Assembly (NCBI GenBank): GCA_964576795.1
Contig: CAZNWT010000002.1
Span: 65,033 to 129,032, forward strand
DNA from: an uncultured Victivallales bacterium
GTDB lineage: Bacteria; Verrucomicrobiota; Kiritimatiellia; UBA8416
Length of the DNA stretch: 64,000 bases
Reading direction: 5' to 3'
Position numbers and translations under genes: made by a program
Part shown: positions 1 through 64,000 of the stretch, in pieces
How the letters are laid out: every line of letters begins with the position of its first letter
Position numbering within the stretch: position 1 is the first letter of the stretch
The notes under the pieces: model-generated
What the model was told of the DNA's origin: nothing
The model's input: the letters and a program-made list of their open reading frames with translations, nothing else
Databases searched by the model: none

Positions 1-646
1 TGCCACCGATAGCGACCCCAAGCTTTTGAAGACAATTGAGACGCTTCCTGATGTGCTCTACTCGACCCGCCACCATGTAACGATACCTCGCCGCCCGGAA
101 GGCGTTTTGGTCTACATGCGGACCGCCGAACGCAATGATGCGTTGGCCTATGTGAACCAACAAGGTGAAAGCATCACGGAGTCACAGATGGAGATTCTAC
201 GCGCGGCTGCCTGCACCCCGGACACGCCTGCCCTGCCGCGGCATGACGCGCATCACGGACTGGTACAGGCTGGCGTTGAACACATTGTCCGCGAAGAGAA
301 GCGCATCGGCGGTCAGCTTGGCAACCCGCGCGGGGCGAGATTCCGAACTTACGAGCGTCTGAAGCACTATGTTCAGGATATTCAGGGAACCCTGTTTGAG
401 GCGAACTCCGATGAGATCAACAGAGTCCTTGATGAAATCTACAAATTTCCGCTGCGCCAAGTCGCGACGGACACACTCAATCGCCAACTCAAAGCTGGCA
501 TTAGTGACGATCAACTGGCTGAACTTGCCCTTATGCTGCGCGCCGAGGGGCGACTCTGTTTGGTTCACGATGAAGAAGAGGGCCGTGAGCCCCGCATTGT
601 CTGCTCCATGGGGCTATTCAGCGAACCAGGGGAGGAGCAGTCATGA
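1..646 (+). CDS. 3' end of a large upstream gene (5' part lies outside the window); unknown function; stop overlaps start of the next gene (ATGA)
   Basis: Open frame continues to nt 1 (frame 2: ATDSDPKLLKTIE...). Stop overlaps the start of the PglX-like gene, suggesting an operon. No recognisable catalytic motif in the visible 215 aa. A BrxC-like identity is speculation only. Confidence 0.3.
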   Translation, partial: ATDSDPKLLKTIETLPDVLYSTRHHVTIPRRPEGVLVYMRTAERNDALAYVNQQGESITESQMEILRAAACTPDTPALPRHDAHHGLVQAGVEHIVREEKRIGGQLGNPRGARFRTYERLKHYVQDIQGTLFEANSDEINRVLDEIYKFPLRQVATDTLNRQLKAGISDDQLAELALMLRAEGRLCLVHDEEEGREPRIVCSMGLFSEPGEEQS

Positions 647-3600
647 CATTGAATCTCTCTCGCTGCCGTGACTATCTTAACGGTTTCGAATTTCAGAAGC
701 TGTTTATCGAAGAACTCGGATGGTCGAATCCCGGCGCACGGCATGAAACCCCGTTTGCGATCAAGGAGAAGTCATTTTCGCGCTGCCCTCTGGCAGAGCT
801 GGCCGGTGTCATTGCTTTGGAGATTAAGTCCGAGGATGGTGAGATTCCCGATGCCAAGACGCGTCTGGCTATCCATAAGGTCGTCGCAAAACACTACCAC
901 GAGAATCTTCTTATCTTCGTGGATGCCGCTAGCACTCAAAGCCTCTGGTACTGGGTCAAACGCCAGGACGGCAAGCTACACCCCAGAAGCCACACCTATG
1001 TAAAGGGGCAGCCTGGCGATCTGTTCCTCAGCAAACTGAGCGCCATGGTGTTCGAGATTGGTGATTTCGAGGCGACCGGAGACGTCCCCCTCATTGAGGT
1101 GACCGAACGTCTCAAGACTGCGCTTGATGTAGAGCAGGTCACCAAGAAGTTCTACGGCGAATTTCAGGATCAACATCTTGCATTCATGGACCTGATCAAG
1201 GGCATCAAAGATGAGAAGGACCGCCGCTGGTATGCCTCCGTCCTCCTGCATCGTCTGATGTTCATCTATTTCCTCCAGAAGAAGTTCTTCTTGGACGGCG
1301 GGGATGAGTTCTATCTACAGAACAAACTCGCAACCATGCAGCGAAAGGGCAAGGATCTCTATTTTCAAGAGTTCCTCAAGCCTCTCTTCTTTGAAGGATT
1401 TGCCAAACCAGAAGACGACAGAAGTAATTCCATCAAACAGCTCCTCGGAAAGATCAGATACCTCAATGGCGGCCTATTCCTCAGGCACCGCATTGAGATT
1501 GACTGGCCGAACATCACCGTACCTGACGAAGCATTCAAGAACCTGTTGACGCTCTTCGCTGACTATTCATGGAATCTGAATGATACCCCGGGCGGTAAGG
1601 ACAACGAGATCAATCCAGATGTCCTAGGGTATATCTTTGAGAAATATATCAACCAGAAGGCCTTTGGTGCGTACTACACCCGCCCCGAAATCACGGAATA
1701 TCTGTGCGAGCGCACTATTCATCAGCTCATTCTCGATGGGGTAAACAAGAACGCCACGGGGGCATCCCGTCGGTTTGACGAAATAGGCGACCTCCTCCTG
1801 AATCTCGACGCACGTCTCTGTCAGCTTCTGCTTGATCATGTCCTCCCGGATCTTCGCCTGCTCGATCCAGCCTGTGGTTCTGCCGCGTTTCTGGTTGCTG
1901 CCATGAAAACTCTGATCAACGTTTACTCCGCCGTCATCGGGAGGATCGAATTTCTTGGGCATAAAGGGCTCATGAAGAAGCTAGAGAAGATCCAAAAAGA
2001 TCATCCAAGCATCAGCTACTTCATTAAGAAACGCATTATCACGGACAACCTGTTCGGCGTAGACATCATGGAAGAGGCTGTGGAAATAGCAAAGCTGCGG
2101 CTGTTTCTCGCCCTCGTTGCTGCGGCGAGCAAGGTGGAGGAACTCGAACCGTTGCCCAATATCGAATTCAACATCATGGCCGGCAACTCCCTGATCGGGT
2201 TGCTGCATGTTGATCCATCCAAGTTCAACGCCCTAACCGGCGGTTCTGCACATAAGAAAAAACCTGCCATGGTTCGCGAGCCGGGGCCTGATGAGCTTGG
2301 GTTTGCAGTTGAGAGTAAGGTTGCGAAGACGCGCAAGGAGACCGAGCGTGAATATTTGGCCAAGATCCAGGGGCAGAAATTCGAGGAGCTGCTCAAAGAG
2401 AAGAACGAACTGGTGGCCGTCTATCGCCGTGCCACGGGATACGGCACCGACCTCCAACAGTTGCGCGATGGCATTAAAGCGAAGAAACAGGCCGCCCAGA
2501 GCATTCTCAACAAGCTGTTGCTTGAGCAATTCACGAGCTTGGACATCAAGTATGAGCAAGTCACCTGGGACGACAAGAAGAACAAGGCCGGGCGCTCAAA
2601 GAAGCGGGATCTTCGGGAATCCGACATCCTTGCCCAGAAGCCTTTTCATTGGGGCTATGAATTCGACGAAATCATCAATAAGCGAGGCGGCTTCGACGCC
2701 ATCATCACTAACCCGCCTTGGGAGATCTTCAAACCCAACGGCAAGGAGTTCTTCGAGGACTATTCGGATGCCGTGTCCAAGAAGAAAATGACAATCAAAG
2801 AATTCCAGAATGAGCAAGCGAAGCTCCTGAACAATCCGAGGATACTAAGCTCTTGGCTGGACTATCTCAGCGGATTTCCACATCTCAGTGGTTTTTTCCG
2901 ATCGGCGGAGCAATACCACAATCAGATCAGCATCGTGAATGGCAAGAAGGCCGGAACCGATATCAACCTTTACAAGCTCTTCTTAGAGCAGTGTCACAGT
3001 CTGTTGCGATCCGATGGGCGCTGCGGTATTATTGTCCCGAGTGGAGTCTATACTGATCTCGGAACGAAACAGCTGCGCGAGATGCTGTTTGGTTCATCCA
3101 GGATCGACCGTCTCTTCGGCCTCTCGAACGAGAAATTTGTCTTCGAGAACGTCCATCATGCCTTCAAGTTCTGCATCCTGTCGTTTGTAAAGGGGGGGAC
3201 GTCTGAGTCGTTTCAGGCAGCCTTCCGAATCAACCCACGTGAAGCTGTTGCGGCTGACAAACTTGAGGAGTTTCTGCATACATCGTCGGCTCATATTGAT
3301 GTTTCAGTCGGACTAATCAGGAAACTGGCCCCTGATTCGCTATCAGTTATGGAATTCAGGAGTGCGCTAGATGTCCAGATCGCGAAACAGCTCCTCCATG
3401 TCCCCCTTCTCGGAGAAGACATCCCTGGTCAATGGAATCTACGATTCTCTGCTGAGTTTCACATGACCAATGACAGTCACCTATTCAAGACGGAATCAGG
3501 AAAGGGGCGATTACCCCTGTATGAGGGGAAGATGATCTGGCATTTTGATCATCTATATGCAGATCCAAAATGGTGGGTTGAAGAAAATGAGGGGCGTCTG

Positions 3601-4203
3601 AACCTACTTGGCAAGGAAGATGACTCGGGCCAGAAGCTAGGATATGAGTCAATTCGTCTTGGGTTTCGCGACATAACGGCAACAACAAATGAACGATCTC
3701 TTATTGCCTCAATAATCCCGGCGAAATGCTATGCGGGAAACACTCTGGTTGTGTCGTCCACGCAGAATGATCCCCACACTCTGGTGTTTGTTACTTCGCT
3801 CTTCGATAGCTTCACAATCGACTGGCTCATTCGAAAGAAGATAACGGCTCACTGTAACATGTTCTACATGTATCAGCTTCCGATTCCCCGCCTGACCAAA
3901 AAGGATGCGGCCTTGCTCTCTATTGTGGAACGGACAGCCCGCCTGATCTGCACGACTTCCGAATTCGACGATCTTGCGAAAGATATCTTTGGTGGGCGGG
4001 CAACGGCGAAATCTGTTGGTGTAACCGAGTCCGTAGCGTGCGCCAAGCTCCGGGCAGAGCTGGACGGACTCATCGCGCACCTGTACGGGCTAACGGAGGA
4101 TGAGTTCGCGCACATTCTCACGACCTTCCCGCTTGTGCCAGACCCCGTAAAGGTTGCGGCCCGCAATGCGTATCGTGATGTGGAGAAAGGACTGATCAAA
4201 TGA
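643..4203 (+). CDS. PglX/MmeI-family N6-adenine DNA methyltransferase (BREX PglX-like / type IIL-like), 1186 aa
   Basis: Motif 'GAYYTRPEI', SAM motif I 'LDPACGSAAFLVAAM' (~aa 407), motif IV 'ITNPPWEIFKP' (~aa 690), long C-terminal TRD-like region. The size is typical of PglX. Translationally coupled to both flanking genes. Confidence 0.75.
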   Translation: MTLNLSRCRDYLNGFEFQKLFIEELGWSNPGARHETPFAIKEKSFSRCPLAELAGVIALEIKSEDGEIPDAKTRLAIHKVVAKHYHENLLIFVDAASTQSLWYWVKRQDGKLHPRSHTYVKGQPGDLFLSKLSAMVFEIGDFEATGDVPLIEVTERLKTALDVEQVTKKFYGEFQDQHLAFMDLIKGIKDEKDRRWYASVLLHRLMFIYFLQKKFFLDGGDEFYLQNKLATMQRKGKDLYFQEFLKPLFFEGFAKPEDDRSNSIKQLLGKIRYLNGGLFLRHRIEIDWPNITVPDEAFKNLLTLFADYSWNLNDTPGGKDNEINPDVLGYIFEKYINQKAFGAYYTRPEITEYLCERTIHQLILDGVNKNATGASRRFDEIGDLLLNLDARLCQLLLDHVLPDLRLLDPACGSAAFLVAAMKTLINVYSAVIGRIEFLGHKGLMKKLEKIQKDHPSISYFIKKRIITDNLFGVDIMEEAVEIAKLRLFLALVAAASKVEELEPLPNIEFNIMAGNSLIGLLHVDPSKFNALTGGSAHKKKPAMVREPGPDELGFAVESKVAKTRKETEREYLAKIQGQKFEELLKEKNELVAVYRRATGYGTDLQQLRDGIKAKKQAAQSILNKLLLEQFTSLDIKYEQVTWDDKKNKAGRSKKRDLRESDILAQKPFHWGYEFDEIINKRGGFDAIITNPPWEIFKPNGKEFFEDYSDAVSKKKMTIKEFQNEQAKLLNNPRILSSWLDYLSGFPHLSGFFRSAEQYHNQISIVNGKKAGTDINLYKLFLEQCHSLLRSDGRCGIIVPSGVYTDLGTKQLREMLFGSSRIDRLFGLSNEKFVFENVHHAFKFCILSFVKGGTSESFQAAFRINPREAVAADKLEEFLHTSSAHIDVSVGLIRKLAPDSLSVMEFRSALDVQIAKQLLHVPLLGEDIPGQWNLRFSAEFHMTNDSHLFKTESGKGRLPLYEGKMIWHFDHLYADPKWWVEENEGRLNLLGKEDDSGQKLGYESIRLGFRDITATTNERSLIASIIPAKCYAGNTLVVSSTQNDPHTLVFVTSLFDSFTIDWLIRKKITAHCNMFYMYQLPIPRLTKKDAALLSIVERTARLICTTSEFDDLAKDIFGGRATAKSVGVTESVACAKLRAELDGLIAHLYGLTEDEFAHILTTFPLVPDPVKVAARNAYRDVEKGLIK

Positions 4204-5378
4204 AGAAACAACCAAGCCTAACGAGTGTACGCATTCGCAATTTCAAAGCTATACAGGATAGTGGCACCATTAAATTGGAGCCCCTAACGGTTCTGATTGG
4301 GAACAACGGTTCAGGGAAGAGTAGTTTTATCGAAGGCCTGGAAACGTTTGAACGAATAGTACAAGAGGATCTTGATAGTTCCATGGCGCCATGGCATGGA
4401 TTCGATCACGCTTGGAATCAGGGCGTGTCGCATGAAGACCGGCTAGAGACGAAGGAGAAGCGGGCATACCAGACAAATCCTATGACCTTTACCATCACGG
4501 GGAAACATGGAGGCCGCTTTTTGGGGGCTTTTCGCGCGGAGATGGATATTACCATGGGTAATGGAGGAAATGACCTCTTCATTCAGCGGGAGAAGTTGAA
4601 CTTCCGAAAGGGAATCAAGATAGAGCGCGACGACTCAGGGCTTGTGAAATATGACCCCATGCCGCCAGGACGCCAACAGGGCGGGCTGATGGCCGAGGGG
4701 AAATCTGTCATGCAGGACCTCGGTGCTGGTGGCATAGGTCACTGGCAATTTCTTACTCTGGTTCCCCAGAACATGGGGGAACCCGTCGCACAGAAGCGCA
4801 CAGGCGGCAGTATTCGGCTGAGTAAGGATGGCACGAATATAGCTCAGTACCTCCATTGGGTAAAACAGACCGATTCTGCTGCATTTGAGGGCATTCTTGA
4901 CACTATGCAGTACGTCCTTCCCTATGCGCGGGACCTGCAACCGAAGCTCACATCCGAACTCGAACGTGCCGTCAGCCTTGAAATGACCGAACAGGAGTAC
5001 AAGATTCCAGGTTGGTTGTTCTCTACCGGTACGCTTCGTATTCTTGCCCTTCTTGCCCTCCTTCGTAGCCCGGGACCTCCTCCATTAATTGTGGTAGAGG
5101 AAATCGAGAATGGGCTTGATCCCCGGACTATTCAGTTGGTTCTAGAGGAAATTCGAATGTCCGTCCAAGCGGGAGATACACAGGTTATACTAACCACTCA
5201 TTCTCCCTATCTTCTCGACATGCTGCACCTTCAGCATCTGGTGCTCTGTGAGCGAGTCGATGGTGTCCCTACGTTCGTTCGTCCGGCGGACTCAGAGGTG
5301 GTGAGTGATTGGGCTTCAAGCTTTACTCCTGGGAAGTTGTACACGATGGGACGTCTCGACAGGGGGTCGCGATCATGA
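4200..5378 (+). CDS. ABC/AAA-type ATPase (AAA_21/OLD-like, SMC-type head), 392 aa
   Basis: Walker A 'LIGNNGSGKSS', Walker B/D-loop 'LIVVEEIENGLDP', H-loop 'LTTHSPYLLD'. Start overlaps the stop of the upstream methyltransferase gene. Confidence 0.8.
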   Translation: MKKQPSLTSVRIRNFKAIQDSGTIKLEPLTVLIGNNGSGKSSFIEGLETFERIVQEDLDSSMAPWHGFDHAWNQGVSHEDRLETKEKRAYQTNPMTFTITGKHGGRFLGAFRAEMDITMGNGGNDLFIQREKLNFRKGIKIERDDSGLVKYDPMPPGRQQGGLMAEGKSVMQDLGAGGIGHWQFLTLVPQNMGEPVAQKRTGGSIRLSKDGTNIAQYLHWVKQTDSAAFEGILDTMQYVLPYARDLQPKLTSELERAVSLEMTEQEYKIPGWLFSTGTLRILALLALLRSPGPPPLIVVEEIENGLDPRTIQLVLEEIRMSVQAGDTQVILTTHSPYLLDMLHLQHLVLCERVDGVPTFVRPADSEVVSDWASSFTPGKLYTMGRLDRGSRS

Positions 5379-5971
5379 AGATTGGGATGATCTTTGAAAG
5401 CGGTGCGCAAGGAGCCGACTGGCAGGTCTGCAAGCATCTTGCAGAGAAGCTGAACCCGAGCTTGGATGTAGAATATGTCAACCACAGAAACAAACCCGAA
5501 ATGGTCAGTGACTGTGGCAAGGATGTCCGACTCCTTATTGCGCAGGGCTGCGAGAAAGTCCTCATCGTATGGGACCTCTATCCTTCACCGCACGGTAGTA
5601 ACCAAAAGCCATGTCGCAAAGCAGATCGAGACGCCATAATGCAGTCCCTCACGTATGCCGGAATGGAGGCCAAACCTGTTTGTCTTGTCTGTATCACCGA
5701 AGAGTTGGAGGCGTGGCTATTGGCAGACGGAAGAGCACTCACTGCATGTCTTTCAAGAACAAGCCATCCGGTAAAAAGGATCAGGAGCAGCAAAAAACCG
5801 GACCAGATCATCAGCCCAAAGAAGCGTCTGATTAAGCTGTTCAAGGAGAATGGGCGCGGGAAGTACAACAGTCTTGTTGATGCGATGCGCATCATCAAAG
5901 AGCTACCTGATATGACCCATATCCGGCGATCACCATCCTTCAAGCGTTTTGAGGAAAAGTTGACAACATGA
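5375..5971 (+). CDS. Small DUF4276-like protein, partner of the ATPase (TOPRIM-like? family assignment from memory)
   Basis: ATG at 5375 overlaps the ATPase stop (ATGA). The N-terminus 'MKIGMIFESGAQGADWQV' resembles the DUF4276 EG..E start. Such small proteins habitually follow AAA_21 ATPases in defence islands. Confidence 0.4.
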   Translation: MKIGMIFESGAQGADWQVCKHLAEKLNPSLDVEYVNHRNKPEMVSDCGKDVRLLIAQGCEKVLIVWDLYPSPHGSNQKPCRKADRDAIMQSLTYAGMEAKPVCLVCITEELEAWLLADGRALTACLSRTSHPVKRIRSSKKPDQIISPKKRLIKLFKENGRGKYNSLVDAMRIIKELPDMTHIRRSPSFKRFEEKLTT

Positions 5972-5985
5972 AGAGGCTTAGCAAA

Positions 5986-6076
5986 CCGCCAATGGCGGGC
6001 GAAAAGCAACTGTTGCTCCTGCACTATTTCTGTGTTGACAGCTCCAGTCGAATATACTACTCATTTGAGTAGCGTT
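5986..6076 (+). promoter_or_regulatory. Promoter/operator region of the lexA-like gene. Hairpin CCGCCAATGGCGG (5986-5998); palindromes AGCAACTGTTGCT (6005-6017), CTGTGTTGACAG (6030-6041, contains TTGACA) and CTACTCATTTGAGTAG (6056-6071, 5 nt before the ATG)
   Basis: Perfect inverted repeats read directly from the sequence. A -35-like TTGACA sits inside the second palindrome. The third palindrome overlaps the -10/RBS region. Confidence 0.4.
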
Positions 6077-6694
6077 ATGAAGGGGCCAACACCAAAACAG
6101 CGACAGGTACTGGATTACATCCGAGATGCAATCGACTCGGGGCAACCAACGCCATGCGTTCGGGAAATGCGGGACCATTTTGGGCTTCGCAGTACGAGAG
6201 CCGTCTGTGATCGTTTGGATGCCCTCGAGAAGAAGGGCTTGATTGATCGGGATCCAGGGAAAGCACGCTCCGTTCGCCTCGTGGGGGAGGAAGCGAGACA
6301 AGAGGCAACGGTGGTTGTTCCCGTACTGGGTCACATCCCGGCCGGCGTTGCTGTAGATGCCGAGGAGATGGTTGAAGGGACAATTCGTATCGGCGTCGAA
6401 ACGCTTGGCTTCGAGCCGACAGGGAAGACCTTCGCTCTGGTCGTCCATGGTGATTCCATGGAGGGTCGCGGAATTCTAGATGGCGACAGGATCATTGTTG
6501 ATGGAACACGGGAAGCGGAGAACGGCGACATGGTTGCGGCTTTGATAGATCAGGCGTGTTCTCTCAAGACTCTGGTAAAGGATGCAGACGGAGTATTCCT
6601 GAAGCCGGAAAACCCGGCATACGGGAACCTTATACCTGTTGATGACTTACTGATTCAGGGCGTGGCAAGAACGCTAATACGAACAATCGCTTAG
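6077..6694 (+). CDS. lexA: LexA-family repressor (N-terminal winged HTH + S24 self-cleaving peptidase), 205 aa
   Basis: wHTH 'QRQVLDYIRDAIDSGQPTPCVREM', Ala-Gly cleavage site 'IPAGVAV', Ser nucleophile 'HGDSMEG', Lys 'SLKTLVKD'. Sits 7 nt upstream of the second methyltransferase. Confidence 0.8.
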   Translation: MKGPTPKQRQVLDYIRDAIDSGQPTPCVREMRDHFGLRSTRAVCDRLDALEKKGLIDRDPGKARSVRLVGEEARQEATVVVPVLGHIPAGVAVDAEEMVEGTIRIGVETLGFEPTGKTFALVVHGDSMEGRGILDGDRIIVDGTREAENGDMVAALIDQACSLKTLVKDADGVFLKPENPAYGNLIPVDDLLIQGVARTLIRTIA

Positions 6695-6701
6695 ATAGCC
6701 A

Positions 6702-9700
6702 ATGAACAAGCAGAGCAAAACGATAAGCCGAAAGGCACTGGTCGACGCACACCGCAGAGAGGCGCCAGCAGGGCTGCTATTTTATGGCTCACCGGCCGAA
6801 ATGAAGGCCGACTCAGCGCTTACGCCCTATCTTCATGTGCTCATCCGCGCATGGGATGATTTGGGGCTGAGTGGAGTGCTCTGCGTTGATGGTTTGCCGA
6901 CGCTGTATCTTGCCGTCCGGAGTAAGCCGGTTTCCCCAAGCGATGGTGCGTCCCTACAGCGCCTCTTCTGGAATCAAGGCGTTGCAACAGTGCTTGTTGT
7001 TGCCGATGCAACAACCGTCCGCGTCTACTCCGGTTTGGCCAAGCCCACACGTGCGGATGCCTCAACGGGGGAAGACATCGGCCTGGTCGAGGCGCTGAAT
7101 CTTGCGGATTATGCTGTCAATGTGCGCACTTTCCTGCTGCGACTGGCAACGGGCAGTTACTATCGAGCCAACGCGGCGCATTTCTCCCCAGAGCAAACCG
7201 TTGACGCATATCTGCTGAACAACCTGCGGAAGCTCTGTGACAAGCTCGTCGAGAGCAACAGCCGACTCAACGTTGAGAAGGTACACACATTCCTGGCCCG
7301 TATTCTCTTCGCGTGCTACCTGATTGATAGGGGAATCATCGACTTGGATGACCACACAGAATGCCAGCGTTCTTCCGCAACGTCGCTTGGACAGATGCTT
7401 GACGCCTTGGGAACGGTCGAAGACAAGAGACATGCGCTTCATTGCCTTTTCGAAAGGTTGAAGAATGACTTCAACGGGAGCATGTTTGAGCGTGCGACCC
7501 TTTCCGAATGTAGGCAATTGAGTGCCGCTGCGTTGCAGAGTCTGACGGATTTTCTCCAGGGCCATGACCTAGGGACAGGACAATACACTCTTGATTTCTG
7601 GGCGTACGATTTCCGTTTCATTCCCGTGGAGACGATCAGCGCGGTCTATGAAGATTTTCTAAAACGCGAAGACGAGCCAGAAAAGCGGGCCAAGGGCGCA
7701 TACTACACGCCGAGGTTCCTAGCCGAGACGGTCATTGACTTGGCAATCCCTGCTGACGAAACGCTTGAGGGTAAACGCGTCCTTGATCCCGCCTGCGGTT
7801 CCGGCATATTCCTTGTAACGCTTTTTAACCGCATGGCAACCGCATGGGAAGCCGGGCACCCGACCTTGGCGCGTGACTATGGGCGCAAGGCGGACGCCCT
7901 AAACGCTATACTACGTGACCAACTTTGCGGAGTAGATGTCAACCCAACAGCATGCCGCATTGCTTGCTTCAGTCTCTACCTTGCATTTCTTGATCGCTTC
8001 GATCCGCCAGACGTTCAGGGCTATGTTCGTCGTAAGGGAAAACTGCCCAGCATTCTTCTCCATCGCGATCCTAATTCCGACGACTTGCCGACCTTCCCCG
8101 TAATCCGTGAAGACGACTTCCTGGCCCCCACCCATAAACTACCCGAGGGTTTCGATTATGTTGTCGGCAATCCGCCGTGGGAGGGGCGGGGGGCGAGGAA
8201 TGGCAAACATCATCAATTTGCCCGGAAGGTACCCGACCATCTCGCCGAAGGAGCCGTGGCCTGTCTGCTTCTGCCGTCAAAAACCTTCCTGAACGATAAG
8301 ACGAATCAGTTTCAGAGCGAGTGGTTGCGAACCGTGACCGTCGAGGAGGTGGTCCAGCTCGCCGACTACAGTTTCATCTTATTCAAAGAGGCGAAATGCC
8401 CGTGCATGATTGTGCATTTCAGGGCTGCTTTGCCTGACGTGACTGATGCTCTGATCCAGTATTCGGTGCCCAAAGTAACCCATATTGACCGGCGCGATGG
8501 CATCATCCCTGTGGCCCCCGCCGACAGGAAGTTCATCCCCCTCCGACGGATACTGGCTGCTGCGGATCAAGACGCTGCACCTGCAGTCTGGAAAGAATAT
8601 CTCTGGGGCACGCCCCGCGACATCAAGCTCCTCGATCTGCTTCAGCAAATGCCAAAACTGGGTGACATTGCAGGAAAGCCCCGCGAGAAACTGCGGTGGG
8701 TGAAAGGAGAAGGGTTCCAGCCTGCCACCAAAAGTACAACGAACCCGACTCAGCGCCCTTGGAAGAATACCAAACCATTCTTGAAGGCTTCCGCTCCGTT
8801 CCCCGGTCTGTTTGTCCTGCCGGATGACTGCTCTCCCCTCGGCGAGCGGTTCCCTCTGCTTCACCGTGCACGTAACCCCCGTATCTACGAGTCCCCCCTT
8901 GTGTTGGTGAGTCAAGGAATTGGCAAAGACGGATCTGCGAAAGTTACGTATTGCGCTGAGGACGTCGTTTTCCAGGACTCGCTTCAGGTAATCAGCGGGC
9001 CTGCCGAGGACGAAGACCTGCTGATCTTCTTAGCTGTATACGTGCGCTCAAAGCTCGCCAAGTACTTCCTGTTCAATGTTGCAGCGAACTGGGGAACCGA
9101 ACGGGACAAAATGCTGCTTACGGAGCTTCTCTCGCTTCCCCTTCCGTTGCCAGGTTGCGATTACGTTCCAGCGACTGCCGACAAAATCCTAAAGAAGATC
9201 GCCCAGCGGGTCAAAGCACTCAAGCGCCGAATGCTGACCACGCAGCCGGACGCAGATGACGTGTTGGCGCATCAGCAATGGACTGATAACCGGCGGAGAG
9301 AAACCGAAGACCTCCAGCTTGAACTTGATCCTCTTGTGTTTGAGTACTTCGGCCTCATAGACCAGGAGATTGCGTTGGTTGAAGACTGTGTTGACATCGT
9401 CATCCCAAGTGCGACGCCAGCCAGCTTGAGCGCAGAACTGCGAACCCGCGCCCCCATCCAGAAGAACAACTATGAGAACTACTCCGGCGGGCTTTCTTCG
9501 TATGCCGAGACTCTTGGTAACACACTCAATGAGTGGGCCGGGCAATCGCAATCTGACGTGAGAGTGTCGATATCCGGGGGTGTCCATAAAGCCAGTGACA
9601 TGGCCTGCCTTACGGCTGAACTAACAGCCGATCCGCAGCCATTCAGAGAAGTAACACCTTCAGACGAGACTTTCCTATCCGTCGCCAGGCTGGCCGAATC

Positions 9701-9887
9701 ATCGTCATCTCGATCAGGCTGCCTTGACTACCTGCGTGGCATCATTGCATTTGATGGGACTTTCATCCACATTTTCAAGCCGACGGCCCTCATTGGCTGG
9801 ACCCGAACAGCGGCGCTGAACGACGCCGCGGAGATCTATGCCCGTATAGCGGATGCTCGCAACGCCATGCGGGAGGTCGATGCGTGA
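6702..9887 (+). CDS. Second PglX/type-IIG-like N6-adenine methyltransferase with C-terminal TRD-like half and no recognisable nuclease domain, 1061 aa
   Basis: 'KGAYYTPRFLAETVIDLA', motif I 'LDPACGSGIFLV' (~aa 361), motif IV 'VVGNPPWEG' (~aa 489). Long C-terminal region resembles MmeI/PglX TRDs. Confidence 0.8.
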   Translation: MNKQSKTISRKALVDAHRREAPAGLLFYGSPAEMKADSALTPYLHVLIRAWDDLGLSGVLCVDGLPTLYLAVRSKPVSPSDGASLQRLFWNQGVATVLVVADATTVRVYSGLAKPTRADASTGEDIGLVEALNLADYAVNVRTFLLRLATGSYYRANAAHFSPEQTVDAYLLNNLRKLCDKLVESNSRLNVEKVHTFLARILFACYLIDRGIIDLDDHTECQRSSATSLGQMLDALGTVEDKRHALHCLFERLKNDFNGSMFERATLSECRQLSAAALQSLTDFLQGHDLGTGQYTLDFWAYDFRFIPVETISAVYEDFLKREDEPEKRAKGAYYTPRFLAETVIDLAIPADETLEGKRVLDPACGSGIFLVTLFNRMATAWEAGHPTLARDYGRKADALNAILRDQLCGVDVNPTACRIACFSLYLAFLDRFDPPDVQGYVRRKGKLPSILLHRDPNSDDLPTFPVIREDDFLAPTHKLPEGFDYVVGNPPWEGRGARNGKHHQFARKVPDHLAEGAVACLLLPSKTFLNDKTNQFQSEWLRTVTVEEVVQLADYSFILFKEAKCPCMIVHFRAALPDVTDALIQYSVPKVTHIDRRDGIIPVAPADRKFIPLRRILAAADQDAAPAVWKEYLWGTPRDIKLLDLLQQMPKLGDIAGKPREKLRWVKGEGFQPATKSTTNPTQRPWKNTKPFLKASAPFPGLFVLPDDCSPLGERFPLLHRARNPRIYESPLVLVSQGIGKDGSAKVTYCAEDVVFQDSLQVISGPAEDEDLLIFLAVYVRSKLAKYFLFNVAANWGTERDKMLLTELLSLPLPLPGCDYVPATADKILKKIAQRVKALKRRMLTTQPDADDVLAHQQWTDNRRRETEDLQLELDPLVFEYFGLIDQEIALVEDCVDIVIPSATPASLSAELRTRAPIQKNNYENYSGGLSSYAETLGNTLNEWAGQSQSDVRVSISGGVHKASDMACLTAELTADPQPFREVTPSDETFLSVARLAESSSSRSGCLDYLRGIIAFDGTFIHIFKPTALIGWTRTAALNDAAEIYARIADARNAMREVDA

Positions 9888-10519
9888 ATGCCCGAGCTTG
9901 TGTCGCTCTGTTTCCAGAAGACCAGATTCCCGTAATTCTTGATACGGTGCTCGACTGTGCTTCAACTCTTCGCAAGAAGAGCCCCAACGAACTTGAGAAC
10001 CACCTCTCTACCCGCCTTGTGAAGCGCCTCCAAGTCGATCTACGTATGCGCGGCGGCCCATTCGTAGTGTGTCCCGAATACCAAGTACTTGATAAATCTG
10101 TCGATGATGCTCAACACAAAGGTCACATTGATATTTGCTTCGTGACAACACAGGGAAGCGACACATACTTCGCCATCGAGGCAAAGAGGCTGCATGTCAC
10201 ATATGGAAAAGGAAAGTGGACATCTCTGGTTGGAGAATACGTTACGGGCAACCAAGGTATGATGTGTTTCGTGACGGCCAAGTACTCTGCCGCACAACAA
10301 GCGGGTGCAATGCTCGGGTATGTGTTCGACGGCGATACAAACAAAGCACGTGATGGCATATCCAAGTCCATTGACAACAACAGGACGAAACTCAACTTGG
10401 CAGGGACGCAGGGACTTCTGAAATCGCGGATTGTTCATCGAGCAGAGCACGTCGACGAAACGCAGCACCATTTCGGGCGGCGTCCCTTTACCATGTATCA
10501 CCTCTTGGTGCCCGTATGA
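9884..10519 (+). CDS. PD-(D/E)xK restriction-endonuclease-like protein, 211 aa
   Basis: 'VCPEYQV...GHIDICFVTTQGSDTYFAIEAKRL' gives an E...(P)D...ExK arrangement. Start overlaps the methyltransferase stop (ATGA). Confidence 0.5.
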   Translation: MNARACVALFPEDQIPVILDTVLDCASTLRKKSPNELENHLSTRLVKRLQVDLRMRGGPFVVCPEYQVLDKSVDDAQHKGHIDICFVTTQGSDTYFAIEAKRLHVTYGKGKWTSLVGEYVTGNQGMMCFVTAKYSAAQQAGAMLGYVFDGDTNKARDGISKSIDNNRTKLNLAGTQGLLKSRIVHRAEHVDETQHHFGRRPFTMYHLLVPV

Positions 10520-11076
10520 GTATCAGCGGGGAGACTCTGAGGACGGTTGGTGACGCTTCGATCCTGAAGCGCCCCAAGGTGGCGCTGTTCTGCTCGGTCA
10601 AATGTCCTGGAAGACTAATTCTTGAAACCTACGACCTCGCCAAGAAATTTCGCCGCGACGGCATTCTTGTTGTGAGTGGGTTCCATTCCCCCATGGAGCA
10701 GGAATGCCTCCGCATTCTGCTTCAATCCCCACACCCGGTCATCTGGTGTCTCGCTCGCGGCATGTATCGCCGCGTGCCTACTAGCCCGATAGATTGCCGT
10801 CCTGCAGTCGAGGGTGGCCGTCTAGCGATCGTATCCCCGTTTCCGGAGAAGATGCGCCACGTCACTGCGGAGACGGCGATGATTCGGAATCGCTTCGTCG
10901 CCAGCATGGCCGACGCCATCGTGGTTTCCCACGCGACAAGCGGAGGCAAGATGGATGCCCTATGTAGGGAGCTCCTCGCGGCAGGTAAACCGCTCTACAC
11001 CTTTGATCATCCGGCAAACGAAGAACTTCTGCGTGCTGGGGCACAGTCTGTTGCCGCTATGGCGGGTGCTGGTTGA
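10516..11076 (+). CDS. DprA/Smf-like (SLOG Rossmann) protein, 186 aa
   Basis: 'ILVVSGFHSPMEQECLRILL' resembles the DprA 'SGxARGIDxxAH' signature. 'RNRFVASMADAIVVSHATSGGKMDALCRELLAAGKPLYTF' resembles the DprA C-terminal 'RNRiiagls...vvveaa..SGaliTa..Al..gr.vfavPG'. Overlaps the stop of the nuclease gene. Confidence 0.55.
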   Translation: MSISGETLRTVGDASILKRPKVALFCSVKCPGRLILETYDLAKKFRRDGILVVSGFHSPMEQECLRILLQSPHPVIWCLARGMYRRVPTSPIDCRPAVEGGRLAIVSPFPEKMRHVTAETAMIRNRFVASMADAIVVSHATSGGKMDALCRELLAAGKPLYTFDHPANEELLRAGAQSVAAMAGAG

Positions 11077-11183
11077 ACGTAGCAGAGATACAGACGTCAT
11101 TGATCGGAATGGGGCATCGCCTTGCGGCCCGGGGGCGGGCCACCTCTATTTCAGTAAACCAACCCCATTCTGGAATAATGGAG

Positions 11184-11215
11184 CCGGGGCGCCCTCGCCC
11201 CGGCTGGTATGTGCC
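11184..11215 (+). terminator. GC-rich hairpin CCGGGGCG-CCCT-CGCCCCGG after the DprA-like gene (weak T tract)
   Basis: Inverted repeat read from the sequence, located 110 nt past the end of the plus-strand gene array. Confidence 0.3.
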
Positions 11216-11456
11216 GTTTCTGCGGGGCTCTAACTAATTTGGGCAACGCGTCGTGAAGGGGGTTAGGCAGGTGATCAATTTCTTAACAGCGCATAGTGTT
11301 TCCCCTCGGAAAAATATAGTGGTTTCCCTTAGTATGTTGTCGTACAATTATAACAATTGTGATGTGCGGTGCGTTCGACCAGTCTGGCCTATCAAGTCCA
11401 ATGGTGGATGGCGACTGCGATCTAGCACTTTATCAGACAAAATGGCGGGAACCTAA

Positions 11457-14400
11457 GTGGAATATCATGCGAAAGACCAAAGGGAGGGGCGAAGACGAGA
11501 CGGAGTGGGTCTCGTGTCTCTTTTTCTGGCCCTTCTGGTGTGTCCAATAGGGGGTTGGAGTCAGGAAGCGCCAGCGCAAACGGGGGATGGGGTTCGAGCC
11601 GGCTGCGAAGTCGACTATCCGCCGTTCTGCACCGTCGACGAACAGGGCTCGGCGCGAGGCTTCTCCGTGGAACTCCTACGCGTTGCGATAAAGGCAATGG
11701 AGCGTGACGTTACATTTCGCACGGGCCCTTGGGCGGAGGTCAAGGGGTGGCTGGCACGTGGGGAGATCGACGCGCTGCCGCTGGTCGGCCGCACGCTGGA
11801 GCGGGAAGCCCTATTTGACTTTACGGTTCCCTACATGACGATGCGCGGTTGCATCGTTGTGCGGCAAGGCTCTCGTGACATTCACAATCTTGGCGATCTG
11901 CGAGGCCGTCGCGTGGTGGTGATGGATGCCGACAATGCCGAAGAGTTTCTTCTGCGTGAGCAGCGCAATTTCGATATCATCAGTGTCCCCACCTTTGCGG
12001 ATGCACTGCGTATGCTCTGCGAAGGGGGGGGGCGATGCGGTTTTCATGCAGCGTTTGGTTGCGCTTCGTTTGATCGATGAGCTTGGACTTCAAGACTTGA
12101 TGATTGTGAATCGCCCGATCTCCGGTTATACGCAGGACTTCTGTTTTGCGGTTAAGGACGGCGATAGCGACACGCTTTCGATGTTGAACGAGGGCCTGGC
12201 GTTGGTGGTGGCCGACGGGACGCGCCGCCGACTTTACTCCAAGTGGTTTGCGGCACTCGAACTGCCGTCTGACCGCCCGATTGTCATCGGCGGGGATGAC
12301 AATTACCCGCCATTCGAGTTTCTTGATGAGAAAGGTAACCCGGCAGGTTACAACGTTGATCTCGTGCGGGCTGTGGCGCAGGCCGTGGGGATGGATATCG
12401 AAATACGGCTTGGACCGTGGGCCAATATCGTCAAGGAATTTGAGAAGGGCGAGATTGACGCTATCGAAGGTATGTCATATTCCTTGGACCGTGACGCGAA
12501 CGTCGATTTCAGTCCGCCGCACAACATCAATCATCGTGTTAGTGTTGTCCGCCGGGGAAACGGGCGACCGCCTTGCAACCTCGCTGAACTGCGGGATCTA
12601 TCCATCATTGTTCAGGACGGGGATATCCTGCATGAGTGGGTCGTGGCTCAAGGTCTGACAAACCGCTTGACGGTGGTGCGGGATCAAGAGGATGCGCTGC
12701 GGGAGGTGGCTGCGGGTCGGCAGGACTGTGCTCTTGTGGCGCGTATGTCTGCGCTGTATTGGATCGACAAGTTCAAGTTGCGCAATCTGGTTGTAGGTGA
12801 CGTGCCGCTGTTGGCTTCGCAATACTGTTTTGCTGTCCAGAATGGCGGCAAGGCTCTACTCGCGAATCTTAGTGAAGGACTGAAAGCAATCGAGCAAAGT
12901 GGTGAGTATCGGCGAATCCACGACAAGTGGATGGGGGTCTACGAAGAATCGTCGACATCGCTGTTGGACCTTTTGGGATATGTCGCTGTCGTGGCCATTC
13001 CCCTGTTGGGCATTCTTGCAATGGTTTTCCTCTGGTCATGGTCGCTACAGCGAAAAGTTTCAGAGCGCACGGCGGCATTGCGGGTTAGTGAAGCTCGATT
13101 ACATCGTGCCCAGCGTGTTGCTCTCATTGGCGACTGGGAGCTTGATCTTTCTACAGGCATGGTCGACGCTTCTGAGGAAGCGCGGTGCATCTACGGCTTC
13201 GATAATCGACTTTGGGGCATCAAGGAAGTGCAGGAGATTCCGCTTCCCGAATACCGGGCTATGCTAAATAGCGCTTTGACGGGACTGTGCGAGCGGGGCG
13301 AAGCGTATGATGTTACGTTTCGCATACAAAGACCGTCCGATGGTGCTCTGGTGGACGTCTATTCGGTGGCGAAGTATGACCGCGACAGAAACCTAGTCTA
13401 TGGTGTGATCCAGGATGTGACTGATCAAAAGGCGAACGAAGCGTTGCTGGCGGCCAGCGAGGAGCAACTGCGCTTGGTGCTGGATTCGAGTCCCATCCCC
13501 ACTGCCGTTGTCGATCCCGAGAATGTGAACATATTTTCTTGGAGTCGAAGCGCCTGTGAACTATTTGGTCACACACCAGCCACGACGGCCGAATGGTTCG
13601 AGATTGCCTATCCTGATCCTGACTACCGACGTGAGGTCCTCGAGCGGTGGAAACCATTACTGGCGAAAGGTCGCGATGAGGGGGGGACCGTTTGTGCCGG
13701 CGAGTATCGGATTTGCTGTCAGGATGGCTCAACCCGGGTATGCGAGATCTTTGTACGCTTTGTGCCCGGGAATCTGATCGTCACACTACACGACATCACC
13801 GAGCAGAATCGTCTGCAGGAGAGTCTGCTCCAGGCGCAGAAACTCGAATCCGTGGGCCGGTTGGCTGGGGGCGTGGCACATGACTTCAACAATCTTTTGA
13901 CGGGGATCATGAATTATGTCGATTTATGCCGCGACAATCTTGACGCTGACCATACGGTTCGTCAATGGCTTGATGAAATTACACGCGATTCGCAGCGCTC
14001 TGCGGGATTGGTTCGCCAGCTGCTGACATTTGCCCGGAAGCAGACCATTAAGCCGAAGGTGTTGGACCTCAATGACGCAGTGGCCGACACGCTTAACTTG
14101 CTTCGGCACCTGATCGGTGCAGATGTCAATCTGCTTTGGCAACCGGGAGCAAGTCTGGAGCCGGTGAAGATGGACCCGACCCAGCTTGACCAGATTCTTG
14201 CAAACCTTTGCGTGAATGCACGAGATGCTATCGCGGGGGTGGGAAAAATTACGATTGAAACCATCAATGCAACCATTAATGACGAATACTGCGCGGAGCA
14301 CGCGGAAGCGCGACCGGGCGATTTTATTGTGCTAGCGGTCAGCGATGATGGGTGTGGGATGGATGCGAAGACGCTCGTCAGCATCTTCGAGCCTTTCTTT

Positions 14401-14964
14401 ACGACCAAAGGTGTTGGAAAAGGTACGGGGTTGGGGCTGGCGACACTATACGGAATCGTTAAACAGAATGACGGCTTCATCAACGTCTACAGTGAACCGG
14501 GTGTTGGCACCACGTTTCGAATCTACTTGCCGGTCAGCGAGGAGGGCGTTAGAGCCCCTGCGGTAACCAAGGTTGCGACTCCGCGGCCGCGCGGTAATGA
14601 GACCATTCTGCTGGTCGAGGATGAGAATTCTATTCGTCTTACTACCGCGATGTTCCTTTCCGATTTGGGGTACGAAATGTTATCGGCCGAATCGCCGGAA
14701 GAGGCTGTGGATTTGGTCGCGGGACGCGACGGCGAGATAGATCTGCTGATCACCGATGTGGTGATGCCCGGTATGAGCGGCCGCGACCTGGCGGTGAAAT
14801 TGGAAGAAACGCGTCCCAACATGCGATGCCTTTACGTTTCCGGCTATACGGCTAACGTCATTGCGGATCGTGGGATTTTCGATTCGGATGTTAACTTTCT
14901 TCCCAAGCCATTCTCCCGTGATGATATTGCAAAGAAGGTGCGGGAGATTCTCGACAGTCGCTAG
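11457..14964 (+). CDS. Hybrid sensor histidine kinase (2x periplasmic SBP_bac_3 – TM – PAS – PAS – HisKA – HATPase – REC); reading frame broken in a G9 homopolymer at ~12024-12032
   Basis: ORFs 11457..12080 and 11926..14964 join seamlessly across 'gaagggggggggcgatg' (…ALRMLCEGGG / DAVFMQRLVAL…). H-box 'GGVAHDFNNLL', 'GTGLGLATLYGIV', receiver 'LLITDVVMPGMSG'. Confidence 0.8.
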
Positions 14965-15153
14965 GTTAGTGTCGTGCAAATTAAGAATGAGGGTAAGTCA
15001 GAGAACGTGTCTGTATTTTCGTAATCGTACTCCTGCTCAGTAATCATAATCGGGATGTGAGGTGTCATTTTTGATTAGGATTATGCGTAGGATTACGATT
15101 AGGATGCAAAAAGGATTAAGTATCCTCATGGAAAGTTTAGGGGGAGTTGCACG

Positions 15154-17571
15154 ATGAAAACCAACAATCGAGATCAAACGCCAGCAGGGGCCGTCAATGC
15201 CACGCAGTCATCGAGCGCGTCGGAATTGATTCGTACTGCACGACGTCACTCAATACTAAAATTTATTGTGATCTTTATTGTGATTAGCCTGGCATTTATC
15301 ACTACCGGGCACCGGTACTACCGTCACGAGATAGAGGCGATACGTGTCAACAAGAGAAACGAACTGAGATTCATCGCCGATGAAAAAGCCGCGAGCATTT
15401 CGAACTGGCGGATGGAACGGCTGACGGATGCCCGCCTAATAGCTTCCGGATTAGTCAGAATGCGTGCGATTGAATGGCTCAAGAGGCCCGATGATGAGGC
15501 GCTTAAGCGCCTGCTTCTGCGCCGCTTCCGGCTGTTTCAGGAAGGCTATGAGTTACAGAATGTCATCTTGGCCGACCTGGAGGGGCACCTCTTACTCTCG
15601 TTGGAGCCCGATGGTGTGGTCATGGAGGTTCGGGCGAAGGAATTGGCAGTGCAGGCCGTTGAAGCGAATCAGCCCGTTTTAGGCAATTTCCATGGTTGCG
15701 AGCGTGGTTACGGGATCCATTTGGATGTGGCCGCACCGATCGTGAATGAAGAAGGGGATGTGGTTTCCGTTATTCTGTTGCGCACCGATCCGAATCACTA
15801 TCTATATCCGCTCATCCAATCCTGGCCTACGCCCAGCAAGACAGCAGAAACGCTACTGTTCTGCCGGGATGGTGATGAGGTGCTGTTCTTGAACAAGCTG
15901 CGCCATTTGCCTGATCCACCTTTGACCTTGCGTATTCCTATGACACAAATGAATGTTCCCGCCGTCCAGGCGGCAATGGGCCTGACGGGAGTCTTTGAGG
16001 GCTTAGATTATCGAGGGGAACCGGTTCTGACAGATTTATGCTCTATAGACGGCTCTCCCTGGTACATGGTGGCTAAAGTTGACACACTTGAAATTCTCGC
16101 TGAAGCCCGTTACCGCGCCCGGAGCATCCTGCTCTTCATCGCCCTCGTCCTCGTCCTGCTTGGCCTCCTGACTGCCTATCTGATAAACGAACGGCGGCGA
16201 CATCTCTACAAGTCTCTATTCCGCGCTGAGCAGTGCAGGCGGCAAACCCAGGAAGAGATTCGTGCTACCCTTTACGGCATTGGTGACGGTGTGATCGCCA
16301 CGGATGCCACGGAGCGGGTTACGCGAATGAATCCCGTGGCTGAACAGCTCACCGGTTGGAGCGAGGCCGAAGCATTGACTAAACCACTGAATGATGTGTT
16401 CCGCATCGTCAACGAGGAGACCCGGAGCGAGGTCGAAAACCCCGCCGACCGCGTACTGCGTGAAGGCAAGATCGTAGGGCTGGCAAATCACACGGTGCTG
16501 CTTTCCCGTGACGGAACCGAGCGGGCCATTTCCGATAGCGCCGCTCCCATTCTCGCTGAAGCCGGCGACATTAGGGGCGTCGTATTGGTTTTCCGTGATC
16601 AGACGGCCGAACGTGCAGTGCAGAAGGCGGAGAAAATGCAGCAGCAACTGCGGCTACAGTTGGTACAGTCTCAAAAACTTGAATCCATCGGCACACTGGC
16701 TGGTGGCGTGGCGCATGAGATCAACAACCCAATCATGGGAATTCTGGGGTATGCGCAGCTTATTGTTGATAAACTTGAAGGCCAGAACGATGAAATTGTG
16801 GGTTTTTCGCGCGTGATTATAAACGAGACGGAGCGTGTTGCTACTATCGTTAAAAACCTTTTGGGTTTCGCTCGCCATGACAAACAAGGCTACGGTGCCG
16901 CGCGGCTCTGTGATGTTGTGGATGCGACGATGTCGCTTGTTGGTGTGGTCATGCGTCACGACCATATCGCGCTGGAAATCGACGTGCCCGATGACTTGCC
17001 CCAGATCCATTGCAGTAGCCAACAGATTCAGCAGGTGATCATGAATCTCTTGACGAATGCGCGCGATGCTTTGAACGAGAAATACCCCGGCCGTGACAAC
17101 AGCAAGAAGGCTATTGTCAAGGTGGAGTGTGGAATACGGAACGCAGAAGGAAAATGGAAACTCGGAGACGGGGGCCCAGACTCCGCCAAGGCTACGTTGT
17201 GCAAGCCGTTGCCCTCTATGCTCGGTTTGCGGCCTGCCTTGGAGGGCGGCGGCCTGCCCCGTGCCGTGACGAAGTCTCTGGTTCAGGGGCCTCCGCCGCT
17301 GGACTGCTGGATCCGGTTGACCGTCGAAGATCGTGGCTCTGGCATCCCCCCAGAGCTCCGCGATCGCATTTTCGAGCCCTTCTTTACGACCAAACCTCGG
17401 GACAAAGGCACCGGCCTAGGCTTATCGATCAGCTATGGTATCGTTAGAGATCACGGTGGAGAGCTGAGTGTAGAAAGCGAAGTCGGACAGTGGACGCGTT
17501 TTCATGTAGACTTGCCGGTCCTGAGCGAAGTCGATGGGCCGGTGGTGGGGCCGGTGGAGAGTGGGGCGTGA
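15154..17571 (+). CDS. Sensor histidine kinase (TM – periplasmic sensor – TM – PAS – HisKA – HATPase_c), 805 aa
   Basis: H-box '[14 protein letters not shown]', 'DRGSGIPPE', G2 box '[13 protein letters not shown]'. Confidence 0.8.
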
Positions 17572-17667
17572 ACTGATACTGTGCACCATTAAGAAAGGGT
17601 TTAAGAGTTGGTTGCAAGTGTGGGACCATGCTTCTCCTCGTTATCTGCTTTCGTCGCCCGTTCTCGT

Positions 17668-18606
17668 TCACCCTGCCCGCTTTTTAATGCACTGGCGGGT
17701 GATTTGGATTGCGGCGAGGGGGATAATGGCACCCCAGAGGATGAGTTTGAGAGGGTTGGTGTTGACGGGGGTCACACGGGATAGGTTCCAGAAAATGAGC
17801 AGGCATGATAGCCATACGGCGCTGAAGTTGGGGAGCGACTCGCCTGAGTGCTGAAGCTTCATTCCGGGGGTGCGGTGTCGAGTCACTGGCCAGAAGAGAC
17901 TACTGCCCATGTATCCGAATTGATCTACCGCAGCATGGGCGGCGTAGGCTGCAGCGACCACACCGGCCGCTGTCACGTCCCAGAGCAGCCAGGCGGGAAT
18001 GGCAAAGAACAACCCGACCAGAAGGCTGTGGCTCCATTGACGGTGCCAGGGAATGAACTCAGGAACGATGTATCCGTCCAGGTGCGGGGTCATCTGAAAG
18101 ATGGGGCCTTCAAAGATGTCAATGTTGGTGGCGGCAAGGTAGTCGAGCTTGACGGGATTTAGCAGTGGAGCAGAGGCGCTCGAAGGCTGTTTTGGGGCGG
18201 AGGAGGTTACGGGGGTTCCTCCGGTATCTACTGTGGCCCCCATTTCGACCTCTATGCATTTTGCAGGGAGATTGAATCGTAGGGTGTAACGCTGCCAAAG
18301 ATCGGCGCCAAGCCGAATGGTGTTAAGCTTGATGCGAAACGGTTTTTCAGATCTGGCGGCTTGTGCGATGGATTCGGCGACGGCGTCTGCAATTTGCTGA
18401 GGATCAGGGTCAAGAGGATCAGGAGTGACTTCGACGTGATGGGGATAGAAATAGCGGTAGAACTTGAAATCAAGCGTGTCAGGGAGAAGCCCAAAGATTC
18501 CCCCTAGGATGAAGTAGAGCGGATTGCCGTTTTCTGCTGCTGCTATGGCGCCGGGAAAACAGGAAGCTGTGGCGACGCCGATTGTAAAATGCGTGAGACC
18601 CTTCAT
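17668..18606 (-). CDS. Polytopic membrane protein, possibly membrane-bound metal-dependent hydrolase (DUF457/YdjM-like)
   Basis: N-terminus 'MKGLTHFTIGVA', several hydrophobic segments, His-rich 'AAHAAVDQFGY'. Confidence 0.3.
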   Translation of the reverse strand: MKGLTHFTIGVATASCFPGAIAAAENGNPLYFILGGIFGLLPDTLDFKFYRYFYPHHVEVTPDPLDPDPQQIADAVAESIAQAARSEKPFRIKLNTIRLGADLWQRYTLRFNLPAKCIEVEMGATVDTGGTPVTSSAPKQPSSASAPLLNPVKLDYLAATNIDIFEGPIFQMTPHLDGYIVPEFIPWHRQWSHSLLVGLFFAIPAWLLWDVTAAGVVAAAYAAHAAVDQFGYMGSSLFWPVTRHRTPGMKLQHSGESLPNFSAVWLSCLLIFWNLSRVTPVNTNPLKLILWGAIIPLAAIQITRQCIKKRAG

Positions 18607-18706
18607 GGGAGTAAATCCGAAATTTGAAATTTGAAATTGGGAAATAAAGAAGAGAAAGGGAGAGCGGAGTATTGATTTCCGATTTCTGCTTTCTGCTTTC
18701 GCATTT

Positions 18707-20044
18707 TCACAATAGCCTCAGCCATTGGGCGACGGTGGTGCCGATGCCAGACATATTGCAGGCCATTGGCAGAAGGATTACTCCAAGACAGTTCATGCGG
18801 CGCGAGCCAAAAAGTACGGGGAGTAGTCCAATGCCGGTGGCGACGGTCATGACGCCAAGTCCACTCCATCCGGTAATGCTTCCGACAAGAGCGATGATTA
18901 TGAAAAAGGCAGTGAACGAGATGGGCCGATAGCCAATACGGGCGATGGCTGCGAGTGTCATGCGCGTTAGTGGGGCAACCAGAAGTAGCGCACAGGCTCC
19001 GCCGATAGCGATTGCTGCCAGAGCTAGCAGATATTCGTAGAGGGTGTAGGGTGTCACGATCCCGCCGATGATCCATGCCCCTCCGCCTCGCGTGATTCCG
19101 AGTCCGGGAACAAAGAACAGGAGAAGTCCGCCGACATAGTAGACGAGTTTGGAGGTGCCTTGTGACACCAGAAATGTTCGGTCGTTTCGTATGGCGGTGG
19201 CATGTCCTGCCAAGAGTCCGCCAATGCCGCCAGTGACGACTGGAAAGAAGGCGGCAAAGCCACCGCCCAGTGCGCCGGCGAAGGCACCTCGCAGGGATGT
19301 CGCAGCATCTAGGTGTGTGGTGCAGGTTGTGACCTGTGCGGGGGGTTGTAGATTGTTGGCAAGGTTGAGCAGTAGCCAGGGGATGGTGAAGAGCCCAACA
19401 AAAGCGGGCATCAGATTTTGGAATGATGCGTCGATGGCGATAGGGGTGCGGAAGTAGAGAATAAATCCGAGAAGACCTGAGAGCAGGAATGTGATCAGGC
19501 CGATGCCTGTTGATCGCCATGAATCCGCGAATCTTCCCCAGCCCGCTTGTCCCGAGGGTTTGCTCTTGGGCCATTCCGACATGAGCATGAAGGCGATCAC
19601 GCACCAGAGGATCCAATGTGTGTGTGGACGAAGAACGGTTTGGGCAACCGGGAGTAGAGCTGGGGCCAATGGGCCCAGCACGAGGAGCAGAAGGATGAGT
19701 CCGCCGGCGCTCCCTATGGTGGTTATCATGATGCCGTCCAGCCCATGCCCGTTTAGAAAGAACTTTTGGCCAGGAAGCACGGTGAACATGGCGCTTTCAT
19801 CGGGGGCTGCCAAAAGGATAGAGGGAATGGTGTTCAGCACCGAATAGCCCACCATCAATCCCATGGCAAAGGGGAGTGCTATCTCAGTGGGGATGGGGTG
19901 ACCGTTTGCATTGGCGGTATGGGCGGCGAGGGCGAGAAGTCCCATGATGTTGTAGACATGGAGTCCGGGCACGCATGCCAGAAGCGAGGACAATAAGGTC
20001 CCTAGAATTGTGACAGGTGCTGCTGCGTAGAGTAGGAGCGTCAT
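18707..20044 (-). CDS. tctA: Tripartite tricarboxylate transporter TctA-family permease (likely start 'MTLLLYAAAP')
   Basis: Long multi-TM protein with Gly-rich repeats typical of TctA/DUF112 ('FAGALGGGFAAFFPVVTGGIGGLLAGHA'). Confidence 0.6.
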   Translation of the reverse strand: MTLLLYAAAPVTILGTLLSSLLACVPGLHVYNIMGLLALAAHTANANGHPIPTEIALPFAMGLMVGYSVLNTIPSILLAAPDESAMFTVLPGQKFFLNGHGLDGIMITTIGSAGGLILLLLVLGPLAPALLPVAQTVLRPHTHWILWCVIAFMLMSEWPKSKPSGQAGWGRFADSWRSTGIGLITFLLSGLLGFILYFRTPIAIDASFQNLMPAFVGLFTIPWLLLNLANNLQPPAQVTTCTTHLDAATSLRGAFAGALGGGFAAFFPVVTGGIGGLLAGHATAIRNDRTFLVSQGTSKLVYYVGGLLLFFVPGLGITRGGGAWIIGGIVTPYTLYEYLLALAAIAIGGACALLLVAPLTRMTLAAIARIGYRPISFTAFFIIIALVGSITGWSGLGVMTVATGIGLLPVLFGSRRMNCLGVILLPMACNMSGIGTTVAQWLRLL

Positions 20045-20296
20045 GGGGGAGGGGAGGGTTCCGAGTTCAGGGTTAGGGGCTATTTGGCATAGGTGTAAAG
20101 TTACACAATATCCAATATTCAACAAGGAATATTCAACTGAACATCGGAATCCAAATGCATACATTGCCCGGAAATGCCGAAAGCTGAGCTATGTTCCGGT
20201 GTTTCTCTTCACTTGAAAATTGGATATTCCTTGTTCGACATTGGATATTCAGTTTTTTTGTGTCTAGACCCTTTTCGGACACCGTCTAGCTAGGGG

Positions 20297-20816
20297 TTAT
20301 AGGGGGGCTCTAGGGCTTGGGGTTGGGTTTTGGATGGTTAGGTGTTTGGGTGATTTTAGGTAGAGTTTGGGTCCGGATTTTGCTGTGACGCTGAGGCTGC
20401 CTCGAACCTCGACTTGGTCTCCGGTGGCGGGGATCATGTTGTTTGTGAGCAGGGCTTTGGCAACATCCCGGTAGGCTGCTATTCGGAGACTGTTGCCTTC
20501 TTTGTCATGTATTGTGAATCCGACGTATGCGCGATCGCGTGATATGTAAGCCGCCTTAGACACGCTGCCTTGGACCCGGACGTGAGCGAAATTCATGGCG
20601 GGGGTGATCTCTGCAAGGTTAATCAGAGGGGGCTCTCGGTGACGTGCCGCGGCGTATAGCAGGAACAGCCCTGCGGTTGCCAATGCGATGGCTGTCACAC
20701 GAATGGTGCGCATGATTGGGGCGGGAGTGGCGTTTGCACTACAGTAGGGACAGCGGTTTGCGGGGCCAATGTAGCGGTTGCAGGAGGGGCATAATGGTGA
20801 GGGGGTGGGCGTCATT
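20297..20816 (-). CDS. Zn-ribbon/TM hypothetical protein (CPSC…CPYC, one TM, possible OB-like C-terminus)
   Basis: 'LCPSCNRYIGPANRCPYC' and the hydrophobic stretch 'IRVTAIALATAGLFLLYAAA'. Confidence 0.3.
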
Positions 20817-21783
20817 ACAGCTTTCCGACGATGGTTCTCAGAATGTCCTCCGTTGTGATCAGCCCCACGATATCTTCTTCCTTTTTGACGAGGCACATGG
20901 GCTGACGTCCCCGCCGCATGCGTGGCAAGATGTCATCGAGAGGCATGGTGTTCGGAATAAACTGTGGTGGGCGGATGAAGTCTGCGACAACCTTATGTTG
21001 CTGATCTTTTCCGGCAGAGAGAACGAGAAACACATTAATGATTCCTGTGAATTGTCCGGTGTTGCGATCGACGATAGGCATTCGGGTCAAACCGGTCTGG
21101 CGTGCAAGGGCATAGAACTCCGGAATCTTCATGTCGCCGTAGGCGACAACCATGTCTTTGCGAGACACCATGACGTCTTCGGCCTGTTTTCCTGAAAGTT
21201 CGATGACACGATGGATCATATAGCGCTCTTTGGAAGAGAGGACACCGTCCTTTTCGCCTTCCTTCGCCAAGAGTTTGAGGTCTTCGCGTGTGACGAACGG
21301 ATCGGGTTTTGCAAAGGATGTTTTATCCCCTGGTGAGAGCAGGCGTGCCATGCGGATAATGGCAAATGAGAATGGCATAAAGACAATCTCGGCGATGCGC
21401 AGCACCCCTGCGAAGCGCTCGCAACGTTCAAGCGGGCGGCTGTGAAACCAAGCTTTGGGTAGGTATTCTCCGAAGATGATGATCATGATCGCCGTGATGA
21501 CTGAGGATGTGGCTTCTCCTCCAGGAAGGTTGAGGCGCAGGGCAAGGCTGGCCGCCACAACTGAGTTGACGACGACGCATATGTTGGTGCCGACGAGTGT
21601 TGTGCCCAGAAGCCGGTCGAAATTGACGACAAAGGATTCTAGAATTCGGGCGTTGGTGGAACCTTGCCGCACAAAATGGCGAAGCCGCATGCGGTGAATG
21701 GAGATGACGCCGGTTTCGATGCCGGCGAAGAAGGCATGTCCAATCATGCAGCCTAAGATCACGATCAGGAGGATAGAAATCAT
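20815..21783 (-). CDS. CNNM/DUF21 + CBS-pair membrane protein (HlyC/CorC family, lacks C-terminal transporter-associated domain)
   Basis: DUF21 TM region 'MISILLIVILGCMIGHAFFAGIETGVISI', followed by CBS-like segments. Confidence 0.7.
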   Translation of the reverse strand: MISILLIVILGCMIGHAFFAGIETGVISIHRMRLRHFVRQGSTNARILESFVVNFDRLLGTTLVGTNICVVVNSVVAASLALRLNLPGGEATSSVITAIMIIIFGEYLPKAWFHSRPLERCERFAGVLRIAEIVFMPFSFAIIRMARLLSPGDKTSFAKPDPFVTREDLKLLAKEGEKDGVLSSKERYMIHRVIELSGKQAEDVMVSRKDMVVAYGDMKIPEFYALARQTGLTRMPIVDRNTGQFTGIINVFLVLSAGKDQQHKVVADFIRPPQFIPNTMPLDDILPRMRRGRQPMCLVKKEEDIVGLITTEDILRTIVGKL

Positions 21784-23039
21784 GATGCTTCCTCCTCCTC
21801 TTGATCCGGTGTTTTTACCTTTTCCAGCATCACAAGCAGGATGCGCTGTCGCCTCACAGCCTGAACCGTGGCACGGCATCCCTGAGCTTCTACGGTTTCA
21901 CCCATCCTCGGAATGCGTTCAGCTTCTGCGGCAACCCATCCGGCAATGCGGTCCGCCCCGTCGGCCTCCAGATCCATATCCAACTCGTAGTTGATATCTT
22001 CGAGGCTGACGCCGCCGTCAACAAGCCAGCTTGTTTCGCTGAGCTGCTGGATGGGGTCGGCCTCTTCGCCGTACTCGTTGTCCACGTCTTCTGCGATTTC
22101 TTCAAGAATGTCACCACGGGTGATGACCCCGGCGGTACCGCCATATTCATCAGAGACGACGGCGACGCGACAGTTTTCTTTTTGAAACATCGTGAGCAGC
22201 GTATCAAGGGGCGCGGTCTCGGGAACGAAATGCGGACTGGTTGTAGCAATACTCAGATCGTGCCCTTCCGAGAGCAAAAAGCGAGGGACATCGAGAAAGC
22301 CTTCGATTGCATCCAGAGTTTCGCGATAGAGCGGCAGGTAACGGTAATGCGATTTTCGGGCGATGGCTTCTTGAAGGTCGGGAGGCTCTGTCAAGTCGAT
22401 CCCAATCAGATCGACACGTGGGGTCATGACGTCGCTGGCTTGCGTCTCCTCAAGGCGGATGATTCCGTCCACCATGGTGCGCTCTTCTTCATCCAGCACG
22501 CCCTCTTCTTCACCAACCTCAACGACGGTAAGGAACTCATCTTCGGTAAGTGTTTTGCTGGTGACGTGTAGATCCTTGGCGAAGATGGCGGCGGTCCACT
22601 CAAGGGCATAGCGGAGTGGTTTCATGATGCGAATCAGAAAAATCAACACCTTTGAATAGAGGCCAGCGAGCTCGGGTGCTCGGGCCATGGCGATGCGTTT
22701 TGGGGCCACTTCGCCGAAGAGGAGGAGCAGCATCGTCATGGCAGGAATGGCAATGGCTTCGGCATGTTCAACATCCAGGGATTGAAGAATGGCAAACCCG
22801 AGGGATGCGGACGCTACGTTGACTACCGTGTTGCCAATGAGAATGGTGGAGAGCAACCGCGTTGGGTGGTTGAGCATTTTTTCCACGCGGGCGGCCGCTT
22901 TTGCGTGCTGCTGGCGTAGTCGATTGATTTGAAGCGAGTTCAGTGAGAAAAGGCAGGTTTCTGAGCTCGAAAAGAATGCAGAGCAGAGCAGCAGCAGAAT
23001 CAGCACAATACATTGTATGATCAGGATCGTGGATATCAT
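21780..23039 (-). CDS. HlyC/CorC-family (CNNM) transporter: DUF21 + CBS pair + CorC_HlyC
   Basis: 'LCSAFFSSSETCLFSLN', CBS region, acidic CorC-type C-terminus. Confidence 0.75.
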   Translation of the reverse strand: MISTILIIQCIVLILLLLCSAFFSSSETCLFSLNSLQINRLRQQHAKAAARVEKMLNHPTRLLSTILIGNTVVNVASASLGFAILQSLDVEHAEAIAIPAMTMLLLLFGEVAPKRIAMARAPELAGLYSKVLIFLIRIMKPLRYALEWTAAIFAKDLHVTSKTLTEDEFLTVVEVGEEEGVLDEEERTMVDGIIRLEETQASDVMTPRVDLIGIDLTEPPDLQEAIARKSHYRYLPLYRETLDAIEGFLDVPRFLLSEGHDLSIATTSPHFVPETAPLDTLLTMFQKENCRVAVVSDEYGGTAGVITRGDILEEIAEDVDNEYGEEADPIQQLSETSWLVDGGVSLEDINYELDMDLEADGADRIAGWVAAEAERIPRMGETVEAQGCRATVQAVRRQRILLVMLEKVKTPDQEEEEAS

Positions 23040-23872
23040 GGTGATGGGGGTGGGGTTCTGGGTTCTGGGTTCCGGGTTCCGAGTTCCGAGTTTAGGGATG
23101 TGACGTCGGTAACGCGTAGTTTGGTGCGGTGGATTGCGGGGTAGTGTTGAATTTCCATTACCTTAATCATCCAGTGTTCGTTGATTTTCTTGCAGCTCTT
23201 GACCCAAAGTCGGCGCTTGATGTTTCCTTTGGCGTCATAGCCTTCTGCCTGTAGCATCATATGCGTTTTTTTACTGATCCAAAGGCGAACCGTGGCGTAG
23301 GGGGTGGGGTTCTGGGTTTTGGGTTCCGAGTTCTGGGTTCTGGTCTCGGCCGTGCTTACGACTTGGCTAGGGCTTTGCGTTGTGGGGGCTTTGATTTCGA
23401 CGATGTAACAATCGAAGGTTCGGATGGATTCCTCGCCAACAAGCGTTCCGCCAGGCCACCAAAGAAATGCCAGCGAGAGGTCAACCCAGCTTAAGTCGGT
23501 TTTCTGAATTGGCAGAGATAAATCTTCCAACGGAGCATCCCGAAGGGGATCTCCAGCGGTGTGGTGGTAGTTGGGAGGCTGTCCGTGAGTGATGGTGAGT
23601 TTTTCCAATGCTCGACCAAATGCATCGTGGATGGTGTAGCAGGCGCGCGGGGGTGTCGCCCCCCATTGGGCGTCCAGCGTGACTTTGAATGTAGCCAGAG
23701 GAATTCCGCGTTGCTTCCGGACAAGGAGATCACACGAAACCTGAATGGGATCTGTTGGCAGCTGTGCGACCACATTTCGGAGCAGTTGATCTGCAGAAAA
23801 TTGGACGTTGGTGGCATCAGCTAGAGTTGCGACAGACAACAGCACTAAGGCTGTCGACAGAATCAGTTTCAA
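23036..23872 (-). CDS. Secreted protein, LolA-like outer-membrane lipoprotein-sorting fold (tentative); low-complexity P/T-rich internal repeat
   Basis: Signal peptide 'MKLILSTALVLLSVATLADA'. DNA direct repeat ggggtggggttctgggtt…ccgagttc at 23045-23090 and 23303-23348. Confidence 0.3.
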   Translation of the reverse strand: MKLILSTALVLLSVATLADATNVQFSADQLLRNVVAQLPTDPIQVSCDLLVRKQRGIPLATFKVTLDAQWGATPPRACYTIHDAFGRALEKLTITHGQPPNYHHTAGDPLRDAPLEDLSLPIQKTDLSWVDLSLAFLWWPGGTLVGEESIRTFDCYIVEIKAPTTQSPSQVVSTAETRTQNSEPKTQNPTPYATVRLWISKKTHMMLQAEGYDAKGNIKRRLWVKSCKKINEHWMIKVMEIQHYPAIHRTKLRVTDVTSLNSELGTRNPEPRTPPPSP

Positions 23873-23895
23873 AACGTCGCCTCTCCCGCTACTAG

Positions 23896-24123
23896 CTAGT
23901 CCAACTTTGATTCACAGGGACCTGCTTTCGCATCTGCGTCGATCGCGTGATCCAGAATCTCACGAATTGCTGCCAATCCGGTCGAAGGAATAATGATCGT
24001 ATCACGTCGTCCACCCACATCTTCGGTGACACGAAGGAATCGACCTCTTGGATTCTCCCTTAGATCAAACGAGAACAGCTTCCTTTCGACCTGGACTTTT
24101 TCGCACAAAAGCTCGGTGTCCAC
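23896..24123 (-). CDS. PUR-alpha-like DNA/RNA-binding protein (DUF3276-like)
   Basis: 'KLFSFDLRENPRGRFLRVTEDVGGRRDTIIIPSTGL' matches the PUR-repeat signature. Confidence 0.45.
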   Translation of the reverse strand: MDTELLCEKVQVERKLFSFDLRENPRGRFLRVTEDVGGRRDTIIIPSTGLAAIREILDHAIDADAKAGPCESKLD

Positions 24124-24576
24124 ATCGTCCCCCTCGATTGTAATGCCATACTCATGACATCCGTTCTTATCCTGTTTTAGACTCTAGCATACGTGCGTGG
24201 CCTATTAACAAGCGAAATAATGAATAAAATCTGGATATTTTTCGTGGACTAACCCCCAGAATGCCACTAAGCGGGTGTTGGTGTTGATTGTGTTAAGATT
24301 CGAATGCTGGAAACAAAGGCTCTTCTCAGAAAATGGAGGGTTAGGCTCCGTCCCTACTGTTGTTCGGATGCCAAAATGAGAATTGCGGGTATGCCTCTGT
24401 TGTGACGGATGGCATCGAGCGAACCGCAGGATCGTTTAGGGACACGAGAAGTAGGCACACATCTCCGAGGTGTAGCCCTTCCGGCCTGTGGCCGGTGTGC
24501 ATCCCCGACAATCTATGGCTGGATTTTTACTCAGTATATTGTTGAGGTTAATATACGTTTATGTATATTAATCATT

Positions 24577-25212
24577 ATGAAATACGATAACACAGTGGCG
24601 CTTCTTGGATCCGAAGGGGTATTTGATCTCGCTACGGCAGTCCAACTTCTCAATGAGAAGCGTGAAACGGTTCGCGTCCAGCTCTCTCGCTGGTGCAAAG
24701 CGGGGAAGCTTCTTTCGCTACGCCGTGGGCTGTACGCGTTCCCAGAGCACAATTGCGGCCGAAAGGTGAATCCGGCAGAGTTGGCCAACCGGTTGCTTAC
24801 GCCTTCTTACCTCAGTCGCCATTGGGCGTTGGGTTTTTTTGGCTTGATTCCTGAATCCGTCACGACCTATACCAGCGTGACGTCGCGCACTCCCTGCCGT
24901 TTCAATAACATGTTTGGCGCCTTTCGTTATCAGCACGTGAAGCGTCAGGCTTTCTTTGGATATCGGCCTTATAAAATCGAGGGCAGAACGGTCCTGATGG
25001 CAGAACCGGAGAAGGCGTTGCTTGATTTGTGGCATCTTGAGAAAGGGGCATGGACGGCCGCACGGATGGAAGCCATGCGGTTTCAGAACGTTGAGCTGGT
25101 GGATGCGCAAAAACTGCGTGATTATGCTGAGCGCTATGCTTCGTCTCGGCTAACGGTGGCGGCTTTGGTATGGAGTATGACATTAGGTGAGACAGATGGG
25201 GTAGAATTATGA
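24577..25212 (+). CDS. abiEi: AbiEi-like antitoxin/transcriptional regulator (type IV TA)
   Basis: Start 'MKYDNTVALLG'. N-terminal wHTH followed by the AbiEi C-terminal domain. Stop overlaps the AbiEii start. Confidence 0.6.
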   Translation: MKYDNTVALLGSEGVFDLATAVQLLNEKRETVRVQLSRWCKAGKLLSLRRGLYAFPEHNCGRKVNPAELANRLLTPSYLSRHWALGFFGLIPESVTTYTSVTSRTPCRFNNMFGAFRYQHVKRQAFFGYRPYKIEGRTVLMAEPEKALLDLWHLEKGAWTAARMEAMRFQNVELVDAQKLRDYAERYASSRLTVAALVWSMTLGETDGVEL

Positions 25213-26009
25213 AAGATGAAGCATTGTCAATCGTTGCGGATGTGCATGATCCCGGACGCAAGCTGAACCTTCTGCGCGAGTATCTACAGTCCTGTGCGCT
25301 AAGATCGCTCCACGAGAGCGAGGCCTTTCTGAATCTGTCCTTCGTTGGTGGCACTGCCCTGCGCTTCCTGTTCAATCTGCCCCGTTTTTCAGAGGATCTG
25401 GATTTTTCTTTGGAGGCTCCCGATGGTTACGATGGTGAACGATGGATGAAGAAGCTAAAGACCGATTTTGAACTGGCGGGGTTTGAGACAGGGATTCGAT
25501 GGAATTCAAAGACGACTGTGCACAAGGCATGGCTTCGTGTAGGCGAGATTCTGCATGACACGGGCTTGGCGGCGATGCGGGAGCAGAAGCTCTCCATCAA
25601 GCTTGAGATTGACACGCGCCCTCCTGCCGGTGCCGCGTGTCAGAGGACCATTGTCACGAGGCATCGCATTCTGGCACTGCAACACCATGACCTGCCCTCG
25701 TTGTTTGCTGGCAAGATCCATGCACTCATGACGCGCGGCTACCCAAAAGGTCGCGACTGGTACGATCTCCTCTGGTATAGGGGACAACGACCGCGCCCCC
25801 AACCCAACCTGATTCAATTGCAGAATGCTCTGGATCAAACGCAGGGAAAAGGGGCTGTCGATGCCGAGGATTGGCGAACTGTTTTAAAGGTACAGTTCGA
25901 TTCCCTTGACGTGACAGCATTGGCCGAGGATGTTGCCCCATTTCTTGAACGCCCATCAGAGGCCGCCCTCTTGTCGCGAGACAACATCTGTTCCCTGCTA
26001 CAGTCGTGA
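25209..26009 (+). CDS. abiEii: AbiEii/AbiGii-family nucleotidyltransferase toxin (DUF1814)
   Basis: 'SFVGGTALRFLFNLPRFSEDLDFSL' is the nucleotidyltransferase hG[GS]…D.D motif. Confidence 0.7.
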   Translation: MKDEALSIVADVHDPGRKLNLLREYLQSCALRSLHESEAFLNLSFVGGTALRFLFNLPRFSEDLDFSLEAPDGYDGERWMKKLKTDFELAGFETGIRWNSKTTVHKAWLRVGEILHDTGLAAMREQKLSIKLEIDTRPPAGAACQRTIVTRHRILALQHHDLPSLFAGKIHALMTRGYPKGRDWYDLLWYRGQRPRPQPNLIQLQNALDQTQGKGAVDAEDWRTVLKVQFDSLDVTALAEDVAPFLERPSEAALLSRDNICSLLQS

Positions 26010-26097
26010 AAGGACGTAGAACGTTGCTCTGCGCCGTTTAACGCGGCGGGGATGTGCACACAACGGGATCAGATGTCAACACGCAATGGTATGCTAC

Positions 26098-26145
26098 GGG
26101 GTCAGATGTCAAAAATTTCCTAGAAAATTTTTGACGTCTGCCCCC
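26098..26145. repeat. P1 palindrome copy (~48-bp perfect hairpin GGGGTCAGATGTCAAAAATTTYCTAGAAAATTTTTGACGTCTGMCCCC). Other copies at 27726-27773, 28142-28189 (inside the RAYT-DnaA CDS), 28842-28889 and 29113-29161. Half-copies at 26063-26080, 28106-28128, 29041-29060 and 29162-29181
   Basis: Read directly from the sequence. Palindrome centred on TCTAGA, at least 5 full copies within 3.2 kb. Confidence 0.9.
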
Positions 26146-26414
26146 TTTTTCTTCTGACCCCTTTTTTACGGTACCAGCCGGTGCGCCACCATAGCATGTG
26201 TCATTCCGAGCGAAGTGCTTGCATCCCGGACTTGCTTCGGGGGCGAGGGATCTCGGTTTGGGCAACACGCCTTTAATGGATGACCCCGGTTATGAGTAGG
26301 CACACATTCCCGACAGTCCCTAATCGGGATTCCCAACTCCGAGGTGTAGCCCCAGATTGTATCTGGGCCCGCCTGACGGGCGGGAATACGTGATGCAATG
26401 ACGCACAGAGAGCA

Positions 26415-27576
26415 TCAGGCGATGATAGAGCCATCCCAAAGGCGATTGAGAAATTCGCGCCAGGGAAGGATGTCAATCTCGCCGACTCGTCTGGCTTGGG
26501 ATTCGTTACATACGACAATGGCTTTTGCAGGGGAATACTCATCTATGAAGGCCCGTAGAGGGCGAAGATCCCGTGACTGTACGCTACGTGTTCCTTTCAC
26601 CTCAATGGCCACCTGACCGTCACCTAGGATAAAGTCGACCTCCAAGCCTGACTTGGTACGCCAAAAGGCAAGTTTATGTTCAAGCTCTAGATAGGAGCGG
26701 TGCGCAACTAATTCCATAAGCATGAAATGTTCAAACGCTTGACCAAACAATTCGCCACGCTCTGATTCAATTTTTCGGCCTGAAAGAAATCCCGCTACCC
26801 CAACATCGAAGAGGTAGAACTTCGAAGCTTTTCCAATGACTTGTCGGCTTTGACGCCTCTTAAACGGTGGCAGCATCATCCCTAGTAGCGTATCCATGAG
26901 AATTTGGTAGTACTCTCGAACCGTTTTTGCGTCGACTCCGCACTCACGCGCAATGTTGGCGAAATTGGTCAGCTGGCCATGCGAATACCCCATTGCCTCA
27001 AAGAATCGGGAAAATGCCGGGATGTTCCTCGTGAGACCTTCGTCAAAGACTTCCTCTTTAAGATAGTCACTTACGTAAGCTTTCAGATCTCGGCGACCGT
27101 GCGTTTGGAGATAGTGCGCGGGAATGAGTCCAAGATTCAAAGCCTGCAGCAGATCAAGCTCTGGTAGTTCACGTGTTGTTAGCGGATGCATGTGAAAGCG
27201 CCAAGCGCGACCGCCAAGCAGGTTTGCGTGCCCCCTGCGGAGTTTGCGTGCACTTGAACCGCAAAGAATGAAACCAATGCCTTTGTTTTCGATCAGCCAG
27301 TGCACCTCATTCAGTAAATGAGGGACTTTTTGAACTTCATCGAGAATAACGGGGTGTTGCAGCTCTTCTGGTGTGCGTGCCAGCAGCTGCTCGCGAAGAA
27401 GTGCAGGTCGCTTTGTGAGTTCAAAAAGCAGGTCGGTTTTTAGAAAATCATAAACAATACTATCAGGAAAACGCATTTTCAGCAGTGTTGATTTCCCTGT
27501 TTTCCTCGCACCCCACAAGAATGCAGATTGCCCGGTCGGCAAGTCCAGATTTATGATTCTATCTATCGAATTCATG
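26415..27576 (-). CDS. AAA+ ATPase of the AAA_14 + DUF4143 family ('ATP-binding protein')
   Basis: Walker A 'GARKTGKST', Walker B 'PVILDEVQ', DUF4143-like C-terminal half. Confidence 0.7.
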
Positions 27577-27784
27577 ATATCGTCCCCCGAATAAGTCAAC
27601 TAAACAGGAGTAGGTTGCCGGTTTTGGACGGTTAATGCAAGTAAGATCTTTTTGGTAGGCGAGGGTAGGCACACATCTCCGAGGTGTAGCCCTCTCATTC
27701 CTGCCTGTGGCCGGTGTAGGCCCACGGGGTCAGATATCAAAAATTTCCTAGAAAATTTTTGACGTCGGACCCCTGACTGGGTAA

Positions 27785-28840
27785 TCACCTCGTTAAATCG
27801 CCACATAATGCATAAAGTTGCGTGGCCATCACTTGATTATCTGCTACTTCTTGTCGGAGCTTTTTCAACTGTGCTGATACAGCTGCCGAAGTTCCGTACT
27901 CGAGCGTTTCGGCAACTTCTCTTTGGTTCATCCCTGCAAGTTTACAGAGCAAATAAGCGGCAATAGGTCTCGCAAATGAACCATATTGACGCCGCAGCAG
28001 TTCAGAGGGATTTAAATCAAAATGCTGTGCCACCGCATGAATAATGACTTCTGGAGAAATGTTTACCGATCGTCTTCTGAAATGATCTGCGGGAGAAGCC
28101 TCCCCGGGGTCAGATGTCAAAAATTTCGTACCCTCTGCCACGGGGTCAGACGTCAAAAATTTTCTAGAAAATTTTTGACATCTGACCCCGCTCTCTCCGC
28201 TCTCCCCTCCCTCTGATTTTAGAATTTCAATAAATTCGGTGTCTGTATTAGCAATACCCGCCTCAATAAACTTTCTGTATTGTTCTTCCCGATCATGGTT
28301 TTGCTCCATCATTGAAAGTATGGGTTGGTACTCTACAAAGTTCCAGCGCCAAACGGGATCAATGTATCCGCGAAAGGTGCTCCAGCCATATTGGCGCAGA
28401 TAGAGGATTTTTTCGTCAACGGTGCTGTCCTTATGTCGACTGGTGTGTATGGGATTGAGGTGTATATAGCGGCTGAGTTTGAGAAGGTATTGATTCCCTT
28501 TGACGAGAACGGAGTTATAGCGTCCTTGAAAAAGATGGCCGCACTCATTGTGTCGAAGGTTGAAATAAACGCTATAGCCGGTGAGAACGCTTTGCATAAA
28601 GCGGCTGATATTCGCCTTGGGAGTTTCTGCTAATAAGTGGAAATGATTATCCATGAGACAGATCAGATAGAGGCGGACATCATAAGAATCGCAACTCTCG
28701 GCCAGACGACGAAGTAGTCGTTCTCGATCGTGATTGTCGTTAAAAATATCACGCCGCCCGTTGCCGCGGGAGGTGATGTGGTATATGGCGCCCTCAAATT
28801 GCAATCTGCGCTTACGTGGCATAGAACACCTTTCGCACAA
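27785..28840 (-). CDS. HUH Y1 transposase (IS200/RAYT-like) fused to a DnaA domain-IV-like HTH; carries an in-frame P1 palindrome insertion in the linker
   Basis: HuH 'LMDNHFHLLAE', catalytic-Tyr motif 'SRYIHLNPI'. C-terminus 'FARPIAAYLLCKLAGMNQREVAETLEYGTSAAVSAQLKKL' resembles DnaA domain IV. Linker peptide 'GVRCQKFSRKFLTSDP' is translated from the palindrome. Confidence 0.75.
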   Translation of the reverse strand: MCERCSMPRKRRLQFEGAIYHITSRGNGRRDIFNDNHDRERLLRRLAESCDSYDVRLYLICLMDNHFHLLAETPKANISRFMQSVLTGYSVYFNLRHNECGHLFQGRYNSVLVKGNQYLLKLSRYIHLNPIHTSRHKDSTVDEKILYLRQYGWSTFRGYIDPVWRWNFVEYQPILSMMEQNHDREEQYRKFIEAGIANTDTEFIEILKSEGGESGESGVRCQKFSRKFLTSDPVAEGTKFLTSDPGEASPADHFRRRSVNISPEVIIHAVAQHFDLNPSELLRRQYGSFARPIAAYLLCKLAGMNQREVAETLEYGTSAAVSAQLKKLRQEVADNQVMATQLYALCGDLTR

Positions 28841-29212
28841 CGGGGTCAGATGTCAAAAATTTTCTAGAAAATTTTTGACGTCTGCCCCCTACCTTCCATC
28901 TCTCGAAATGCAACCGTTTCTATCTCTCGATACGGAACCGAGTCATAGCAGGATATAGAGGCGACGGGGGAGGACGTGCTGGGAAAATAGTGATTTATAA
29001 GGGAATTTCAGGGGGAGCAGATCGCTATAGCTTCAATATTTGAATTTTTGAAGCCTGACCCCAGAGGGTTACCAGAGGGTTAATTTCGCAACGGGGGCAC
29101 GCAACCGCGCAACGGGGTCAGATGTCAAAAATTTTCTAGGAAATTTTTGACGTCTGACCCCAATTTTTGACGTCTGACCCCTGGCTTGCTGGTGACATTT
29201 GATTTAGCCTCT

Positions 29213-29320
29213 AAGTAGGCACACATCTCCGAGGTGTAGGCTTCTCTGGTTCCGGCCTGTGGCCGGTGTGCATCCCCGACAATCCCTGTCGGGGTTCCCA
29301 ACTCGGAGATATGCACGTAC
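29213..29320. repeat. P2 element (~105 bp, GTAGGCACACATCTCCGAGGTGTAG…CCGGCCTGTGGCCGG…CCCCGACAATCCCTGTCGGGG…CTCGGAGATATGCAC), a MITE/REPIN-like unit with internal hairpins. Other copies at 24450-24512, 26291-26400 and 27663-27720, always next to P1 copies
   Basis: Four copies with GTAG 5' ends and imperfect terminal inverted repeats. Confidence 0.8.
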
Positions 29321-29357
29321 TGAAGATAGACGGAGGGGGGGGGCAGGTGTTGGTGTT

Positions 29358-29816
29358 TTAGATTGGTATTTCCAGAATTTCCACTAGGGCGTGGGGATCC
29401 AGGCGGAAGGATGAGCCCTTGCCTTCGTAGAAGCCGTGGGTTTTGATCATATGGATGTGTAGATCGGTGTAGGTGATTTCCCGGTTGTTTCGGGTGTTTT
29501 TCACTTGGATGAAGGTTTTTTCAAAGATGCCATCCTCAAAGGGGCAAGGGAGCTTTCCACGGATGTTGTCTACGCGCACTTCAAAGTGGTCTTCTACGGT
29601 GATGCAGGTGCCGAGTCCACGCATGCCTTGATCTCGCAAGGTCTGCATGCGTTCAGCAATGGCTTCGTGAGTGGTGCCGATGCGTTGCACTTCGGCGTCA
29701 TCATCAATTAGAATATCGAGCAGTTTGCGGGAGTCGGTGCCGAGCAACCCTTTTAGGGTGATTCCCCCCGGGCGCATGTTGTGTTGGATCTTGTCCATTT
29801 CGGTGGTTTGCTTCAT
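29358..29816 (-). CDS. Hypothetical protein downstream of nqrF
   Basis: ORF with start 'MKQTTEMDKIQ'. No recognisable motifs. Confidence 0.3.
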   Translation of the reverse strand: MKQTTEMDKIQHNMRPGGITLKGLLGTDSRKLLDILIDDDAEVQRIGTTHEAIAERMQTLRDQGMRGLGTCITVEDHFEVRVDNIRGKLPCPFEDGIFEKTFIQVKNTRNNREITYTDLHIHMIKTHGFYEGKGSSFRLDPHALVEILEIPI

Positions 29817-29832
29817 GAGGTGGCTCCCTTCG

Positions 29833-30933
29833 TCAAAACTTATCGTAGAAGATGTTGGCTTCTGGCATCCCGTTTTGGGTGAGGACGGCGACGCAGGCGT
29901 CAATCATGAAGGGACTGCCGCAGAGGTAGGCTTCCATTTTTGTCGCGTCTTGGGTGTAACGATCCACAACTTCGGTAATGAGTCCGGTTTCGCCTTCCCA
30001 GTTGTCGGTTTCTGCGGGTTCGGAAAGTGCCGGCACGAATTTGAAGTCAAACAGCTCGCTTTCCAGTTGTTTCATTTCGTCCAGTAGGAACAAATCGCGC
30101 TTACTGCGGGCACCAAAGAAGTACATGGCTTTGCGCTGTATGTTCTGCTCTTTCATGTGGCTGAGAATGGATTTTATGGGGGCCATTCCGGAGCCACCGG
30201 CGATGCAGATGATGGGGGCATCGGTATTGGATAGACAAAAGTTTCCGTAGGGGCCATTGACCGTCATCGTGTCGCCTACTTTCAGGTGGCGATGGATATA
30301 GGTGGTGCAGATGCCGTCCGGAACCAGCCTGATTTCCATTTCAATCGTGTTGTGCTGTGAGGGAGAAGAGGAAAGGGAGTAAGCTCGGTACACGGGTTCA
30401 TCAGTCAATTCATATTCGGGCGCTTCAATTTGCATAAATTGCCCGGCTGTGAAGTCGATGGTGTTGGGGGCTTCCAGTGCGAGGGTGAGTTGTTTGATGT
30501 CGTGGGTCAGGTCAATGATGCTGGCTACCCGTGTCCGAAACTCTCTGACATAGAGGAGATTTGGATCAATTTCTAATTGCATGTCCTGTTTGACTTTGAT
30601 CTGGCAAGAGAGGCGAATATTGTTCTTCTTTTCGTCTTCCGACAACCAGGGCAGTTCGGTGGGAAGAATATCTCCTGCACCGGCGATCACTTTGCATTTG
30701 CAGAGCCCGCAGGAGCCGCGTCCGCCGCAGGCAGAGGGGATGAAGACTTTGGCTTCTTTCAGGGTGTTGAGGAGTGATCTTCCTCCCTGAGCTTGAATGG
30801 TTTTGTCACCATTGATGGTGATGGTGACTTCACCATAGTTGCCAATGGTGGATTCTGCGATCACCATGAGAATGGCAAGAACGGTTGAAATGGCGCAGAG
30901 GGTACCGACACTAATTAAGAATGTGACCCACAC
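29833..30933 (-). CDS. nqrF: Na+-translocating NADH:quinone oxidoreductase subunit F (2Fe-2S ferredoxin + FAD/NAD binding)
   Basis: N-terminal TM, 'CGGRGSCGLCKCKV' [2Fe-2S] motif, FAD/NAD-binding half. Confidence 0.85.
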   Translation of the reverse strand: MWVTFLISVGTLCAISTVLAILMVIAESTIGNYGEVTITINGDKTIQAQGGRSLLNTLKEAKVFIPSACGGRGSCGLCKCKVIAGAGDILPTELPWLSEDEKKNNIRLSCQIKVKQDMQLEIDPNLLYVREFRTRVASIIDLTHDIKQLTLALEAPNTIDFTAGQFMQIEAPEYELTDEPVYRAYSLSSSPSQHNTIEMEIRLVPDGICTTYIHRHLKVGDTMTVNGPYGNFCLSNTDAPIICIAGGSGMAPIKSILSHMKEQNIQRKAMYFFGARSKRDLFLLDEMKQLESELFDFKFVPALSEPAETDNWEGETGLITEVVDRYTQDATKMEAYLCGSPFMIDACVAVLTQNGMPEANIFYDKF

Positions 30934-30945
30934 AGCAATAACTCC

Positions 30946-31536
30946 CTAGATAGTGATCATGCCGGAGAAGCCCATAAAGGCTAGGGCCATAATCCCTGCG
31001 ATAATCAGTGTGATGCCGGCGCCTTCGAGCCCTTTTGGAATTTTGGACCGTTTCATGTTCTGGCGGATTCCCGCCATAGCGAGAATGGCAAGTAGCCAAC
31101 CGAGGCCGCTCCCCAAGCCATAGAAGAAGGACTGCGTAAAGGTGTAGTCTCGGATCAGCATAAAGAGGCTAACGCCAAGAATGGCGCAGTTTACGGTAAT
31201 CAGAGGAAGAAAGATGCCGAGGGCGGCATAGAGGGTTTCTGAGACGCGCTCGATGATCATTTCTACGATTTGTACGAAGGCGGCGATGACGATGATGAAT
31301 ACGATAAATTTAAAGTGTTCAAGGTGGAGCGGCACTAGAATGGCGTAGTAGACGATCCAGTTCAGCATGGAGGTGGTGGTCATGACAAACACAACGGCGG
31401 TCCCCAGCCCTAATGATGTTTTGACTTCCCGTGAGGCTCCAAGAAAGGAACACATTCCGAGATAGTTCGTTAGCAGAATGTTGTTGGTGAAGATGGCGGA
31501 AAAGAAGATTGCAAAGAGACCTACAAATTCTTGCAT
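30946..31536 (-). CDS. nqrE: NQR subunit E
   Basis: Start 'MQEFVGLFAIFFSAIF' overlaps the nqrD stop. Polytopic NqrE/RnfA-like protein. Confidence 0.8.
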   Translation of the reverse strand: MQEFVGLFAIFFSAIFTNNILLTNYLGMCSFLGASREVKTSLGLGTAVVFVMTTTSMLNWIVYYAILVPLHLEHFKFIVFIIVIAAFVQIVEMIIERVSETLYAALGIFLPLITVNCAILGVSLFMLIRDYTFTQSFFYGLGSGLGWLLAILAMAGIRQNMKRSKIPKGLEGAGITLIIAGIMALAFMGFSGMITI

Positions 31537-32156
31537 TACGAGGCTCCTTTCGCATCGTCTTTGACGAAGTGGCTCTTGATGATCCAGATCAGGATGGCCA
31601 ACGTGAAGAAGGCGCCCGGTGCCATGACCATGATAGACCAGTTCACCCACCAGTCGCTAAACCAGGGGATGGTGTATCCCCATATTGTTGCAGATCCCAT
31701 TAGTTCTCGCACAAAAGCAATAATGAGTAGGACGTAGGAGTAGCCAATGCCCGAAGCGATGCCATCGACTAGCGAGGGGATGGGGGGATTGGTCAAGGCA
31801 AAGGCTTCTGCCCGGCCCATGATGATGCAGTTGGTGATGATCAGCCCGACGTAGGGACCCAGCTGGCGTGAGATGCCGGGGAGCGTGGCTTGAATGACCA
31901 GATCGACAATGATGACATAGGCAGCAATGATGAGGGTTTCTACCATCATGCGTATGCTTCCGGGGATCCACTTGCGCAGGAGTGAAATAGTGGTGTTGGA
32001 ACACGCGAGTGTGAAGATCACGCCCAGGCACATGACCACGGTGTTTTCTAGCACATTGGTGACGGCGAGCGTCGAGCAGATGCCCAATACCTGCACAAAG
32101 ACGGGATTGTTCTTTCCCATGCTTGAGCTAAAGATCTGTTTTGCTTTCGTGGCCAT
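31536..32156 (-). CDS. nqrD: NQR subunit D
   Basis: 'NPVFVQVLGICSTLAVT' is typical of NqrD/RnfE. Confidence 0.8.
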   Translation of the reverse strand: MATKAKQIFSSSMGKNNPVFVQVLGICSTLAVTNVLENTVVMCLGVIFTLACSNTTISLLRKWIPGSIRMMVETLIIAAYVIIVDLVIQATLPGISRQLGPYVGLIITNCIIMGRAEAFALTNPPIPSLVDGIASGIGYSYVLLIIAFVRELMGSATIWGYTIPWFSDWWVNWSIMVMAPGAFFTLAILIWIIKSHFVKDDAKGAS

Positions 32157-32165
32157 TGTGTGTGT

Positions 32166-32828
32166 TTAGTTCTTTGCTGGTGTCGTTGTAAGCAACTGTG
32201 CCCGTTCGAGACTATCGTTCATGATATTCCGTACGGCGGTTGAGGTGATTGTGGCTCCTGTTATCTGATCAAAGGTGTTTGCATCGGCATCGGATGCCCG
32301 AGTTTTGTCTTTGGGCTCTGGCGTCAGGGCTGTGAATGGCCCCTTTTTGCCGATGAATTGCTGTTTAAACCAGGATTCGTCAATGCGAGCGCCAAGGCCA
32401 GGGGTTTCCATGTGCTCCAGGAAGGTGACGGCCTTGATGCGTGTTCCGTCTGGGGTGAACCCCACAAATGCCGTGATTTGTCCCCAGAGTCCGGGGCCCC
32501 GCGAGATCACAACGAAGGCTTCGGTTCCGAGGGCGTCGGCGGAGCGTACGCGAAAATGATCGGTTGCTTTGGCCTCTTTTTCGAGCAGGCTTCCGCTAGC
32601 ATCGTATGCCGTAACATTGGCATCGTACCAGGCGATGAGCGCATCCGCATTTTCGGGTTTCGGCATCCCGCTGGCATCGCATACAGCTTGTTTCAAGAAC
32701 AGCGTCTTGTTGCGCTCGACCGTGCTTTGGGTTGCCATATGAACGGCGGTCACGATTGAAATAAACACAAAGGTAATGCTGAACATGAAGAACACCGTAA
32801 AGCGCTTTTGTTTCCAGCCGCTGCTCAT
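32166..32828 (-). CDS. nqrC: NQR subunit C (FMN-binding)
   Basis: Single TM plus the FMN-attachment motif 'TGATITSTAV'. Confidence 0.8.
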   Translation of the reverse strand: MSSGWKQKRFTVFFMFSITFVFISIVTAVHMATQSTVERNKTLFLKQAVCDASGMPKPENADALIAWYDANVTAYDASGSLLEKEAKATDHFRVRSADALGTEAFVVISRGPGLWGQITAFVGFTPDGTRIKAVTFLEHMETPGLGARIDESWFKQQFIGKKGPFTALTPEPKDKTRASDADANTFDQITGATITSTAVRNIMNDSLERAQLLTTTPAKN

Positions 32829-33826
32829 GCCTGTTTTGCCTTTTGTTTGATGCTTTTGATGGCGTAGTCGGTGATGGGCGTAAACATGTTAGCGAGAAGA
32901 ATGGCAAACATGGTGCCTGCAGGCCATACGGTGAACACCTGAATGAGCGATGACAGGATGCCGATTGTGGCTCCGTAGAGCCAACGTCCTTCGTTTGTTT
33001 TGGGTGCAGAGACTGGGTCTGTGGCATAGAAGAAGGCCCCGAACAAAAGACTGCCGGAAAATAAGGCGGAGAGTGGATTCGAAGCACTGGTGACTCCCGT
33101 CAAATACAGAATCCCCTGCATGGCGACAAACGCGACAAGCGTTGAAACGACTTGGCGGTAATTCGCGGCTTTCTTGCGGATCAGATAGAGCCCGCCGAGA
33201 ATCACCAGCACGGCACTGGTGCCGCCGATGACTCCTGCTGTATTGCCAAGAAAGAGTTTGGGCCATGAGAACCGCATGGGGTCCATGGTTTCTGCTGCAA
33301 GGTTGAGAGGCTTGAGCCATGCTGAGGGGGTTGCCTGTGTGATGGCATCTGTTGCTGAGTTTGCATATGCCGTCAGGCCGCCAAGGATGCCATCAATCGG
33401 GTGTGTCCAGCAGCGTGCGGTCATATAGTCGCCGAAGCTGATATAGATGAATGCCCGTCCTGTTAACGCGGGGTTGAAGATGTTCTTCCCAAATCCGCCG
33501 AACACCATCTTTCCGAATACGACGCCAAACACCACACCGACTACGACCATCCAGAGCGGAAGCATGGGGGGGAGAGAGAGTGCAAACAGCGTGCTAGTAA
33601 CGAAAACGGCAGAGGTGACGGGTTGGCCCTCTTTGCGGGTGAAAACGGATTCGCTAATGAACCCAGCACTATTGGCAACCAAAAGCATTAACAGAGAGCG
33701 CCATCCGAAGAAATAGATGGACGAAATGGCGATTGGAATGAGCGCATAAAGCACCCGCTTCATGGGCAATTGCCAGTTGATAAATTTGTTCTTCTTTTTT
33801 GCTGGCACAACACTCTCCCTATGCAT
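32825..33826 (-). CDS. nqrB: NQR subunit B
   Basis: NqrB/RnfD-family polytopic protein ('GGFGKNIFNPALTGRAF', 'YATDPVSAP'). Confidence 0.8.
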   Translation of the reverse strand: MHRESVVPAKKKNKFINWQLPMKRVLYALIPIAISSIYFFGWRSLLMLLVANSAGFISESVFTRKEGQPVTSAVFVTSTLFALSLPPMLPLWMVVVGVVFGVVFGKMVFGGFGKNIFNPALTGRAFIYISFGDYMTARCWTHPIDGILGGLTAYANSATDAITQATPSAWLKPLNLAAETMDPMRFSWPKLFLGNTAGVIGGTSAVLVILGGLYLIRKKAANYRQVVSTLVAFVAMQGILYLTGVTSASNPLSALFSGSLLFGAFFYATDPVSAPKTNEGRWLYGATIGILSSLIQVFTVWPAGTMFAILLANMFTPITDYAIKSIKQKAKQA

Positions 33827-34160
33827 CCCTATGAATTAATGTGCACTTTAAGAAAATAATGCCACCAATTCAATATCTTTATAAAAAAGGAGGGGTAATG
33901 GAGTGAAGGCCATCTATTCCAGTTAAGATTTTGAACAAAGAGGAAGCAAAGGAATACAGAAAGCCTGCTATTCTAAAGATCAAGGAAGCTTGGGCTACTG
34001 CTGGAATTTGAACAGAAGGAAACGAAGAGAACGAAGAAGAAGACTCAACTCATGTTGCCGGATTGAAGTTGTTCTGTTGGACACATATGATACATTTAGA
34101 ATCACTGTAAAGAGATGCGTTTACAATGGGATCGAAGCTTTGTTTGATGGAGGCGATGTT

Positions 34161-35006
34161 ATGAGTAAAGAAGAGGCGTTGGCTGTTTTTGAGAAACATT
34201 CAATTCGTCGGTTCTATGACGAAACCGATGAAGCTTGGTATTTTTCTGTTGTGGATGTTGTTGGCGCACTTACGGACAGTGCCAACCCGCGGGATTACTG
34301 GTTTAAGATGAAAATCCGGGTTAAGAGTGAGGATGGATTTCAGTTGTCGACAATTTGTCGACAACTGAAACTAATCTCTTCCGATGGAAAGAAATACGCT
34401 ACTGATTGTGCAAATGTGGAGGGGGTGTTCCGAATTATTCAATCCATCCCATCGCCCAAGGCGGAACCCTTTAAGCAGTGGTTGGCCAAGGTGGGGTACG
34501 AGCGAGTTCAGGATATGAGTGATCCTGCGCGTTCACTCGACCGGGCCCGTGACTACTGGCAGCAGCATGGGCGCAGCGAAAAATGGATTCAGCAGCGTAT
34601 GATGGGGCAGGAGACCCGCAACAAACTGACCGATTATTGGAAAGGTCACGAAATCAAGGGAGAAGGTGAGTATGCCATTCTCACCAATATCATTCATCGG
34701 GAGTGGAGCGGGGTTTCGGTAAAGCATCATAAGGCTGCCAAAGGTCTCAAAACTCAGAATTTGAGAGACCACATGAGTGAGGCGGAACTGATTTTTACCG
34801 CATTGGCCGAACTGTCCACCCGACAGATCGCCGAGAGTGTCGAAGCAACGGGACTGCCGGAAAATTCCGAAGCAGGACGGAAGGGTGGCGGCATTGCGAA
34901 GAAGGCGCGCAGAGAACTTGAGCAGAAGACAGGTCGAAGTGTAGTGACCGGTGAGAACTTTTTACCGCCAGAGGCCGGAAAGAAAGAACGGAAGCCGGTC
35001 AAATGA
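34161..35006 (+). CDS. Bro-N domain protein (DinD/antirepressor-like)
   Basis: 'FEKHSIRRFYDETDEAWYFSVVDVVGALTDSANPRDYW' matches the Bro-N signature. Start set at MSKEE with a plausible RBS. Confidence 0.5.
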   Translation: MSKEEALAVFEKHSIRRFYDETDEAWYFSVVDVVGALTDSANPRDYWFKMKIRVKSEDGFQLSTICRQLKLISSDGKKYATDCANVEGVFRIIQSIPSPKAEPFKQWLAKVGYERVQDMSDPARSLDRARDYWQQHGRSEKWIQQRMMGQETRNKLTDYWKGHEIKGEGEYAILTNIIHREWSGVSVKHHKAAKGLKTQNLRDHMSEAELIFTALAELSTRQIAESVEATGLPENSEAGRKGGGIAKKARRELEQKTGRSVVTGENFLPPEAGKKERKPVK

Positions 35007-35340
35007 GTAAAGAGGTGATATCCATGCAATCATTCTGCTGTCAATGATTCTGCCAAATCTCTCTTCTCATTTTTCTTAGGTTGCGGCTTTGCCTTCACCT
35101 ATTATTAGTCTTTTTGTGTGGTGATAAATCTGCCCTGTAACACGATGTCTCAGGCGTGCGAAATCCTGTCGCATTGATGTTATGCGGCGCAATAAACTAA
35201 AGCGAAAAATCATGTAAGACACTGGTTGTGTCGTTGTACGGTTTACCCTGCATTGCACAACGAGCATGGTTGTCAATTTTGTGCGCATGTGTAATAGTCT
35301 GTTTCAAGAATCAAGATTAGGCTGACTCGGTGCTCAGCTT

Positions 35341-38217
35341 ATGAAGGGGGCGCGGTTGCGGTTAACAGATTACCATGCAAAGTATTATGCGAATGAGCTG
35401 ACCAAGCGTTGCTCTTCCGATAGTCTTGAGAAGCTTACGGCATCGCTGCTTGATGCCCGCGTCGACCTCAACCCCCACCAGATTGAAGCTGCTCTTTTTG
35501 CTTTTAAATCTCCGTTTTCGACTGGAGCAATCTTGGCTGACGAAGTTGGGCTGGGAAAGACGATCGAAGCGGGCATCGTCCTTTCTCAGAAGTGGGCGGA
35601 ACAGAAGCGCAAAATCCTGATCATTGTTCCATCCAGCTTGCGGAAGCAGTGGAATCAGGAGCTCGCAGAGAAGTTCTTTCTGCCTTCCTCAATTTTGGAA
35701 GCAAAACCATTTAACAAGTGCATTAAGGCAGGAGAGGCAAATCCTTTCACGCGGGACGAAATCGTGATCTGTTCTTACCATTTTGCCCGAAACAAAGCCG
35801 ACTATGTATCCCGTATCGGATGGGATCTCGTCATCTTTGACGAAGCACACCGTCTGCGGAATGTATATAAGCCGAACAACAAAATTGCCCGGACACTAAA
35901 GGAAGCTCTCAAGAATTCCCCGAAGCTCTTGCTTACCGCGACACCGCTACAAAACTCACTGTTGGAGCTCTACGGTCTGGTCAGTTTTGTCGATGAGTAT
36001 TGCTTCGGCGATCTCAAAAGTTTTCGGAGTCAGTACGCTCGCCTCGGGACACAGGACACGTTTGCTGAATTAAAGTCGAGGCTGCAGCCGATCTGCCAAC
36101 GCACCTTGCGGCGGCAGGTTCTTGAGTATGTCCGGTACACGAACCGTGTGCCTATTACGCAGGCCTTTATCCCAAGTAAGGAGGAACAGGTTCTGTATGA
36201 GCTGGTATCGGAGTACCTTCAGCGTTCTAATTTACAGGCTTTACCCCCTAGCCAACGCTCGCTGATGACTCTCGTTATGAGGAAACTCCTAGCCTCATCT
36301 ACTTTCGCTATCGCGGGAGCTCTGAGTTCATTGGTGCGGAAGCTGGAGGGGCGTCTACGGCACGCGCGCATCAAGGCTGAAGACGATGAATTGGGGATGG
36401 ACTTCGAGAAGTTGGATGAACTCAGAGATGAATGGGATCAGGGCGATGCAGATGAAGAACTCGAAACACTGTCGAAGGAGGATGCAGAAGCCATTTCCGC
36501 CGAGATTGAGGATCTGAAGCAGTTTCGCGATTTGGCTGAGTCCATTGCCCACAACGCCAAAGGCAAAGCCCTTGTCAAGGCACTCCGTACAGGAATGAAG
36601 AAGGCCGTTGAACTCGGGGCCGAAAAGAAGGCTATCATTTTCACTGAATCCCGACGCACTCAGGAGTATCTCGCCAATGTGCTAGCCGACACTGAATTCT
36701 CGGGGAAGGTTGTGCTGTTTAATGGATCAAACAACCTTCCTGACGCTAAGGATACATACCACAAGTGGCTTGAGAAGCATGCCGGCACAGATATGATCAC
36801 TGGATCGCGGACGGCAGATAAGAGGGCCGCGTTGGTCGACTCATTTCGCGAAGACTCCCAGATTATGATTGCGACAGAAGCTGCTGCCGAAGGCATCAAC
36901 CTCCAGTTCTGCTCTTTGGTTGTGAACTATGATCTGCCATGGAATCCCCAACGCATTGAGCAGCGCATCGGAAGATGCCATCGCTATGGACAGAAGCATG
37001 ACGTTGTTGTGGTCAATTTCTTGAACAAGAAGAATGCCGCCGATCAACGCGTCTTTCAGCTTCTGTCCGAGAAATTCATGCTCTTCAGCGGGGTGTTTGG
37101 CGCTAGTGATGAAGTGCTGGGAAGCATTGAATCCGGCGTCGACTTCGAGAAGCGTATTGTCGAGATCTACCAGACTTGCCGAACGCCTCAAGAGATAGAC
37201 GCTCTATTCGACAAGCTTCAGCAAGAGCTCTCTTCTGAAATTGACGAAACCATGGGGATTACACGGCAGAAGCTTCTTGAGAATTTTGACGAAGAGGTAC
37301 ACGAGAAGCTTCGAGTCAATCTACAGGCTAGCACCGAATACCTGAACCGCTACGAGAAACTCCTTTGGAGACTCACGGCTCACGCGCTTAATGATTGTGC
37401 CGAAATCAACGAGGCCGATTTGTCCTTTGTGCTTTCAGAAAATCCCTTTGCCGGAAAGGGCATCTCTACCGGGCGGTACCGCTTTGGACGGGAGGTGGCT
37501 GACGCGCATCACTATCGCTTAGGACATCCGCTGGCCCATTCTATCCTGGGGCACTACAAGCCGCTTACTCTGCCGGACGCCTCGCTTGATTTTGACTATT
37601 CAGGGACGCCCTCGAAAATCTCTGTACTGGATGACATGGCGGGAGAAACCGGATGGCTACGGCTGGACCGACTGACAATCGACTCATTTGAGACTGAAGA
37701 TCATCTCCTGTGGGCAGGAATCACGGATGCGGGGCACGTGCTCTCTGACGAACAATGCCGCCGACTCTTCAGCCTTCCGGCTGTCCAAGGAATCCTGGAT
37801 TACTCGAATACAAAGGACGAAAAGGTAATCAATCAGATCCTCCATGCCGGACAGCAGACCGTGATTCAAACCAACGCCGAACGCAATGCCGGCTTTTTTG
37901 ATGCTGAAATGGGAAAACTGGACCACTGGTCAGAGGACATGAAAACCAGTCTTGAGATTCGGCTCAAGCAGCTCGACATCGACATCAAGAGTATGAAGAC
38001 CGAAGCGCGCAAGATGATCAGCCTTGAGGAGAAGGTCGCCGCCCATCGCCATATCAAGGATCTGGAGAAACAGCGTAATGAAATGCGCCTCAACCTCTAT
38101 CAGGCTCAAGATGATGTTGAATCGAAGAAAGAAGCACTGATAGAAGAAATCGAAGCCCGTCTCAAACAACAAATATCGACGACAACACTATTTAGTATAA
38201 AGTGGAAATTAATATAA
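35341..38217 (+). CDS. SNF2-family helicase (SNF2_N + Helicase_C) with ~400-aa C-terminal extension ending in a coiled-coil, 958 aa
   Basis: Motif I 'ADEVGLGKTIEAG', motif II 'DLVIFDEAHRLRN', Helicase_C 'ATEAAAEGINLQ…QRIGRCHRYGQ'. Confidence 0.85.
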   Translation: MKGARLRLTDYHAKYYANELTKRCSSDSLEKLTASLLDARVDLNPHQIEAALFAFKSPFSTGAILADEVGLGKTIEAGIVLSQKWAEQKRKILIIVPSSLRKQWNQELAEKFFLPSSILEAKPFNKCIKAGEANPFTRDEIVICSYHFARNKADYVSRIGWDLVIFDEAHRLRNVYKPNNKIARTLKEALKNSPKLLLTATPLQNSLLELYGLVSFVDEYCFGDLKSFRSQYARLGTQDTFAELKSRLQPICQRTLRRQVLEYVRYTNRVPITQAFIPSKEEQVLYELVSEYLQRSNLQALPPSQRSLMTLVMRKLLASSTFAIAGALSSLVRKLEGRLRHARIKAEDDELGMDFEKLDELRDEWDQGDADEELETLSKEDAEAISAEIEDLKQFRDLAESIAHNAKGKALVKALRTGMKKAVELGAEKKAIIFTESRRTQEYLANVLADTEFSGKVVLFNGSNNLPDAKDTYHKWLEKHAGTDMITGSRTADKRAALVDSFREDSQIMIATEAAAEGINLQFCSLVVNYDLPWNPQRIEQRIGRCHRYGQKHDVVVVNFLNKKNAADQRVFQLLSEKFMLFSGVFGASDEVLGSIESGVDFEKRIVEIYQTCRTPQEIDALFDKLQQELSSEIDETMGITRQKLLENFDEEVHEKLRVNLQASTEYLNRYEKLLWRLTAHALNDCAEINEADLSFVLSENPFAGKGISTGRYRFGREVADAHHYRLGHPLAHSILGHYKPLTLPDASLDFDYSGTPSKISVLDDMAGETGWLRLDRLTIDSFETEDHLLWAGITDAGHVLSDEQCRRLFSLPAVQGILDYSNTKDEKVINQILHAGQQTVIQTNAERNAGFFDAEMGKLDHWSEDMKTSLEIRLKQLDIDIKSMKTEARKMISLEEKVAAHRHIKDLEKQRNEMRLNLYQAQDDVESKKEALIEEIEARLKQQISTTTLFSIKWKLI

Positions 38218-38233
38218 AGCTCACGGACGAGGG

Positions 38234-38305
38234 GGGGGCTGGCCTTCGGGGAAGGCCGCCCTACTGGCTGAGAGCCGTAGCCCCCACTTCCCCGAAGCGC
38301 AGGGC
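38234..38305. repeat. REP doublet (type A GGGCTGGCCTTCGGGGAAGGCCGCCCTAC + type B GTAGCCCCCRCTTCCCCGAAGCGCAGGGC). Further clusters at 39938-40044, 40663-40720, 40778-40988 (C+A+tandem 16-mers+B), 42728-42830 (C+A+B) and 44393-44455 (C+A, inside a CDS 3' end)
   Basis: Each unit is a GC-rich hairpin with GTAG/CTAC termini, with A and B in inverted orientation (REPIN-like). Type C is GTAGCCCCGCCTTCMCCGAAGGCGAGGG. Confidence 0.85.
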
Positions 38306-38402
38306 CGAGGAACGCTAGGATGATGGCAGCGAAAATGAATTTCAGAGTGATCCTTAAATTTACCTTGAAGGTAAATCAAGATGAATGCTATAAAGGTGTT
38401 CG

Positions 38403-38714
38403 ATGAAGTATGAGTTAGCGGGGAAGCACCTCAAAGACCTCTACACAAAGGGCGCCAGCAAAAAATTCAAGTTCATGGACAAGAAGCTCTGCTCAAAGTT
38501 CGTAGAACGCGTTGGGCGGATTGAAGCCGCAGAGAACATTTACGACCTAAGGAATCCACCATCAATGGAGTTTGAGTCTTTGGAGGGCTACCCCAACCGG
38601 TTTTCTATCCGTTTAGACAAAAAGCATCGTCTTGAGTTCGATATCGAATTTGAAGACGAAAAGAAGACGTTTGGTTCCGTAACCGTGATTACGGTAAGCA
38701 AGCACTACGAGTGA
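38403..38714 (+). CDS. higB: HigB-like toxin (RelE/ParE superfamily, 'plasmid maintenance system killer')
   Basis: 103 aa, 'LRNPPSMEFESLEGYPNRFSIRLDKKHRLEFDIEFED'. Lies upstream of the HTH partner, i.e. the hig gene order. Confidence 0.6.
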   Translation: MKYELAGKHLKDLYTKGASKKFKFMDKKLCSKFVERVGRIEAAENIYDLRNPPSMEFESLEGYPNRFSIRLDKKHRLEFDIEFEDEKKTFGSVTVITVSKHYE

Positions 38715-39823
38715 GGCATGTGATGGGTAAACTAAAGCCATTTGTGAATTTGGGTCCGGGCGATACGATTCGAGAAGAGTTGGCGTATTTAAGCTGGGAG
38801 CAGAAGGACTTGGCGGAAATCATGGGGCGAACAGAGAAGAATGTTAGCCAATTGATCACGAACAAGGCCCCCGTGACGTATGAGACAGCTAGCCAGCTTT
38901 CGAAGGTCTTCAAGCAATCCGTGCAGTTTTGGCTCAATCTCGATGCCAATTACCGGCAACGACTCGAAGAAAGTGCAAAGGTTGTGGATACAGAAGCAAA
39001 AGCGCTCATCTACCGCTACATGCCAGTGCGCGAATTACGCAAGTATATCGACCTCCCACGAAGAACCGATGATCTTATTGCAGCAGTCAAAAGTTTCTGG
39101 GACATAGATGAACTGAATTTTGCGTTCTTGGAAACACAAGCGCAGGTCTGTTTCCGTAAATCCGAAGCCTACCGCAATTTCAATCCCTACTATGCCCTCA
39201 CGTGGCTTCAGCTTGCACGCAACTCTCTCACTGGGCATCGCCCTAAAGCGACCTACGCCCCAGATCGCTTGATGGCACTTGCTGAGAAAATTTGTGATTA
39301 TACGATACAGTCTAATGGCATTCATGCATTCATAAAGCAGCTGAACCGTTGTGGCGTTGTCTTTCTGCATCTTGATCATTTTCAGCAGACTTACGTGGAT
39401 GGTGCCTCATTCTTTGATAATGGCAAACCGGTCATTATTTACACTGCCCGTTATAACCGAAACGACAACTTTTGGTTCACAATGGCTCACGAACTTGGGC
39501 ACGTTCTGCTGCATGCCGACGATCAAGAGTCATTCTTTATCGACTCACTGGATCACCTTGATCTTTCTAATAAACGAGAAAAGGAAGCTGACGCTTTTGC
39601 TGAGAAAAGGCTTCGTTCTTCTGAGATTTTGGAGTCATTTCACGGCGTTAAGCGGCCAACGGTTGTTCGGATAAAGAGTGTAGCTCAGAAACTTGGACTC
39701 CATCCTGCGGTAATTGCCGGAAGCCTGCAGCATCACGGCCAAGCATCCTGGAGCAGTTTCCATGAGCTGAAGGAGGGTGTGAAAGCTGATCTTCCTCGTG
39801 CGAAGATCGAAAGGGCGAAATGA
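38711..39823 (+). CDS. HigA-like XRE HTH antitoxin fused to an ImmA/IrrE-family Zn-metallopeptidase domain
   Basis: HTH 'IREELAYLSWEQKDLAEIMGRTEKNVSQLI', HEXXH motif 'FTMAHELGHVLLH'. Start overlaps the HigB stop. Confidence 0.75.
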   Translation: MRHVMGKLKPFVNLGPGDTIREELAYLSWEQKDLAEIMGRTEKNVSQLITNKAPVTYETASQLSKVFKQSVQFWLNLDANYRQRLEESAKVVDTEAKALIYRYMPVRELRKYIDLPRRTDDLIAAVKSFWDIDELNFAFLETQAQVCFRKSEAYRNFNPYYALTWLQLARNSLTGHRPKATYAPDRLMALAEKICDYTIQSNGIHAFIKQLNRCGVVFLHLDHFQQTYVDGASFFDNGKPVIIYTARYNRNDNFWFTMAHELGHVLLHADDQESFFIDSLDHLDLSNKREKEADAFAEKRLRSSEILESFHGVKRPTVVRIKSVAQKLGLHPAVIAGSLQHHGQASWSSFHELKEGVKADLPRAKIERAK

Positions 39824-40181
39824 ACATGCGCAAGATTAATGGGTTTCATTTTGCTCTTCCGTTGTGGAGATCAATATGAGTAAACCCACAATAATCTGCC
39901 CCAAGTGCACGTCTCGAGGTGGAGCTTGCAGGAGGGTGGGGCTGGCCTTCGGGGAAGGCCGCCCTACGTGGGGACGAGCGATGCAGGGATGATGACGAAA
40001 GGTTAGTGGCGTTGAGTAGCCCCCGCTTCCCCGAAGCGCAGGGCCGCACAAGGCAAGGACTACAGCAGGACAAAACAACATGACACGACATCCGGACACA
40101 GTCAGTTTTTAGCGGGGCGTCCTTCCGCATTGGGAGGTCGTCGACGGCTGCTATTTCGTAACAGTTCGGCTGGCAAACAGT

Positions 40182-40661
40182 TTGCCGCGACACGTTACGG
40201 AAGAACTGGCTGCTGTGTTGTCGGATGTGACGGAAAAGGATTATCTGAAGAAGTCGCGGGCGTATTTCAAGCAGATGGAGCAGTGGCTCGACAAGAACAC
40301 GGGGGATACGTGGTTACAGCAAGAGGCTGTGGCATCCATTGTGCAAGACACGATTGAGAAGTATACGAATCTGGGCTATTGGCATATGTTTGCAGCCGTG
40401 ACCATGCCGAATCATGTCCACCTGTTCTTTCGTTGTGGCGATCGGTCGCTTGGGCGTGTCATGCGTAGTTTCAAGCGCTATACTGGGCGAGCTGGAAACG
40501 CGGTGCTGGGGCGACACGGCAAACGCTTTTGGCAGCGGGAATGGTTTGATCATTGGTCGCGCAGCACAGATGAAGATGACAAGATTGTGTCGTATATCAG
40601 GAACAACCCCATGCGTGCAGGATTGATAAAGGATGGCGAAACATGGCCATGGTTGATGTAA
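40182..40661 (+). CDS. REP-associated tyrosine transposase (RAYT, IS200-like Y1 HUH), 159 aa
   Basis: HuH 'MPNHVHLFF', Tyr motif 'VSYIRNNPMRAGL'. Flanked on both sides by GTAG-REP doublets. Confidence 0.8.
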   Translation: MPRHVTEELAAVLSDVTEKDYLKKSRAYFKQMEQWLDKNTGDTWLQQEAVASIVQDTIEKYTNLGYWHMFAAVTMPNHVHLFFRCGDRSLGRVMRSFKRYTGRAGNAVLGRHGKRFWQREWFDHWSRSTDEDDKIVSYIRNNPMRAGLIKDGETWPWLM

Positions 40662-40838
40662 TGGGGCTGGCCTTCGGGGAAGGCCGCCCTACGTAGCCCC
40701 CGCTTCCCCGAAGCGCAGGGCAGAACCGGGCAAGGATTACAGCAAAGAAAATGGCGAATGATTGGCGGGGGTGAATTGAGTAGCCCCGCCTTCACCGAAG
40801 GCGAGGGTTGGGCTGGCCTTCGGGGAAGGCCGCCCTAC

Positions 40839-40918
40839 TTGGGGCCGCGCGATATTGGGGCCGCGCGATATAGGGGCCGCGTGATGCAAGGGCCGCGTGA
40901 TGCGAGATGTTCGTGATG
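40839..40918. repeat. Five degenerate 16-nt tandem repeats (TTGGGGCCGCGCGATA…) inside a REPIN spacer
   Basis: Read from the sequence. The homologous spacer at 39968-40015 has a single unit. Confidence 0.8.
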
Positions 40919-41014
40919 CAGGGATGATGGTGAACGATCAGTGGCGTTGAGTAGCCCCCGCTTCCCCGAAGCGTAGGGCAAAAGCACTGGGCAAAACAAC
41001 GCAAGGAATTTGGT

Positions 41015-42706
41015 ATGCCTAAGAAAAAACAGAAACTTGAACTGACATGGATTGGGAAGGATGAGCAGCCGCAGCTTGAGCCACGGATTCTTATTGAAGA
41101 TCCGAGTAAGTCATATGGCGATTCGAATGCCGAGAATATGCTAATCCATGGGGACAATCTGCTTGCTCTCAAGGCACTGGAACAGGAGTTTACTGGGAAA
41201 GTTCAATGTATCTATGTTGATCCACCATTCAACACCGGCCAAGCGTTTCAGCACTACGAAGATGGAGTTGCTCATTCGTTGTGGCTGACTCTTATGGAGT
41301 CTCGGATTGAGTTTCTCTTCAGATTGTTGAGCCCAACGGGAACGCTGTGGGTACATTTGGACGACAATGAGGTCCACTATATGAAAGTTCTTATGGATCA
41401 GACTCTTGGACGAAGTCGGTTCATATCATCAATTGTGTGGCGAGCGGCCGACTCCTCGAATAATGATGCGAAGCAGTTTTCCTTGGACCACAACACTATT
41501 CTTGTCTATGCCAAAAGCTCCGACTGGGAGTCATTTCTTCTTCCTCGGCAAGACAAGGACAATCTGCACTACAGTAATCCAGATGACGACCCTCGGGGAC
41601 CGTGGTTTCAGGGTAACCTATCTTCTCCAAACCCCCGAGAAAATCTGCGCTTTGATGTCTCTTCCCCGCAAGGCTATGTGATTCATCCGCCGAGTAATGG
41701 ATGGCGCTGGAGCAGAGAGCGTATGAATTCTATGATCAGCACAGGGGAGATCGCTTTCTCTAGCGACGGAACGAGGGTAATGAAGAAGACGTACCTCGCG
41801 AACCAAAAGGGCCTTTCGCCCTCATCGCTCTGGAGTGACATTGAAGACACCGGGCACAACCGACAGGCAAAGTATGAGCTGAAAAAGCTTTTTCCCGACA
41901 CTCCGACGGCAGAGCTTTTCAAGACCCCTAAGCCGGAACGTCTGATTTACAAAATCCTTCAGATAGCCACGAAAGAGGGGGATATCGTGTTGGACTCATT
42001 CCTTGGTTCTGGAACTACTGCGGCGGTCGCACATAAGTTGGGGCGTAGATGGATAGGCGCCGAACTGGGAAATGCCTACAGCGAGGCCTGCATTCCCCGG
42101 CTCAGAAAGGTTTGCGACGGAACCGACCAAGGGGGAGTATCTAAATTGATTGAGTGGGTTGGCGGCGGCGGATTCAAGTGCTACGAACTTGCTCCCAGCC
42201 TCTTGAAGTCTGATACACACGGCAACTGGGTAATCAGCGATGAGTACAATGCCGACATGTTGGCCGCCGCGATGGCGAAGCATGAGGCGTTCAACTACAG
42301 CCCGGATGCGGAGATCTACTGGAAGCAGGGTAAATCATCCGATAAGGATTTTATTTTCACCACGACGTCATTTGTACAGGTGGCATTTCTTGATCGGTTG
42401 CACGAGGAAATGCAAGAGGATGAGCACCTGCTGATTTGCTGCAAGAAGTTTTCTGCGCCCTGTGCGCGACGCTATTCCAACATTGAGATCAGGAAGATCC
42501 CGAAGATGCTACTGGGTAAGTGCGAGTTCGGGCGTGATGACTATAGCCTTAACATCGTGAATGTTCCCACAGAGGAGGATGCGCCCGCTTTTGTGCCGCA
42601 AGGCCCTCCCGCTGCGCCAACTGCAAAACCGAAGCCAAAACGCAAGAAGGGCGGACGTCCCGGCCTGAGTCAGCCGGATTTGTTTGGTGAAGGAACGGCA
42701 GAATGA
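41015..42706 (+). CDS. mod: Type III restriction-modification Mod subunit (beta-class N6-adenine methyltransferase)
   Basis: Motif IV 'IYVDPPFNTG' precedes motif I 'VLDSFLGSGTTAAVA', the beta-class order. 563 aa. Confidence 0.85.
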   Translation: MPKKKQKLELTWIGKDEQPQLEPRILIEDPSKSYGDSNAENMLIHGDNLLALKALEQEFTGKVQCIYVDPPFNTGQAFQHYEDGVAHSLWLTLMESRIEFLFRLLSPTGTLWVHLDDNEVHYMKVLMDQTLGRSRFISSIVWRAADSSNNDAKQFSLDHNTILVYAKSSDWESFLLPRQDKDNLHYSNPDDDPRGPWFQGNLSSPNPRENLRFDVSSPQGYVIHPPSNGWRWSRERMNSMISTGEIAFSSDGTRVMKKTYLANQKGLSPSSLWSDIEDTGHNRQAKYELKKLFPDTPTAELFKTPKPERLIYKILQIATKEGDIVLDSFLGSGTTAAVAHKLGRRWIGAELGNAYSEACIPRLRKVCDGTDQGGVSKLIEWVGGGGFKCYELAPSLLKSDTHGNWVISDEYNADMLAAAMAKHEAFNYSPDAEIYWKQGKSSDKDFIFTTTSFVQVAFLDRLHEEMQEDEHLLICCKKFSAPCARRYSNIEIRKIPKMLLGKCEFGRDDYSLNIVNVPTEEDAPAFVPQGPPAAPTAKPKPKRKKGGRPGLSQPDLFGEGTAE

Positions 42707-42866
42707 GTATGCAGCGTTACGAATTGAGTAGCCCCGCCTTCCCCGAAGGCGAGGGCCGGGAGCTGGCCTTCGGGGAAGGCCGCTCTACTGCACCGCGCGA
42801 CGTAGCCCCCGCTTCCCCGAAGCGCAGGGCCGCACAGCGCAGGGATTGTGGTGGGGGGAATGGCAG

Positions 42867-44480
42867 ATGAAAACGAACAAACGTCAACTGCTGAAGGTGA
42901 GTCTGCCCTTTGGAAGCACGGAAGGCATAGCGCTGGAGTTCAAGGAAGCCAGAAATGCGTTGCCGAAGAATCTTTTCGATACGGTCTGCGCTTTTCTGAA
43001 TATGGATGGTGGGTTGATTGTTCTGGGAGTGGCCGATGATGGTGCCATCACGGGGGTGGAGCCCGGGGCTGTAGACGCGATCAAGACTGAGCTTGCGAAT
43101 CTTTCCAATAATCCCCAGAAGCTGTCACCGCCTTATTTGCTCTTTCCTCATGTTGAGGTGCACGACGGGAAACGCGTAATCACAGTGCAAGTTCCGGCCA
43201 GCTCGCAGGTTCACCAGACTGGCGGGCATACCTATCTGCGTAGTGAGGATGGTGACTATCGTATCAAGGGGCTAAACCAGATCGCGGGGCTGATGAATCG
43301 GAAGTTGAGTCTATTCAGTGAGCAGCGCGTGCTGCCATATTTGGGCATGGATGATCTGGATCCAGCGTTGTTTGAAAAGGCACGAATCCTGATGAAGGCG
43401 CACCTGCCGCAGCACCCGTGGGCTGCCCTACCGCCCGAGGATTTATTGAAAGTGGCGGGCTTTGTCCGGAAGGATTTTGAGACGGGAAAGCCGGGGTATA
43501 CACTTGCCGCCGCGCTAATGTTCGGCACGGACGCCACCATTCAGAGCGCGGCACCCGGATACAAGTTCGATGCGCTGCTACGGCGGCATGATCAGGAACG
43601 TTTTGATGATCGGTTGACGGTGCGAACCAACCTGATTGATGCTTTCGATCTGCTGATGGGATTCGTGGACAAGCACCTGAATGATCCTTTCTATCAGGAG
43701 GGGACGACCAGTATCAGCCTGCGCGCCGTCATCTTCCGTGAGCTTGTGGCAAACATCATCGCCCATCGGGATTATGTAAGTGTGGCTCCGGCGACGTTCT
43801 GTATCTATCCAGACCGGGTGGAGCTGAAGAATCCGAACATCCCGCACTATCATGGCAGAATAGATCCGGATGCCTTCACGCCTTTCCCCAAGAATCCGAC
43901 CATCTGCAAGTTCATGATCCAGATTGGGCGCTATGAGGAGCTAGGCTCCGGCGTGCGGCGCGTGAACAAGTATCTACCATACTATGCCCCCGGTGCGGGA
44001 AAACCCGTATTCGAAGATGGCGATATGTTTACAGTAACTGTGCCGGTAGTGGACACCCTGAAAAAGAAACGGCTAGAGTCGGCACCAGTCGGGGCACCAG
44101 TCGAGGCACCAGTTGGGGCACCAGTCGAGGCACCAGTCGCAGGGCAAGTCACAGGGCAAGTCACAGGGCAAGTCACAGGGCAAGTACAGAGGATACTTGC
44201 GATCTGCGAGGGGGAGATGACACGAAAAGAGCTGCAACTCGCCATCGGACTGAAGGGGCGTGACAACTTTGAGGTCAACTATCTCAAGCCTGCACTGGTC
44301 GCAGATTTGCTAGAAATGACCATCCCCGACAAGCCGAAGAGTCGCTTGCAGAAGTACCGGATCACGGACAAAGGGCGTGAGTTGCAAGAACAAGTAGCCC
44401 CGCCTTCACCGAAGGCGAGGGCCGGGGGGCTGGCCTTCGGGGAAGGCCGCCCTACTCAAGAGCTGGAGGAAACCTCATGA
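42867..44480 (+). CDS. AlbA_2/Schlafen-like (divergent AAA, PF04326-type) + HATPase_c_4-like + C-terminal wHTH protein. Contains in-frame 12-nt tandem repeats and a REP-derived C-terminal tail
   Basis: 'EGIALEFKEARNALPKNLFDTVCAFLNMDGGLIVLGV', 'IAHRDYVS…PDRVELKNPN', 'IGRYEELGSGVRRV'. Repeat peptide 'APVGAPVEAPVGAPVEAPVAGQVTGQVTGQVTGQV'. Last 25 aa are encoded by REP C+A. Confidence 0.6.
   Translation: MKTNKRQLLKVSLPFGSTEGIALEFKEARNALPKNLFDTVCAFLNMDGGLIVLGVADDGAITGVEPGAVDAIKTELANLSNNPQKLSPPYLLFPHVEVHDGKRVITVQVPASSQVHQTGGHTYLRSEDGDYRIKGLNQIAGLMNRKLSLFSEQRVLPYLGMDDLDPALFEKARILMKAHLPQHPWAALPPEDLLKVAGFVRKDFETGKPGYTLAAALMFGTDATIQSAAPGYKFDALLRRHDQERFDDRLTVRTNLIDAFDLLMGFVDKHLNDPFYQEGTTSISLRAVIFRELVANIIAHRDYVSVAPATFCIYPDRVELKNPNIPHYHGRIDPDAFTPFPKNPTICKFMIQIGRYEELGSGVRRVNKYLPYYAPGAGKPVFEDGDMFTVTVPVVDTLKKKRLESAPVGAPVEAPVGAPVEAPVAGQVTGQVTGQVTGQVQRILAICEGEMTRKELQLAIGLKGRDNFEVNYLKPALVADLLEMTIPDKPKSRLQKYRITDKGRELQEQVAPPSPKARAGGLAFGEGRPTQELEETS
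44081..44190. repeat. In-frame 12-nt tandem repeats (gcaccagtcgrg x5 then gggcaagtcaca x4) within the CDS
   Basis: Read from the sequence. Confidence 0.9.
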
Positions 44481-47137
44481 ACCATACCGCAAACTATGTG
44501 CGCAACCGCCTAAGCCTTCGCCCTCCGCAGACGGAGAGCTTGGAGATCCTGGCGTCATTGGCCGAAAAGCTATCGCTATCCAAAAGCCCTGACCTGGCAT
44601 CCGAGCTGGAACTCGTGAAAGCCGGGTTCTCAACCTGCACCGATTTTGAGCGTGATTTTCCGTCGCTCTGCTTTGCGCTGGCCACGGGTGTCGGCAAGAC
44701 GCGGCTGATGGGAGCTTTTGTTGCGTATCTCTACCTGGAAAAGGGCATTCGTAACTTTTTCATCATGTCACCCAACCTCACGGTCTACAATAAGTTGATC
44801 GAGGATTTTTCAGATCCATCCAGTCCCAAGTATGTCTTTCCGGGCATCGGGGATCTGTCCCAGAATCCGCCTCGGATTATTACGGGCGACAATTATGAAT
44901 ACGCGGCTCAGGGGGATTTGCTGACGGATGTGAACATTAATTTCTTCAATATTTCGAAGATTAATGCAGAGACCAGAAGTGGAGGCGTGCCCCGCATCAA
45001 GCGCATGGCCGAATATCTCGGTGAGAGCTATTTCAACTACCTTTCGAATTTGGATGACCTTGTCCTGCTGATGGACGAGTCCCACCATTATCGGGCGGCC
45101 CGCGGAATGGCCGTTATCAACGAGCTCAGGCCTATCTTGGGCCTAGAGTTAACAGCCACTCCCCAGGTCGAAAACGGGGGTAAGAAGATCCCTTTCAAGA
45201 ATGTGGTCTACGAGTATTCTCTCAGCAAGGCCATTCAGGACGGTTTCGTAAAGACCCCGGCTGTCGCCACGCGAAAGGATTTTGATCCTTCGCAGCATAG
45301 TGATGAGGAGCTTGATCGCATTAAACTTGAAGACGGTATCCGCATTCATGAGGACACTCGTGTGGCCCTCGAACTCTATGCACGCGACAACAAAATATGC
45401 CGGGTGAAACCGTTCATTCTGGTTGTCGCAAAGGACACCCGGCATGCGGGCCAGCTCAAGGCTATGATTGAGTCTGACAAATTCTTCGAAGGGCAGTATG
45501 CAGATAAGGTAATGGAGATCCACTCGAACCAACGTGGTTCAGAGAAGGATGAGAATATCGAGAAGCTATTGGCCTTGGAGGCTGTGGACAACAATATTGA
45601 AATTGTCATTCATGTGAACATGCTCAAGGAGGGGTGGGACGTCAACAACCTCTATACGATTATTCCGCTCCGTACCGCTGCATCGACAACCCTCCGCGAA
45701 CAGACTATAGGTCGCGGCCTCCGGCTCCCCTATGGCGTCATCACAGGTGATCCCAAGGTCGACAAGCTCACCATTGTGTCGCATGACCGATTCCAGGAAA
45801 TTGTGGACGAGGCCAACAAACCGAATTCAATCATTCATCTTGAGAATGTGATCGAAATCGACGAGGAGTTAACGACTCCGAAGGAGACTGTCAGCACGGT
45901 ATCCTCCATGGACACATTTTTCGATCCGGAGCAGAAGCAGGTCGAAGCTATTGAGAACAAGGCTGAAAGACAGAGAGCCCAGCTAACGCTCGACACGAAG
46001 AAGGAAATCGTCACTGCGCTGCATAGCCTCAATGCGGAGGTGAAGTCGGTGCATGAGCTAACACGACCGGAAGTGAAAAAGCTAACGGTGGAGCGTATTA
46101 AGCAGAAGTTTGCGGGGGATCTCTTTGTCGACGACCGGGTCAAGGAAGCGGAATCCCATTACGATGCCATAGCCAAGGAGTTCACAAAGCGGATCATTGA
46201 GATCCCGAGAATCATCATTCAGCAGTCCGATAACGTGCGGTCGGGATTTCATGAGTTCAAACTGGACGTCCTGGGGCTGGATCTGAAGCCAGTGTCGGAA
46301 GAGATTGTCAGGCAATCCCTCACTGATAACACCATGGAATCCATTTATGGTAAGGGACGTATTATTCCGGAGAATCTCGACAACCTAATCGTCAATGAAC
46401 TTATAAACGCCCCCGAGATTGACTACGACGAATGTTCGGATCTGCTGTTCTCGCTAGCAAATGACGCGCTGACTAAGTTGCGGTCGTCTCTAAACGAGGA
46501 TGACCTCATCAATGTCGTACAGTACCATCGGCGAGATATCGCGGCCTTCATCTATAAACAGATGATGGCTCCCTCGCATTTCTACTGTGATACACCTGCG
46601 TACGAGGAGGCGATTGTCCATCCGTTTACCCAGATTGAGGCGCACAACTTCTCGATGTTCTCTGCTGACACAATCCACGACTACACCGAAACCATTACGC
46701 CGACGCGATTGATCCCCTCCAAAGTGTTTGCTGGTTTCAAGAAGGCCTGCCACGACAAATACAAATTCGACTCCAAAACCGAGAAAGACTTCGCGGCCAT
46801 CATAGAGAAGGACGAGGATGTGTTGAAGTGGCTGAGACCAGCGAAGAAACAGTTTCAGATCTACTGGAAGCACAACTCCCGCCAGTACATCCCCGACTTC
46901 GTTGTCGAAACCGCCGACACCATCTACATGGTCGAGACGAAAAAAGAGGGCGACATCGAAACCGGCGAGGTGCAGGAGAAGGCGACTGCCGCCGTTGAAT
47001 ACTGCAAGCATGCCTCCAATTTCACCACCAAGAACAACGGCAAGCCCTGGCAATACGTCATCATCCCCCACAACGCCGTGTTTGCGAATATGGGGTTAAG
47101 CACACTCGCCACAAAGTTCGCACACCCCACAGACTAA
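44477..47137 (+). CDS. res: Type III restriction enzyme Res subunit (SF2 helicase + C-terminal PD-(D/E)xK)
   Basis: Walker A 'LATGVGKTRLM', motif II 'LLMDESHHY', C-terminal 'YIPDFVVETADTIYMVETKKEGD'. Start overlaps the stop of the upstream gene. Confidence 0.85.
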   Translation: MNHTANYVRNRLSLRPPQTESLEILASLAEKLSLSKSPDLASELELVKAGFSTCTDFERDFPSLCFALATGVGKTRLMGAFVAYLYLEKGIRNFFIMSPNLTVYNKLIEDFSDPSSPKYVFPGIGDLSQNPPRIITGDNYEYAAQGDLLTDVNINFFNISKINAETRSGGVPRIKRMAEYLGESYFNYLSNLDDLVLLMDESHHYRAARGMAVINELRPILGLELTATPQVENGGKKIPFKNVVYEYSLSKAIQDGFVKTPAVATRKDFDPSQHSDEELDRIKLEDGIRIHEDTRVALELYARDNKICRVKPFILVVAKDTRHAGQLKAMIESDKFFEGQYADKVMEIHSNQRGSEKDENIEKLLALEAVDNNIEIVIHVNMLKEGWDVNNLYTIIPLRTAASTTLREQTIGRGLRLPYGVITGDPKVDKLTIVSHDRFQEIVDEANKPNSIIHLENVIEIDEELTTPKETVSTVSSMDTFFDPEQKQVEAIENKAERQRAQLTLDTKKEIVTALHSLNAEVKSVHELTRPEVKKLTVERIKQKFAGDLFVDDRVKEAESHYDAIAKEFTKRIIEIPRIIIQQSDNVRSGFHEFKLDVLGLDLKPVSEEIVRQSLTDNTMESIYGKGRIIPENLDNLIVNELINAPEIDYDECSDLLFSLANDALTKLRSSLNEDDLINVVQYHRRDIAAFIYKQMMAPSHFYCDTPAYEEAIVHPFTQIEAHNFSMFSADTIHDYTETITPTRLIPSKVFAGFKKACHDKYKFDSKTEKDFAAIIEKDEDVLKWLRPAKKQFQIYWKHNSRQYIPDFVVETADTIYMVETKKEGDIETGEVQEKATAAVEYCKHASNFTTKNNGKPWQYVIIPHNAVFANMGLSTLATKFAHPTD

Positions 47138-47173
47138 TGGCAAGTATCGGTGGATTCTGATAGCCCTGATGAT

Positions 47174-47680
47174 TCAGCCAAGATCAATGCGGCGGTAAAT
47201 CATGTGGTTCTTGTCGAAGATAAAGTAGCCAGTGAAGGGTTTCCGTTTTAGCATTAGGGGGATCCAGTATTGGTCGTCTTCCCACATCTTGTCATAGGGA
47301 ATGGCATCGAGTGGTGTCCAGAGGGGGATGGCTTCATCGGTCTCGCGGGGAGTTCCGGTGTAGCCTTCTGCTCTGAATGCGGTGCAATGGATCGAAAATC
47401 CATCCCTAAATTGAAATGAGAGTTCGCCGCAATAGGAGACTGCTTCAGGGGTGATGCAGAGTTCTTCTTGAGTTTCACGGATGGCGGCTTCAAGCGGGGT
47501 CTCTCCCGGTTCAATCCGTCCCCCAGGGCCGCTGATATTGCCGGCTCCCAGTCCGCGTTTTTTATGAATCAAAAGCACATTTCCATCTTGAATCACAAAA
47601 AGTAGCGTCGCGCGCTGCTGTGGAACCCAGGTTGCCCAGTCGATGTCGTTAATGCTTTTCATGCTGTTATCATTCTCCAC
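47174..47680 (-). CDS. NUDIX hydrolase (MutT-like)
   Basis: NUDIX box 'GPGGRIEPGETPLEAAIRETQEELCI'. Confidence 0.8.
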   Translation of the reverse strand: MENDNSMKSINDIDWATWVPQQRATLLFVIQDGNVLLIHKKRGLGAGNISGPGGRIEPGETPLEAAIRETQEELCITPEAVSYCGELSFQFRDGFSIHCTAFRAEGYTGTPRETDEAIPLWTPLDAIPYDKMWEDDQYWIPLMLKRKPFTGYFIFDKNHMIYRRIDLG

Positions 47681-47699
47681 CTAGCCGCGGTCTAAGTAC

Positions 47700-47930
47700 A
47701 ACTCTACGCGCTCCTCGAATACGTGGAAGCACGTCCTACAAGGATTTTGGATGGTGCGGTTGGTGTAGGACGGGCTTCCCCGGTATTCCGGGGCGCCCGT
47801 GGTATTCCGAGGGATCCGTGTCGATGGTGCTGAATCTCCACGCGCTCTTCGAATACGGGGAAGCACGTCCTACAACGCGCGCCTTCAAAATCAATTTGCG
47901 TTTTCCTCATTCTTCTCGCAAGAACCCCTC
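47700..47930. repeat. Intergenic repeat structure: 37-nt direct repeat (CACGCGCTCYTCGAATACGKGGAAGCACGTCCTACAA at ~47705 and ~47840) with internal inverted copies (TGTAGGACGGGCTTCC)
   Basis: Read from the sequence. Confidence 0.7.
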
Positions 47931-47957
47931 TTGAGTAGTTGCATATCATAGATGCTC

Positions 47958-48614
47958 TTATTTCCCCGGCAAGACATAGAAAAACACTGCGATGAAGTGA
48001 CTGAAGCTTCCAATCAAGACAAACACATGGAATAGGGCGTGGTTGAACCGTATCTTCTTGATGGCGTAAAGGGTCGCTCCCAGAGTGTAGGCCATGCCGC
48101 CCGCGAAGAGCCAGACTAGACCTTCTTCAGGCAGATTATGCACGAGGGGTTTTGCGGCAATGATGCCGATCCAACCCATGAATACGTACATGAGCGTTGA
48201 CACGATCTTGTATCGTCCTGTGAAGAATAGTTTCAGAATGATGCCCGTCAAGGCCAGCCCCCAGACAATGCCGAAGATGACCCAGCCGAGAGGCCCTCGT
48301 AACGTGACGAGTGCAAATGGCGTGTAGGTGCCGGCAATAAGTGCGTAGATGGAGGCGTGATCGAGAATCCTCAGACGGGTTCTCAGCGCAGGGGTGCTGG
48401 TGCTGTGGTAGATTGTGGATGCGGCGAATAGCACAATCAGGCTGGATCCAAAAATGCTGAAACTCACCACATGCCAGGTGTTTCCGTATAGCGTAGCCCG
48501 GACTACCAGCAGCGCGAGTGCCGTAATGCTTAATACTAGGCCGATTGCATGCGAAACGATGTTCGTTTTCTCTTCTGCGGGAGAGTAAGAAATCGTCTGT
48601 TTTGAAGTTTTCAT
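47958..48614 (-). CDS. Hemolysin III/PAQR-family channel protein
   Basis: Seven-TM protein with 'YHS…H' motifs ('STIYHSTS', 'RILDHASIY', 'HALFHVFVLIGSFSHF'). Confidence 0.7.
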   Translation of the reverse strand: MKTSKQTISYSPAEEKTNIVSHAIGLVLSITALALLVVRATLYGNTWHVVSFSIFGSSLIVLFAASTIYHSTSTPALRTRLRILDHASIYALIAGTYTPFALVTLRGPLGWVIFGIVWGLALTGIILKLFFTGRYKIVSTLMYVFMGWIGIIAAKPLVHNLPEEGLVWLFAGGMAYTLGATLYAIKKIRFNHALFHVFVLIGSFSHFIAVFFYVLPGK

Positions 48615-48627
48615 ATGCTGGTGATCG

Positions 48628-49641
48628 TTATAGTTTCCAGCGGTATTCCAAGCGCGTCTCCCGATTGAGATCAAACCAGGCGCGGGTTTTGATGGAGGTA
48701 GCCGCCTTTAGCAGTGCTTTCAAAGAAAAGGCGGTTTCGTAACGGTAGACAATGATGTCGTTGACGTCTAGCAGCTCCGCTGTGCGTATCATGGCGTCGT
48801 TCCAATAGCCGGTTTCGTCAATCAGTCCAAGGCGTAGTGCCTCGTCGGACGTAAAGATGCGGCCATCTGCCAGAGTGCGTACCTCGGTCTCGGGGAGATC
48901 GCGATGTTTGACGACGAGTTCGACAAAACGGTCATACAGCGAATCGACGACGGACTGCATGAGGGCCTGTTGTTGTTCCGTAAAGTCGCCGAGGGGATTG
49001 AGGATGTCTTTGTTGACGCCCGACTTGATGGTGACGTCTTTGATTCCGTGTTTCATTGCCAGTTCGTGAAAATTGACAGATTGTATGAGTACGCCGATGG
49101 AGCCTGTGATGGTGGTGGGATGCGCAATGATATGATCTGCAGCTAGTGCAATGTAGTAGGCCCCGGAGGCGGCCATGTCTCCGCATATCGCCACGATGCG
49201 GCGTTCGGAACGTGATTTTTTAAAGTTCAGAAGCGCATTGTAGATGATGTCGCTGGCGGTGATGCCACCACCGCCACTGTCGATGTCGAGGATGATGGCT
49301 TGGACGTCTTTGTCCAGTGTTGCCCGTCGAATGGCGTTCAAGGCCATTCCGGCAGAGCTTCCGGAATGAAAGAGGGAGCCGCTATCGCCCAGCATGATCA
49401 TGCCGGTAATGGGGATGCGAACGACTTTGTTGCTGCCTTGGCCGTATGACCAGATCTCATCAAGGGCAGGGCATTCGTCGTCGCCGTATTCTGCGGTAGA
49501 CTTTGCAAAGTGACCCGAAGAAAGGAGGGGACTGCCTGTGGTTCTCAACCAGAGAAAGGCAGCACCAAAGATGAGGAGAAATGTCAGGATTAGTAGGCAT
49601 CCGGGGCGTCGTCGATGAGGTTTGTATGTCACTTTGCTCAT
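48628..49641 (-). CDS. sppA: Signal peptide peptidase SppA (S49)
   Basis: 'AICGDMAASGAYYIALAADHI', 'GSIGVL'. Confidence 0.8.
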   Translation of the reverse strand: MSKVTYKPHRRRPGCLLILTFLLIFGAAFLWLRTTGSPLLSSGHFAKSTAEYGDDECPALDEIWSYGQGSNKVVRIPITGMIMLGDSGSLFHSGSSAGMALNAIRRATLDKDVQAIILDIDSGGGGITASDIIYNALLNFKKSRSERRIVAICGDMAASGAYYIALAADHIIAHPTTITGSIGVLIQSVNFHELAMKHGIKDVTIKSGVNKDILNPLGDFTEQQQALMQSVVDSLYDRFVELVVKHRDLPETEVRTLADGRIFTSDEALRLGLIDETGYWNDAMIRTAELLDVNDIIVYRYETAFSLKALLKAATSIKTRAWFDLNRETRLEYRWKL

Positions 49642-49841
49642 ATGCTTTCTTTCGTTTTACTTCGTTTGCGACCGAGCATGATTATTCACTCCCATTTTCT
49701 GTTCCATCTGTGAATGCTTTGCTTGTGGTATGGGGTTTGTTAGCATGACGCAAAGACTAACATAGGGCGGGTATTGCTAAAAGGTGGAAAGCGCTATGCA
49801 AGCCGTTGCTGTTTTTGGATTCAGGAAAAGGGAGAAATGCT

Positions 49842-50843
49842 ATGTTTGAAAAAGAACGTGATATTGCGGTTGAGGCGGTTGGGCGTGCAGCCAAACTCTG
49901 TCAGAGCGTACGCGAGTCTCTCATGTCTGCGGAAACGATTTCCAAGATAGACCGTTCGCCTGTAACGGTGGCAGATTTTGGCGCACAGGCTGTTATTATT
50001 AGCGCGATCCACGCGGCCTTTCCTGGGGATCCTATTGTGGCAGAGGAAGATACGTCAGCGCTGTGCGGGGATGATGCGCGTCCACTCCGAGAAAAGGTTT
50101 TAGAATATGTACGGGGTGTGGATTCAGGTATGACAGAAAGTGAGATGCTGGATGCCATCGACGGCGGGCAGCATCGCGGTGGGGGTGCGGGGCGATTCTG
50201 GACGCTTGATCCCATCGACGGAACCAAGGGATATATTCGGGGCGATCAATATGCCATAGCCCTTGCGCTGATCGAGGATGGGGACGTGGTGTTCGGTATT
50301 TTGGGATGCCCCAATCTGCCTGTTGACGGACTATGTTCTGATGGCTCCCGGGGCGTCATTCTGACAGCAACCCGGGGAGAGGGGGCTGTTCTTCAGAATA
50401 TTGCCACGGGTGTGCGTCGTCAGATTCTCGTTACGGCGGAGGATGATCCGGCTATGGCCGTGTTCTGTGAGTCTTTTGAATCCGGGCACACTGCCCATGG
50501 TGCCTCTGCGGAGGTTGTTAAATCGCTGTGTGTTGCCGTAGCGCCTGCTCGGTTGGACAGCCAATGCAAATATGCTGTTGTGGCGCGGGGCGATGCCGGG
50601 GTCTACATGCGGCTTCCAACGCGCGGCGACTATGAGGAAAAGATTTGGGATCACGCCGCGGGTGTCATCATTGTGGAAGAGGCTGGTGGCGTTGTCACCG
50701 ATGCGCGTGGTGAACCGCTTGATTTTACGCAGGGCCGGACGCTACGCAAGAACAAGGGTGTCGTGGCTACGAATGGGCACTTGCATGCCGATGTCATTGC
50801 CGCCATTGCTACTGCTATGCCCGGGCTTCGCGCGGATGCGTGA
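49842..50843 (+). CDS. Inositol-monophosphatase-family 3'(2'),5'-bisphosphate nucleotidase (CysQ/HAL2-like)
   Basis: 'WTLDPIDGTKGY', 'WDHAAG'. RBS GGGAG upstream of MFEKERD. Confidence 0.7.
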   Translation: MFEKERDIAVEAVGRAAKLCQSVRESLMSAETISKIDRSPVTVADFGAQAVIISAIHAAFPGDPIVAEEDTSALCGDDARPLREKVLEYVRGVDSGMTESEMLDAIDGGQHRGGGAGRFWTLDPIDGTKGYIRGDQYAIALALIEDGDVVFGILGCPNLPVDGLCSDGSRGVILTATRGEGAVLQNIATGVRRQILVTAEDDPAMAVFCESFESGHTAHGASAEVVKSLCVAVAPARLDSQCKYAVVARGDAGVYMRLPTRGDYEEKIWDHAAGVIIVEEAGGVVTDARGEPLDFTQGRTLRKNKGVVATNGHLHADVIAAIATAMPGLRADA

Positions 50844-50968
50844 TGGGGTGGGGTGGGTATGGTCACAATGATTATGGCTGTGAAAGAGAGGCGCGGGTGG
50901 CCGTGAGGACACTTCGTCCTGCACTTACCCCTCCCCTTATTACTAGGTTACACTCTTGTTCGGCGATA

Positions 50969-52375
50969 TTAGCTACGCGCTGGATCTGCCGCATCCCACG
51001 GAAACACCCAATCGCGCTGTTTCGGAGAACGGGTCTCCATATAGTGGGCGACCTCGTATCTCTCCATGCAGGCAGCCCCGTCGAGGAACTCGTCTCCCAT
51101 GGCGTCAAGTCGTGCCTGGAGCTGTTTTTCCAGGCTCTCTTGCAGGGACTGCGCTTCGGGACGGCCGTTGAGGTTCCTCATCTGGTAGGGATCAACCTCG
51201 TTGTCGAATAGGAGCCAGGGCCCGGCGGAATCGCGGACGTAGGTGTACCGTGCGGTGCGCAGGCCGCGATAGGCCTTCATCTTGTTCCTGACGATTTCAG
51301 CGAACTCAATGGGAATGTTCAGCAGTCCCGCTTCCGCGCCCGTCGACTCCTTCTCGCCGCGAATAAATGGGGACCAGTCGGAGCCTCCGACAGAGCTTGG
51401 AATTGGCAGACCGACCAGTCCCAGCAAGGTTGGCATGATGTCAGGTGCGTCTATTGGCACGTCGAGCGTGAAGGCTTCCCCCTTCTGAAGTCTTGGGTAG
51501 TGCAATAGGAATGGAACACGTATGGATTCGTCAAACGGGAAGAGCTTCGTGTCTAGCCCCTGGCTCTGCATCATGTCACCGTGGTCAGAGGTGAAGATGA
51601 AAATTGTGTCTTCCTCGGTCCCCGAGTCACGTATGGCATCCCTCACAATCTTGATGGCGTCGTCGAGCGCTGCGATGTGAGAGTAGTAACCCCTGAGTTG
51701 TGTTGTGGCTTGTTCTCTGTATTCAGCGGGCACGTTCGGGCGCAGCGTTATCTCGCGATCCGTGTATCGCTGCCGGTATTCCTCGGGCGCCGAGTGCAAC
51801 GGAAAGTGCGGCGGCCCCCAGGAGAGCATCAGCATGAACGGGCTGTCGTCGTTCGCATGATCGCTTATGTACTGGGCCGCATCACAGCTCTGATGGAACG
51901 CATCATAGCCTTCCCACATATGCTCTGTTGCATCGTCGTTGAAGAAGTAGGGCGATTCGTTGTAATTGTGGCAGCACTCGAAGCCTTTCCAGTAGTCGAA
52001 ACCGAGCTGGTAGTCGCGCGGGACGTAAGCGCGGCGGCGACCGTATTTGCCGTCAGGGCTTCCGTAGAGATGCCATTTGCCGATGTAGGCGGTGTTGTAC
52101 CCTCCGTCACTGAATGCCCGTGCGATGGAGTATACATTAGGATCGAGTTCCACGTCGTTGATGACGACACCGTGGCTCAGGGGGTATTGGCCAGTGAGCA
52201 GGCTGGCCCGGTAAGGACAGCAGACAGAGCATCCGGAAATGGCGGTGGTAAAGTTGATACTCTCGGCGGCGAGTTTGTCGAGGACCGGTGTATCACAGTT
52301 GGGGTCGCCTGTGTAGCCAGTGGCCTGCGCACGCCATTCATCTGCAAAGACAAAAACGATGTTTGGTCGCTTCAT
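50969..52375 (-). CDS. Formylglycine-dependent sulfatase
   Basis: 'CSVCCPYRASLLTGQYP' (C-x-P-x-R), 'GKWHLYGSP'. Confidence 0.85.
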   Translation of the reverse strand: MKRPNIVFVFADEWRAQATGYTGDPNCDTPVLDKLAAESINFTTAISGCSVCCPYRASLLTGQYPLSHGVVINDVELDPNVYSIARAFSDGGYNTAYIGKWHLYGSPDGKYGRRRAYVPRDYQLGFDYWKGFECCHNYNESPYFFNDDATEHMWEGYDAFHQSCDAAQYISDHANDDSPFMLMLSWGPPHFPLHSAPEEYRQRYTDREITLRPNVPAEYREQATTQLRGYYSHIAALDDAIKIVRDAIRDSGTEEDTIFIFTSDHGDMMQSQGLDTKLFPFDESIRVPFLLHYPRLQKGEAFTLDVPIDAPDIMPTLLGLVGLPIPSSVGGSDWSPFIRGEKESTGAEAGLLNIPIEFAEIVRNKMKAYRGLRTARYTYVRDSAGPWLLFDNEVDPYQMRNLNGRPEAQSLQESLEKQLQARLDAMGDEFLDGAACMERYEVAHYMETRSPKQRDWVFPWDAADPARS

Positions 52376-52469
52376 ATTACTCCTTGGCAATGTTCCATGC
52401 CACATAACCATGTCGAACGTTGTTAATTAGACTTTTCTTGGCGCGAAGGCGTTAAGAAATAGTTCTGCA

Positions 52470-54839
52470 TTATTCGTATTCTATCATCCACTTCCCATTC
52501 GTGTTGGTGGCGGAGGAGAGTGTCAAGCAGCTTAGCCCGGCAACGGAATGAGGCCTAAGTTGATATTTACAGCCTTCTGCATTTGCCTTAAGGATCTTGG
52601 GCCCGTTGTTGGCGATAACGATCTTGAACGGTTCTCCACCAATTAGATGAGCCGTACCACTCAACGTTCCCTTTCCGGCATCACAATGGATGTTCGACAT
52701 ATCAACCCAGCCTTGGAGGAGGTGGCGGTCGGTGCTAATCACCTGGGGGTGAGGCTGTGCCTTGCGTAATGAAATCATAGAACAACAGTTGGGTTCCAGT
52801 TCTTGTTCAATGCTGTCAGTGCCGCGGTACCGCCCAAGGTAGGTGTCCGACCAAAATTCATAGGCGTGGTACTCGTCTGCCGGATCCAGCCCAACAGCGT
52901 TGGCAACCCGATCTCCGCTGATTGCAGTGGCAACCAGTGCCTTCGTTTTTCCTGTGTTGTAGAGGGCAATCTGATGCCAATTGGGCGTAAGCTCCAGATC
53001 ATAGACCTGTGGATTGAGCACGCCGATGAAGGCATCGAGTGGACGCGCCGTCTTCAATTCCCGATAGTGAGGGTAGCTGCGGGATACGATCCGGGTAATT
53101 TCAGGGGTAAAGAAGGAGAAGGATGTGGATAGATCAAGGCGACCACTGGTCAGGAAGTTCATCGTGATCATCGACTGCAGTACGCCCTCGCTCAGACCGT
53201 GCACGGCCTTGGTGTCGGAGTAATAGTTGAACACCGTCCGGTTCTTATACCAGCGCAGGCCGCTTCGCGAGATCATTTCCGGCACGAACTTGTTGGAGTC
53301 GGTCCATGTTCGCTGTGTGTCAACCAGCCCCGCGGTCATATCCAAGCAGGGGCGCCCGGACTCTCCGATGTTTCGTTCATCAATAAGACCGTCTTTTCCC
53401 ATTGCTTCGCGTAGCAGCCGAAAGGCGCGACGGTAGGCGGCATTGCAGGTAGCGTAGCGGTCGTCAAAGCCTCCTTCCGGACGCCAAGCAGTGGCGGGAT
53501 AATCGACCTTGACCCCACGGACCCCGTCTTGACGGAGCTTCGTCCAGGCCTTGATGAAGTGCTGTGAGAATTCCTTGTCCGTGTAGTCGTAGGTTACATA
53601 CGGCTGATGATGTGGATGTTTTTGCCCTTTTTTCATGTTTGGTTTAATCTTGTCAACTTCGGAGCCGTCGTTGAAGAGCATGTATTGTGGGTATTTCCGA
53701 ACAAAGTCGTCGGAAGGCATACCCAACTGCATGTAGATATAGGGGATCCCGTTGCTGTTGACCATGGCCTCGCTCCATTTGGCAATGGATTCGTATGGTG
53801 GACGCAGGTGCCCGAATTTACGCATGTGGGCGTCGTCCCACCATCCCTGCTCGGTGTCGAAATGATACTTGTCCGGTTCAAGGCGGAGCGCAACCTTTGT
53901 GTGCCGGGTCAGTCCGCACTGGTTGGCGTGCTCGAGTTGTTCCACCAGTTTGGGTGAGGTGTTAACATTGGGAAGTTTACTCACGCTACCGACACTCCAC
54001 CCGCAGAGCACGGGAAAGTCGTAAACGTTAGGGCTCGCTTTGTTTGCCTGCTGCATGGCCAATCCATAACGCTCCAACGCATCGAAGGGTTCGTGGGTGT
54101 AGACGTCCAGATAAAAAGTGTCTGCTGACAAATAAGTTTGGTCTTCATCCACCAGTCTACCCACAGGATCCTCAGCAAAAAATGAGAGCGAGCCGTCCCG
54201 AAGGGCGGCGATCTTAGCAAACTCGCTTTGGACCAGGCCACCCCAGACAACGGTGCAGCGATGCTTATCGATTAAAGCTGTTAGCATCAAACTATTGGCA
54301 GAGATACGCGAAAGCCCCGGTTTCACAAGGGTTGGCTCCCCTCCTGCTGCGCCGTTGAGCGTAAGAGGGTCTGTCATCTCACGCCCACCAAAGAGTTCCC
54401 CCCTTGCCAGTGGCTGACTCTTCATTAACCGCATCTTGAGATAATCAGGGGTTTTTAATCCGAAACCGAATACCAAGGCGGGATTGTTTTCATAAAGGGT
54501 ATAGGTAAACAGGTGTTGTGCGGGAGACGCGCCGCTAGCCTGAAACGAACCATAGCGAAGTAGATTCCAGTCATACACTTCAAGAACTAGACGTTTACCG
54601 GTGCCCAGATTGTTCTGCACATCTTCTGCTTTTAGCAGCTTGATGTCTTGCGCCATCTCCCCTGAAGGCAACCCAAACTGTGCATTTGAGAGCAAAATTT
54701 CCTTCGTGCGTGTGTCATGGATAGAGAAGATGCCCCTTTTATAATCAAATAGAACTGAAATTATCCCGTTATCTAGCGAACCATTCACGTATGTCACGGG
54801 TTTTGTCATTTCACTGGTTGGAAGGTATGTGCTTGTCAT
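52470..54839 (-). CDS. Large glycoside-hydrolase-like protein (family uncertain)
   Basis: 789 aa. Sits in a glycan-degradation cluster. No confident catalytic motif. Confidence 0.3.
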   Translation of the reverse strand: MTSTYLPTSEMTKPVTYVNGSLDNGIISVLFDYKRGIFSIHDTRTKEILLSNAQFGLPSGEMAQDIKLLKAEDVQNNLGTGKRLVLEVYDWNLLRYGSFQASGASPAQHLFTYTLYENNPALVFGFGLKTPDYLKMRLMKSQPLARGELFGGREMTDPLTLNGAAGGEPTLVKPGLSRISANSLMLTALIDKHRCTVVWGGLVQSEFAKIAALRDGSLSFFAEDPVGRLVDEDQTYLSADTFYLDVYTHEPFDALERYGLAMQQANKASPNVYDFPVLCGWSVGSVSKLPNVNTSPKLVEQLEHANQCGLTRHTKVALRLEPDKYHFDTEQGWWDDAHMRKFGHLRPPYESIAKWSEAMVNSNGIPYIYMQLGMPSDDFVRKYPQYMLFNDGSEVDKIKPNMKKGQKHPHHQPYVTYDYTDKEFSQHFIKAWTKLRQDGVRGVKVDYPATAWRPEGGFDDRYATCNAAYRRAFRLLREAMGKDGLIDERNIGESGRPCLDMTAGLVDTQRTWTDSNKFVPEMISRSGLRWYKNRTVFNYYSDTKAVHGLSEGVLQSMITMNFLTSGRLDLSTSFSFFTPEITRIVSRSYPHYRELKTARPLDAFIGVLNPQVYDLELTPNWHQIALYNTGKTKALVATAISGDRVANAVGLDPADEYHAYEFWSDTYLGRYRGTDSIEQELEPNCCSMISLRKAQPHPQVISTDRHLLQGWVDMSNIHCDAGKGTLSGTAHLIGGEPFKIVIANNGPKILKANAEGCKYQLRPHSVAGLSCLTLSSATNTNGKWMIEYE

Positions 54840-55130
54840 GGGGGGGGGCTTTCACTGACTGGAAGGTATGTGCTTTCGAGGAAAACATAACAATGAATAT
54901 GCTTACTATCAACGGTCTTGCGCTTTCTATTTGTTGTATTTCATATTCTATCATTTTCTTTTTCGCAAAACCCTCGAAAAGGTTCACATAGACCGGCTTG
55001 TGTTAGTTGATACATGGGCCCGCAGTCAGAAATCCGATTCGATGTTGTGAATCCAGCAGTTGATCGCATTACTAATGCCAAAGATGTAGGCTTCAGCGCT
55101 ATCAAGGCAGATTTCAGGGTGAAAGTGCCT

Positions 55131-55694
55131 TCAGTCGCCTCGGTTTTGAATTCTTGCAGCGATGCGTCTGGCGCACAGATCGCATCCTGCTTCAGTAAGG
55201 TGGACCATATCTTCCGATATGTATCGCTTCACATCCTTGGCAATGGGTGAATGCAAGTCGTTAATCTCGATGCCGAGGACACTAACCAGATCGACTGCTG
55301 CTTGGTTGTACTCGCTGATGTCGTCGTTGCGTCGTGGGTGAATAGATGAACTTTTGAATTGCTCAGGCCAGACGGGTGTGGTGGTTGCGAAAACCAGCCG
55401 CTTTGTCTTCTTCAGGAGGATGGTGGCAATGCGTTCCTGAATTTCCAGATAGTTTGCCAAAGGGGTATGGATCCTGCCGTCAGGCATATGACAAGTGTCC
55501 CACTGCCCATTGTTCCATTGAATGACGTCGAAGTCATCATCGGGCACCCATGCCGAAAGATTGAAGAGTGTATAGGCGGAGAAGCGGCAATTGTCATCTG
55601 GCCCTGTCAATGTGGCCTCGTCCGCAAGCAAGGCGGCGACCTTGGCTTGATAGCCCAATCGGATTGAATCTCCTATCAACATGATCTTTGTCAT
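55131..55694 (-). CDS. SGNH/GDSL hydrolase
   Basis: 'IMLIGDSIRLGY' is the GDSx motif. Confidence 0.6.
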   Translation of the reverse strand: MTKIMLIGDSIRLGYQAKVAALLADEATLTGPDDNCRFSAYTLFNLSAWVPDDDFDVIQWNNGQWDTCHMPDGRIHTPLANYLEIQERIATILLKKTKRLVFATTTPVWPEQFKSSSIHPRRNDDISEYNQAAVDLVSVLGIEINDLHSPIAKDVKRYISEDMVHLTEAGCDLCARRIAARIQNRGD

Positions 55695-55780
55695 TCCATT
55701 ATCTCCATATTGCTTGCACAACGTCTGCGCTAAGGCGCGGGTTTTGGACCGTCGCCTTCAGTGCTTGGTTCGAAAATTCT

Positions 55781-56884
55781 CTATACGATTTCTAATCCAT
55801 CACGATCAGGTAGCTGCGGAAAGGGGGCAGAGGGCAAGGTCTGATACCAGTAGGCGACAGAGCAAATGTCATGCTGTCCAGGATAGTATCGTCCCTCACT
55901 GCGCCAGCCCAAGGCTTGAATCGTAACGCTCAGTTCCTTCTGAAAGCGAATCGGATCCATGATATGCCAGCGATACATGGATTGTCGATGTTGTGCATTG
56001 TAGAGACCGTCCGGTCTTATGACCTGGTGCATTCCAAGGAAAGGAGTGCTGTAGATCTGGTACTCGCCGGCGACGTCCCAGTTGTATGATCCGCCGAAAT
56101 AGTCTTCAGTTCCTGTACCACAAATGGTCGGGAATTCAGTATCTCCATCGAGGTAGAACTTGATTTCGCCCTCGCCCCACCAGCCATTGTTGTTGATACC
56201 CCAGCCCATTGATGTCCCGACGTAATGACCCGTGCCGGTGACGTTGTTCACGATGGTGTACGCCTGCTTGTATGGTAAAGGATTCGTGCGGCGGTACTGT
56301 GCATGGAAATACGCGCAGTCCTCTGTTACGTCTGTGAAGACGTAGTTGATCTGATAATAGCAGACCTGTGCACTATTCGGATGGATGTTCTGTAGCGTGA
56401 TTCTGCAATGCTTGCGAAACGGCATTTCCCAAAAGCAATTAAGCCCACTCTTCGGTGCGACTACCACGGGTTGAGAGTTCACGGCCACAGATTTCTCTTT
56501 GCCATCATCCATATATGTTGCGCCCCAAGGCAACGCAAAGAAATCTGGCAGTGGTACTTCGACAGACGGATGCTCCTGGTTGTCCCAATAGATCCTAAGA
56601 ATAAAATCTCGGCCGGTGTAGCCGGTCAGCCACATGCTCTGAATCGCGCCACTGCCTTCTATCTCTGCAAGAACAGCGGTTTCGCCAGGTTCAATATTGA
56701 TTGAGGGACTGACTTTCCACCCTTTGCCCATATCTCTGGCGCATGCCGCACCTGTACCCTCGCTGGCCATGGCGCCTTTGCCCTTTTCGCCTGTAACATT
56801 CTCAGCGCTGATCGACCTCGTCTGCGCATCTGAAAGTCGCGACAAGTTCCCCAGATTAAGGCCGAGACCGTTGAATCCGCTCAT
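55781..56884 (-). CDS. DUF2961/GH172-like protein
   Basis: N-terminus 'SRLSDAQTRSISAENVTGEKGKGAMA' is typical of DUF2961 (from memory). Confidence 0.45.
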   Translation of the reverse strand: MSGFNGLGLNLGNLSRLSDAQTRSISAENVTGEKGKGAMASEGTGAACARDMGKGWKVSPSINIEPGETAVLAEIEGSGAIQSMWLTGYTGRDFILRIYWDNQEHPSVEVPLPDFFALPWGATYMDDGKEKSVAVNSQPVVVAPKSGLNCFWEMPFRKHCRITLQNIHPNSAQVCYYQINYVFTDVTEDCAYFHAQYRRTNPLPYKQAYTIVNNVTGTGHYVGTSMGWGINNNGWWGEGEIKFYLDGDTEFPTICGTGTEDYFGGSYNWDVAGEYQIYSTPFLGMHQVIRPDGLYNAQHRQSMYRWHIMDPIRFQKELSVTIQALGWRSEGRYYPGQHDICSVAYWYQTLPSAPFPQLPDRDGLEIV

Positions 56885-56942
56885 TGTTCATTTCTCCTTC
56901 ATATATGTGCCGATGTGTGAACCTCTAGCGCTTTGATTCTCA

Positions 56943-57200
56943 TTATTTGTACACGTCTCGTCGGTTACCGACTTTGACGACACAGATGATAAGTTTGTCA
57001 TCCTCAATGGTGTAGAGAATGCGATAACTTCCCTGTCGCAGGCGATATCGTTCTTGGCCGGAGAGCTTCTTTGACTGTGGTGGCCAGGGAACTCTTGCAA
57101 GAGCCTTGATGGCCGTGAGAATTCGCTTTACGTCCTTCTTCGGGATCTTCTTAAGATCTTTCGAGACCGATTGCTTTACGATAAGCTTATATGATGCCAT
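56943..57200 (-). CDS. RelE/ParE-family type II toxin
   Basis: 'YRLRQGSYRILYTIEDDKLIICVVKVGNRRDVY'. Confidence 0.7.
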   Translation of the reverse strand: MASYKLIVKQSVSKDLKKIPKKDVKRILTAIKALARVPWPPQSKKLSGQERYRLRQGSYRILYTIEDDKLIICVVKVGNRRDVYK

Positions 57201-57420
57201 CGAGCTTTAGTCCCTTCACAAAGGCATCGAACTCGACCGTCGGCTCGTTCTTCCGCTCCTCAAACGCCGCGAGGTCGCTGGCATCTTCCGCCAGTTCGTC
57301 TCGCACGGCATCATTGACGAGCGCCGAAACGGAGCGCGACGTCTCCACTGACTGAAGGCGTAGCGCCTTGTGTAGTACCGGGTCAAGATAGACTGTTGCT
57401 CGTTTGGTCAGCGTGCTCAT
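57187..57420 (-). CDS. RHH/ParD-like antitoxin
   Basis: Small protein overlapping the toxin start. 'ATVYLDPVLHKALRLQSVETSRSVSALVNDAVRDEL'. Confidence 0.5.
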   Translation of the reverse strand: MSTLTKRATVYLDPVLHKALRLQSVETSRSVSALVNDAVRDELAEDASDLAAFEERKNEPTVEFDAFVKGLKLDGII

Positions 57421-57498
57421 GTTCCACCTCCATTGTTCAAACCATGATAACGTCACAGCGCTACAACGTCAAGACGTCATATCCGCCTTCACAGAACG

Positions 57499-58409
57499 CT
57501 ATGCATCAGACGCTTCGGAAGCCGCGCTTTGCGCAGATTCCGAAGTCGCTTCTGCATGCATTTGTTCGGCAAGGGCATTTTGGACCTTTCGTGCATCGAG
57601 CATTCGTGGTTGCACTCCTTCCATCTGAGCCAAGACGGCAGCCGCCCCTGCGGCCGCGCCTGTCGCCATGGCTATTGCCATGACGCGATACGATGCGTGG
57701 CATAGGCGCGGACCACGCCAATCGTCTCCGGCAACACCCCGGCGTCTTGTGCCTCAAGAGCAATTGTTTGCCACGTCTTGCCGCCTACGAGAAGGGTCAT
57801 GGCCTGCTCTTCGGAGCCGCAGTGGAGGGCGCGACTTTCGTCCACGCCGGAGACACGAAACATGATGGTAGCCGGCTGCATCAGGCCGTCACCGGGACGT
57901 CCCTGCTCGAATTCCGCGCCGGCCATGAAACCGACGTCACCGTCTCCGGTGGCGTCAACAAAGACCTTGCCAAGGAATTCAACTGGTCCTTTCTTGGTCG
58001 CGCAGGATACGCCGATTACCTGTTGACCATTCATGCGCGTAGCGGTCACGATGCTGTGCAGGAGAATCTCTGCACCTGATTCGATCACCTGCTGCGCCGC
58101 CAGTATGTCAAAGCGTTCGAAGTCGACATGTCTTCCTCCCAACTTGGCGAGTAGGGACGAAACGAATGTAGACTCCACCGACCCCATGATGGGTTGCACG
58201 AGTCCAGACGTCGCCATGCCTCCAAGGCGACCGTACCGTTCGAGGAGAAGCACGCGAGCGCCGAGGTGGCCTGCAACAATGGATGCGGCAATGCCGGCCG
58301 GTCCTCCTCCGCACACTATCACGTCATATGTATTCTTCTGTGCCATGAATCTGATTTCTTGCTGCCGAACATATGTATTAGACAAAAAAGGGGAGTCACA
58401 TCTCGACAC
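57499..58409 (-). pseudogene. FAD-dependent oxidoreductase (PF12831-like) with frameshift near 57672-57690
   Basis: N-terminus 'YDVIVCGGGPAGIAASIVAGHLGARVLLLER'. The C-terminal 'AIAMATGAAAGAAAVLAQ…' continues in another frame (ORF 57499..57681). Confidence 0.55.
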
Positions 58410-58606
58410 TCAACAATATTTTGCCATGCACAAAATACGATCACAAGCTCTGCTTTACGTCAATCATTGGTTGTCGATTGTCGAGACGTGATAGACATGT
58501 AAAGGCTATTACTTATTTGAGGCTCTAAAGTGGTGAGCTACTATTGAAGGCTAACAACGAAAGGGACGGAAGAATTCTTGTCAGGTGGATCTTCTTGGGT
58601 ATTGTC

Positions 58607-60094
58607 TTACCCCAGTTTAAACGTCATTGCAGCAAAGCACAACGCCGGTAGATGGCAGTGTGCTTCACCGTTACGAACATCGATAGAGTCAAAGCTTTCT
58701 GCTCTGACAACTGTGCGATTTTCGAGGGTATTCGCCGCCTTGGCGTCTGGTCCGTAAAGCACCTCCGCGTTTTGACAGGAGACAATCGAAGCGTCGGCGA
58801 GGCTCACGCATACATCAGCCAATTCATCAATGCTACGATTGGTGAGAAACACATGGAGCTTGCTCTCGTCCAGTATGGCACTCGCATCGACGTAGTGAAC
58901 GCAGCCATTTGTGCTGCCTTCGTAACTTGGGCCATCCACCGAAAGTTGAAGGGCAACGCCCTTGCGTCGTTTTGAGAACATTTCGAACGGATAAAAAATG
59001 CTTTGTATCAGCATGTTGTCTTTATTGGTAAGAATCGGAGCAATTACATTAACAATCTGGGCAAGATTGGCTATTTTGACCACATCCGCATGGCGAACAA
59101 AGCTGTGCAGGAATCCGGCAACAACTAGCGCATCTTCGAGGTTGTAGACTTCTTCGATAAGATGAGGAGCTACCTTGCCGTGACCGTCTGATTCGTGGTT
59201 CTTGTACCATATGTTCCATTCGTCAAAGCAAAGGTATGCGCGCTTCTTACTTCGGCGTTGGGCCTGGACGAATCGGCACGCTGCATCCATTTCTTCGATC
59301 TGTCGGTCTATTGATGCTGTAACGGCAAGATAGTCCGATGTGTCGTCGTTAGGATTGCCGACATACCTATGCAGGCTGATATAGTCAGCGAGATCACCAA
59401 GATGTTCCAGCACTTGTCTGTCCCAGTCCATGTAGCTTTCCATTCCGATGCCGCATGATCCACAAGCGACTAACTCAAGGGTGGAGTCGGTATCATTCAT
59501 CATCTTTGCGGCCTGCTGCGCGCGAATTGCGTACTGGTCGGCGGGAACATGCCCGAGCTGCCAAGGGCCGTCCATCTCATTTCCAAGGCACCAGAGTTTC
59601 ACCCCATGCGGTTTTGCGTTGCCGTTGAACACGCGCATGTTTGCGTACCGTGTGCCGGCGGCGCTATTGCAGTACTCCACCCAGTTGCGGGCTTCTTCTG
59701 GGGTTCCGGTGCCAAGGTTAACGGTCAGCATGGGCGTCCAGCCCATCTTTCGGCACAAATGGATGTATTCGTCCGTTCCGAACTGATTTGTCTCAATGCT
59801 TTGCCACGCCAGTTCCCGCACAGTTGGACGTTGGTTACGAGGACCGATACCGTCCTTCCAGTGGTAACCTGATGCGAAGTTGCCGCCTGGATAGCGCATC
59901 GCCGTCATGTCAAGCAGTTGCAGAGCGCCGAGGACATCCGCCCTGTATCCATCGGCATCAGCGTGCGAACTGTCGGGATCATAGACCCCCTCGTAAACGG
60001 CACGACCCATGTGCTCAAGAAAGCCCCCAAAGATGCGCGGATCAACCGGAGCAATTCTGAATCTTGTATGGAGTGTGATTTGCGTCTTTTTCAT
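58607..60094 (-). CDS. GH51 alpha-L-arabinofuranosidase
   Basis: 'VDPRIFGGFLEHMGRAVYEGVYDP', 'CLGNEMDGPWQ'. Confidence 0.75.
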   Translation of the reverse strand: MKKTQITLHTRFRIAPVDPRIFGGFLEHMGRAVYEGVYDPDSSHADADGYRADVLGALQLLDMTAMRYPGGNFASGYHWKDGIGPRNQRPTVRELAWQSIETNQFGTDEYIHLCRKMGWTPMLTVNLGTGTPEEARNWVEYCNSAAGTRYANMRVFNGNAKPHGVKLWCLGNEMDGPWQLGHVPADQYAIRAQQAAKMMNDTDSTLELVACGSCGIGMESYMDWDRQVLEHLGDLADYISLHRYVGNPNDDTSDYLAVTASIDRQIEEMDAACRFVQAQRRSKKRAYLCFDEWNIWYKNHESDGHGKVAPHLIEEVYNLEDALVVAGFLHSFVRHADVVKIANLAQIVNVIAPILTNKDNMLIQSIFYPFEMFSKRRKGVALQLSVDGPSYEGSTNGCVHYVDASAILDESKLHVFLTNRSIDELADVCVSLADASIVSCQNAEVLYGPDAKAANTLENRTVVRAESFDSIDVRNGEAHCHLPALCFAAMTFKLG

Positions 60095-60177
60095 ATGCTG
60101 TCCCTTGCCCAGACCCTATGACGTTTATCTTGAGCTTTCGACGGTCTGTTGCCGATAAGCTTGAGAATTCTGTTAAC

Positions 60178-62256
60178 TCACCTTGTTCCAGAATACTTGA
60201 TGACTGCTTCCCGTTCACTTGTCAGTGGCACGACAATATCGAATCGGTTCTTTTGTCCGTCAACAACACGAACGGTCATATGGTCATTGTCTTGAGATAT
60301 GATTGATGTGCCAATGTGAGGAACCTGATCTGTTGCCGGAAATAGAAGCCATGCAAAAGTGGTGCTGCCGTCGATCTTAGCTGAGAAAACCGCAGAGGGA
60401 CTTGGTTCGGCTTGGTTGTACTTCTCGCTGTACCAGCCTTGGAGACGGGGTTTGTCCTGTCCTTTCACCACGTTGACGTTCCACGCAATGTCCCCAATGG
60501 GTATAATTCCCAAGTTCCCTTTGTCTGGGTCTGTTGAGAGAACTCGTCCATCACGTACCACAACCGTGCAATGGGGATGCCAGTGCCAAAGAGCCTGTAG
60601 CTTCCGAGGGCGATCGGTCTCAATGCGATCGAGAACGATCCAGAATGCACCCCGTACGTAAAATACAGCCCGTGTGTGCTTCACGTTCCCGTCAATGTTG
60701 CTGAATTGGTCGAATGAACCACGCGCATAGTCAAAGTCCTTTTCAATTCTCCAACTTTCCTTAGCGAGTGGGCTCTCCGCCGACCTTGGCCCTGGCTTCT
60801 GTCCATGGTCATCGACAAGAATTACGTTGTGACCGGCGGAGTGCAACGCGTAGGCGTTTCTGAACCTGTTGGCCAATGCGCCCTGGTAGGCGAACCGCCC
60901 GCTATCCACAAGCAAATCCCGACCGTAGGCTGATACGGATATGTGAAGCTTGTCATTGTGCTGGTGTCCGGAACCCCAGGGACCGATATCAAAGAAAGCC
61001 CACTGCGCCTCAGCGTCGTAGCCGCTGCGCATGATCAGATGTCCTGCCCAGGGAAAGAGGACGGATGGTTTTCCTTTGGGCAACTGTCCCTCTCGTCCGT
61101 TGCTGGCGATGAAGCGCCAGTCGTCCCGGCCGTAGGTGGTGGCTGCGCTTATTACCCGGGTTCGATTGAAATCTCGGTCTGAGTCATTGTTGAGAAGTCC
61201 AAAGCCGTCGGGTCGTATAGTTGCAGCTAGGTAGTTCCACATACGCTGCAAGCATTCCTCAAACTCCTTAGGCAACGGTTTCTTTGCTTCTCGGTAGATT
61301 TTTGCGAACTGCTCAAAATTGGAGAGCGCAACCCTATGATAGTGGGATGTCAGTTCCGTCTGCACCCCATCGGGATAGACCTGGCTCTTCAACTCGCGGC
61401 CCAAGTGTAACTTGGCGTACTCAAGCCAGACCGAAGCGTCTTTGAATTCTGGCCATGCCACAGCGACCATGGCCAAAGCCGACAGCTCCATGGTTGCCCA
61501 ATTACCGCGACCATGAAAGTGGCGCAGGTAGTGTGCGTGTTCGGGCAGACTGCTTAATAGCAGCAAACGCGTGGCGTTACTGAACTTCTCATGCTCCTGA
61601 AGTCCGTAGAAGACCTTGGCCCAAATCTTGACACGAAAGCTGGCTTCCAGCCCGCGCCACATTGCCGAACTGCTTTTCTTCTTGGGATAGGGCAGACTGC
61701 TGATGATCCAATCTCGCAGATCTGTGTCTATCTTTTCAACGTACCTGGGATTGCCGGTACGCTGGTAAGCGGCCAGGAGCTTTCCCAGGTAAAAATGGCG
61801 ATTCAGCGCCCAGGCCCATTCCATGTCATTGGACGGGCCCTTATGGTCCCATTGAAGCCGTCCATCAGCGCGACGGGGTACGAGCGAGGTCTGTTCGTAA
61901 AATGTAAGCCGGTCTTCACACGCAGCGTCAGCCGCCTGGTCTTGCGCTTTTCCGGGAGCGACCGCCTCTTGCCGTAGCCCAGCTCCTGATTTGCTGTTTT
62001 GGTAATACTTCAGAAGTGCTTCACATGCCTCAGATAGTGCGCTCTTATGAAAGGCCTGTTTTACATTCTCAAGACCCGGGGCGTCGAGATTGAGTGCCCC
62101 AAGCAATTCTTGCATCCTCTTGGGATACTTGTTGCAAACGTCGTCTACAGAAGTCATCGTCATCCAATCCTTTCCGTCATTGTCCGCGTGGGCTTTGCCT
62201 CCACCCCATATGCTTAAGAAACAGATTCCGAGGCTCGCAATTATCGTTTTTGTCAT
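60178..62256 (-). CDS. Heparinase II/III-like polysaccharide lyase (secreted)
   Basis: Signal peptide, then an (alpha/alpha) toroid N-terminal half and a beta-sandwich C-terminal half typical of heparinase II/III-family proteins. Confidence 0.55.
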   Translation of the reverse strand: MTKTIIASLGICFLSIWGGGKAHADNDGKDWMTMTSVDDVCNKYPKRMQELLGALNLDAPGLENVKQAFHKSALSEACEALLKYYQNSKSGAGLRQEAVAPGKAQDQAADAACEDRLTFYEQTSLVPRRADGRLQWDHKGPSNDMEWAWALNRHFYLGKLLAAYQRTGNPRYVEKIDTDLRDWIISSLPYPKKKSSSAMWRGLEASFRVKIWAKVFYGLQEHEKFSNATRLLLLSSLPEHAHYLRHFHGRGNWATMELSALAMVAVAWPEFKDASVWLEYAKLHLGRELKSQVYPDGVQTELTSHYHRVALSNFEQFAKIYREAKKPLPKEFEECLQRMWNYLAATIRPDGFGLLNNDSDRDFNRTRVISAATTYGRDDWRFIASNGREGQLPKGKPSVLFPWAGHLIMRSGYDAEAQWAFFDIGPWGSGHQHNDKLHISVSAYGRDLLVDSGRFAYQGALANRFRNAYALHSAGHNVILVDDHGQKPGPRSAESPLAKESWRIEKDFDYARGSFDQFSNIDGNVKHTRAVFYVRGAFWIVLDRIETDRPRKLQALWHWHPHCTVVVRDGRVLSTDPDKGNLGIIPIGDIAWNVNVVKGQDKPRLQGWYSEKYNQAEPSPSAVFSAKIDGSTTFAWLLFPATDQVPHIGTSIISQDNDHMTVRVVDGQKNRFDIVVPLTSEREAVIKYSGTR

Positions 62257-62455
62257 GATTTCTCCGGGACCCAACGTTCACGGATGAGCTTCTCGGGGAG
62301 TCGCGCTCGGCTCGGATTCCTGAGTAACTGCTCCATCCGATTGTTGAACTAAGCCGCTGCGCGGCAATTCTTCTCTGGCATCTTGTTCCCATGGAAGTTC
62401 TGCGTTGGGTCCTGCAGCATGTCTTGCCATCCCGCTTGTCCGCGTCTGCTTGAAC

Positions 62456-63412
62456 TTAGGGTTGGGCCACGTTGTTACGATCATTCAGGTACTGCTCGAA
62501 GAACCCTATCACGCTAGGCACATGAAACTCGTGACCTCCTTTGTGCGCGATGAGTGTCACGTTCTGCTGTTTCTCGAAATCGGCATAAATTGTCCCAATA
62601 TCCTGTATAGCCTCGAGCGCAAGGGAAGGGGGGAACTGTGAAAGATGTTCATCAAGACCATTTTGACAAAGCAAAGCTCTGGGCGCGATCAGTGAGTAAA
62701 TATCTGTGAACTCAACTAGTTCCCTCAATCCTGAGAACTTCCAGCACATGCAGTGATTCTCTTCCATCTGATCCATCTTGGTCAGGAAACCTGAAACGAT
62801 ATTAGCTCGCACCCGCTGGTCCATTGCACCGAGCCACATCACCATCTCCCCTCCAAGAGATATTCCGGCGCTGCCGATACGCCTGGCATCCACCTCTTTT
62901 TGCGCCGCCAGAAAATCGACGCAGCGCATCAGGGACCAGAGACGCTCGCCTACCAAAGTGCGGTCCTTTTCATAGACCTCGTGCTGGCCGACCTCTGTGG
63001 ACGCTGTGACATAGCCCTTTTTCGCAAGAATATGGCCGATGCGGTGATACCCGTTGTCGGCCTCATAAGAGGTATGGCGTGACCCACCATGGCCGGAAAC
63101 CAGAACGATAGCGGGGAAAGGCCCATTGCGATCCGCCGGTACAGTCAGCACTATGTTCATACGTCGGCCCGGAGTGGCGTTGATTTCGATCTCGTGAACT
63201 ACATATCCTTCTTCCTTTTTGGTGGAAAGCGTTTTTGCAAAAAATGGAAATGGCGTGTCTCCCGTGACCAAGTCGGTCATCTTGAGAAGATTGAATAGCC
63301 TTAGCCGTACGTCTCTTTGCCAGATCTTCGCTTCGTCTGGTGATCGGGAAGTGTATGGCATGCTTTCAGTGCTTGTTTTAGAAGTATAAGCGATATTTTC
63401 ATGTTGTGTCAT
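62456..63412 (-). CDS. Alpha/beta hydrolase (acetyl-xylan-esterase/dienelactone-hydrolase-like)
   Basis: 'GISLGG' nucleophile elbow. Confidence 0.55.
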   Translation of the reverse strand: MTQHENIAYTSKTSTESMPYTSRSPDEAKIWQRDVRLRLFNLLKMTDLVTGDTPFPFFAKTLSTKKEEGYVVHEIEINATPGRRMNIVLTVPADRNGPFPAIVLVSGHGGSRHTSYEADNGYHRIGHILAKKGYVTASTEVGQHEVYEKDRTLVGERLWSLMRCVDFLAAQKEVDARRIGSAGISLGGEMVMWLGAMDQRVRANIVSGFLTKMDQMEENHCMCWKFSGLRELVEFTDIYSLIAPRALLCQNGLDEHLSQFPPSLALEAIQDIGTIYADFEKQQNVTLIAHKGGHEFHVPSVIGFFEQYLNDRNNVAQP

Positions 63413-63430
63413 TGGTTGTCTTTACCTTTG

Positions 63431-64000
63431 TTATCTGTTCAACGTTTGAATCTCCATGGGTTTGAACTGTCGATACCATGTGATCGCTTCACCGTTTGAG
63501 TTATTGTCGTCTGTGATGAAACACCAGTTGTTTGGTTCCGAGGTCGGGGTAAGAGCAAATCCTTCAAGGTTGCCCTTGCGAGGCCCTGTATACTCGATGA
63601 TTTGGCGCAGCCGCCTGTCGCTTCCGTCAACATACGAATTGAGTCTAGTCACTTCCAGATAGTTGGCGCCAGTGTTGTGCCATATGTACAGTTTCCCCGT
63701 TGACCGATCAAATTCGAGACTGGCTGTTTCCTTCTGTCCGGTTTTGTACCGGCCCACATATCCGTAGCTGTCATTCGTACGGTTCAAATCAAAGACATGA
63801 ACATAGCCGCCAGACTGATGCCCGACGAACATCAACCCGCTCATGCCGTTGGTGCTGGTGTAAAGAGCGCCGTTCGCGGCCCGGAACCCCTGGCGGCGAA
63901 GCCACTTGTCGGGTACAAACGTGATGCCCTCGGGTCCGGTGCCACCCACTTCCGGGCACTGTGCGCGAATGTCCCAGCACCTGTTCTGTGCCACCACGCC
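63431..64000 (-). CDS. 3' part of a gene whose N-terminus is outside the window. Beta-propeller-like (phytase/esterase-like?)
   Basis: ORF runs to the window edge. Confidence 0.25.
   Translation of the reverse strand, partial: GVVAQNRCWDIRAQCPEVGGTGPEGITFVPDKWLRRQGFRAANGALYTSTNGMSGLMFVGHQSGGYVHVFDLNRTNDSYGYVGRYKTGQKETASLEFDRSTGKLYIWHNTGANYLEVTRLNSYVDGSDRRLRQIIEYTGPRKGNLEGFALTPTSEPNNWCFITDDNNSNGEAITWYRQFKPMEIQTLNR

Follow-up and report, generated by a model that had tools for sequence, protein, structure and literature searches.

Background

The class 1 DISARM systems (DrmD, DrmMI, DrmA, DrmB and DrmC) and the ARMADA II systems (ArmA-ArmD) carry an SNF2-type helicase adjoining a large PglX/Eco57I-type N6-adenine methylase, together with a PLD nuclease, and both are defined at their core by the YprA helicase. 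A PglX-like methylase and an SNF2 helicase (BrxHII) are likewise found together in type 3 BREX, and the PglX/BrxX proteins of BREX are gamma-class NPPW methylases of about 1200 aa. In MANTIS (Gao_RL, type-2 BREX-related; MtsA-D), the effector is a fusion of a PLD(HKD) nuclease and an SF2/SNF2 ATPase, which is proposed to cut unmethylated DNA after a separate N6-adenine methylase recognises the site, and the solved MtsD (PLD-SF2) is a dimer with one PLD active site. A PLD nuclease is combined with an ATP motor in SauUSI as well. The type IIG/IIL enzymes (MmeI, Eco57I, BpuSI) are polypeptides that join a methylase and a target-recognition domain (TRD). PARIS (AriA/AriB) consists of an OLD-type ABC ATPase and a TOPRIM-like small partner, and OLD-ABC/TOPRIM modules serve as recruited back-up effectors in BREX and BR systems.

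We analysed a 64-kb stretch of DNA (the window), which opens with the end of a helicase-nuclease gene (HEL) followed by a methylase gene (MT), and compared it with a set of 81 related loci that spans many phyla. The HEL-MT pair may be comparable to the split motor-nuclease restriction systems of Type III, Type ISP and CglI/NgoAVII. [quoted passage not shown] The evidence consists of gene order, domain content, conservation and co-variation, from which all the biochemical steps are inferred. No methylation, cleavage or phage results were found in the literature for any member of the HEL-MT family.

Organization of the operon

Positions 1-11076 are occupied by a tightly packed run of genes on the same strand, with the following features.

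2..646, plus strand: HEL, C-terminal 214 aa of a PLD(HKD)-SNF2 helicase-nuclease of about 1130 aa; the 5' remainder is outside the window
643..4203, plus strand: MT, 1186-aa gamma-class N6-adenine DNA methylase of PglX / type IIG-like architecture (Pfam, motifs, PADLOC, Foldseek)
4200..5378, plus strand: HEC-01A, 392-aa OLD/PARIS-type ABC ATPase (PADLOC HEC-01A, AAA_21, motifs)
5375..5971, plus strand: HEC-01B, 198-aa DUF4276 protein (Pfam DUF4276, PADLOC HEC-01B)
6035..6072, plus strand: promoter-like TTGACA and palindrome ACTACTCATTTGAGTAG, a probable operator, ahead of the lexA-like start codon
6077..6694, plus strand: LexA-type self-cleaving repressor, 205 aa, opening gene of a three-gene cassette nested in the operon (TIGR00498, LexA_DNA_bind, Peptidase_S24)
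6702..9887, plus strand: MT2, second methylase, 1061 aa, type IIG-like (PADLOC, N6_Mtase)
9884..10519, plus strand: 211-aa protein, predicted PD-(D/E)xK nuclease partner of MT2 (invariant residues, AF2 fold)
10516..11076, plus strand: DprA-like protein, 186 aa, Rossmann-fold domain only, last gene of the operon (DNA_processg_A, PADLOC PsyrA)
11126..11141, plus strand: terminator-like hairpin, GC-rich, with a T-rich tail (consensus match only)

The four reading frames described in a sequence-only reading are present, at 2-646 (partial), 643-4203, 4200-5378 and 5375-5971, and the ATGA coupling that it claimed is seen as start/stop overlaps at 643-646, where the HEL stop codon meets the MT start, and at 4200-4203 and 5375-5378, so that HEC-01A overlaps its neighbour at either end. 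The first frame (214 aa) is open to the window edge. The 198-aa frame is counted from the ATG at 5375, the mechanical open reading frame beginning at TTG 5309. Public gene calls contain the exact products of 1186, 392, 198, 205, 1061, 211 and 186 aa. That reading was also right that neither PglZ nor BrxL follows downstream, but the DNA beyond 5971 is a same-strand operon up to 11076 and not unrelated sequence. Positions 1-11076 of the window are likely to be a single co-directional defence operon, with a HEL-MT core, nested cassettes and a DprA-like end.

The HEL-MT core

The HEL fragment shares 76% identity over 210 aa with residues 918-1127 of the helicase of a related locus, L004. Full-length homologues contain PLDc_2, SNF2-rel_dom and Helicase_C domains, i.e., the HKD and Swi2/Snf2 fusion that is also found in type-2 BR systems; the window holds the C-terminal 214 aa of HEL, and the PLD and motor parts that precede them are deduced from these homologues. 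A single HxK...GSxN motif and the SNF2 motifs I, II and VI are kept in 61 HEL homologues. The homologues match a generic 'HKD+Snf2' model first, and the best named helicase models after it are those of DISARM/ARMADA.

The constant partner of MT is this upstream helicase-nuclease, and not the ATPase and DUF4276 pair that follows it. HEL precedes MT in the same orientation in 67 of the 78 loci (86%); the two genes abut directly in 28 of these 67 and are separated by small inserts in 39, and the overlap is often 1-4 nt. The pairwise identities of HEL and MT are closely correlated (r = 0.83). Helicases about 75% identical to that of the window pair with a sister methylase, which shares 43% identity with MT over the N-terminal ~375 aa and about 31% over the remainder. 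The N-terminal module of MT stays conserved with the helicase even though the catalytic and TRD half has been exchanged. The PLD-SNF2 helicase and PglX-like methylase pair is present in at least 570 species-representative genomes, and the N-terminal module defines more than 2400 protein clusters.

HEC-01, an accessory cassette

The 392-aa protein is an ABC-type ATPase, as the sequence-only reading had it: it matches AAA_21 with 99.7 bits and AAA_15 with 65.3 bits, and its Walker A (GNNGSGKSS), ABC signature, Walker B (VVEEIE) and H-loop (THSP) are kept in 22 homologues. The DUF4276 assignment of the 198-aa protein is likewise borne out (50.5 bits against a cut-off of 30.2). In PADLOC the ATPase scores 159 bits with HEC-01A (E 4e-47), above its 96 bits with AriA, and the small protein scores 35 bits with HEC-01B (E 3e-9). 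The latter matched the HEC-01B models and DUF4276 only, with no AriB (DUF4435) match at E <= 0.01, and the likeness of HEC-01 to PARIS is one of analogy. HEC-01B has conserved acidic residues at E8, D15, D67, E110, E112 and D118 (numbered on the 198-aa protein). The copies in L004 are 84% (HEC-01A) and 81% (HEC-01B) identical to those of the window.

The ATPase and DUF4276 pair is the already catalogued candidate cassette HEC-01, which is accessory and not core. HEC-01 is Hma-embedded candidate 01, defined in another host system, Hma, and known from more than 100 genomes; HEC-01B is described as having a TOPRIM-like fold and metal site, and HEC-01 gave no phage protection in E. coli (bioRxiv 10.1101/2024.01.29.577857). 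The window pair is also embedded in a methylase-based defence operon, and its host system, unlike that original setting, is not Hma; no Hma genes were found among the operon proteins.

HEC-01 follows MT in 22 of 72 loci (31%), across phyla, with a 4-nt overlap in 13 of the 22 and a position within 17 nt of the MT stop codon in 18. In the window and in L004, L012 and L018, HEC-01 has MT on one side and the DprA-like gene on the other, and the same four-gene order is found on plasmid pANACY.05 of Anabaena cylindrica. The sequence-only reading had offered, as one choice, a system that pairs a PglX-family methylase with an OLD/PARIS-style ATPase and a small partner; this describes the genes roughly, since BrxX/PglX comes first in a fold search made with a poor model and the pair follows this methylase family in 31% of loci, but the pair is not the core. 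We also weighed a reading in which a four-gene system needs the pair as a subunit, e.g., one that loads or activates MT as MtsA/MtsB do in MANTIS. The frequent 4-nt overlap and the spread across phyla speak for it, as do the weak but significant co-variation with MT (r = 0.37; Mantel 4 of 2000), the failure of HEC-01 alone to defend E. coli, and the similar ATPase and small-protein pair (MAD3/MAD4-like, 109 and 22 bits) of another methylation-based system, the MADS models all lying under their cut-offs (MAD3 109.5 against 420, MAD4 22.4 against 160, MAD2 36 against 720). Against this, 69% of the loci are without HEC-01, the same position is filled elsewhere by other cassettes (HEC-04, a 602-aa OLD-like ATPase, TcmP/DUF5131-like genes and RhuM), HEC-01 was defined from Hma, and its correlation with MT is far below the 0.83 of the true partner HEL. 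An obligatory role is unlikely, and HEC-01 as an accessory cassette would most likely be an independent back-up or guard effector, e.g., fired when phage anti-restriction proteins attack the methylase.

The methylase compared with known enzymes and systems

MT holds a methylase and a target-recognition region of the Eco57I/MmeI families in a single polypeptide (Eco57I 84 bits, MmeI_Mtase 37 bits). Its motif I (DPACGS) and motif IV (NPPW, residues 690-693) are invariant in 26 aligned homologues. Several PADLOC REase_MTase_IIG models give MT 112-407 bits, and the highest of them, PDLC03628, covers residues 1-388 only; the sister methylase family (L093) matches PDLC03628 end to end with 989 bits. 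Because these closest PADLOC models are labelled 'type IIG restriction enzyme-methyltransferase', an intrinsic nuclease of MT is still conceivable, and MT might be an autonomous type IIG/IIL restriction-modification enzyme, with the helicase, the ATPase pair and the others as defence-island neighbours. In a poor AF2 model (pLDDT 58), the alpha and beta elements of the N-terminal domain are arranged in a way that would suit a nuclease-like fold. No conserved D...(D/E)xK was found in residues 1-110 of the 26 homologues, the same model leaving room for a degenerate site; E23, E24, E60, H86, E87, D94, Q99 and K106 are conserved there in a spacing that is not canonical. Since the N-terminus of MT has no conserved PD-(D/E)xK motif, the obvious candidate for the nuclease is the PLD of HEL, and, in contrast to type IIG enzymes, nuclease and motor belong to a different polypeptide, the SNF2 protein. 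The helicase is moreover kept in most loci, often with an overlap of a few nucleotides, with correlated divergence and with the N-terminal module of MT retained through the exchange of the other half. We consider autonomy of MT quite unlikely.

A reduced member of DISARM class 1 or ARMADA, with DrmD and DrmMI retained and DrmC fused, is also rather improbable. Helicases homologous to HEL match DrmD (120 bits in PADLOC, 155 bits in NCBIfam), MT matches DrmMI in part (104 bits), and both the PLD nuclease and the module of SNF2 helicase and PglX-like methylase are shared with these systems. But the 155 bits of DISARM_DrmD, obtained on the L004 helicase, compare with an NCBIfam cut-off of 610, the HMM scores in general being far under the family cut-offs, and no DrmA/DrmB or YprA-family (DUF1998) helicase, including ArmC, was found in the window or among recurrent neighbours. 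In HEL-MT the PLD is fused to the SNF2 N-terminus, and the core consists of two genes, the DprA-like gene making a third where it is present. HEL-MT also differs from MANTIS, as it is without the DUF499 AAA+ ATPase and the DUF3780 protein, and its methylase, which brings an N-terminal module and a TRD of its own, is of the Eco57I/MmeI/PglX type rather than of the DUF1156 type; indeed, the Hma/type-1 BR and MANTIS/type-2 BR families DUF499, DUF1156 and DUF3780 gave no match to any operon protein.

A BREX locus (type 1 or 3), with its brxA/B/C half upstream of the window and its pglZ/brxL half replaced, was largely rejected, and its chance is very slight. The size of MT and its NPPW motif do resemble PglX, and its overall architecture may do so, as the sequence-only reading stated, and full-length BrxX/PglX structures (9ewz, 8zek, 8c45) top the Foldseek list with a collinear match (E ~2e-9, ~1190 aligned columns) that rests on a low-confidence model (pLDDT 58) and reaches a TM of 0.2. 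Identity to BrxX/PglX is about 12-13%, MT reaches none of the PglX HMM cut-offs, and the weak PglX matches (36-53 bits) are around one tenth of the cut-offs: PADLOC PglX 36 bits, NF033452 (BREX_1_MTaseX) 53.5 bits against 500, NF033451 30 against 400 and NF033455 30.5 against 900. The gene directly upstream, where the 5' part of a BREX locus would have had BrxC/PglY with BrxA and BrxB, is not BrxC but shares 76% identity with the end of a PLD-SNF2 helicase; beyond the helicase, the upstream neighbours in L001, L004 and L093 are unrelated genes. PglZ, BrxL and BrxC are absent from the ten operon proteins and the other large open reading frames of the 64-kb window, and no BREX family, PglZ included, recurs among the 81 related loci.

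Proposed mechanism

In the preferred reading of HEL-MT as a restriction-like system, the methylase would modify a short and probably asymmetric site in host DNA, and at unmodified sites it would recruit or license the helicase-nuclease, which may act as a dimer with one HKD active site and cut foreign DNA with the help of ATP-driven translocation. These steps are modelled on the thought action of Type III/ISP enzymes, of DISARM DrmD/DrmMI/DrmC and of the MANTIS effector MtsD. The HEC-01 and LexA/MT2/211-aa cassettes would be self-contained units between the methylase and the DprA-like gene. We tentatively propose, as a possibility that falls short of an even chance, that the HEL-MT pair, with the DprA-like protein as a third gene in one clade, is a distinct and widespread restriction system, in which a PglX-type methylase directly licenses a motor-nuclease, two gene junctions serve as dedicated docking sites for cassettes, and HEC-01 is a guard fired on methylase inhibition. 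If this is true, HEL-MT works without the BrxC/DUF499 ATPase or YprA helicase needed by BREX, MANTIS and DISARM, and would therefore be the minimal form of this group of systems.

The LexA cassette and the end of the operon

The LexA-type repressor, MT2 and the 211-aa protein are a conserved, mobile unit nested in the HEL-MT operon. The 205-aa protein scores 169 bits with TIGR00498 lexA (cut-off 111) and has LexA_DNA_bind and Peptidase_S24 domains with the Ala-Gly site, the GDSM serine and the SLK lysine in place; a LexA-type gene adjoins the same methylase, MT2, in L096-L099. Ahead of it, TTGACA at 6035-6040 is followed by a 17-nt spacer and the palindrome ACTACTCATTTGAGTAG at 6056-6072, which has a single exact copy in the 64 kb, where 0.18 would be expected. 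In L096 and L098 the orthologous lexA-like gene likewise has TTGAC and the palindrome upstream, and the palindrome is probably the operator. MT2 matches PADLOC REase_MTase_IIG PDLC03623 over residues 58-958 (236 bits) and N6_Mtase (54 bits), and has more than 2400 homologues. The 211-aa gene is always 3' of MT2, with a 4-nt overlap. None of 417 homologues of its product has a Pfam domain; D83 and E99-x-K101 do not vary among 56 sequences, the AF2 model (pLDDT 88.9) has an alpha-beta-beta-beta-alpha-beta core, and the fold search gave weak matches only, to McrC and the BpuSI nuclease domain. The repressor, MT2 and the putative nuclease may form a damage-inducible restriction-modification-like module.

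The 186-aa protein matches DNA_processg_A (41.9 bits) and PADLOC PsyrA (63 bits) and is 60% identical to its L004 copy. An HMM search found the DprA-like gene in 12 non-redundant loci, and it closes the HEL-MT operon in this subclade; in L093 it lies 3' of the methylase with a 4-nt overlap, which gives a compact three-gene operon. Most members of the wider family do not have it, and neither do about half of the closest loci whose downstream sequence is long enough to tell. Its divergence co-varies with that of HEL (r = 0.54; Mantel 1 of 5000). The hairpin beyond it reads GGCCCG-GGGG-CGGGCC, followed by ACCTCTATTT.

Organization of the operon

We rate the gene pair at the 5' end of the window as an RM-like system, in which a PLD(HKD)-SNF2 helicase-nuclease (HEL) would act as motor and nuclease beside a methylase (MT). 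The four leading frames of the sequence-only reading were recovered as 2-646 (open to the window edge), 643-4203 (1186 aa), 4200-5378 (392 aa) and 5375-5971 (198 aa; counted from the ATG at 5375, the mechanical ORF starting at the TTG at 5309). Their translational coupling is visible as ATGA start/stop overlaps at 643, 4200 and 5375. The same-strand operon extends to 11076 with four more genes, and 4-nt overlaps link its last three. Public gene calls hold sequences identical to the 1186-, 392-, 198-, 205-, 1061-, 211- and 186-aa products.

Genes of the operon
2-646, + strand: HEL, C-terminal 214 aa
643-4203, + strand: MT, methylase, 1186 aa
4200-5378, + strand: HEC-01A, ABC-type ATPase, 392 aa
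5375-5971, + strand: HEC-01B, DUF4276 protein, 198 aa
after HEC-01B, + strand: LexA-type repressor, 205 aa (lexA equivalog, 169 bits against a cut-off of 111)
6702-9887, + strand: MT2, IIG-like methylase, 1061 aa (PADLOC)
9884-10519, + strand: 211-aa protein, no Pfam family
10516-11076, + strand: DprA-like protein, 186 aa, last operon gene

A terminator-like hairpin follows the operon (11126-11141); scans for sigma-70 promoters and terminators gave no enrichment over shuffled sequences. PglZ and BrxL, whose lack behind these genes the sequence-only reading had already noted, are absent there and throughout the 64 kb.

The upstream helicase-nuclease

By itself, the 214-aa piece encoded at the window start matched no family. 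It is 76% identical to residues 918-1127 of a 1133-aa protein in a metagenomic locus (L004), where that protein precedes the closest MT homologue (72% identical). The 1133-aa protein and its relatives carry PLD (PLDc_2), SNF2-related and Helicase_C domains, and 61 full-length HEL homologues conserve one HxK...GSxN (HKD) motif together with the SNF2 motifs GLGKT and DESH and the motif VI QRxGRVDRIGQ. The large gene ahead of MT thus encodes a helicase-nuclease and not BrxC, and the proposal of a BREX-type locus with its 5' half outside the window is not supported. The N-terminal part of the window HEL, with the PLD domain and the motor, is predicted from these homologues, the window itself holding the C-terminal 214 aa. 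A metagenome scan with the fragment found relatives at up to 75% identity. The genes just 5' of HEL differ between loci: one locus has a DpdF-like 814-aa protein (L093, 4181-6625), in L004 a 65-aa HTH protein (2590-2787) abuts the HEL start, and many loci have a short ORF (about 100-120 aa) in this place, possibly encoding a regulator.

The methylase

The NPPW motif of MT lies at residues 690-693 and is invariant in 26 homologues, within a protein with Eco57I and MmeI_Mtase domains. MT failed all PglX models (NCBIfam BREX-1 PglX, 53.5 bits against a cut-off of 500; PADLOC PglX, 36 bits), and the best PADLOC models were those labelled 'type IIG restriction enzyme-methyltransferase', the strongest being PDLC03628 with 407 bits over residues 1-388 only. 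The AF2 model of MT, built from a 26-sequence alignment, was poor (pLDDT 58), and no inference on the N-terminal domain was drawn from it. With this poor model Foldseek placed full-length BrxX/PglX structures first, at 12-13% identity, followed by CamA, M.TaqI, M.BseCI and MmeI; searches of solved structures by sequence, with MT singly and as a profile, gave no matches. For MT, 'PglX-like' in size and architecture is therefore a fair description, but membership of the PglX family is not.

The N-terminal 110 residues contain conserved acidic residues but lack a D...(D/E)xK pattern across 26 homologues, and at the sequence level we saw no evidence for an intrinsic nuclease in MT. The N-terminal 380-aa module occurs in 2468 clusters (50% identity, E <= 1e-10), always N-terminal, in proteins of about 1050-1390 aa. 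In L086-L095, HELs about 75% identical to the window fragment stand beside a sister methylase instead. Over the N-terminal ~375 aa this methylase is 43% identical to MT, in the catalytic part only ~31%, and it matches PDLC03628 end to end (989 bits). Thus the module travels with HEL and the rest of the methylase is exchangeable. We infer that the module couples MT to HEL, and the comparison suggests that the catalytic and TRD half can be swapped as a module of its own.

Families recurring with the methylase

One genome per species was scanned; at least 570 genomes encode a relative, and 80 loci were kept. ORFs were called and their products clustered for the kept loci, the first metagenomic loci (L001-L084) and the first 20 kb of the window. 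The loci cover Verrucomicrobiota, Planctomycetota, Cyanobacteria, Proteobacteria, Bacteroidota, Chloroflexota and Acidobacteriota, and only four families recur with MT.

Families recurring with MT
HEL: upstream of MT and co-directional with it in 67 of the 78 loci that extend far enough; at most 20 nt from MT in 28 of these, separated from it by inserts of 85-2867 nt in the other 39; co-variation with MT, r = 0.83
HEC-01A: downstream of MT in 22 of 72 loci (31%), 13 of them with an overlap of exactly 4 nt and 18 with HEC-01A within 17 nt of MT; co-variation with MT, r = 0.37 (Mantel 4 of 2000)
HEC-01B: recurrent downstream, after HEC-01A
DprA-like: last gene of the operon, 12 non-redundant loci (HMM); co-variation with the HEL C-terminus, r = 0.54 (Mantel 1 of 5000)

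No BREX, DISARM (DrmA/DrmB), DUF499 or DUF3780 family was recurrent among the surveyed loci. The HEL-MT interval holds cargo that differs by locus, including DUF1016, PDDEXK_3, KilA-N, DUF559 and HIRAN as well as zeta-toxin-like, DUF3800, Uma2, HSDR_N and AlbA_2 genes. With varied genes both here and after MT, both core junctions thus accept defence-type cargo; such embedding has been reported for Hma, BREX, DISARM and type I systems (bioRxiv 10.1101/2024.01.29.577857).

The order HEL-MT-ATPase-DUF4276 is also found at 468-9301 of the Anabaena cylindrica PCC 7122 plasmid pANACY.05 (NC_020056.1, 20.6 kb), with an integrase nearby. RefSeq labels these genes only generically, as helicase-related protein, DNA methyltransferase, ATP-binding protein and DUF4276 protein.

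The ATPase and DUF4276 pair

The 392-aa protein belongs to the ABC-type ATPases (AAA_21/AAA_15), and its Walker A, signature, Walker B and H-loop motifs are all intact; it was also found on a Logan contig that begins inside the methylase. The 198-aa protein lies above the DUF4276 cut-off in a profile search and keeps the conserved acidic residues E8, D15, D67, E110, E112 and D118. Both are thus as the sequence-only reading had them. The pair is an already catalogued candidate, with PADLOC scores of 159 bits (HEC-01A) and 35 bits (HEC-01B). HEC-01, 'Hma-embedded candidate 01', was described as an ABC ATPase with a TOPRIM-like protein nested in Hma systems; over 100 genomes carry it, and no protection was seen in that study's E. 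coli assays (bioRxiv 10.1101/2024.01.29.577857). Hma, suggested as host system by the HEC-01 matches, was rejected: Hma proper consists of SNF2+DUF3883, a DUF1156 methylase and a DUF499 ATPase, and none of these is present.

The slot after MT is filled in other loci by HEC-04, an OLD/GajA-like 602-aa ATPase or RhuM, and by what we take, by eye from the sequences, to be a pair resembling TcmP and DUF5131. A long ATPase as third core gene was also considered. The 528-602-aa ATPases after MT in L001 and L004 belong to different families (HEC-04; OLD/GajA/AriA-like) and are missing from most loci, so they are not core. The alternative cassettes in this slot and the weak co-variation indicate that HEC-01 is a frequent accessory rather than a core subunit. 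A methylase with an OLD/PARIS-style ATPase and small partner, as earlier proposed, describes the locus roughly, with the pair as accessory and not as core. According to a recent survey, BREX and BREX-related systems have recruited OLD-type ABC ATPase/TOPRIM modules as back-up effectors, and PARIS senses the anti-restriction protein Ocr. Solved structures among the MT fold matches show Ocr bound to PglX/BrxX. With these precedents, a guard role for HEC-01 would be plausible.

The DprA-like gene

The window DprA-like protein is 60% identical to the product of the gene closing the L004 operon. In L093 this gene directly follows the methylase with a 4-nt overlap, so that HEL-MT-DprA is a compact three-gene operon there; in L086 it is again close behind the methylase, and in L004, L012, L018 and the window HEC-01 is placed between MT and the DprA-like gene. 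Most of the wider family and about half of the closest loci lack it, and this patchy presence makes it a clade-specific third component. Its identity seems to track the methylase type (0.55-0.66 versus 0.34-0.43), not HEL. The only named relatives are PsyrA and ShosA. A partner of HEL, a restraint on HEL or a ssDNA-binding protein are our guesses at its role.

The LexA cassette

Within the 105-nt gap after HEC-01, TTGACA is followed by a 17-nt spacer and by the palindrome ACTACTCATTTGAGTAG (6056-6072), with the start codon of the 205-aa repressor close behind. This protein has the Ala-Gly site, the GDSM serine and the catalytic lysine of the LexA-type self-cleaving class. The repressor, MT2 and the 211-aa protein form a conserved cassette (window 6035-10519). 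In L096 and L097 it sits between JetC-like (SbcC_Walker_B) and JetD-like (DUF3323/DUF2399) genes, while L098 and L099 carry it by itself. In all three contexts the promoter-like TTGAC(A), 17 nt and palindrome ACTAC(T/A)CAT(A/T)TGAGTAG are conserved, and the palindrome region is operator-like, a putative repressor site. D83 and E99-x-K101 do not vary within the 211-aa family (417 matches). Its model is confident (pLDDT 89) and shows an alpha-beta-beta-beta-alpha-beta core, with weak fold matches to McrC and the BpuSI nuclease domain. We read this protein as the predicted PD-(D/E)xK nuclease of the cassette. These features suggest a restriction module that is induced by DNA damage and settles within other defence operons.

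Comparison with known systems and proposed mechanism

DISARM class 1 and ARMADA II share with HEL-MT the module of SNF2 and a PglX-like methylase, but they are built round a YprA/DUF1998 helicase that is absent here. MANTIS/Gao_RL/type-2 BR has a PLD-SF2 effector in common with HEL, but unlike the HEL-MT locus it has DUF499, DUF3780 and a DUF1156 methylase. BREX type 3 pairs PglXI with BrxHII, and type IIG enzymes are nearest to MT by HMM label. No described system of PLD-SNF2 and Eco57I-type methylase, as two genes or as three with DprA, was found in the searchable, incompletely covered literature. Annotation pipelines label the genes only as 'DNA methyltransferase', 'helicase-related protein' or stand-alone type IIG enzyme, and with such generic labels the HEL-MT system is invisible in defence censuses.

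The order and coupling of the genes, their domains and conserved catalytic motifs, and their co-occurrence and co-variation were observed directly, and the following mechanism is proposed on this basis. MT would mark a short site, which is probably asymmetric and modified on one strand, as in the MmeI and PglX families and in MANTIS. At unmodified sites MT would engage HEL, which would translocate in an ATP-driven manner and then cut. Because each HEL carries a single HKD motif, two copies would have to pair up to build one active site, the arrangement of MtsD, BfiI and SauUSI. HEC-01 and the LexA cassette would act independently.

BREX, DISARM, ARMADA and MANTIS combine PglX-like or related methylases with ATP motors, and in the majority of them it is unclear how site recognition leads to DNA destruction. 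This link could be reconstituted most simply with just a methylase and a PLD-SNF2 nuclease, and the two-component version is available in cultured strains such as A. cylindrica PCC 7122 as a ready experimental model. The idea of 'guilt by embedding' is also extended to a new host system, with two further test cases: the candidate HEC-01, and the LexA-controlled methylase/nuclease cassette, also found in a Wadjet-like (JetC/JetD-like) operon.

Other genes of the window

Directly 3' of the operon, 11926-17571 encodes two large sensor histidine kinases, one of them a hybrid with a periplasmic SBP_bac_3 domain, a PAS domain and a receiver; they look like ordinary chromosomal genes that mark the island end. 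The window also codes for sulfatase, heparinase and arabinofuranosidase, and the best matches of its proteins are MAGs of Verrucomicrobiota, Kiritimatiellia and Lentisphaerota; a PVC-group bacterium is the probable source. A second defence island (33990-47680) encodes a DrmD-like SNF2 helicase (695 bits to PADLOC DrmD), a PDC-S13 protein, as well as a PD-Lambda-2_B-like protein and a type III Mod methylase. An AlbA_2/Fic-like_C gene is squeezed in ahead of the type III Res gene, overlapping it by 4 nt, and a PDC-S07 protein is encoded on the opposite strand.

What the first reader, a model, noticed from the sequence alone, without database searches (positions are those of the whole stretch)
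5972..11215. LexA-like repressor + nuclease-less PglX/type-IIG-like methyltransferase + stand-alone PD-(D/E)xK nuclease + DprA/SLOG protein: candidate undescribed SOS-linked restriction/defence operon
Four genes are packed with 7-nt, -4 and -4 nt junctions. They are a bona fide LexA-type autocleaving repressor (wHTH, AG site, Ser/Lys dyad), a 1061-aa MmeI/PglX-family N6A methyltransferase (GxYYTP, DPACGSG, NPPW, TRD-like tail) without an N-terminal nuclease, a 211-aa PD-(D/E)xK protein (E…HID…EAK), and a DprA/Smf-like Rossmann protein. Separating methyltransferase/TRD from nuclease, adding an ssDNA-binding DprA-like partner, and putting it all behind a LexA repressor with three palindromes in its promoter does not match canonical type I/II/III/IV restriction systems, BREX or DISARM as I know them. 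It suggests a DNA-damage-induced modification/restriction system, or it could be the host lexA heading an SOS operon that contains a defence module.
Basis: partly seen in the sequence, partly recalled or inferred. Interest (0 to 1): 0.85.

Follow-up and report, generated by a model that had tools for sequence, protein, structure and literature searches.

The report
LexA-controlled split restriction-modification cassette
A DNA-damage-sensing LexA-type repressor, a large DNA methyltransferase that has lost its own nuclease, and a small separate restriction nuclease form a three-gene cassette found in many bacterial phyla, which looks like an undescribed way of wiring a restriction system to the SOS signal.

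Summary
The four genes, their junctions (7 nt, -4, -4) and the cited motifs are all present. Comparison with 72 species genomes shows a conserved two-gene core. It is a ~1065-aa PglX/type IIG-like N6-adenine methyltransferase whose N-terminal domain has no conserved catalytic residues, followed by a ~211-aa protein with a BamHI/BglII-like restriction-endonuclease fold (D83, E99-x-K101 invariant).

In 35 of 51 genomes with enough upstream DNA, a LexA-family gene sits 7-91 nt upstream of the methyltransferase. These LexAs:
- keep the Ala-Gly site and the Ser/Lys dyad;
- form three clades, each holding only cassette-linked LexAs, that match the methyltransferase tree;
- carry a 20-bp palindromic operator at their own start codon, whose sequence co-varies with the recognition helix.

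In Verrucomicrobia the operator differs from the published host SOS box. So the LexA most likely belongs to the cassette.

The DprA-like gene joins in only three loci and is an accessory. Only one of the three palindromes (6055-6074) is conserved. No named system or paper matches; annotations read "N-6 DNA methylase" plus "hypothetical protein". Damage-inducible restriction is inferred, not shown. I rate it a new variant of a known kind, of moderate to high interest.

The parts
6035..6040 (+). TTGACA, a -35-like hexamer of the cassette promoter
   Evidence: Read from the sequence. A TTGACA or near-match lies at a similar distance upstream of the operator in most related loci. Its promoter function is inferred; the consensus scan did not call a full promoter because no canonical -10 lies at 16-18 nt.
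6055..6074 (.). Predicted LexA operator, TACTACTCATTTGAGTAGCG. The perfect core is CTACTCA-TT-TGAGTAG at 6057-6072, and it ends 2 nt before the lexA ATG
   Evidence: It is the only match in the 64-kb window. An equivalent 8+4+8 palindrome scores at least 6 of 8 pairs in 28 of 35 cassette loci, against 8% of control windows. The half-site co-varies with the LexA recognition helix. Binding has not been tested.
6077..6694 (+). LexA-family autocleaving repressor, 205 aa
   Evidence: TIGR00498 scores 169.8 bits against a cutoff of 110.95. PF01726 plus PF00717. The A-G site, Ser and Lys are invariant. It is co-inherited with the methyltransferase.
6702..9887 (+). PglX/type IIG-like N6-adenine DNA methyltransferase with a C-terminal target-recognition region and a catalytically degenerate N-terminal domain, 1061 aa
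   Evidence: Pfam and PADLOC hits. The model has pLDDT 83.5. The best Foldseek hit is E. coli BrxX (9ewz_C, E 1e-16, about 1000 columns), followed by CamA, the Salmonella BREX PglX, BpuSI and DrdV. No conserved nuclease motif.
9884..10519 (+). Stand-alone PD-(D/E)xK endonuclease with a BamHI/BglII/OkrAI-like fold, 211 aa. It is the presumed restriction subunit
   Evidence: It directly follows the methyltransferase in 69 of 74 loci. One homologue is fused to the C-terminus of a methyltransferase homologue (P0468).
10516..11076 (+). DprA/SLOG-like Rossmann protein, 186 aa. It is a lineage-specific accessory that is co-transcribed here
   Evidence: PF02481, and PADLOC PsyrA and ShosA. It is adjacent to the cassette only in the window, L007 and L160. 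It fails the DprA equivalog model (32 bits against 191).
11126..11141 (+). G+C-rich hairpin followed by a T-rich tail, a likely operon terminator
   Evidence: Consensus scan only.

Best explanation
This is a mobile three-gene restriction-modification cassette whose first gene is its own LexA-type repressor.

Shown by comparison:
- The methyltransferase and the 211-aa nuclease are an obligate gene pair.
- A LexA gene was added once, at the base of a large crown group of the pair, and has since been co-inherited with it across phyla.
- The LexA keeps an intact self-cleavage apparatus and a matching palindromic operator at its own start.

Inferred mechanism:
1. The LexA dimer binds the 20-bp operator that lies between the -35 box and the start codon. 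This holds the lexA-M-R transcript at a low, self-limited level.
2. The methyltransferase recognises a site through its C-terminal region and methylates adenine, which protects host DNA.
3. The small nuclease is translationally coupled to the methyltransferase. It supplies the cleavage activity that the degenerate N-terminal domain of the methyltransferase no longer has, probably while docked on the methyltransferase.
4. When RecA filaments form on single-stranded DNA, LexA cleaves itself and the whole cassette is derepressed. Such filaments could arise from DNA damage, or from processing of already-cut invading DNA.

In the window lineage a DprA-like gene has been appended, and its role is unknown.
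For: Gene pair: the methyltransferase lies directly upstream of the nuclease in 69 of 74 loci. No other neighbour is conserved except LexA, which is present in 36 of those loci.

Methyltransferase: BrxX/PglX-like full-length fold. The N-terminal domain has no conserved acidic or lysine triad.

LexA linkage:
- 35 of 51 species genomes carry it.
- The LexA and methyltransferase identity matrices correlate at r = 0.88, with 0 of 2000 Mantel permutations reaching that value.
- Cassette LexAs fall in three clades, each holding only cassette-linked LexAs, with bootstrap 92, 80 and 92. These clades mix phyla and contain none of the 67 LexAs from other contexts.
- The same three clades appear in the methyltransferase tree. 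LexA-less members are scattered within them, and L003 holds a LexA remnant.

Operator: it is conserved and co-varies with the recognition helix. In Verrucomicrobia genomes it differs from the host box TGTTC-N4-GAACA, which was validated by gel shift (PMC4951493).

Cleavage residues are invariant.
Against: - No experiment supports DNA binding, RecA-stimulated cleavage, methylation or restriction.
- I could not scan any cassette-bearing genome for a second lexA, so I cannot show that this LexA is additional to the host's own.
- Deep nodes of the LexA tree are weak (support 2-26), so the three cassette clades are not shown to be one clade.
- One cassette LexA (L096) groups with LexAs from other contexts.
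- LexAs from other contexts that head imuB-dnaE2 fusion genes carry the same operator type (L086). The operator is therefore not unique to the cassette and could be a host SOS box in some lineages.
- The target-recognition region is only moderately variable.
- The nuclease resembles self-sufficient type IIP enzymes, so it may not depend on the methyltransferase for targeting.
- Inducing a nuclease during DNA damage has no obvious benefit.
Confidence: 0.6

Rival explanations
1. The lexA is the organism's ordinary (sole or main) SOS repressor. The methyltransferase-nuclease pair is a passenger that has become part of the host lexA operon, so it is one more SOS-regulon member and the LexA is not part of a self-contained cassette.
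For: - The protein passes the LexA equivalog model.
- Only 2 of 69 metagenomic LexAs of similar divergence are followed by the pair.
- LexAs from other contexts, heading a classical imuB-dnaE2 mutagenesis gene, use the same operator type and promoter layout.
- No second lexA lies within the 64-kb window.
Against: - The same tight lexA-M-R arrangement in 35 species across at least five phyla would need many independent insertions at one spot.
- LexA and methyltransferase trees agree at clade level, and the clades mix phyla.
- Cassette operators in Verrucomicrobia differ from the validated host box.
- Metagenomic LexAs with the host-type tandem box (L105, L158) fall outside the cassette clades.
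- L003 shows that the LexA can decay while the pair stays intact.
Confidence: 0.22
2. The LexA-like protein acts only as a controller, like a C protein, that times and limits expression when the cassette enters a new cell. Its S24 domain serves for dimerisation, and DNA damage plays no role.
For: - It is the first gene, it appears to be autoregulated, and its operator overlaps the promoter. The C proteins of type II systems and RptR of type I systems are arranged the same way (PMC3874152; PMC12255303).
- Sixteen genomes do without it.
Against: The Ala-Gly site and the Ser and Lys of the catalytic dyad are invariant in all 31 aligned cassette LexAs, at 36-83% identity to the window's LexA. That is not expected if self-cleavage were dispensable.
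Confidence: 0.12
3. The 211-aa protein is an ordinary sequence-specific type IIP restriction enzyme with its own recognition. The large methyltransferase is merely its cognate modification enzyme, so this is not a split type IIG-like enzyme.
For: - The four best structural matches are homodimeric type IIP enzymes of the GATC-core group.
- The methyltransferase's target-recognition region is not hypervariable.
Against: - The nuclease is unusually well conserved for a type IIP enzyme (54% mean column identity).
- It always follows the same methyltransferase family with a 4-nt overlap.
- One lineage has the two fused.
- PglX/MmeI-type methyltransferases usually modify one strand of asymmetric sites. 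This point is from general knowledge and was not tested here.
Confidence: 0.25

Closest known systems
Type IIG / IIL restriction-modification enzymes (MmeI, BpuSI, DrdV) and the BREX methyltransferase PglX/BrxX
   Same: - A ~1000-aa single chain with an N-terminal domain, a helical spacer, a gamma-class N6-adenine methyltransferase and a C-terminal target-recognition region.
- PADLOC type IIG model PDLC03623 matches residues 58-958.
- The best structural matches are BrxX, the Salmonella BREX PglX, BpuSI and DrdV.
   Different: - The N-terminal domain has no conserved PD-(D/E)xK residues, and the nuclease is a separate 211-aa protein.
- No BREX partner genes are present, and BREX PglX models score 30-70 bits against cutoffs of 400-900.
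Controller (C) proteins of type II systems and RptR of type I systems
   Same: The first gene of the operon is a dimeric repressor that binds palindromes overlapping its own promoter. This limits expression of the restriction-modification genes (PMC3874152, PMC12255303).
   Different: - The repressor here is a full LexA with an S24 self-cleaving domain, so it has a built-in input from RecA and DNA damage.
- C proteins and RptR are small proteins of about 80 aa with no known sensor.
DNA-damage-coupled regulators of defence systems: CapW/BrxR (WYL), CapH-CapP, and DdaA in Moraxellaceae
   Same: Defence operons are held off by a linked regulator and released by single-stranded DNA or a damage signal. 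DdaA sites precede restriction-modification and N-6 methylase genes (PMC11662680, PMC9122601, PMC12392091).
   Different: - The protein family and sensing chemistry differ: RecA-stimulated self-cleavage, as opposed to ssDNA binding by a WYL domain or cleavage by a partner protease.
- Here the regulator is co-inherited with one particular enzyme pair.
lexA-linked mobile SOS mutagenesis cassette (lexA2-imuA-imuB-dnaE2)
   Same: A LexA gene heads a cargo operon. I saw lexA followed by an imuB-dnaE2 fusion gene in 8 metagenomic loci, some with the same operator type. That such cassettes are mobile is from my own knowledge of the literature.
   Different: The cargo here is a restriction-modification pair and not translesion polymerases.
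PsyrTA / Shosta antitoxins (for the DprA-like gene)
   Same: The 186-aa protein matches the PADLOC PsyrA model (6e-18) and the ShosA model (1e-4).
   Different: No PsyrT helicase or ShosT toxin gene is adjacent. The protein covers only the Rossmann core.

Membership tests
LexA repressor (TIGR00498) | Full-length match above the curated equivalog cutoff; N-terminal winged helix plus C-terminal S24 peptidase | tested here: met
   169.8 bits against a cutoff of 110.95; PF01726 plus PF00717.
LexA repressor (TIGR00498) | Ala-Gly cleavage site and Ser/Lys catalytic dyad | tested here: met
   A89-G90, S127 and K164 are invariant in the 31 aligned cassette LexAs.
LexA repressor (TIGR00498) | Palindromic operator in its own promoter (autoregulation) | tested here: met
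   This is sequence-level evidence only. The 20-bp palindrome at 6055-6074 is conserved in 28 of 35 loci against 8% of controls, and it co-varies with the recognition helix.
LexA repressor (TIGR00498) | RecA-stimulated self-cleavage | not testable with these tools
   Needs biochemistry.
LexA repressor (TIGR00498) | Global regulator of the host SOS regulon (operators at recA, uvrA and other SOS genes) | tested here: inconclusive
   The operator occurs once in the 64-kb window. Whole genomes could not be scanned. In Verrucomicrobia the cassette operator differs from the host box.
Type IIG restriction-modification enzyme | Gamma-class N6-adenine methyltransferase motifs plus a C-terminal recognition region in one chain | tested here: met
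   DPACGSG and NPPW are conserved. PDLC03623 matches residues 58-958. The fold matches BpuSI and DrdV.
Type IIG restriction-modification enzyme | Active PD-(D/E)xK (or other) nuclease domain in the same polypeptide | tested here: not met
   No conserved D...ExK in residues 1-170. The D63 column is variable. A profile of the N-terminal domain finds nothing in the PDB.
BREX | PglX together with PglZ, BrxC, BrxL and other BREX genes; PglX model above cutoff | tested here: not met
   BREX PglX models score 30-70 bits against cutoffs of 400-900. No conserved neighbours other than LexA and the nuclease.
Type III restriction-modification | Mod methyltransferase plus a Res subunit with an SF2 helicase motor | tested here: not met
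   The partner is a 211-aa nuclease-only protein with no ATPase.
Restriction-endonuclease (PD-(D/E)xK) fold, for the 211-aa protein | The alpha-beta-beta-beta-alpha-beta core, with an acidic residue on strand 2 and (D/E)xK on strand 3 | tested here: met
DprA (TIGR00732) | Equivalog score; SAM, Rossmann and winged-helix domains | tested here: not met
   32.3 bits against a cutoff of 191. Only the Rossmann core is present (PF02481 positions 33-166).
PsyrTA / Shosta | The DprA-like antitoxin sits next to its toxin (a RecQ-like helicase or a PRTase) | tested here: not met
   No such gene is adjacent in the window, L007 or L160.

The most novel reading that the evidence does not exclude
A dedicated LexA paralogue turns a restriction-modification system into a RecA-triggered, inducible defence. 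The first cuts in invading DNA, or any DNA damage, produce RecA filaments. These destroy the cassette's own repressor and boost restriction and modification together. In the same cassette the type IIG-like enzyme has handed cleavage to a separate BamHI-fold subunit that docks on its dead nuclease domain.
Probability: 0.4. Interest if true: 0.72.

Novelty: new variant of a known kind. Interest (0 to 1): 0.6.

Why it matters
Restriction-modification systems are usually treated as constitutive, or as controlled by small C proteins that have no sensor. A LexA that travels with the enzyme genes would be a direct link between the RecA damage signal and restriction. It would add to the recent WYL and CapH-CapP examples and could be tested with standard assays.

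The finding also matters for annotation. Current tools label the methyltransferase as a self-contained type IIG enzyme and leave its nuclease partner as a hypothetical protein. That partner family has 1189 cluster representatives at E <= 0.001. The split architecture offers a natural case for studying how a recognition and methylation module recruits a nuclease acting in trans.

Tried and rejected
- **Four-gene unit.** Rejected. The DprA-like gene is adjacent in only 3 loci, and its family is otherwise found in unrelated contexts.
- **All three palindromes as operators.** Rejected for 5987-5999 and 6005-6017, which are absent from the closest relatives L001 and L160.
- **A replacement regulator in LexA-less loci.** None was found; upstream ORFs are unrelated to each other.
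- **Further conserved neighbours.** All-against-all clustering of flanking ORFs found none. Eco57I-like genes recur upstream in 5 loci but are only distantly related to each other.
- **N-terminal domain of the methyltransferase on its own.** A sequence profile against the PDB gave nothing. The domain is therefore described only from the full-length model and from conservation.
- **AlphaFold-database fold search for the nuclease.** The library was unavailable.
- **Plasmid collection.** Only distant relatives at 27-37% identity, annotated "N-6 DNA methylase" plus "hypothetical protein".
- **Literature.** Five searches found no LexA-headed restriction-modification system.
Full report
**What is in the window**

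- The lexA-like gene is best started at ATG 6077. The ORF opens at GTG 6032, but both LexA models align from residue 16 of that ORF. It ends at 6694.
- The methyltransferase starts 7 nt later, at 6702, and ends at 9887.
- The 211-aa gene starts at GTG 9884, inside the methyltransferase stop codon.
- The DprA-like gene starts at ATG 10516, inside the stop codon of the 211-aa gene, and ends at 11076.
- A G+C-rich hairpin with a T-rich tail follows at 11126-11141.
- Upstream lie a separate Eco57I-type type IIG gene (643-4203) and an AAA_21 plus DUF4276 pair (4200-5971; PADLOC candidate HEC-01). The region is therefore a defence island.

**The four proteins**

*LexA.* It has the LexA DNA-binding domain and the S24 peptidase domain. 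It passes the NCBIfam LexA equivalog model at 169.8 bits against a cutoff of 110.95.

*Methyltransferase.* It hits N6_Mtase, MmeI_Mtase and Eco57I in Pfam. PADLOC type IIG model PDLC03623 matches residues 58-958. All BREX PglX and MADS2 models score far below their cutoffs.
- A full-length AlphaFold model (pLDDT 83.5, pTM 0.83) is most similar to E. coli BrxX over about 1000 columns. CamA, the Salmonella BREX PglX, BpuSI and DrdV follow.
- Residues 1-133 have an alpha-beta-beta-beta-alpha-beta layout. Alignments of 30-55 homologues show no conserved acidic or lysine triad. The column of D63 reads D/E/N/S/R/H, and no ExK follows it.
- A profile of this domain finds nothing in the PDB.
I could not search the domain's fold on its own.

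*211-aa protein.* It has no hit in Pfam, NCBIfam or PADLOC.
- D83 lies on strand 78-88, and E99-A-K101 lies on strand 95-103. These residues are invariant in 31 homologues.

*DprA-like protein.* It matches the Rossmann core of PF02481 and the PADLOC models PsyrA and ShosA. It fails the DprA equivalog model, with 32 bits against 191.

**What is conserved elsewhere**

The 211-aa family has 417 close homologues, all unnamed. A profile search gives 1189 cluster representatives at E <= 0.001.

A scan of one genome per species returned 72 loci from these groups:
- Verrucomicrobiota
- Lentisphaerota
- Kiritimatiellia
- Planctomycetota
- Desulfobacterota
- Acidobacteriota
- Chloroflexota
- Nitrospinota
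- Spirochaetota
- Pseudomonadota

Main findings from these loci:
- A methyltransferase homologue lies directly upstream of the nuclease in 69 of 74 non-redundant loci. The other five are mostly cut at a contig end.
- Clustering of all flanking ORFs found only one further recurrent gene, LexA, in 36 loci.
- Among the species genomes with at least 800 nt upstream of the methyltransferase, 35 of 51 have a LexA gene ending 7-91 nt before it, and 16 do not.
- The LexA-less loci share no substitute regulator.
- L003 keeps a broken C-terminal fragment of LexA in the same place.
- One homologue, P0468 (1312 aa), is a methyltransferase homologue with the nuclease domain fused at residues 1102-1309. This supports a functional link. 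It is a single case, and an assembly frameshift cannot be excluded.

**Does the LexA belong to the cassette or to the host?**

Evidence that it belongs to the cassette:
1. All aligned cassette LexAs keep the Ala-Gly site, the serine (G[DNE]SM) and the lysine (LKT).
2. The pairwise identities of LexA and methyltransferase correlate at r = 0.88, and 0 of 2000 Mantel permutations reach that value.
3. I used an alignment of cassette LexAs to pull 80 LexA loci from metagenomes.
   - Only 2 of the 69 with downstream DNA carry the methyltransferase-nuclease pair.
   - Eight are followed by an imuB-dnaE2 fusion gene of about 1450 aa.
   - Most of the rest sit in what look like housekeeping contexts.
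4. In a neighbour-joining tree of all 116 sequences, 36 of the 37 cassette LexAs fall in three clades with bootstrap 92, 80 and 92 for their cores.
   - Apart from two LexAs on contigs too short to classify, these clades hold only cassette-linked LexAs.
   - They hold none of the LexAs from other contexts.
   - Each mixes phyla, for example Acidobacteriota with Verrucomicrobiota, or Desulfobacterota with Verrucomicrobiota and Pseudomonadota.
5. The same three clades appear in the methyltransferase tree. LexA-less lineages (alphaproteobacteria, Nitrospinota, Planctomycetota) are basal, and LexA-less members are scattered within the crown. The simplest history is one gain followed by several losses.
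6. The Verrucomicrobia host LexA box, validated by gel shift, is TGTTC-N4-GAACA (PMC4951493).
   - Cassette operators in Verrucomicrobia genomes are TACTACTC-N4-GAGTAGTA, CTATAC-N4-GTATAG or GAAC-N4-GTTC.
   - Metagenomic LexAs with the host-type tandem box (L105, L158) fall outside the cassette clades.

Evidence on the other side:
- Deep nodes of the tree are weak.
- One cassette LexA (L096) groups with LexAs from other contexts.
- LexAs heading imuB-dnaE2 genes can carry the same operator type (L086).
- I could not scan any cassette genome for a second lexA.

I put about 0.75 on a cassette-dedicated paralogue and about 0.2 on the host LexA.

**The operator**

- The 20-mer TACTACTCATTTGAGTAGCG (6055-6074) ends 2 nt before the ATG. 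TTGACA lies at 6035-6040.
- It is the only match in the window, against 0.03 expected by chance.
- An 8+4+8 palindrome with at least 6 of 8 pairs lies within -30 to +3 of the LexA start in 28 of 35 loci, against 8% of control windows. In three more loci the palindrome spans the start codon.
- The half-site tracks the recognition helix:

| Recognition helix | Operator half-site |
|---|---|
| ST(R/K)A.(C/R)D | TACTAC(T/C) |
| SPKAA.DH | TACTATAC |
| S(T/P)NAA..L | (T)GAACA |

- No Shine-Dalgarno sequence fits between the operator and the ATG. The transcript probably has a very short leader or none. This is inferred.
I treat them as unexplained or chance.

**The DprA-like gene**

- It is adjacent to the nuclease only in the window, in L007 (200 nt downstream, 77% identical) and in L160 (4-nt overlap, 75% identical).
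- Its family has more than 600 members at 65-87% identity. That makes it more conserved than the cassette itself.
- Elsewhere it sits in unrelated neighbourhoods.
- No PsyrT-like or ShosT-like partner is nearby.
- It is co-transcribed here, but it is an accessory of one sub-lineage and its role is unknown.

**How it most likely works**

Shown:
- the composition of the cassette;
- co-inheritance of its three genes;
- intact catalytic and cleavage residues;
- the conserved operator.

Inferred:
1. LexA represses its own lexA-M-R transcript from the operator.
2. The methyltransferase recognises and methylates host sites.
3. The small nuclease cuts unmodified DNA, probably while recruited by the methyltransferase, whose degenerate N-terminal domain may act as the docking partner.
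4. RecA filaments trigger LexA self-cleavage and release the operon.

The benefit could be a boost of defence once invading DNA has been cut and processed, or pre-emptive arming when damage induces prophages in the community. The latter argument was made for DdaA-controlled defence genes (PMC12392091). The control could also, or instead, serve establishment in a new host, as with C proteins. The invariance of the cleavage residues argues that the damage input matters.

**Comparison with known systems and novelty**

- The methyltransferase is recognisably of the type IIG/PglX kind, but it fails the defining type IIG feature of an in-chain nuclease.
- The pair lacks the helicase of type III systems and the partner genes of BREX.
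- Operon-first autoregulated repressors of restriction-modification systems are known (C proteins, RptR). Damage-sensing repressors of defence systems are also known (CapW/BrxR, CapH-CapP, DdaA).
- A LexA-family version bound to one restriction-modification pair did not turn up in five literature searches, or in the two reviews I checked.
- RefSeq annotates distant plasmid relatives as "N-6 DNA methylase" plus "hypothetical protein".
- I rate it a new variant of a known kind with interest 0.6.

Noticed in passing
window 643-5971: A 1186-aa Eco57I-type type IIG gene (PADLOC REase_MTase_IIG, 4e-122) overlaps by 4 nt an AAA_21 ATPase gene (4200-5378). That gene in turn overlaps by 4 nt a DUF4276 gene (5375-5971). 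The last two match PADLOC candidate system HEC-01 and, weakly, MADS3 and MADS4. The tight coupling suggests that the three may act as one system.
   Followed up: partly
L001 (JABGQM010000021.1) 1-10564: In the closest relative (83% identical), the LexA-methyltransferase-nuclease cassette and two small unknown genes sit between a JetC-like gene (SbcC_Walker_B, 1387 aa) and a JetD-like gene (DUF3323 plus DUF2399). It looks as if the cassette was inserted inside a Wadjet operon.
   Followed up: no
L160 7607-9710: In another relative, the cassette plus the DprA-like gene is followed directly by a CD-NTase and a Cap15-like effector (CBASS). An Eco57I-family gene ends 70 nt upstream of lexA.
   Followed up: no
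P0468 (protein from the representatives library): This 1312-aa protein joins a methyltransferase homologue (33% identical over its full length) to the nuclease domain at residues 1102-1309. Its methyltransferase motifs look degenerate: GLPW in place of NPPW, no YYTP, and no Pfam hit. It may be a methylation-dead single-chain nuclease, or an assembly frameshift.
   Followed up: partly
L082, L084, L086, L091, L100, L104, L107, L108: Metagenomic lexA genes are followed by a single ORF of about 1430-1570 aa that fuses a Y-family (ImuB/DinB-like) domain to a PHP plus DnaE polymerase. Some have the same operator type and promoter layout as the cassette (L086: ACTACTCGTTTGAGTAGT).
   Followed up: partly
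L003 4537-4789: A broken C-terminal fragment of the LexA gene lies directly upstream of an intact methyltransferase-nuclease pair. This is direct evidence that the regulator can be lost.
   Followed up: partly
window 10516-11076 and its family (P0243-P0361): The ~190-aa DprA-like protein family is very conserved (65-87% identity over more than 600 proteins). It appears as a short gene at the 3' end of unrelated operons, and in L161 it overlaps a 52-aa upstream ORF by 4 nt. Longer versions of about 300 aa also exist. Its function is unknown.
   Followed up: partly
window 5987-5999 and 6005-6017: Two perfect 6+1+6 palindromes (CCGCCAATGGCGG and AGCAACTGTTGCT) lie between the DUF4276 stop codon and the cassette promoter. 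They are not conserved in L001 or L160. About 0.17 such palindromes would be expected by chance in 105 nt, by my own rough estimate. The first might be a terminator remnant of the upstream operon.
   Followed up: partly
L078 (Mameliella alba plasmid pKUB112) 3310-7534: In this distant plasmid-borne relative of the pair, a 158-aa hypothetical protein with no Pfam hit overlaps the methyltransferase start by 4 nt, in the position that LexA occupies elsewhere. It may be an alternative first-gene partner.
   Followed up: no

Follow-up and report, generated by a model that had tools for sequence, protein, structure and literature searches.

A lexA-family repressor gene (positions 6077-6694, plus strand; 205 aa; PF01726, PF00717 and TIGR00498) heads a compact run of genes in the window, by which we mean the whole 64-kb stretch of DNA that was analysed. 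It is preceded by a 105-bp intergenic region (5972-6076), bounded on the far side by a DUF4276 gene with its stop at 5971. Seven nucleotides after the lexA stop codon begins the gene for a 1061-aa, type IIG-like N6-adenine DNA methyltransferase (6702-9887, plus strand). The stop of this gene overlaps, in a GTGA, the start of a gene for a 211-aa partner protein, a putative PD-(D/E)xK nuclease (9884-10519, plus strand), and an ATGA overlap leads in turn into a DprA-like (PsyrA/ShosA-like) gene (10516-11076, plus strand; 186 aa; PF02481; PADLOC PsyrA, 63 bits). This spacing, together with a gene order that is conserved in 14 loci (discussed below), indicates that lexA is likely to be co-transcribed with the cargo genes. 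The first-pass annotation had suggested that a regulator acting here might control a downstream methyltransferase/nuclease/DprA operon. Gene spacing and conserved order agree with this for the methyltransferase and the nuclease, whereas the DprA-like gene falls outside the conserved unit; a tblastn search across the loci found it only in the window and in the duplicate contig L001.

The methyltransferase has motif I (LDPACGSG, at 362) and motif IV (NPPW, at 490) in the arrangement of the gamma class, and it matches the Pfam families N6_Mtase, MmeI_Mtase and Eco57I. It is also similar to the PADLOC model REase_MTase_IIG (PDLC03623; 235.8 bits, 2e-70) over residues 58-958, so that both gamma-class N6-adenine motifs and near-full-length similarity to a type IIG model are found in the one protein. 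Residues 1-333 match no Pfam family, and the PD-(D/E)xK-like protein encoded next to the methyltransferase is a separate polypeptide. The 211-aa partner has 417 homologues, none of them with a Pfam domain, and residues D83, E99 and K101 are invariant in the family. Its AF2 model has a pLDDT of 87.5, and the best PDB fold match is to McrC with an E-value of only ~0.05, which is non-significant. The three invariant residues, along with these non-significant fold matches, are suggestive of a PD-(D/E)xK nuclease, and we refer to the protein as a putative one. No relative of it was found among viral contigs.

The conserved start of lexA is the ATG at 6077 and not the GTG at 6032 given in the list of open reading frames. 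The protein matches PF01726, the DNA-binding winged helix, at 6.1e-20 and PF00717, the S24 peptidase, at 3.4e-23, and it passes the lexA equivalog model TIGR00498 with 169.8 bits against a cutoff of 110.95. The A89-G90 cleavage site and the catalytic dyad of S127 and K164 are invariant among 21 aligned homologues. With these hallmarks intact, self-cleavage stimulated by RecA* would be expected of this LexA.

Palindromes in the intergenic region

Three perfect palindromes had been described in the lexA promoter by the first-pass annotation. Two of them are as described: AGCAAC-T-GTTGCT at 6005-6017 (no strand assigned; 6-nt arms around 1 central base), the first that had been named, and CTACTCA-TT-TGAGTAG at 6057-6072, which has 7-nt arms and a 2-nt centre and ends 4 nt before the ATG at 6077. 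The remaining one, CTGTGTTGACAG at 6030-6041, falls short of a perfect palindrome, as its arms are only 4 bp long (CTGT-GTTG-ACAG, with a 4-nt spacer); at 1/256 per position per spacer length, chance alone would supply about two such matches in 105 bp. It does contain the TTGACA that had been reported, at 6035-6040 on the plus strand. It is also correct that none of these elements is the E. coli SOS box (CTGT-N8-ACAG), the 4-nt spacer at 6030-6041 belonging to the sole CTGT..ACAG pair in the region. A further palindrome, CCGCCA-A-TGGCGG at 5986-5998 (no strand assigned; 6-nt arms), had been missed although the interval given for the finding starts at its first base, and was recovered both by a repeat finder and by our own enumeration.

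The palindromes are more densely clustered in this short region than chance would produce. When the 105-bp region was shuffled 5000 times with dinucleotides preserved, three or more palindromes with arms of at least 6 nt and a gap of at most 4 nt arose with a probability of 0.0036, and any arm of at least 7 nt with one of 0.03; only 0.8% of the 105-bp windows of the 64-kb sequence hold three such palindromes. No other copy of any of them is present in the 64-kb window, AGCAAC-N-GTTGCT recurring elsewhere only with 2 mismatches.

Comparison with related promoters separates these elements. Counterparts of AGCAACTGTTGCT or CCGCCAATGGCGG are absent from all of the related lexA promoters compared, similarity to the closest relative (83% LexA identity) starts only ~10 nt upstream of the -35 element, and the 198-aa genes that lie upstream of lexA in the window and in locus L124 are unrelated. 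The palindromes at 5986-5998 and 6005-6017 thus lie outside the conserved unit. Both are located at the junction with the upstream DUF4276 gene, and they are probably local, incidental or chance features. The upstream neighbour itself was considered as a member of the conserved unit and rejected, given the unrelated 198-aa genes of the window and L124. The RNA fold of 5965-6045 is unremarkable against shuffles (z = -0.87), and a scan of 5800-6300 for sigma-70 promoters and terminators called neither. The CTGT and ACAG arms around TTGACA differ in every relative, and only the embedded TTGAC(A) is conserved.

A conserved dyad at the lexA start codon

The palindrome at 6057-6072 is the core of a 20-bp dyad at 6055-6074 (no strand assigned), which reads TACTACTCAT followed by TTGAGTAGCG and is separated from TTGACA by 14 nt and from the ATG by 2 nt. 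The dyad is found upstream of every related lexA fetched (LexA proteins 40-83% identical), with a consensus among the related promoters of TACTACTCAT followed by ATGAGTAGTA. The dyad-bearing loci are the window, L082/L123/L124, L083, L084, L085, L125, L128, L129, L131, L132, L134, L136, L014, L016, L133 and L002. They share a layout of TTGAC(A), 13-15 non-conserved bases, the 20-bp dyad, and a start codon that follows 0-5 nt on or overlaps the dyad; TTGAC is kept, 13-15 nt upstream of the dyad, in 13 of the 15 aligned promoters. L134/L135 is a variant in which 22 nt separate TTGACA from the dyad, with the called ATG at the centre of the latter.

Several symmetric versions of the dyad exist, distributed by lineage. 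The main type is TACTAC-TCATATGA-GTAGTA. L128, L134, L014 and L016 have TACTAT-ACATTTGT-ATAGTA (that is, TACTAT-ACA..TGT-ATAGTA), while L002 has ACTATCCA-TT-TGGATAGT and L133 has TAGTAGCCATATGGTCACTA. The two halves are paired in 86% of cells, as opposed to 16-50% in slid registers, and there are 11 double-sided changes, compared with 4.4 +/- 1.8 in shuffles, where a count of 11 was reached in 1 of 500. Dyad positions 3-5 and 8-9 carry 1.2-1.8 bits each.

A position-specific scoring matrix built from 14 sites (23.9 bits) was used to scan 1.31 Mb, made up of the 64-kb window and 1.25 Mb of related loci, with a threshold of at least 14. Matches were found in lexA upstream regions only, one of them a borderline match ~130 nt upstream of another lexA, and the sole match in the 64-kb window is the one at 6055. 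The scanned 1.31 Mb holds no SOS gene of any cassette-bearing genome, and this is the context in which the restriction of the motif to lexA promoters is to be read.

The identity of the protein that binds the dyad may be approached through the recognition helix. LexA proteins with TA-type operators all have S-x-(R/K) at residues 39-41, and those with TGTTC-type operators all have S-Q-T or S-P-F there. Asn41 of E. coli LexA contacts bases, and the position considered here is equivalent to it. This correlation between operator class and recognition helix, although confounded by phylogeny, points to LexA itself as the binder, and from the comparison as a whole we infer that LexA is the protein acting on the dyad. 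We therefore regard it as likely, with good but not complete confidence, that the dyad at 6055-6074 is the autoregulatory operator of the LexA encoded directly downstream. It had been suggested at the outset that the palindromes could be a lineage-specific LexA box. For the one at 6057-6072 the suggestion gains support from conserved position and sequence, symmetric co-variation and a layout like that of the Verrucomicrobia box; it gains none for AGCAACTGTTGCT, which has no counterpart in relatives, or for CTGT..ACAG, where the arms are not conserved.

The Verrucomicrobia LexA box, from work of Erill and colleagues in 2016, is reportedly TGTTC-N4-GAACA. As a control, TGTTCA-N2-TGAACA was found upstream of at least ~20 canonical Verrucomicrobia lexA genes among the matches listed (Chthoniobacterales, Opitutaceae, Luteolibacter and others). 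The core of the dyad described here, TACTCA-N2-TGAGTA, has the same 14-bp, 5-4-5 layout, the same invariant T..CA-NN-TG..A, and the same place in a lexA promoter. Written in the same register, however, the site is TACTC-ATTT-GAGTA, so that 2 of the 5 bases in each half-site differ from the consensus, and the dyad does not appear among the one-mismatch matches to TGTTC-N4-GAACA in the window. It also differs in extending to 20 bp (TAC...GTA), in being paired with R or K rather than T or F at LexA residue 41, and in standing before a methyltransferase-nuclease pair rather than DNA repair genes. Intermediate operators, TATTCA..TGAATA, are seen in Akkermansia (L006) and in L011.

Proposed promoter geometry

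We take the conserved TTGAC, part of the TTGACA at 6035-6040, to be the -35 element because it is the only upstream element common to all of the relatives and lies at a fixed distance. A canonical spacing of 17 nt would then put the -10 element at 6058-6063 (TACTCA), which corresponds to dyad positions 4-9 and reads TATACA in the variant type. Neither TACTCA nor TATACA is a good match to TATAAT; a better-looking -10 element, TATACT, is only 12 nt after the -35. The start codon is 33-38 nt beyond the -35 in all of the relatives, which probably leaves the mRNA with little or no leader. The dyad ends on the A of the ATG in L014, L016, L133 and L136, and in L134, where the called ATG is at the dyad centre, the distance from -35 to ATG is nevertheless kept. 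This geometry suggests a repressor that would cover the -10 element, the transcription start and the start codon, with a transcription start that the model predicts at about 6065-6077.

Origin and distribution of the cassette

In a rough neighbor-joining tree, the cassette LexAs nest within the Verrucomicrobia-type LexA group. Their nearest non-cassette relatives, among the matches listed, all head operons encoding an ImuB::DnaE2 fusion after lexA; the lexA-imuB::dnaE2 operons with an operator of the same type are hosted by Akkermansia, Methylacidimicrobium and other Verrucomicrobiota. The cassette LexAs found in Acidobacteriota and Desulfobulbales group with the Verrucomicrobia-type LexAs and not with those of their own phyla.

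The order of lexA, a methyltransferase of ~1060 aa and a partner of ~211 aa is found at no fewer than 14 distinct loci, in several phyla and with unrelated flanks; the contigs of L131, L134/L135 and L083 end before the partner gene. In L123/L124 the cassette lies between jetC-like and jetD-like genes of a DUF2397/DUF2398/SbcC/DUF2399 (Wadjet type II-like) operon. In L125 it is found among pilus genes, in L128 it adjoins an ABC transporter, and in L132, from a 10.5-Mb genome, its neighbours are a relaxase, NikA and IS66. L136 is from a Desulfurivibrionaceae (Desulfobulbales) metagenome-assembled genome, and L014 and L016 are from two Acidobacteriota ones, the partner in L016 being an HNH endonuclease instead. 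In L085 the methyltransferase is largely deleted and the 211-aa gene is kept, which is odd for a classical restriction enzyme. The pair of methyltransferase and partner also occurs without LexA, in L137, L138 and the Mameliella plasmid pKUB112. L086-L089 encode, in a single open reading frame, a fusion of a LexA domain with an N6-methyltransferase. Among plasmids we found only distant methyltransferase-plus-partner pairs without LexA, plus unrelated lexA genes on Streptomyces plasmids.

Most of the 64-kb window is a defence and mobile-element island. Apart from the operon, it includes a second type IIG-like enzyme with an AAA_21/DUF4276 gene pair, AbiEii, an IS200-like transposase, an SNF2 helicase, a type III-like Mod/Res pair and a Schlafen/Fic-like gene. 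Annotation of the remaining window found no SOS genes in the 64 kb, and no flanking repeats that would mark the ends of the cassette were found in 5700-11600. The three-gene unit is best seen, from its distribution, as a horizontally mobile cassette resembling a restriction-modification system.

A model for regulation of the operon

If the dyad is the operator, a LexA dimer bound at 6055-6074 would cover the -10 and transcription-start region downstream of the -35 at 6035-6040, and would repress its own operon, consisting of lexA, the methyltransferase, the putative nuclease and, in the copy in the window, the DprA-like gene. Activated RecA, arising from DNA damage or from the DNA ends and single strands produced by phage attack, would then be expected to trigger self-cleavage of LexA, as the Ala-Gly site and the Ser/Lys dyad are kept, and the methyltransferase and nuclease would be de-repressed. 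Negative autoregulation would afterwards return the operon to a low steady state. This LexA accordingly looks like a dedicated, and possibly DNA damage-responsive, controller of a restriction-modification-like cassette. We use the conditional throughout for RecA-dependent induction, for the nuclease activity of the 211-aa protein and for a function in defence, all of which are deductions.

A broader scenario can be put forward more tentatively, as one to which we would give somewhat less than an even chance. A mobile restriction-modification module may have recruited a complete self-cleaving LexA in place of a small C protein, placing restriction and methylation under a RecA gate; the operator classes may then have diversified along with the recognition helix, and LexA and methyltransferase may have become fused in related lineages.

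Alternative explanations

The most serious competitor to a dedicated controller is that the dyad is the general SOS box of the lineage. This LexA would then be the only LexA of its host and the master SOS regulator, with boxes at recA, uvrA and so on, and the methyltransferase and nuclease would ride along as SOS-induced genes. The main reading of the first-pass annotation, a lineage-specific LexA box, is of this kind. The LexA does pass the equivalog model, and its operator type is shared with LexAs that lead lexA-imuB::dnaE2 mutagenesis operons, which is the classical SOS arrangement. No canonical TGTTC-N4-GAACA box, moreover, is conspicuous in the window (4 one-mismatch matches, with 2.2 expected), and the absence of further boxes from ~170 kb of cassette-bearing DNA is a weak argument against a general box, since such boxes are thinly spread and that DNA contains no SOS gene. 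We nevertheless consider this explanation rather unlikely. The three genes travel together between unrelated flanks, as different as a Wadjet-like operon and a relaxase with IS66; cassettes hosted by Acidobacteriota and Desulfobulbales have a LexA that belongs with the Verrucomicrobia type rather than with those of the host phyla; and the methyltransferase-nuclease pair is able to occur without LexA. It is still less likely, in our estimation, that all of the palindromes are functional, with those at 5986-5998 and 6005-6017 being sites for a second regulator of the lexA-methyltransferase-nuclease operon, the alternative raised by the first-pass annotation. Only 3.1% of the 105-bp windows in the 64-kb sequence hold two or more such palindromes, which might be read as a sign of function. 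Neither of the two upstream palindromes is conserved in related promoters, however, and both are outside the cassette, with no further close copies in the window and no notable RNA structure or terminator.

The dyad might instead be bound by some other factor, such as a LexA of the host, another repressor, or the cassette methyltransferase, in which case the dyad would be a methylation-sensitive switch of the sort seen where promoter methylation lets a restriction-modification system control itself. There are precedents, as the lexA2 promoter of Leptospira is bound by both LexA1 and LexA2 (PMC3789691), and in some restriction-modification systems the methyltransferase acts as regulator of the system to which it belongs (reviewed in PMC3874152). 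This seems very improbable here, given that the operator class co-varies with the recognition helix of LexA, that the dyad accompanies the cassette across phyla with differing host factors, and that it has the layout of a LexA box; in addition, no dyad of this kind is present in the sequence read upstream of the methyltransferase gene in the LexA-less pairs of L137 and L138. Finally, the palindrome could be a hairpin in the 5' leader of the lexA mRNA, controlling translation or stability, rather than a DNA site for a protein. The complementarity of the arms is kept by double-sided changes, just as a hairpin would need, and the stem, 4 nt from the ATG, is contained in the minimum-free-energy fold of 6041-6110. 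That fold, though, is no better than those of shuffles (z = -1.54), and Rfam gave no match. Conservation of the arms extends to their sequence and is not limited to pairing, the conserved TTGAC 13-15 nt upstream leads one to expect a transcription start inside or after the dyad, and in L014, L016, L133, L134 and L136 the start codon overlaps the dyad or lies within it. Since the dyad also fits the known class of LexA boxes, we find the hairpin scarcely credible, and we retain an operator bound by the adjacent LexA as the preferred explanation.

Comparison with known regulatory systems

An autoregulatory operator for a cassette LexA has its nearest parallels among the LexA2 proteins. In Pseudomonas putida, a LexA paralogue, LexA2, regulates its own operon, lexA2-imuA-imuB-imuC (PMC5261740), and the LexA2 of Leptospira interrogans, which is encoded in a prophage-like region, bound only its own promoter (PMC3789691). 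As in those cases, lexA here is the first gene of a transferable operon, with a divergent palindromic box of its own in the promoter that precedes it. The difference is in the cargo, which here is a restriction-modification-like methyltransferase and a putative nuclease.

The C proteins of restriction-modification systems (PMC3874152) offer a different parallel, in that the gene for a regulator heads the operon and the regulator, here by analogy, would bind a palindrome in its own promoter, giving autoregulated expression of a methyltransferase and a nuclease after transfer to a new host. C proteins, however, are small helix-turn-helix proteins of the Xre type that lack a protease domain, and their usual mode of action is activation followed by repression. 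The regulator described here is a 205-aa LexA with an S24 domain and would thus be a functional analogue of the C proteins only. Through its self-cleavage domain, which they lack, the system would become responsive to RecA and DNA damage.

The E. coli lexA gene, with its SOS boxes of CTGT-N8-ACAG (PMC9210283, PMC8565304), resembles the present arrangement in its negative autoregulation and in the binding of a dimer to a dyad that overlaps the promoter. Here, by contrast, the operator has another sequence and another spacing, there is a single operator and not two, and no member of a regulon was seen beyond the operon in the 1.31 Mb scanned.

Significance

Divergence of the LexA box from phylum to phylum has precedents, as have LexA paralogues whose control is confined to the operon that encodes them. 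What the present locus adds is the attachment of this own-operon logic to a restriction-modification-like cassette that moves between phyla. Our literature searches for LexA-controlled restriction-modification found no report, and neither the operator variant nor a restriction-modification cassette headed by LexA appears to have been described in the literature searched, although each ingredient has precedents. The operator variants TGTTCA, TATTCA, TACTCA, TATACA and TATCCA, taken together with the accompanying variants of the recognition helix, constitute a compact natural data set on how LexA specificity changes. The locus also carries a warning for annotation, as a "repressor LexA" call in a metagenome-assembled genome need not mark the SOS master regulator.

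If the repressor does respond to RecA, DNA damage or invasion would be answered with more restriction and methylation. To our knowledge, a link to RecA lies outside the current picture of restriction-modification control, which is built on C proteins, antisense RNA and promoter methylation. Such a link, if true, would connect the SOS signal directly to a restriction-modification or defence system in a way not described before, and would be a further instance of an emerging theme, in which defence systems are controlled by regulators that sense damage.

Neighborhood of the lexA cassette in the window

Immediately 5' of the lexA cassette (the lexA-family repressor gene, an N6-adenine methyltransferase gene and a gene for a 211-aa putative PD-(D/E)xK protein, in that order), we found a second defence-like block at 643-5971, which encodes a type IIG-like restriction/methyltransferase of 1186 aa (PADLOC, 407 bits), an AAA_21 ATPase and a DUF4276 protein. 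PADLOC matches the ATPase and the DUF4276 protein to HEC-01A/B, with weak matches to MADS3/MADS4. GTTGACA occurs twice near the lexA promoter, at 5959-5965 and 6034-6040, 75 bp apart; the former copy lies inside the DUF4276 gene, near its end, and the double occurrence is probably due to chance.

In this window the cassette ends with an additional, DprA-like gene (10516-11076) that matches PADLOC PsyrA (63 bits) and also ShosA; the other distinct copies of the cassette all lack it. Further defence and mobile genes are present at 24409-28840 and 33990-47137, including genes for AbiEii (25209-26009), an AAA_14/DUF4143 protein, an IS200-like Y1 transposase, a Bro-N protein, a SNF2 helicase, an IrrE-like M78 peptidase, a type III-like pair of N6_N4 methyltransferase and ResIII helicase, and a Schlafen/Fic-like protein. 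Sulfatase and heparinase genes, which are characteristic of PVC bacteria that degrade polysaccharides, lie at the far end of the window.

Settings and variants of the cassette elsewhere

At a further locus, L123/L124 (2253-16410), the cassette is flanked by the SbcC-like (jetC-like) gene and the DUF3323/DUF2399 (jetD-like) gene of a Wadjet type II-like DUF2397/DUF2398 operon, into which it looks to have been inserted. The copy at L132 (8010-16988), from a 10.5-Mb genome, is bordered by NikA-like and relaxase genes at one end and by IS66 transposase genes at the other, with a TIR/AAA gene nearby; this is a mobile-element context.

We also considered the genes that follow the methyltransferase in the Acidobacteriota copies (L016, 9286-9945; L014, 9413-10126). 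In one of these copies, an HNH endonuclease (Pfam, 4.4e-07) replaces the 211-aa family, which fits the third gene of the cassette being its nuclease component. At L085 (1098-2639), only fragments of the methyltransferase gene are left, about 0.9 kb in all, with lexA and the 211-aa gene intact, and the operator, the putative LexA-binding dyad, has a degenerate right arm (ATGTCTAGTG). Either this cassette is in decay, or the 211-aa protein is non-lethal without its methyltransferase.

Other arrangements of lexA

A single ORF of 1430-1605 aa comes after lexA in several Verrucomicrobiota, Akkermansia and Methylacidimicrobium MAGs among them; in it, an ImuB-like Y-family domain (IMS) is fused to a DnaE2-like DNA polymerase III alpha (L002, 1755-6572; L003, 1428-5735; L004, 901-5193; L006, 6698-11044; L026, 6628-11043). 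The lexA promoters of L003 and L012 have GAACA-N-TGTTC-type arrangements (e.g. GAACACCTGTTC) beside TGTTC half-sites; these are reminiscent of Gram-positive GAAC-N4-GTTC boxes made up of tandem sites.

In low-GC metagenome contigs (L086-L089), a LexA domain and an N6-adenine methyltransferase share a single reading frame (about 3971-5821), preceded by a good promoter (TTGACT-N17-TATACT) that has a direct repeat of TATACT. The LexA match (4001-4588) covers about 200 aa and has the GDSM and LKR motifs, and the methyltransferase part has a GNPPY motif. This fusion is a Rosetta-stone link of LexA with methyltransferases.

Follow-up and report, generated by a model that had tools for sequence, protein, structure and literature searches.

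A TIRtron-type locus with palindromic fusions of its own terminal repeats, one of them in frame inside the presumed transposase gene, in an uncultured Victivallales bacterium

Among the described classes of selfish DNA are the TIRtrons, in which the gene for a TIRYT—a protein combining a Y1 HUH core with a DnaA-like HTH—lies between inverted repeats of the motif GGGGWSAS placed at a conserved distance (Di Nocera, De Gregorio & Rocco 2013, PMC3733652); the class is equivalent to subclass 2.1.2 of TnpA_REP, the C-terminus of which is Bac_DnaA_C-like (Quentin et al. 2018, PMC6006769). Repeat dimers and clusters occur near the gene, self-complementary repeat families have been reported, and the elements are common in the PVC bacteria (PMC3733652, PMC6006769); a search of the literature returned no biochemical study of any TIRYT. 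The catalytic fold is shared with the RAYT/REP/REPIN systems (E. coli TnpA_REP, PDB 4er8; Bertels & Rainey 2011), and the Y1 HUH chemistry, along with the recognition of hairpins on one strand, may be likened to that of the IS200/IS605 elements (IS608, ISDra2). The reading-through of palindromes in frame, for its part, is known from the Rickettsia palindromic elements and from the intragenic GTAG/CGTC REPs of Opitutus terrae (Di Nocera 2013), where 16–30 extra residues result, where dimers and double insertions likewise occur, and where the additions are thought to be tolerated in linkers or loops.

The locus considered here is contained in a 64-kb stretch of DNA, which we call the window—meaning the whole of the stretch analyzed, to which all coordinates refer—and is, as judged from its sequence, a TIRtron, the gene being a TIRYT of the TnpA_REP subclass 2.1.2. 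The HUH motif and the catalytic Tyr are present in the nuclease core, a Bac_DnaA_C-related HTH is present at the C-terminus, and ends starting with GGGGTCAG, the window's version of the GGGGWSAS motif and unrelated to the GTAG REPs, lie on either side of the gene, at 28889 and 27726. The locus is an ordinary member of a described class of selfish DNA, and its one oddity, a recent one, consists in having a copy of its own repeat in frame inside the transposase gene. The gene and the copies of that repeat, a 48-bp palindrome designated P1, are the following.

26059–26162, plus strand: P1 copy #1 and its neighbors, namely a degenerate left half (26059–26079), the P1 (26098–26145), and a right-end fragment TTCTGACCCC (26153–26162); also found in an independent Logan contig.
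27726–27773, plus strand: P1 copy #2, 11 bp past the stop codon of the gene; its outer half (27726–27749) is the equivalent of the right terminal repeat, and the copy truncates the P2 element to its left.
27785–28822, minus strand: TIRYT gene, 345 aa; Y1 HUH nuclease at about residues 1–205, P1-derived linker at 206–251, DnaA-domain-IV-like HTH at about 252–345.
28106–28130, plus strand: solitary left P1 half, intragenic, translated as (T)KFLTSDP (residues 231–239).
28142–28189, minus strand: P1 copy #3, intragenic, inverted with respect to the other four and identical to the family consensus; translated as GVRCQKFSRKFLTSDP (residues 212–227); on the mRNA strand it folds into a hairpin of 24 bp.
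28842–28889, plus strand: P1 copy #4, which lies upstream of the gene with the outer half (28866–28889) at the canonical place of the left terminal repeat, 67 bp from the ATG.
29043–29090, plus strand: degenerate right half-repeat (29043–29062) with a flank, CAGAGGGTTACCAGAGGGTTA, that resembles the sequence after the right repeat in the related locus L001.
29114–29181, plus strand: P1 copy #5, directly followed by a 20-bp repeat of its own right end (29162–29181).

In the protein, Pfam recognized Y1_Tnp (E 5.8e-16), Bac_DnaA_C reached 25.1 bits, which is under its gathering score of 31.5, and a profile of the homologues matched DnaA chains (E 2e-4). The HFH occupies residues 60–62 and the YIHLNP residues 119–124, H60-F-H62 and Y119 (SRYIHLNP) being invariant in the homologue alignments. 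When the AF2 model was passed to Foldseek, the best structural match was TnpA_REP 4er8 (TMt 0.74), with IS608 TnpA structures also recovered, and the HTH part matched DnaA domain IV at TMt 0.89 (1j1v) and 0.85 (3pvp), with an rmsd of 1.4–1.5 Å; these matches bear out the fusion of a Y1 HUH transposase with a DnaA-domain-IV HTH that had been proposed in an earlier note made from the letters of the window. The pLDDT fell below 50 at residues 206–251 only, and in the model both domains are predicted to be intact on either side of the insert. The ORF contains neither stops nor frameshifts; a homologue HMM gives it 440 bits over its full length, aligning all of the query except about 205–250, and of the 39 residues that do not vary among the homologues 37 are kept, the two missing both falling within the replaced stretch. 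The homologues found number 4555 and are 335–349 aa long. A tblastn search of the window with the homologues, seeking a second TIRYT gene or remnant, produced as its sole other significant match a RAYT at 40182–40661.

The five full copies of P1 start at 26098, 27726, 28142, 28842, and 29114, bear 0–3 mismatches apiece with an identity of at least 94%, and lie, together with several half-copies, in the 3.1 kb between 26059 and 29181; dinucleotide-shuffled sequence gave 0 matches. The earlier note had counted at least five copies of the 48-bp hairpin plus half-sites and had placed the transposase between two of them (28842–28889 and 27726–27773), both of which statements we confirmed; the palindromes that it described as perfect are real but near-perfect, for on one strand a T.G pair occupies position 10/39, and 1–3 SNPs are present in individual copies. 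Each P1 consists of two 24-bp repeats fused by their inner ends so that the GGGG/CCCC tips point outward, the halves starting with GGGGTCAG, and no cargo between them; in single strand it folds as a 24-bp hairpin. Outside the cluster, no copy was found in the 64-kb window, nor in a further 4.3 kb of the contig past its end (about 68 kb of the 133-kb contig). Exact P1 21-mers had 0 matches in collections of genome, metagenome, and viral contigs, among which the source genome is not included, and a 48-aa concatenate of P1 peptides had no match at E ≤ 10 against called ORFs, a search that missed the known P1-bearing protein equally. No target-site duplication was seen in the P1 flanks. On the plus strand a C-N-A-C flank stands to the left of all the P1 copies, the inverted copy #3 included, a feature for which the reading favored below does not account; the sole RNA-family match in the 23.5–30 kb region was a chance match of mir-203 on the palindrome.

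We compared 86 related loci. At 49 of them, inverted repeats anchored on GGGTCA enclose the gene, those repeats being 24–27 bp long and starting with (G)GGGTCA. The elements span some 1035–1140 bp in the related loci and 1164 bp in the window, and the distance from the outer end of the repeat to the ATG is 45–126 bp, mostly 54–70 bp, the window's value being 67 bp. Each P1 half is homologous to the terminal inverted repeat of those loci, and agrees with the closest homologues' repeat at 16 of the first 19 nt; the earlier opinion that repeat and enzyme belong together is upheld. Stacked repeats are present at two loci (L058 and L011), and at a third (L046) there are 130-bp mini-elements, bounded by the same repeats, at a distance of several kb from the gene. 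At none of the 49 loci did we observe two repeats joined palindromically with zero spacer, as they are in P1; the window's element carries such a dimer in each flank, and a dimer plus a half-copy in frame inside its own gene. Plausibly, P1 may be an internal-deletion derivative of the TIRtron; it corresponds to the two repeats of its partner alone. The half-repeat and flank at 29043–29090 are probably the remnant of another element end. The similarity of the repeat and the flank alone is also the basis for a possible 3′ gene remnant at 28990–29062.

The locus may be set against the better-known systems in the same manner. The earlier note had taken it for a RAYT–REP pair, and a single-copy gene, flanking palindromes as presumed substrates, and ssDNA hairpins are indeed features in common; the assignment nevertheless fails, in that the protein is one of two domains and 345 aa that scores 63 bits with the NCBIfam RAYT model NF047646, whose cut-off is 80, and in that the repeats, which carry no GTAG tag, are inverted repeats of 24 bp and not the short hairpins of REPs. 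In the approximately 68 kb covered, these repeats were not seen beyond the 3.1-kb cluster. With the IS200/IS605 elements the locus shares a strand polarity, which is conferred on P1 by the T.G site and is the same in the copies flanking the gene, as with LE and RE hairpins; but the ends of those elements are not inverted repeats and their transposase lacks an HTH, whereas the window's ends are inverted repeats, and a second copy of the whole element was not seen in the window. What separates the present insertion from other in-frame palindromes is that the host gene is the presumed transposase of the repeat, and that ancestral sequence has been replaced and not only added to.

P1 #3 is read through in phase 0, as the earlier note had stated; the second translated half-copy, at residues 231–239, had escaped it. 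The insert peptide is present in 0 of 119 homologues, the linker spacing is nearly fixed among the homologues (42 aa in 85 of 101), and by a second measure the spacing is 82 aa in 60 of 69 homologues versus 94 aa in the window protein, the net gain from the insert being 12 aa at the cost of a conserved helix. The invariant residues F214 and D234 fall in the replaced stretch. Only one of the three frames through P1 is open, so that an intact ORF constitutes weak evidence of selection; and since the intragenic copy equals the family consensus, the other copies being 1–3 nt off, the insert looks recent. The comparison as a whole points to a recent and private insertion of the intragenic P1 plus the half-copy. 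The alignment of orthologues, a check put forward in the earlier note, thus finds the insert private to the window sequence, which outcome that note had itself named, on the orthologue side, as speaking against its interpretation. The homologue's own linker helix is modeled at low confidence, and its loss may therefore matter less than its conservation suggests.

A second repeat, P2, is GTAG-tagged and modular, resembling a MITE in its imperfect terminal inverted repeats, and occurs in the window in four copies.

24451–24520, plus strand: P2, with the nearest P1 1.6 kb off.
26296–26407, plus strand: rearranged variant of P2 with an extra module, GCCTGACGGGCGGGAATACGTGATGCAATGACGCAC, which module is found also in Ga0307929 contigs.
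27665–27724, plus strand: P2 with its right side truncated by P1 #2.
29215–29322, plus strand: full P2, about 108 bp.

The number of four agrees with the earlier note, which had in addition put each P2 beside a P1; this holds for three of the copies, that at 24451 being the exception. The copies at 24451 and 29215, in direct orientation, bracket a lower-GC island of AbiE, ATPase, and TIRYT genes. Because P2 is dispersed in a related metagenomic organism without P1, the two are independent, and P2 is by this comparison a repeat family unrelated to P1 rather than, as had been thought, part of one swarm with it. Both P2 and the REPs at 38–44 kb, which make up the GTAG-tagged repeats of the window, are families other than P1, and the RAYT at 40182–40661, 11 kb from the TIRYT gene, is a true one with flanking GTAG REP doublets. 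The DUF4143 ATPase, which the earlier note had named as lying amid the repeats, was found by tblastn as a neighbor at one related locus (L002, 38% identity) and by a weak match at another (L066), that is, at 1–2 of the 86 loci, and was dismissed as a chance neighbor. A replication-origin-like cluster of DnaA-type sites was also considered and rejected, the cumulative GC skew climbing steadily across the region.

The reading that we hold to be quite probable takes the locus as a TIRtron throughout and the insert as an accident of local hopping in the element's own gene, not as an evolved feature. A single-copy TIRYT gene is bracketed by terminal inverted repeats starting with GGGGTCAG, and P1 would be the remainder of a TIRtron once all that lay between the repeats had gone. 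The HTH domain would recognize the duplex of the repeat, either as ordinary dsDNA or as the stem of a hairpin, and the Tyr of YIHLNP would nick and rejoin single strands at the tips; IS608 TnpA and E. coli TnpA_REP are the analogues from which we infer that P1 is mobilized by the TIRYT enzyme. Such reactions might occasionally copy P1 and half-repeats over a short range, a supposition that fits because the five copies and the fragments all lie within 3.1 kb. One such event, accompanied by a second, partial copy and by the disappearance of some 11–15 ancestral codons, would have struck the inter-domain linker of the gene itself and landed in the sole stop-free frame of the three, and the presumable outcome for the protein would be that the folded domains were spared and the conserved linker helix was exchanged for about 45 disordered residues.

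That the assembler simply mis-joined the palindromes is scarcely credible. De Bruijn graphs do break at palindromic repeats, and it is inside P1 #3 that one Logan contig stops; but every P1 copy is distinguished by SNPs of its own and by unique flanks, the gene segments flanking the insert are collinear with the homologues, and SRR8526173 supplies two Logan contigs that match the window with 100% identity at 24484–26226 (with the P1 at 26098) and at 26337–28176, the latter match spanning P1 #2 plus the join of the 3′ part of the gene, the half-copy, and the intragenic P1. Since these independent contigs are identical to the window over P1 #1 and #2, over the half-copy, and over the junction of P1 #3 on its 3′ side, the arrangement is not the product of one assembler. 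We also think it unlikely that the palindromes serve the host or regulation, as operators to which the HTH binds in autoregulation, as terminators, or as mRNA stabilizers, and were spread by local duplication and gene conversion instead of by transposition. In favor of this, every copy lies within 3.1 kb of the gene; the upstream P1 overlaps a likely promoter, the inner half of copy #4 containing TTGACA 31 nt ahead of the ATG, and several relatives likewise have TTGACA at the inner end of the repeat; T-rich tracts with a terminator-like score follow P1 #1 and #5; and the mosaic of shared SNPs (C22 in #1 and #2, C44 in #1 and #4) suggests conversion. The terminator-like sites, however, number 5 versus 3.4 expected from shuffled sequence, which is no excess, the intragenic copy and the solitary half-copies would be hard to account for, and the repeat-bounded mini-elements at L046, several kb from the gene, argue that the ends are mobile.

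If, alternatively, the gene is already dead on account of the palindrome inside it, we would be looking at a decaying TIRtron with relic repeats, an explanation that is possible and that we nonetheless doubt. The disappearance of the conserved linker helix with two invariant residues speaks for it, as do the degenerate half-copies and end fragments around the gene and the perfect 24-bp hairpin in the mRNA, which would be expected to hinder expression; the absence of stops and frameshifts, the retention of nearly all the invariant residues, and the full-length HMM score speak against it, although, should the insertion be recent, the intactness of the ORF says little in either direction. Very improbable, in our estimation, is a domesticated RAYT–REP system in which the intragenic palindrome evolved as something useful, for example a flexible linker or a hairpin for self-recognition. 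The intact ORF with P1 in phase, the domains folding confidently on both sides of the insert, the position in an inter-domain region of low confidence in the homologue model too, and the documented tolerance of proteins to in-frame palindromic repeats would all be compatible with that idea. The insert is lacking, however, from every one of the closest homologues, whose linker length is near invariant, a conserved helix and the invariant Phe in it have been removed by the insert, the copy is young by its identity to the consensus, an open frame would be expected by chance in one case out of three, and the protein is not a canonical RAYT nor P1 a GTAG REP; the suggestion that the transposase makes use of the insert finds no support. 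Highly improbable as well is the notion that the intragenic P1 acts as a brake, the perfect 24-bp mRNA duplex, placed between the parts that code for the nuclease and for the HTH, being cut by RNase III or stalling ribosomes, so that a burst of P1 would lower its own driver and P1, at 48 bp, would be the smallest mobile unit of a Y1/HTH transposase. If this were true, and if excision were seamless as in IS608, the mRNA-hairpin brake could even be reversible.

In-frame palindromic insertions and self-complementary repeat families are already known, and the locus is otherwise a curiosity. The family to which it belongs is nevertheless widespread, with more than 550 TIRYT/TIRtron loci across the PVC bacteria, the Nitrospirota, the Desulfobacterota, and other phyla. 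For that family the locus would represent a natural snapshot of recent terminal-repeat activity, and the 48-bp hairpin a ready minimal substrate with which it may be tested if, and in what way, DNA is cut and joined by a TIRYT.

The recurrent 48-bp hairpin with half-sites described in the earlier note was recovered as a near-perfect palindrome, P1, in five full copies (#1 to #5) accompanied by solitary copies of its 24-bp arms. Dinucleotide shuffles gave no P1 matches, and a single-arm search of the window returned 13 arm matches, all within 26098-29181, with none in the remainder of the 64 kb nor in the 4.3 kb of contig past the window's end. The features of this region, including the MITE-like repeat P2 and a gene that we class as a TIRYT—a tyrosine transposase of the TIRtron class, whose start codon is most likely the ATG at 28822—are the following.

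Features of the repeat cluster (window positions)
26059-26079, degenerate left arm of P1
26098, 27726, 28142, 28842 and 29114, full copies #1 to #5 of P1, with 0-3 mismatches each
26153-26162, end fragment of P1
26296, rearranged copy of P2
26415-27575, minus strand, AAA_14/DUF4143 ATPase, outside the repeats
27665, copy of P2 shortened by P1 #2
27785-28822, minus strand, TIRYT open reading frame, 345 aa
28106-28130, solitary left arm of P1
29043-29062, solitary right arm of P1, with 3 mismatches
29162-29181, solitary right arm of P1, adjoining copy #5
29215-29322, full copy of P2, about 108 bp

The five-copy consensus has a single non-complementary position, T10 versus G39, which reads T.G or C.A depending on the strand and so gives P1 a polarity, common to four copies on the plus strand and inverted in the intragenic copy #3. 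When reverse-complemented, #3 is the consensus exactly, the other four copies differing from it by 1, 1, 2, and 3 bases. As single-stranded DNA, P1 folds into a 24-bp hairpin of -18 to -25 kcal/mol (z about -7 to -11). All copies are preceded on the plus strand by C-N-A-C—CTAC, CCAC, CCAC, CAAC, and CAAC at 26094, 27722, 28138, 28838, and 29110, respectively—even at the polarity-inverted copy; this tetranucleotide could be a target or cleavage site or a part of the repeat, and a comparison of the right flanks revealed no pattern. With respect to the assembly (ENA ERZ27316330, contig k141_358956, 133,438 bp), one Logan contig from SRR8526173 is 100% identical to 24484-26226, including P1 #1 with its private SNPs, and a second to 26337-28176, running through P2, P1 #2, the 3' portion of the gene, and the half-copy and stopping 35 nt into P1 #3; the Logan and ENA contigs are separate assemblies, maybe from the same reads.

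The fusion of a Y1 HUH domain to a DnaA-type HTH, as proposed in the earlier note, proved correct, since domain, structural, and profile matches agree. The TIRYT protein matches Pfam Y1_Tnp (E 5.8e-16) and Bac_DnaA_C (25 bits, under the family cut-off of 31.5). In an AlphaFold model built on 28 sequences and confident at residues about 10-205 and 252-345 (pLDDT <50 at 206-251), the N-terminal domain was matched best in Foldseek by the complex of E. coli TnpA_REP with a REP hairpin (4er8, TMt 0.74), the TnpA structures of IS608 and ISDra2 ranking next, and the C-terminal domain could be superposed on domain IV of DnaA (1j1v, TMt 0.89; 3pvp, TMt 0.85; rmsd 1.4-1.5 Å); a homologue profile matches DnaA chains by sequence as well (E 2e-4).

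Y1 proteins with a Bac_DnaA_C-like C-terminus constitute TnpA_REP subclass 2.1.2, and subclass 2.1 has been equated (Quentin et al., 2018, PMC6006769) with the TIRYTs of Di Nocera et al. (2013, PMC3733652), whose genes are flanked by terminal inverted repeats with GGGG[AT][CG]A[CG] instead of REPs (both references). The start of P1, GGGGTCAG, fits that motif. Homologues of the protein number 4555, nearly all of 335-349 aa, and we compared 86 related loci from Verrucomicrobiota, Planctomycetota, Lentisphaerota, Kiritimatiellia, Nitrospirota, Desulfobacterota, Omnitrophota, and others. Inverted repeats with an invariant GGGTCA anchor bracket the gene in 49 of these, the outer end of the left repeat preceding the ATG by 54-70 bp in most cases, the right repeat coming after the stop codon, and the element spanning about 1035-1140 bp. 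The outer arm of the upstream P1 in the window ends 67 bp from the ATG, the whole element being 1164 bp, and on this layout the locus is a TIRtron—a TIRYT gene of subclass 2.1.2 between terminal inverted repeats—and not the domesticated RAYT-REP pair previously supposed; the repeats are of the TIRYT type, and the NCBIfam RAYT model scored 63 bits, under its cut-off of 80.

The closest homologues (52-55% identity) bear plain 26-27-bp repeats, such as GGGGTCAGACCTCGAAAATCGAATAT, which matches the P1 arm at 16 of the first 19 positions; the inner part of those repeats consists of two direct 7-bp repeats (e.g., TAAATAT TAAATAT). In many relatives (L035, L041, L043, L057, L058, L067, L082) TTGACA lies ~30 nt ahead of the ATG, at the inner end of the left repeat, and in L058 the start codon is directly preceded by TTGACA-17-TATACT, a placement suggesting that the left repeat supplies the -35 box of a nearly leaderless mRNA. 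After the right repeat, the window at 29062-29090 and the related locus L001 at 1662-1690 both run into a short direct repeat of the form CAGAGNNNTACCAGAGNNNTA, so that the conserved element may reach past the right repeat on that side.

Each P1 consists of two terminal repeats joined by their inner ends, GGGG/CCCC tips outward, the form that a TIRtron would take with everything between its repeats removed; a circle junction was rejected, as it would join the tips. Zero-spacer dimers like P1 occurred in none of the 49 bracketed loci. Multiplication of repeats close to the gene characterizes the family: 11 of the 49 loci (L058 and L011, for example) have additional copies, stacked and oriented like whichever end is closer, and in L046 the same repeats delimit mini-elements of ~130 bp at a distance of several kb from the gene. 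Repeat families that are self-complementary and situated near one another were reported from Stenotrophomonas (Di Nocera et al., 2013, PMC3733652).

The DUF4143 ATPase, around which the earlier note had seen the repeats cluster, lies outside them; elsewhere it stands beside the TIRYT gene in L002 alone (38% identity), L066 giving a weak match, so that we do not consider it a part of the system. An AbiEi-like antitoxin and AbiEii nucleotidyltransferase toxin pair (24409-26009, plus strand) is located immediately upstream of the cluster; P1 #1, followed by a T-run, stands 89 bp past the stop codon of that pair. The GC content is lower at about 24.4-29.3 kb (46-50% versus about 53%), and direct P2 copies (24451-24520 and 29215-29322) bracket this AbiE/ATPase/TIRYT stretch, situated between a LolA-like gene and an apparent nqr operon, all of which is consistent with a small accessory island. 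Tandem 7-bp repeats of the GGGTTC(Y)G(R) type occur at 23018-23354 and 20056-20081, inside or beside the LolA-like gene, and a 12-bp tandem repeat, GGCACCAGTCGR, is present five times inside a coding region at 44081-44140.

P2 is present four times in the window. Its terminal sequences are AAGTAGGCACACATCTCCGAG at the start and CTCGGAGATATGCACGTACT at the end, the family as a whole having the form AAGTAGGCACACATCTCCGAG...CTCGGAGATATGCACRTACT, and it contains inner hairpin modules. An 18-nt P2 pattern matched 25 metagenome stretches (L087-L111), 19 from the single metagenome Ga0307929, with the same modular ends and variable inner modules; no P1 was found in 203 kb of these P2-bearing stretches. 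Such dispersal, over at least 19 contigs of Ga0307929 and without P1, argues for P2 as an independent, GTAG-tagged MITE-like family, whose supposed tie to P1 comes down to co-location in repeat-rich spacers. The window also contains a classical REPtron, encoding a 159-aa RAYT-like Y1 protein (40182-40661, plus strand; Y1_Tnp 33 bits, over the cut-off; NF047646 71.7 bits, just below the cut-off of 80), with doublets of GTAG REPs (GGGGCTGGCCTTCGGGGAAGGCCGCCCTAC / GTAGCCCCCGCTTCCCCGAAGCGCAGGGC) on both sides of the gene that recur 6-7 times in the intergenic gaps of 38229-44470. If any enzyme of this genome handles GTAG-tagged repeats like P2, this RAYT is a better candidate than the TIRYT. Genes for an IrrE-like peptidase/HTH and an N6/N4 DNA methylase are found in the REPtron region too. 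Other short repeats, at 26198-26269, 35024-35093, and 47703-47877, have 90-94% identity with Ga0307929 contigs; the one at 26198 begins gtcattccgagcgaagtgcttgcatcc, and the Logan contig breaks inside it at 26226. This genome and the Ga0307929 relative appear rich in several small repeat families.

Within the TIRYT gene, P1 #3 makes up codons 212-227, is read in phase 0 as GVRCQKFSRKFLTSDP, and is followed five codons later by the solitary left arm, translated as (T)KFLTSDP. Just one of the three frames through P1 is stop-free in either orientation, so that an open frame is a one-in-three event for the palindrome alone, and the intact reading frame is weak evidence either way. The insert peptide is present in only the query among the 120 best proteins. 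YRxFVExG and EDVSFR stand 42 residues apart in 85 of 101 homologues, and the distance to ARP[VI] is 82 residues in 60 of 69, versus 94 in the query; a profile HMM of 119 homologues aligned the query at high posterior probability except at residues about 205-250, where the conserved IGxxxFRxWVDxxYxxL...EDVSFRR is replaced. The replaced stretch includes the invariant F214 and D234 and is predicted to be helical in the homologue P0005 (residues 212-228); the homologue's linker is also modelled at low confidence, and the structural cost of the replacement is thus uncertain. From the invariant Gly to the Asp there are ~23 residues in homologues and 36 in the query, 23-24 of the latter coded by P1 sequence, an arithmetic that points to an insertion of 1.5 P1 copies combined with a loss of ~11-15 ancestral codons, leaving the protein 12 residues longer.

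The identity of #3 with the consensus argues that the insert is young. We therefore depart from the earlier note, for which the repeat was tolerated or used inside its own transposase gene: the homologues lack the insert, the outcome that the note itself had associated with a recent, possibly inactivating insertion, and the in-frame palindrome is best regarded as a recent self-insertion, private to this sequence, in which a conserved linker helix was replaced, and not as an evolved feature or one of the family. Alternatively, the gene might already be dead; the remaining invariant residues are all kept in the query, with no stop and no frameshift. The mRNA strand of #3 forms a perfect 24-bp duplex, counting a G.U pair, and such an RNA duplex could, speculatively, be an RNase III substrate or a translation block.

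By analogy with the established behavior of IS608 TnpA and E. coli TnpA_REP, the HTH domain would bind the repeat duplex, whose sequence is the same as double-stranded DNA, as a left-right panhandle, or as a P1 hairpin, and the Y1 domain would nick and rejoin single strands at the tips, with short-range copying of whole and half repeats as the result. The P1 copies might instead be operators or terminators whose number grew through duplication and conversion, against which a terminator scan gave no enrichment; the mosaic sharing of SNPs among the copies suggests some gene conversion between them under either reading. The locus is of value chiefly because it provides a naturally occurring minimal substrate on which a TIRYT could be tested biochemically for the first time.
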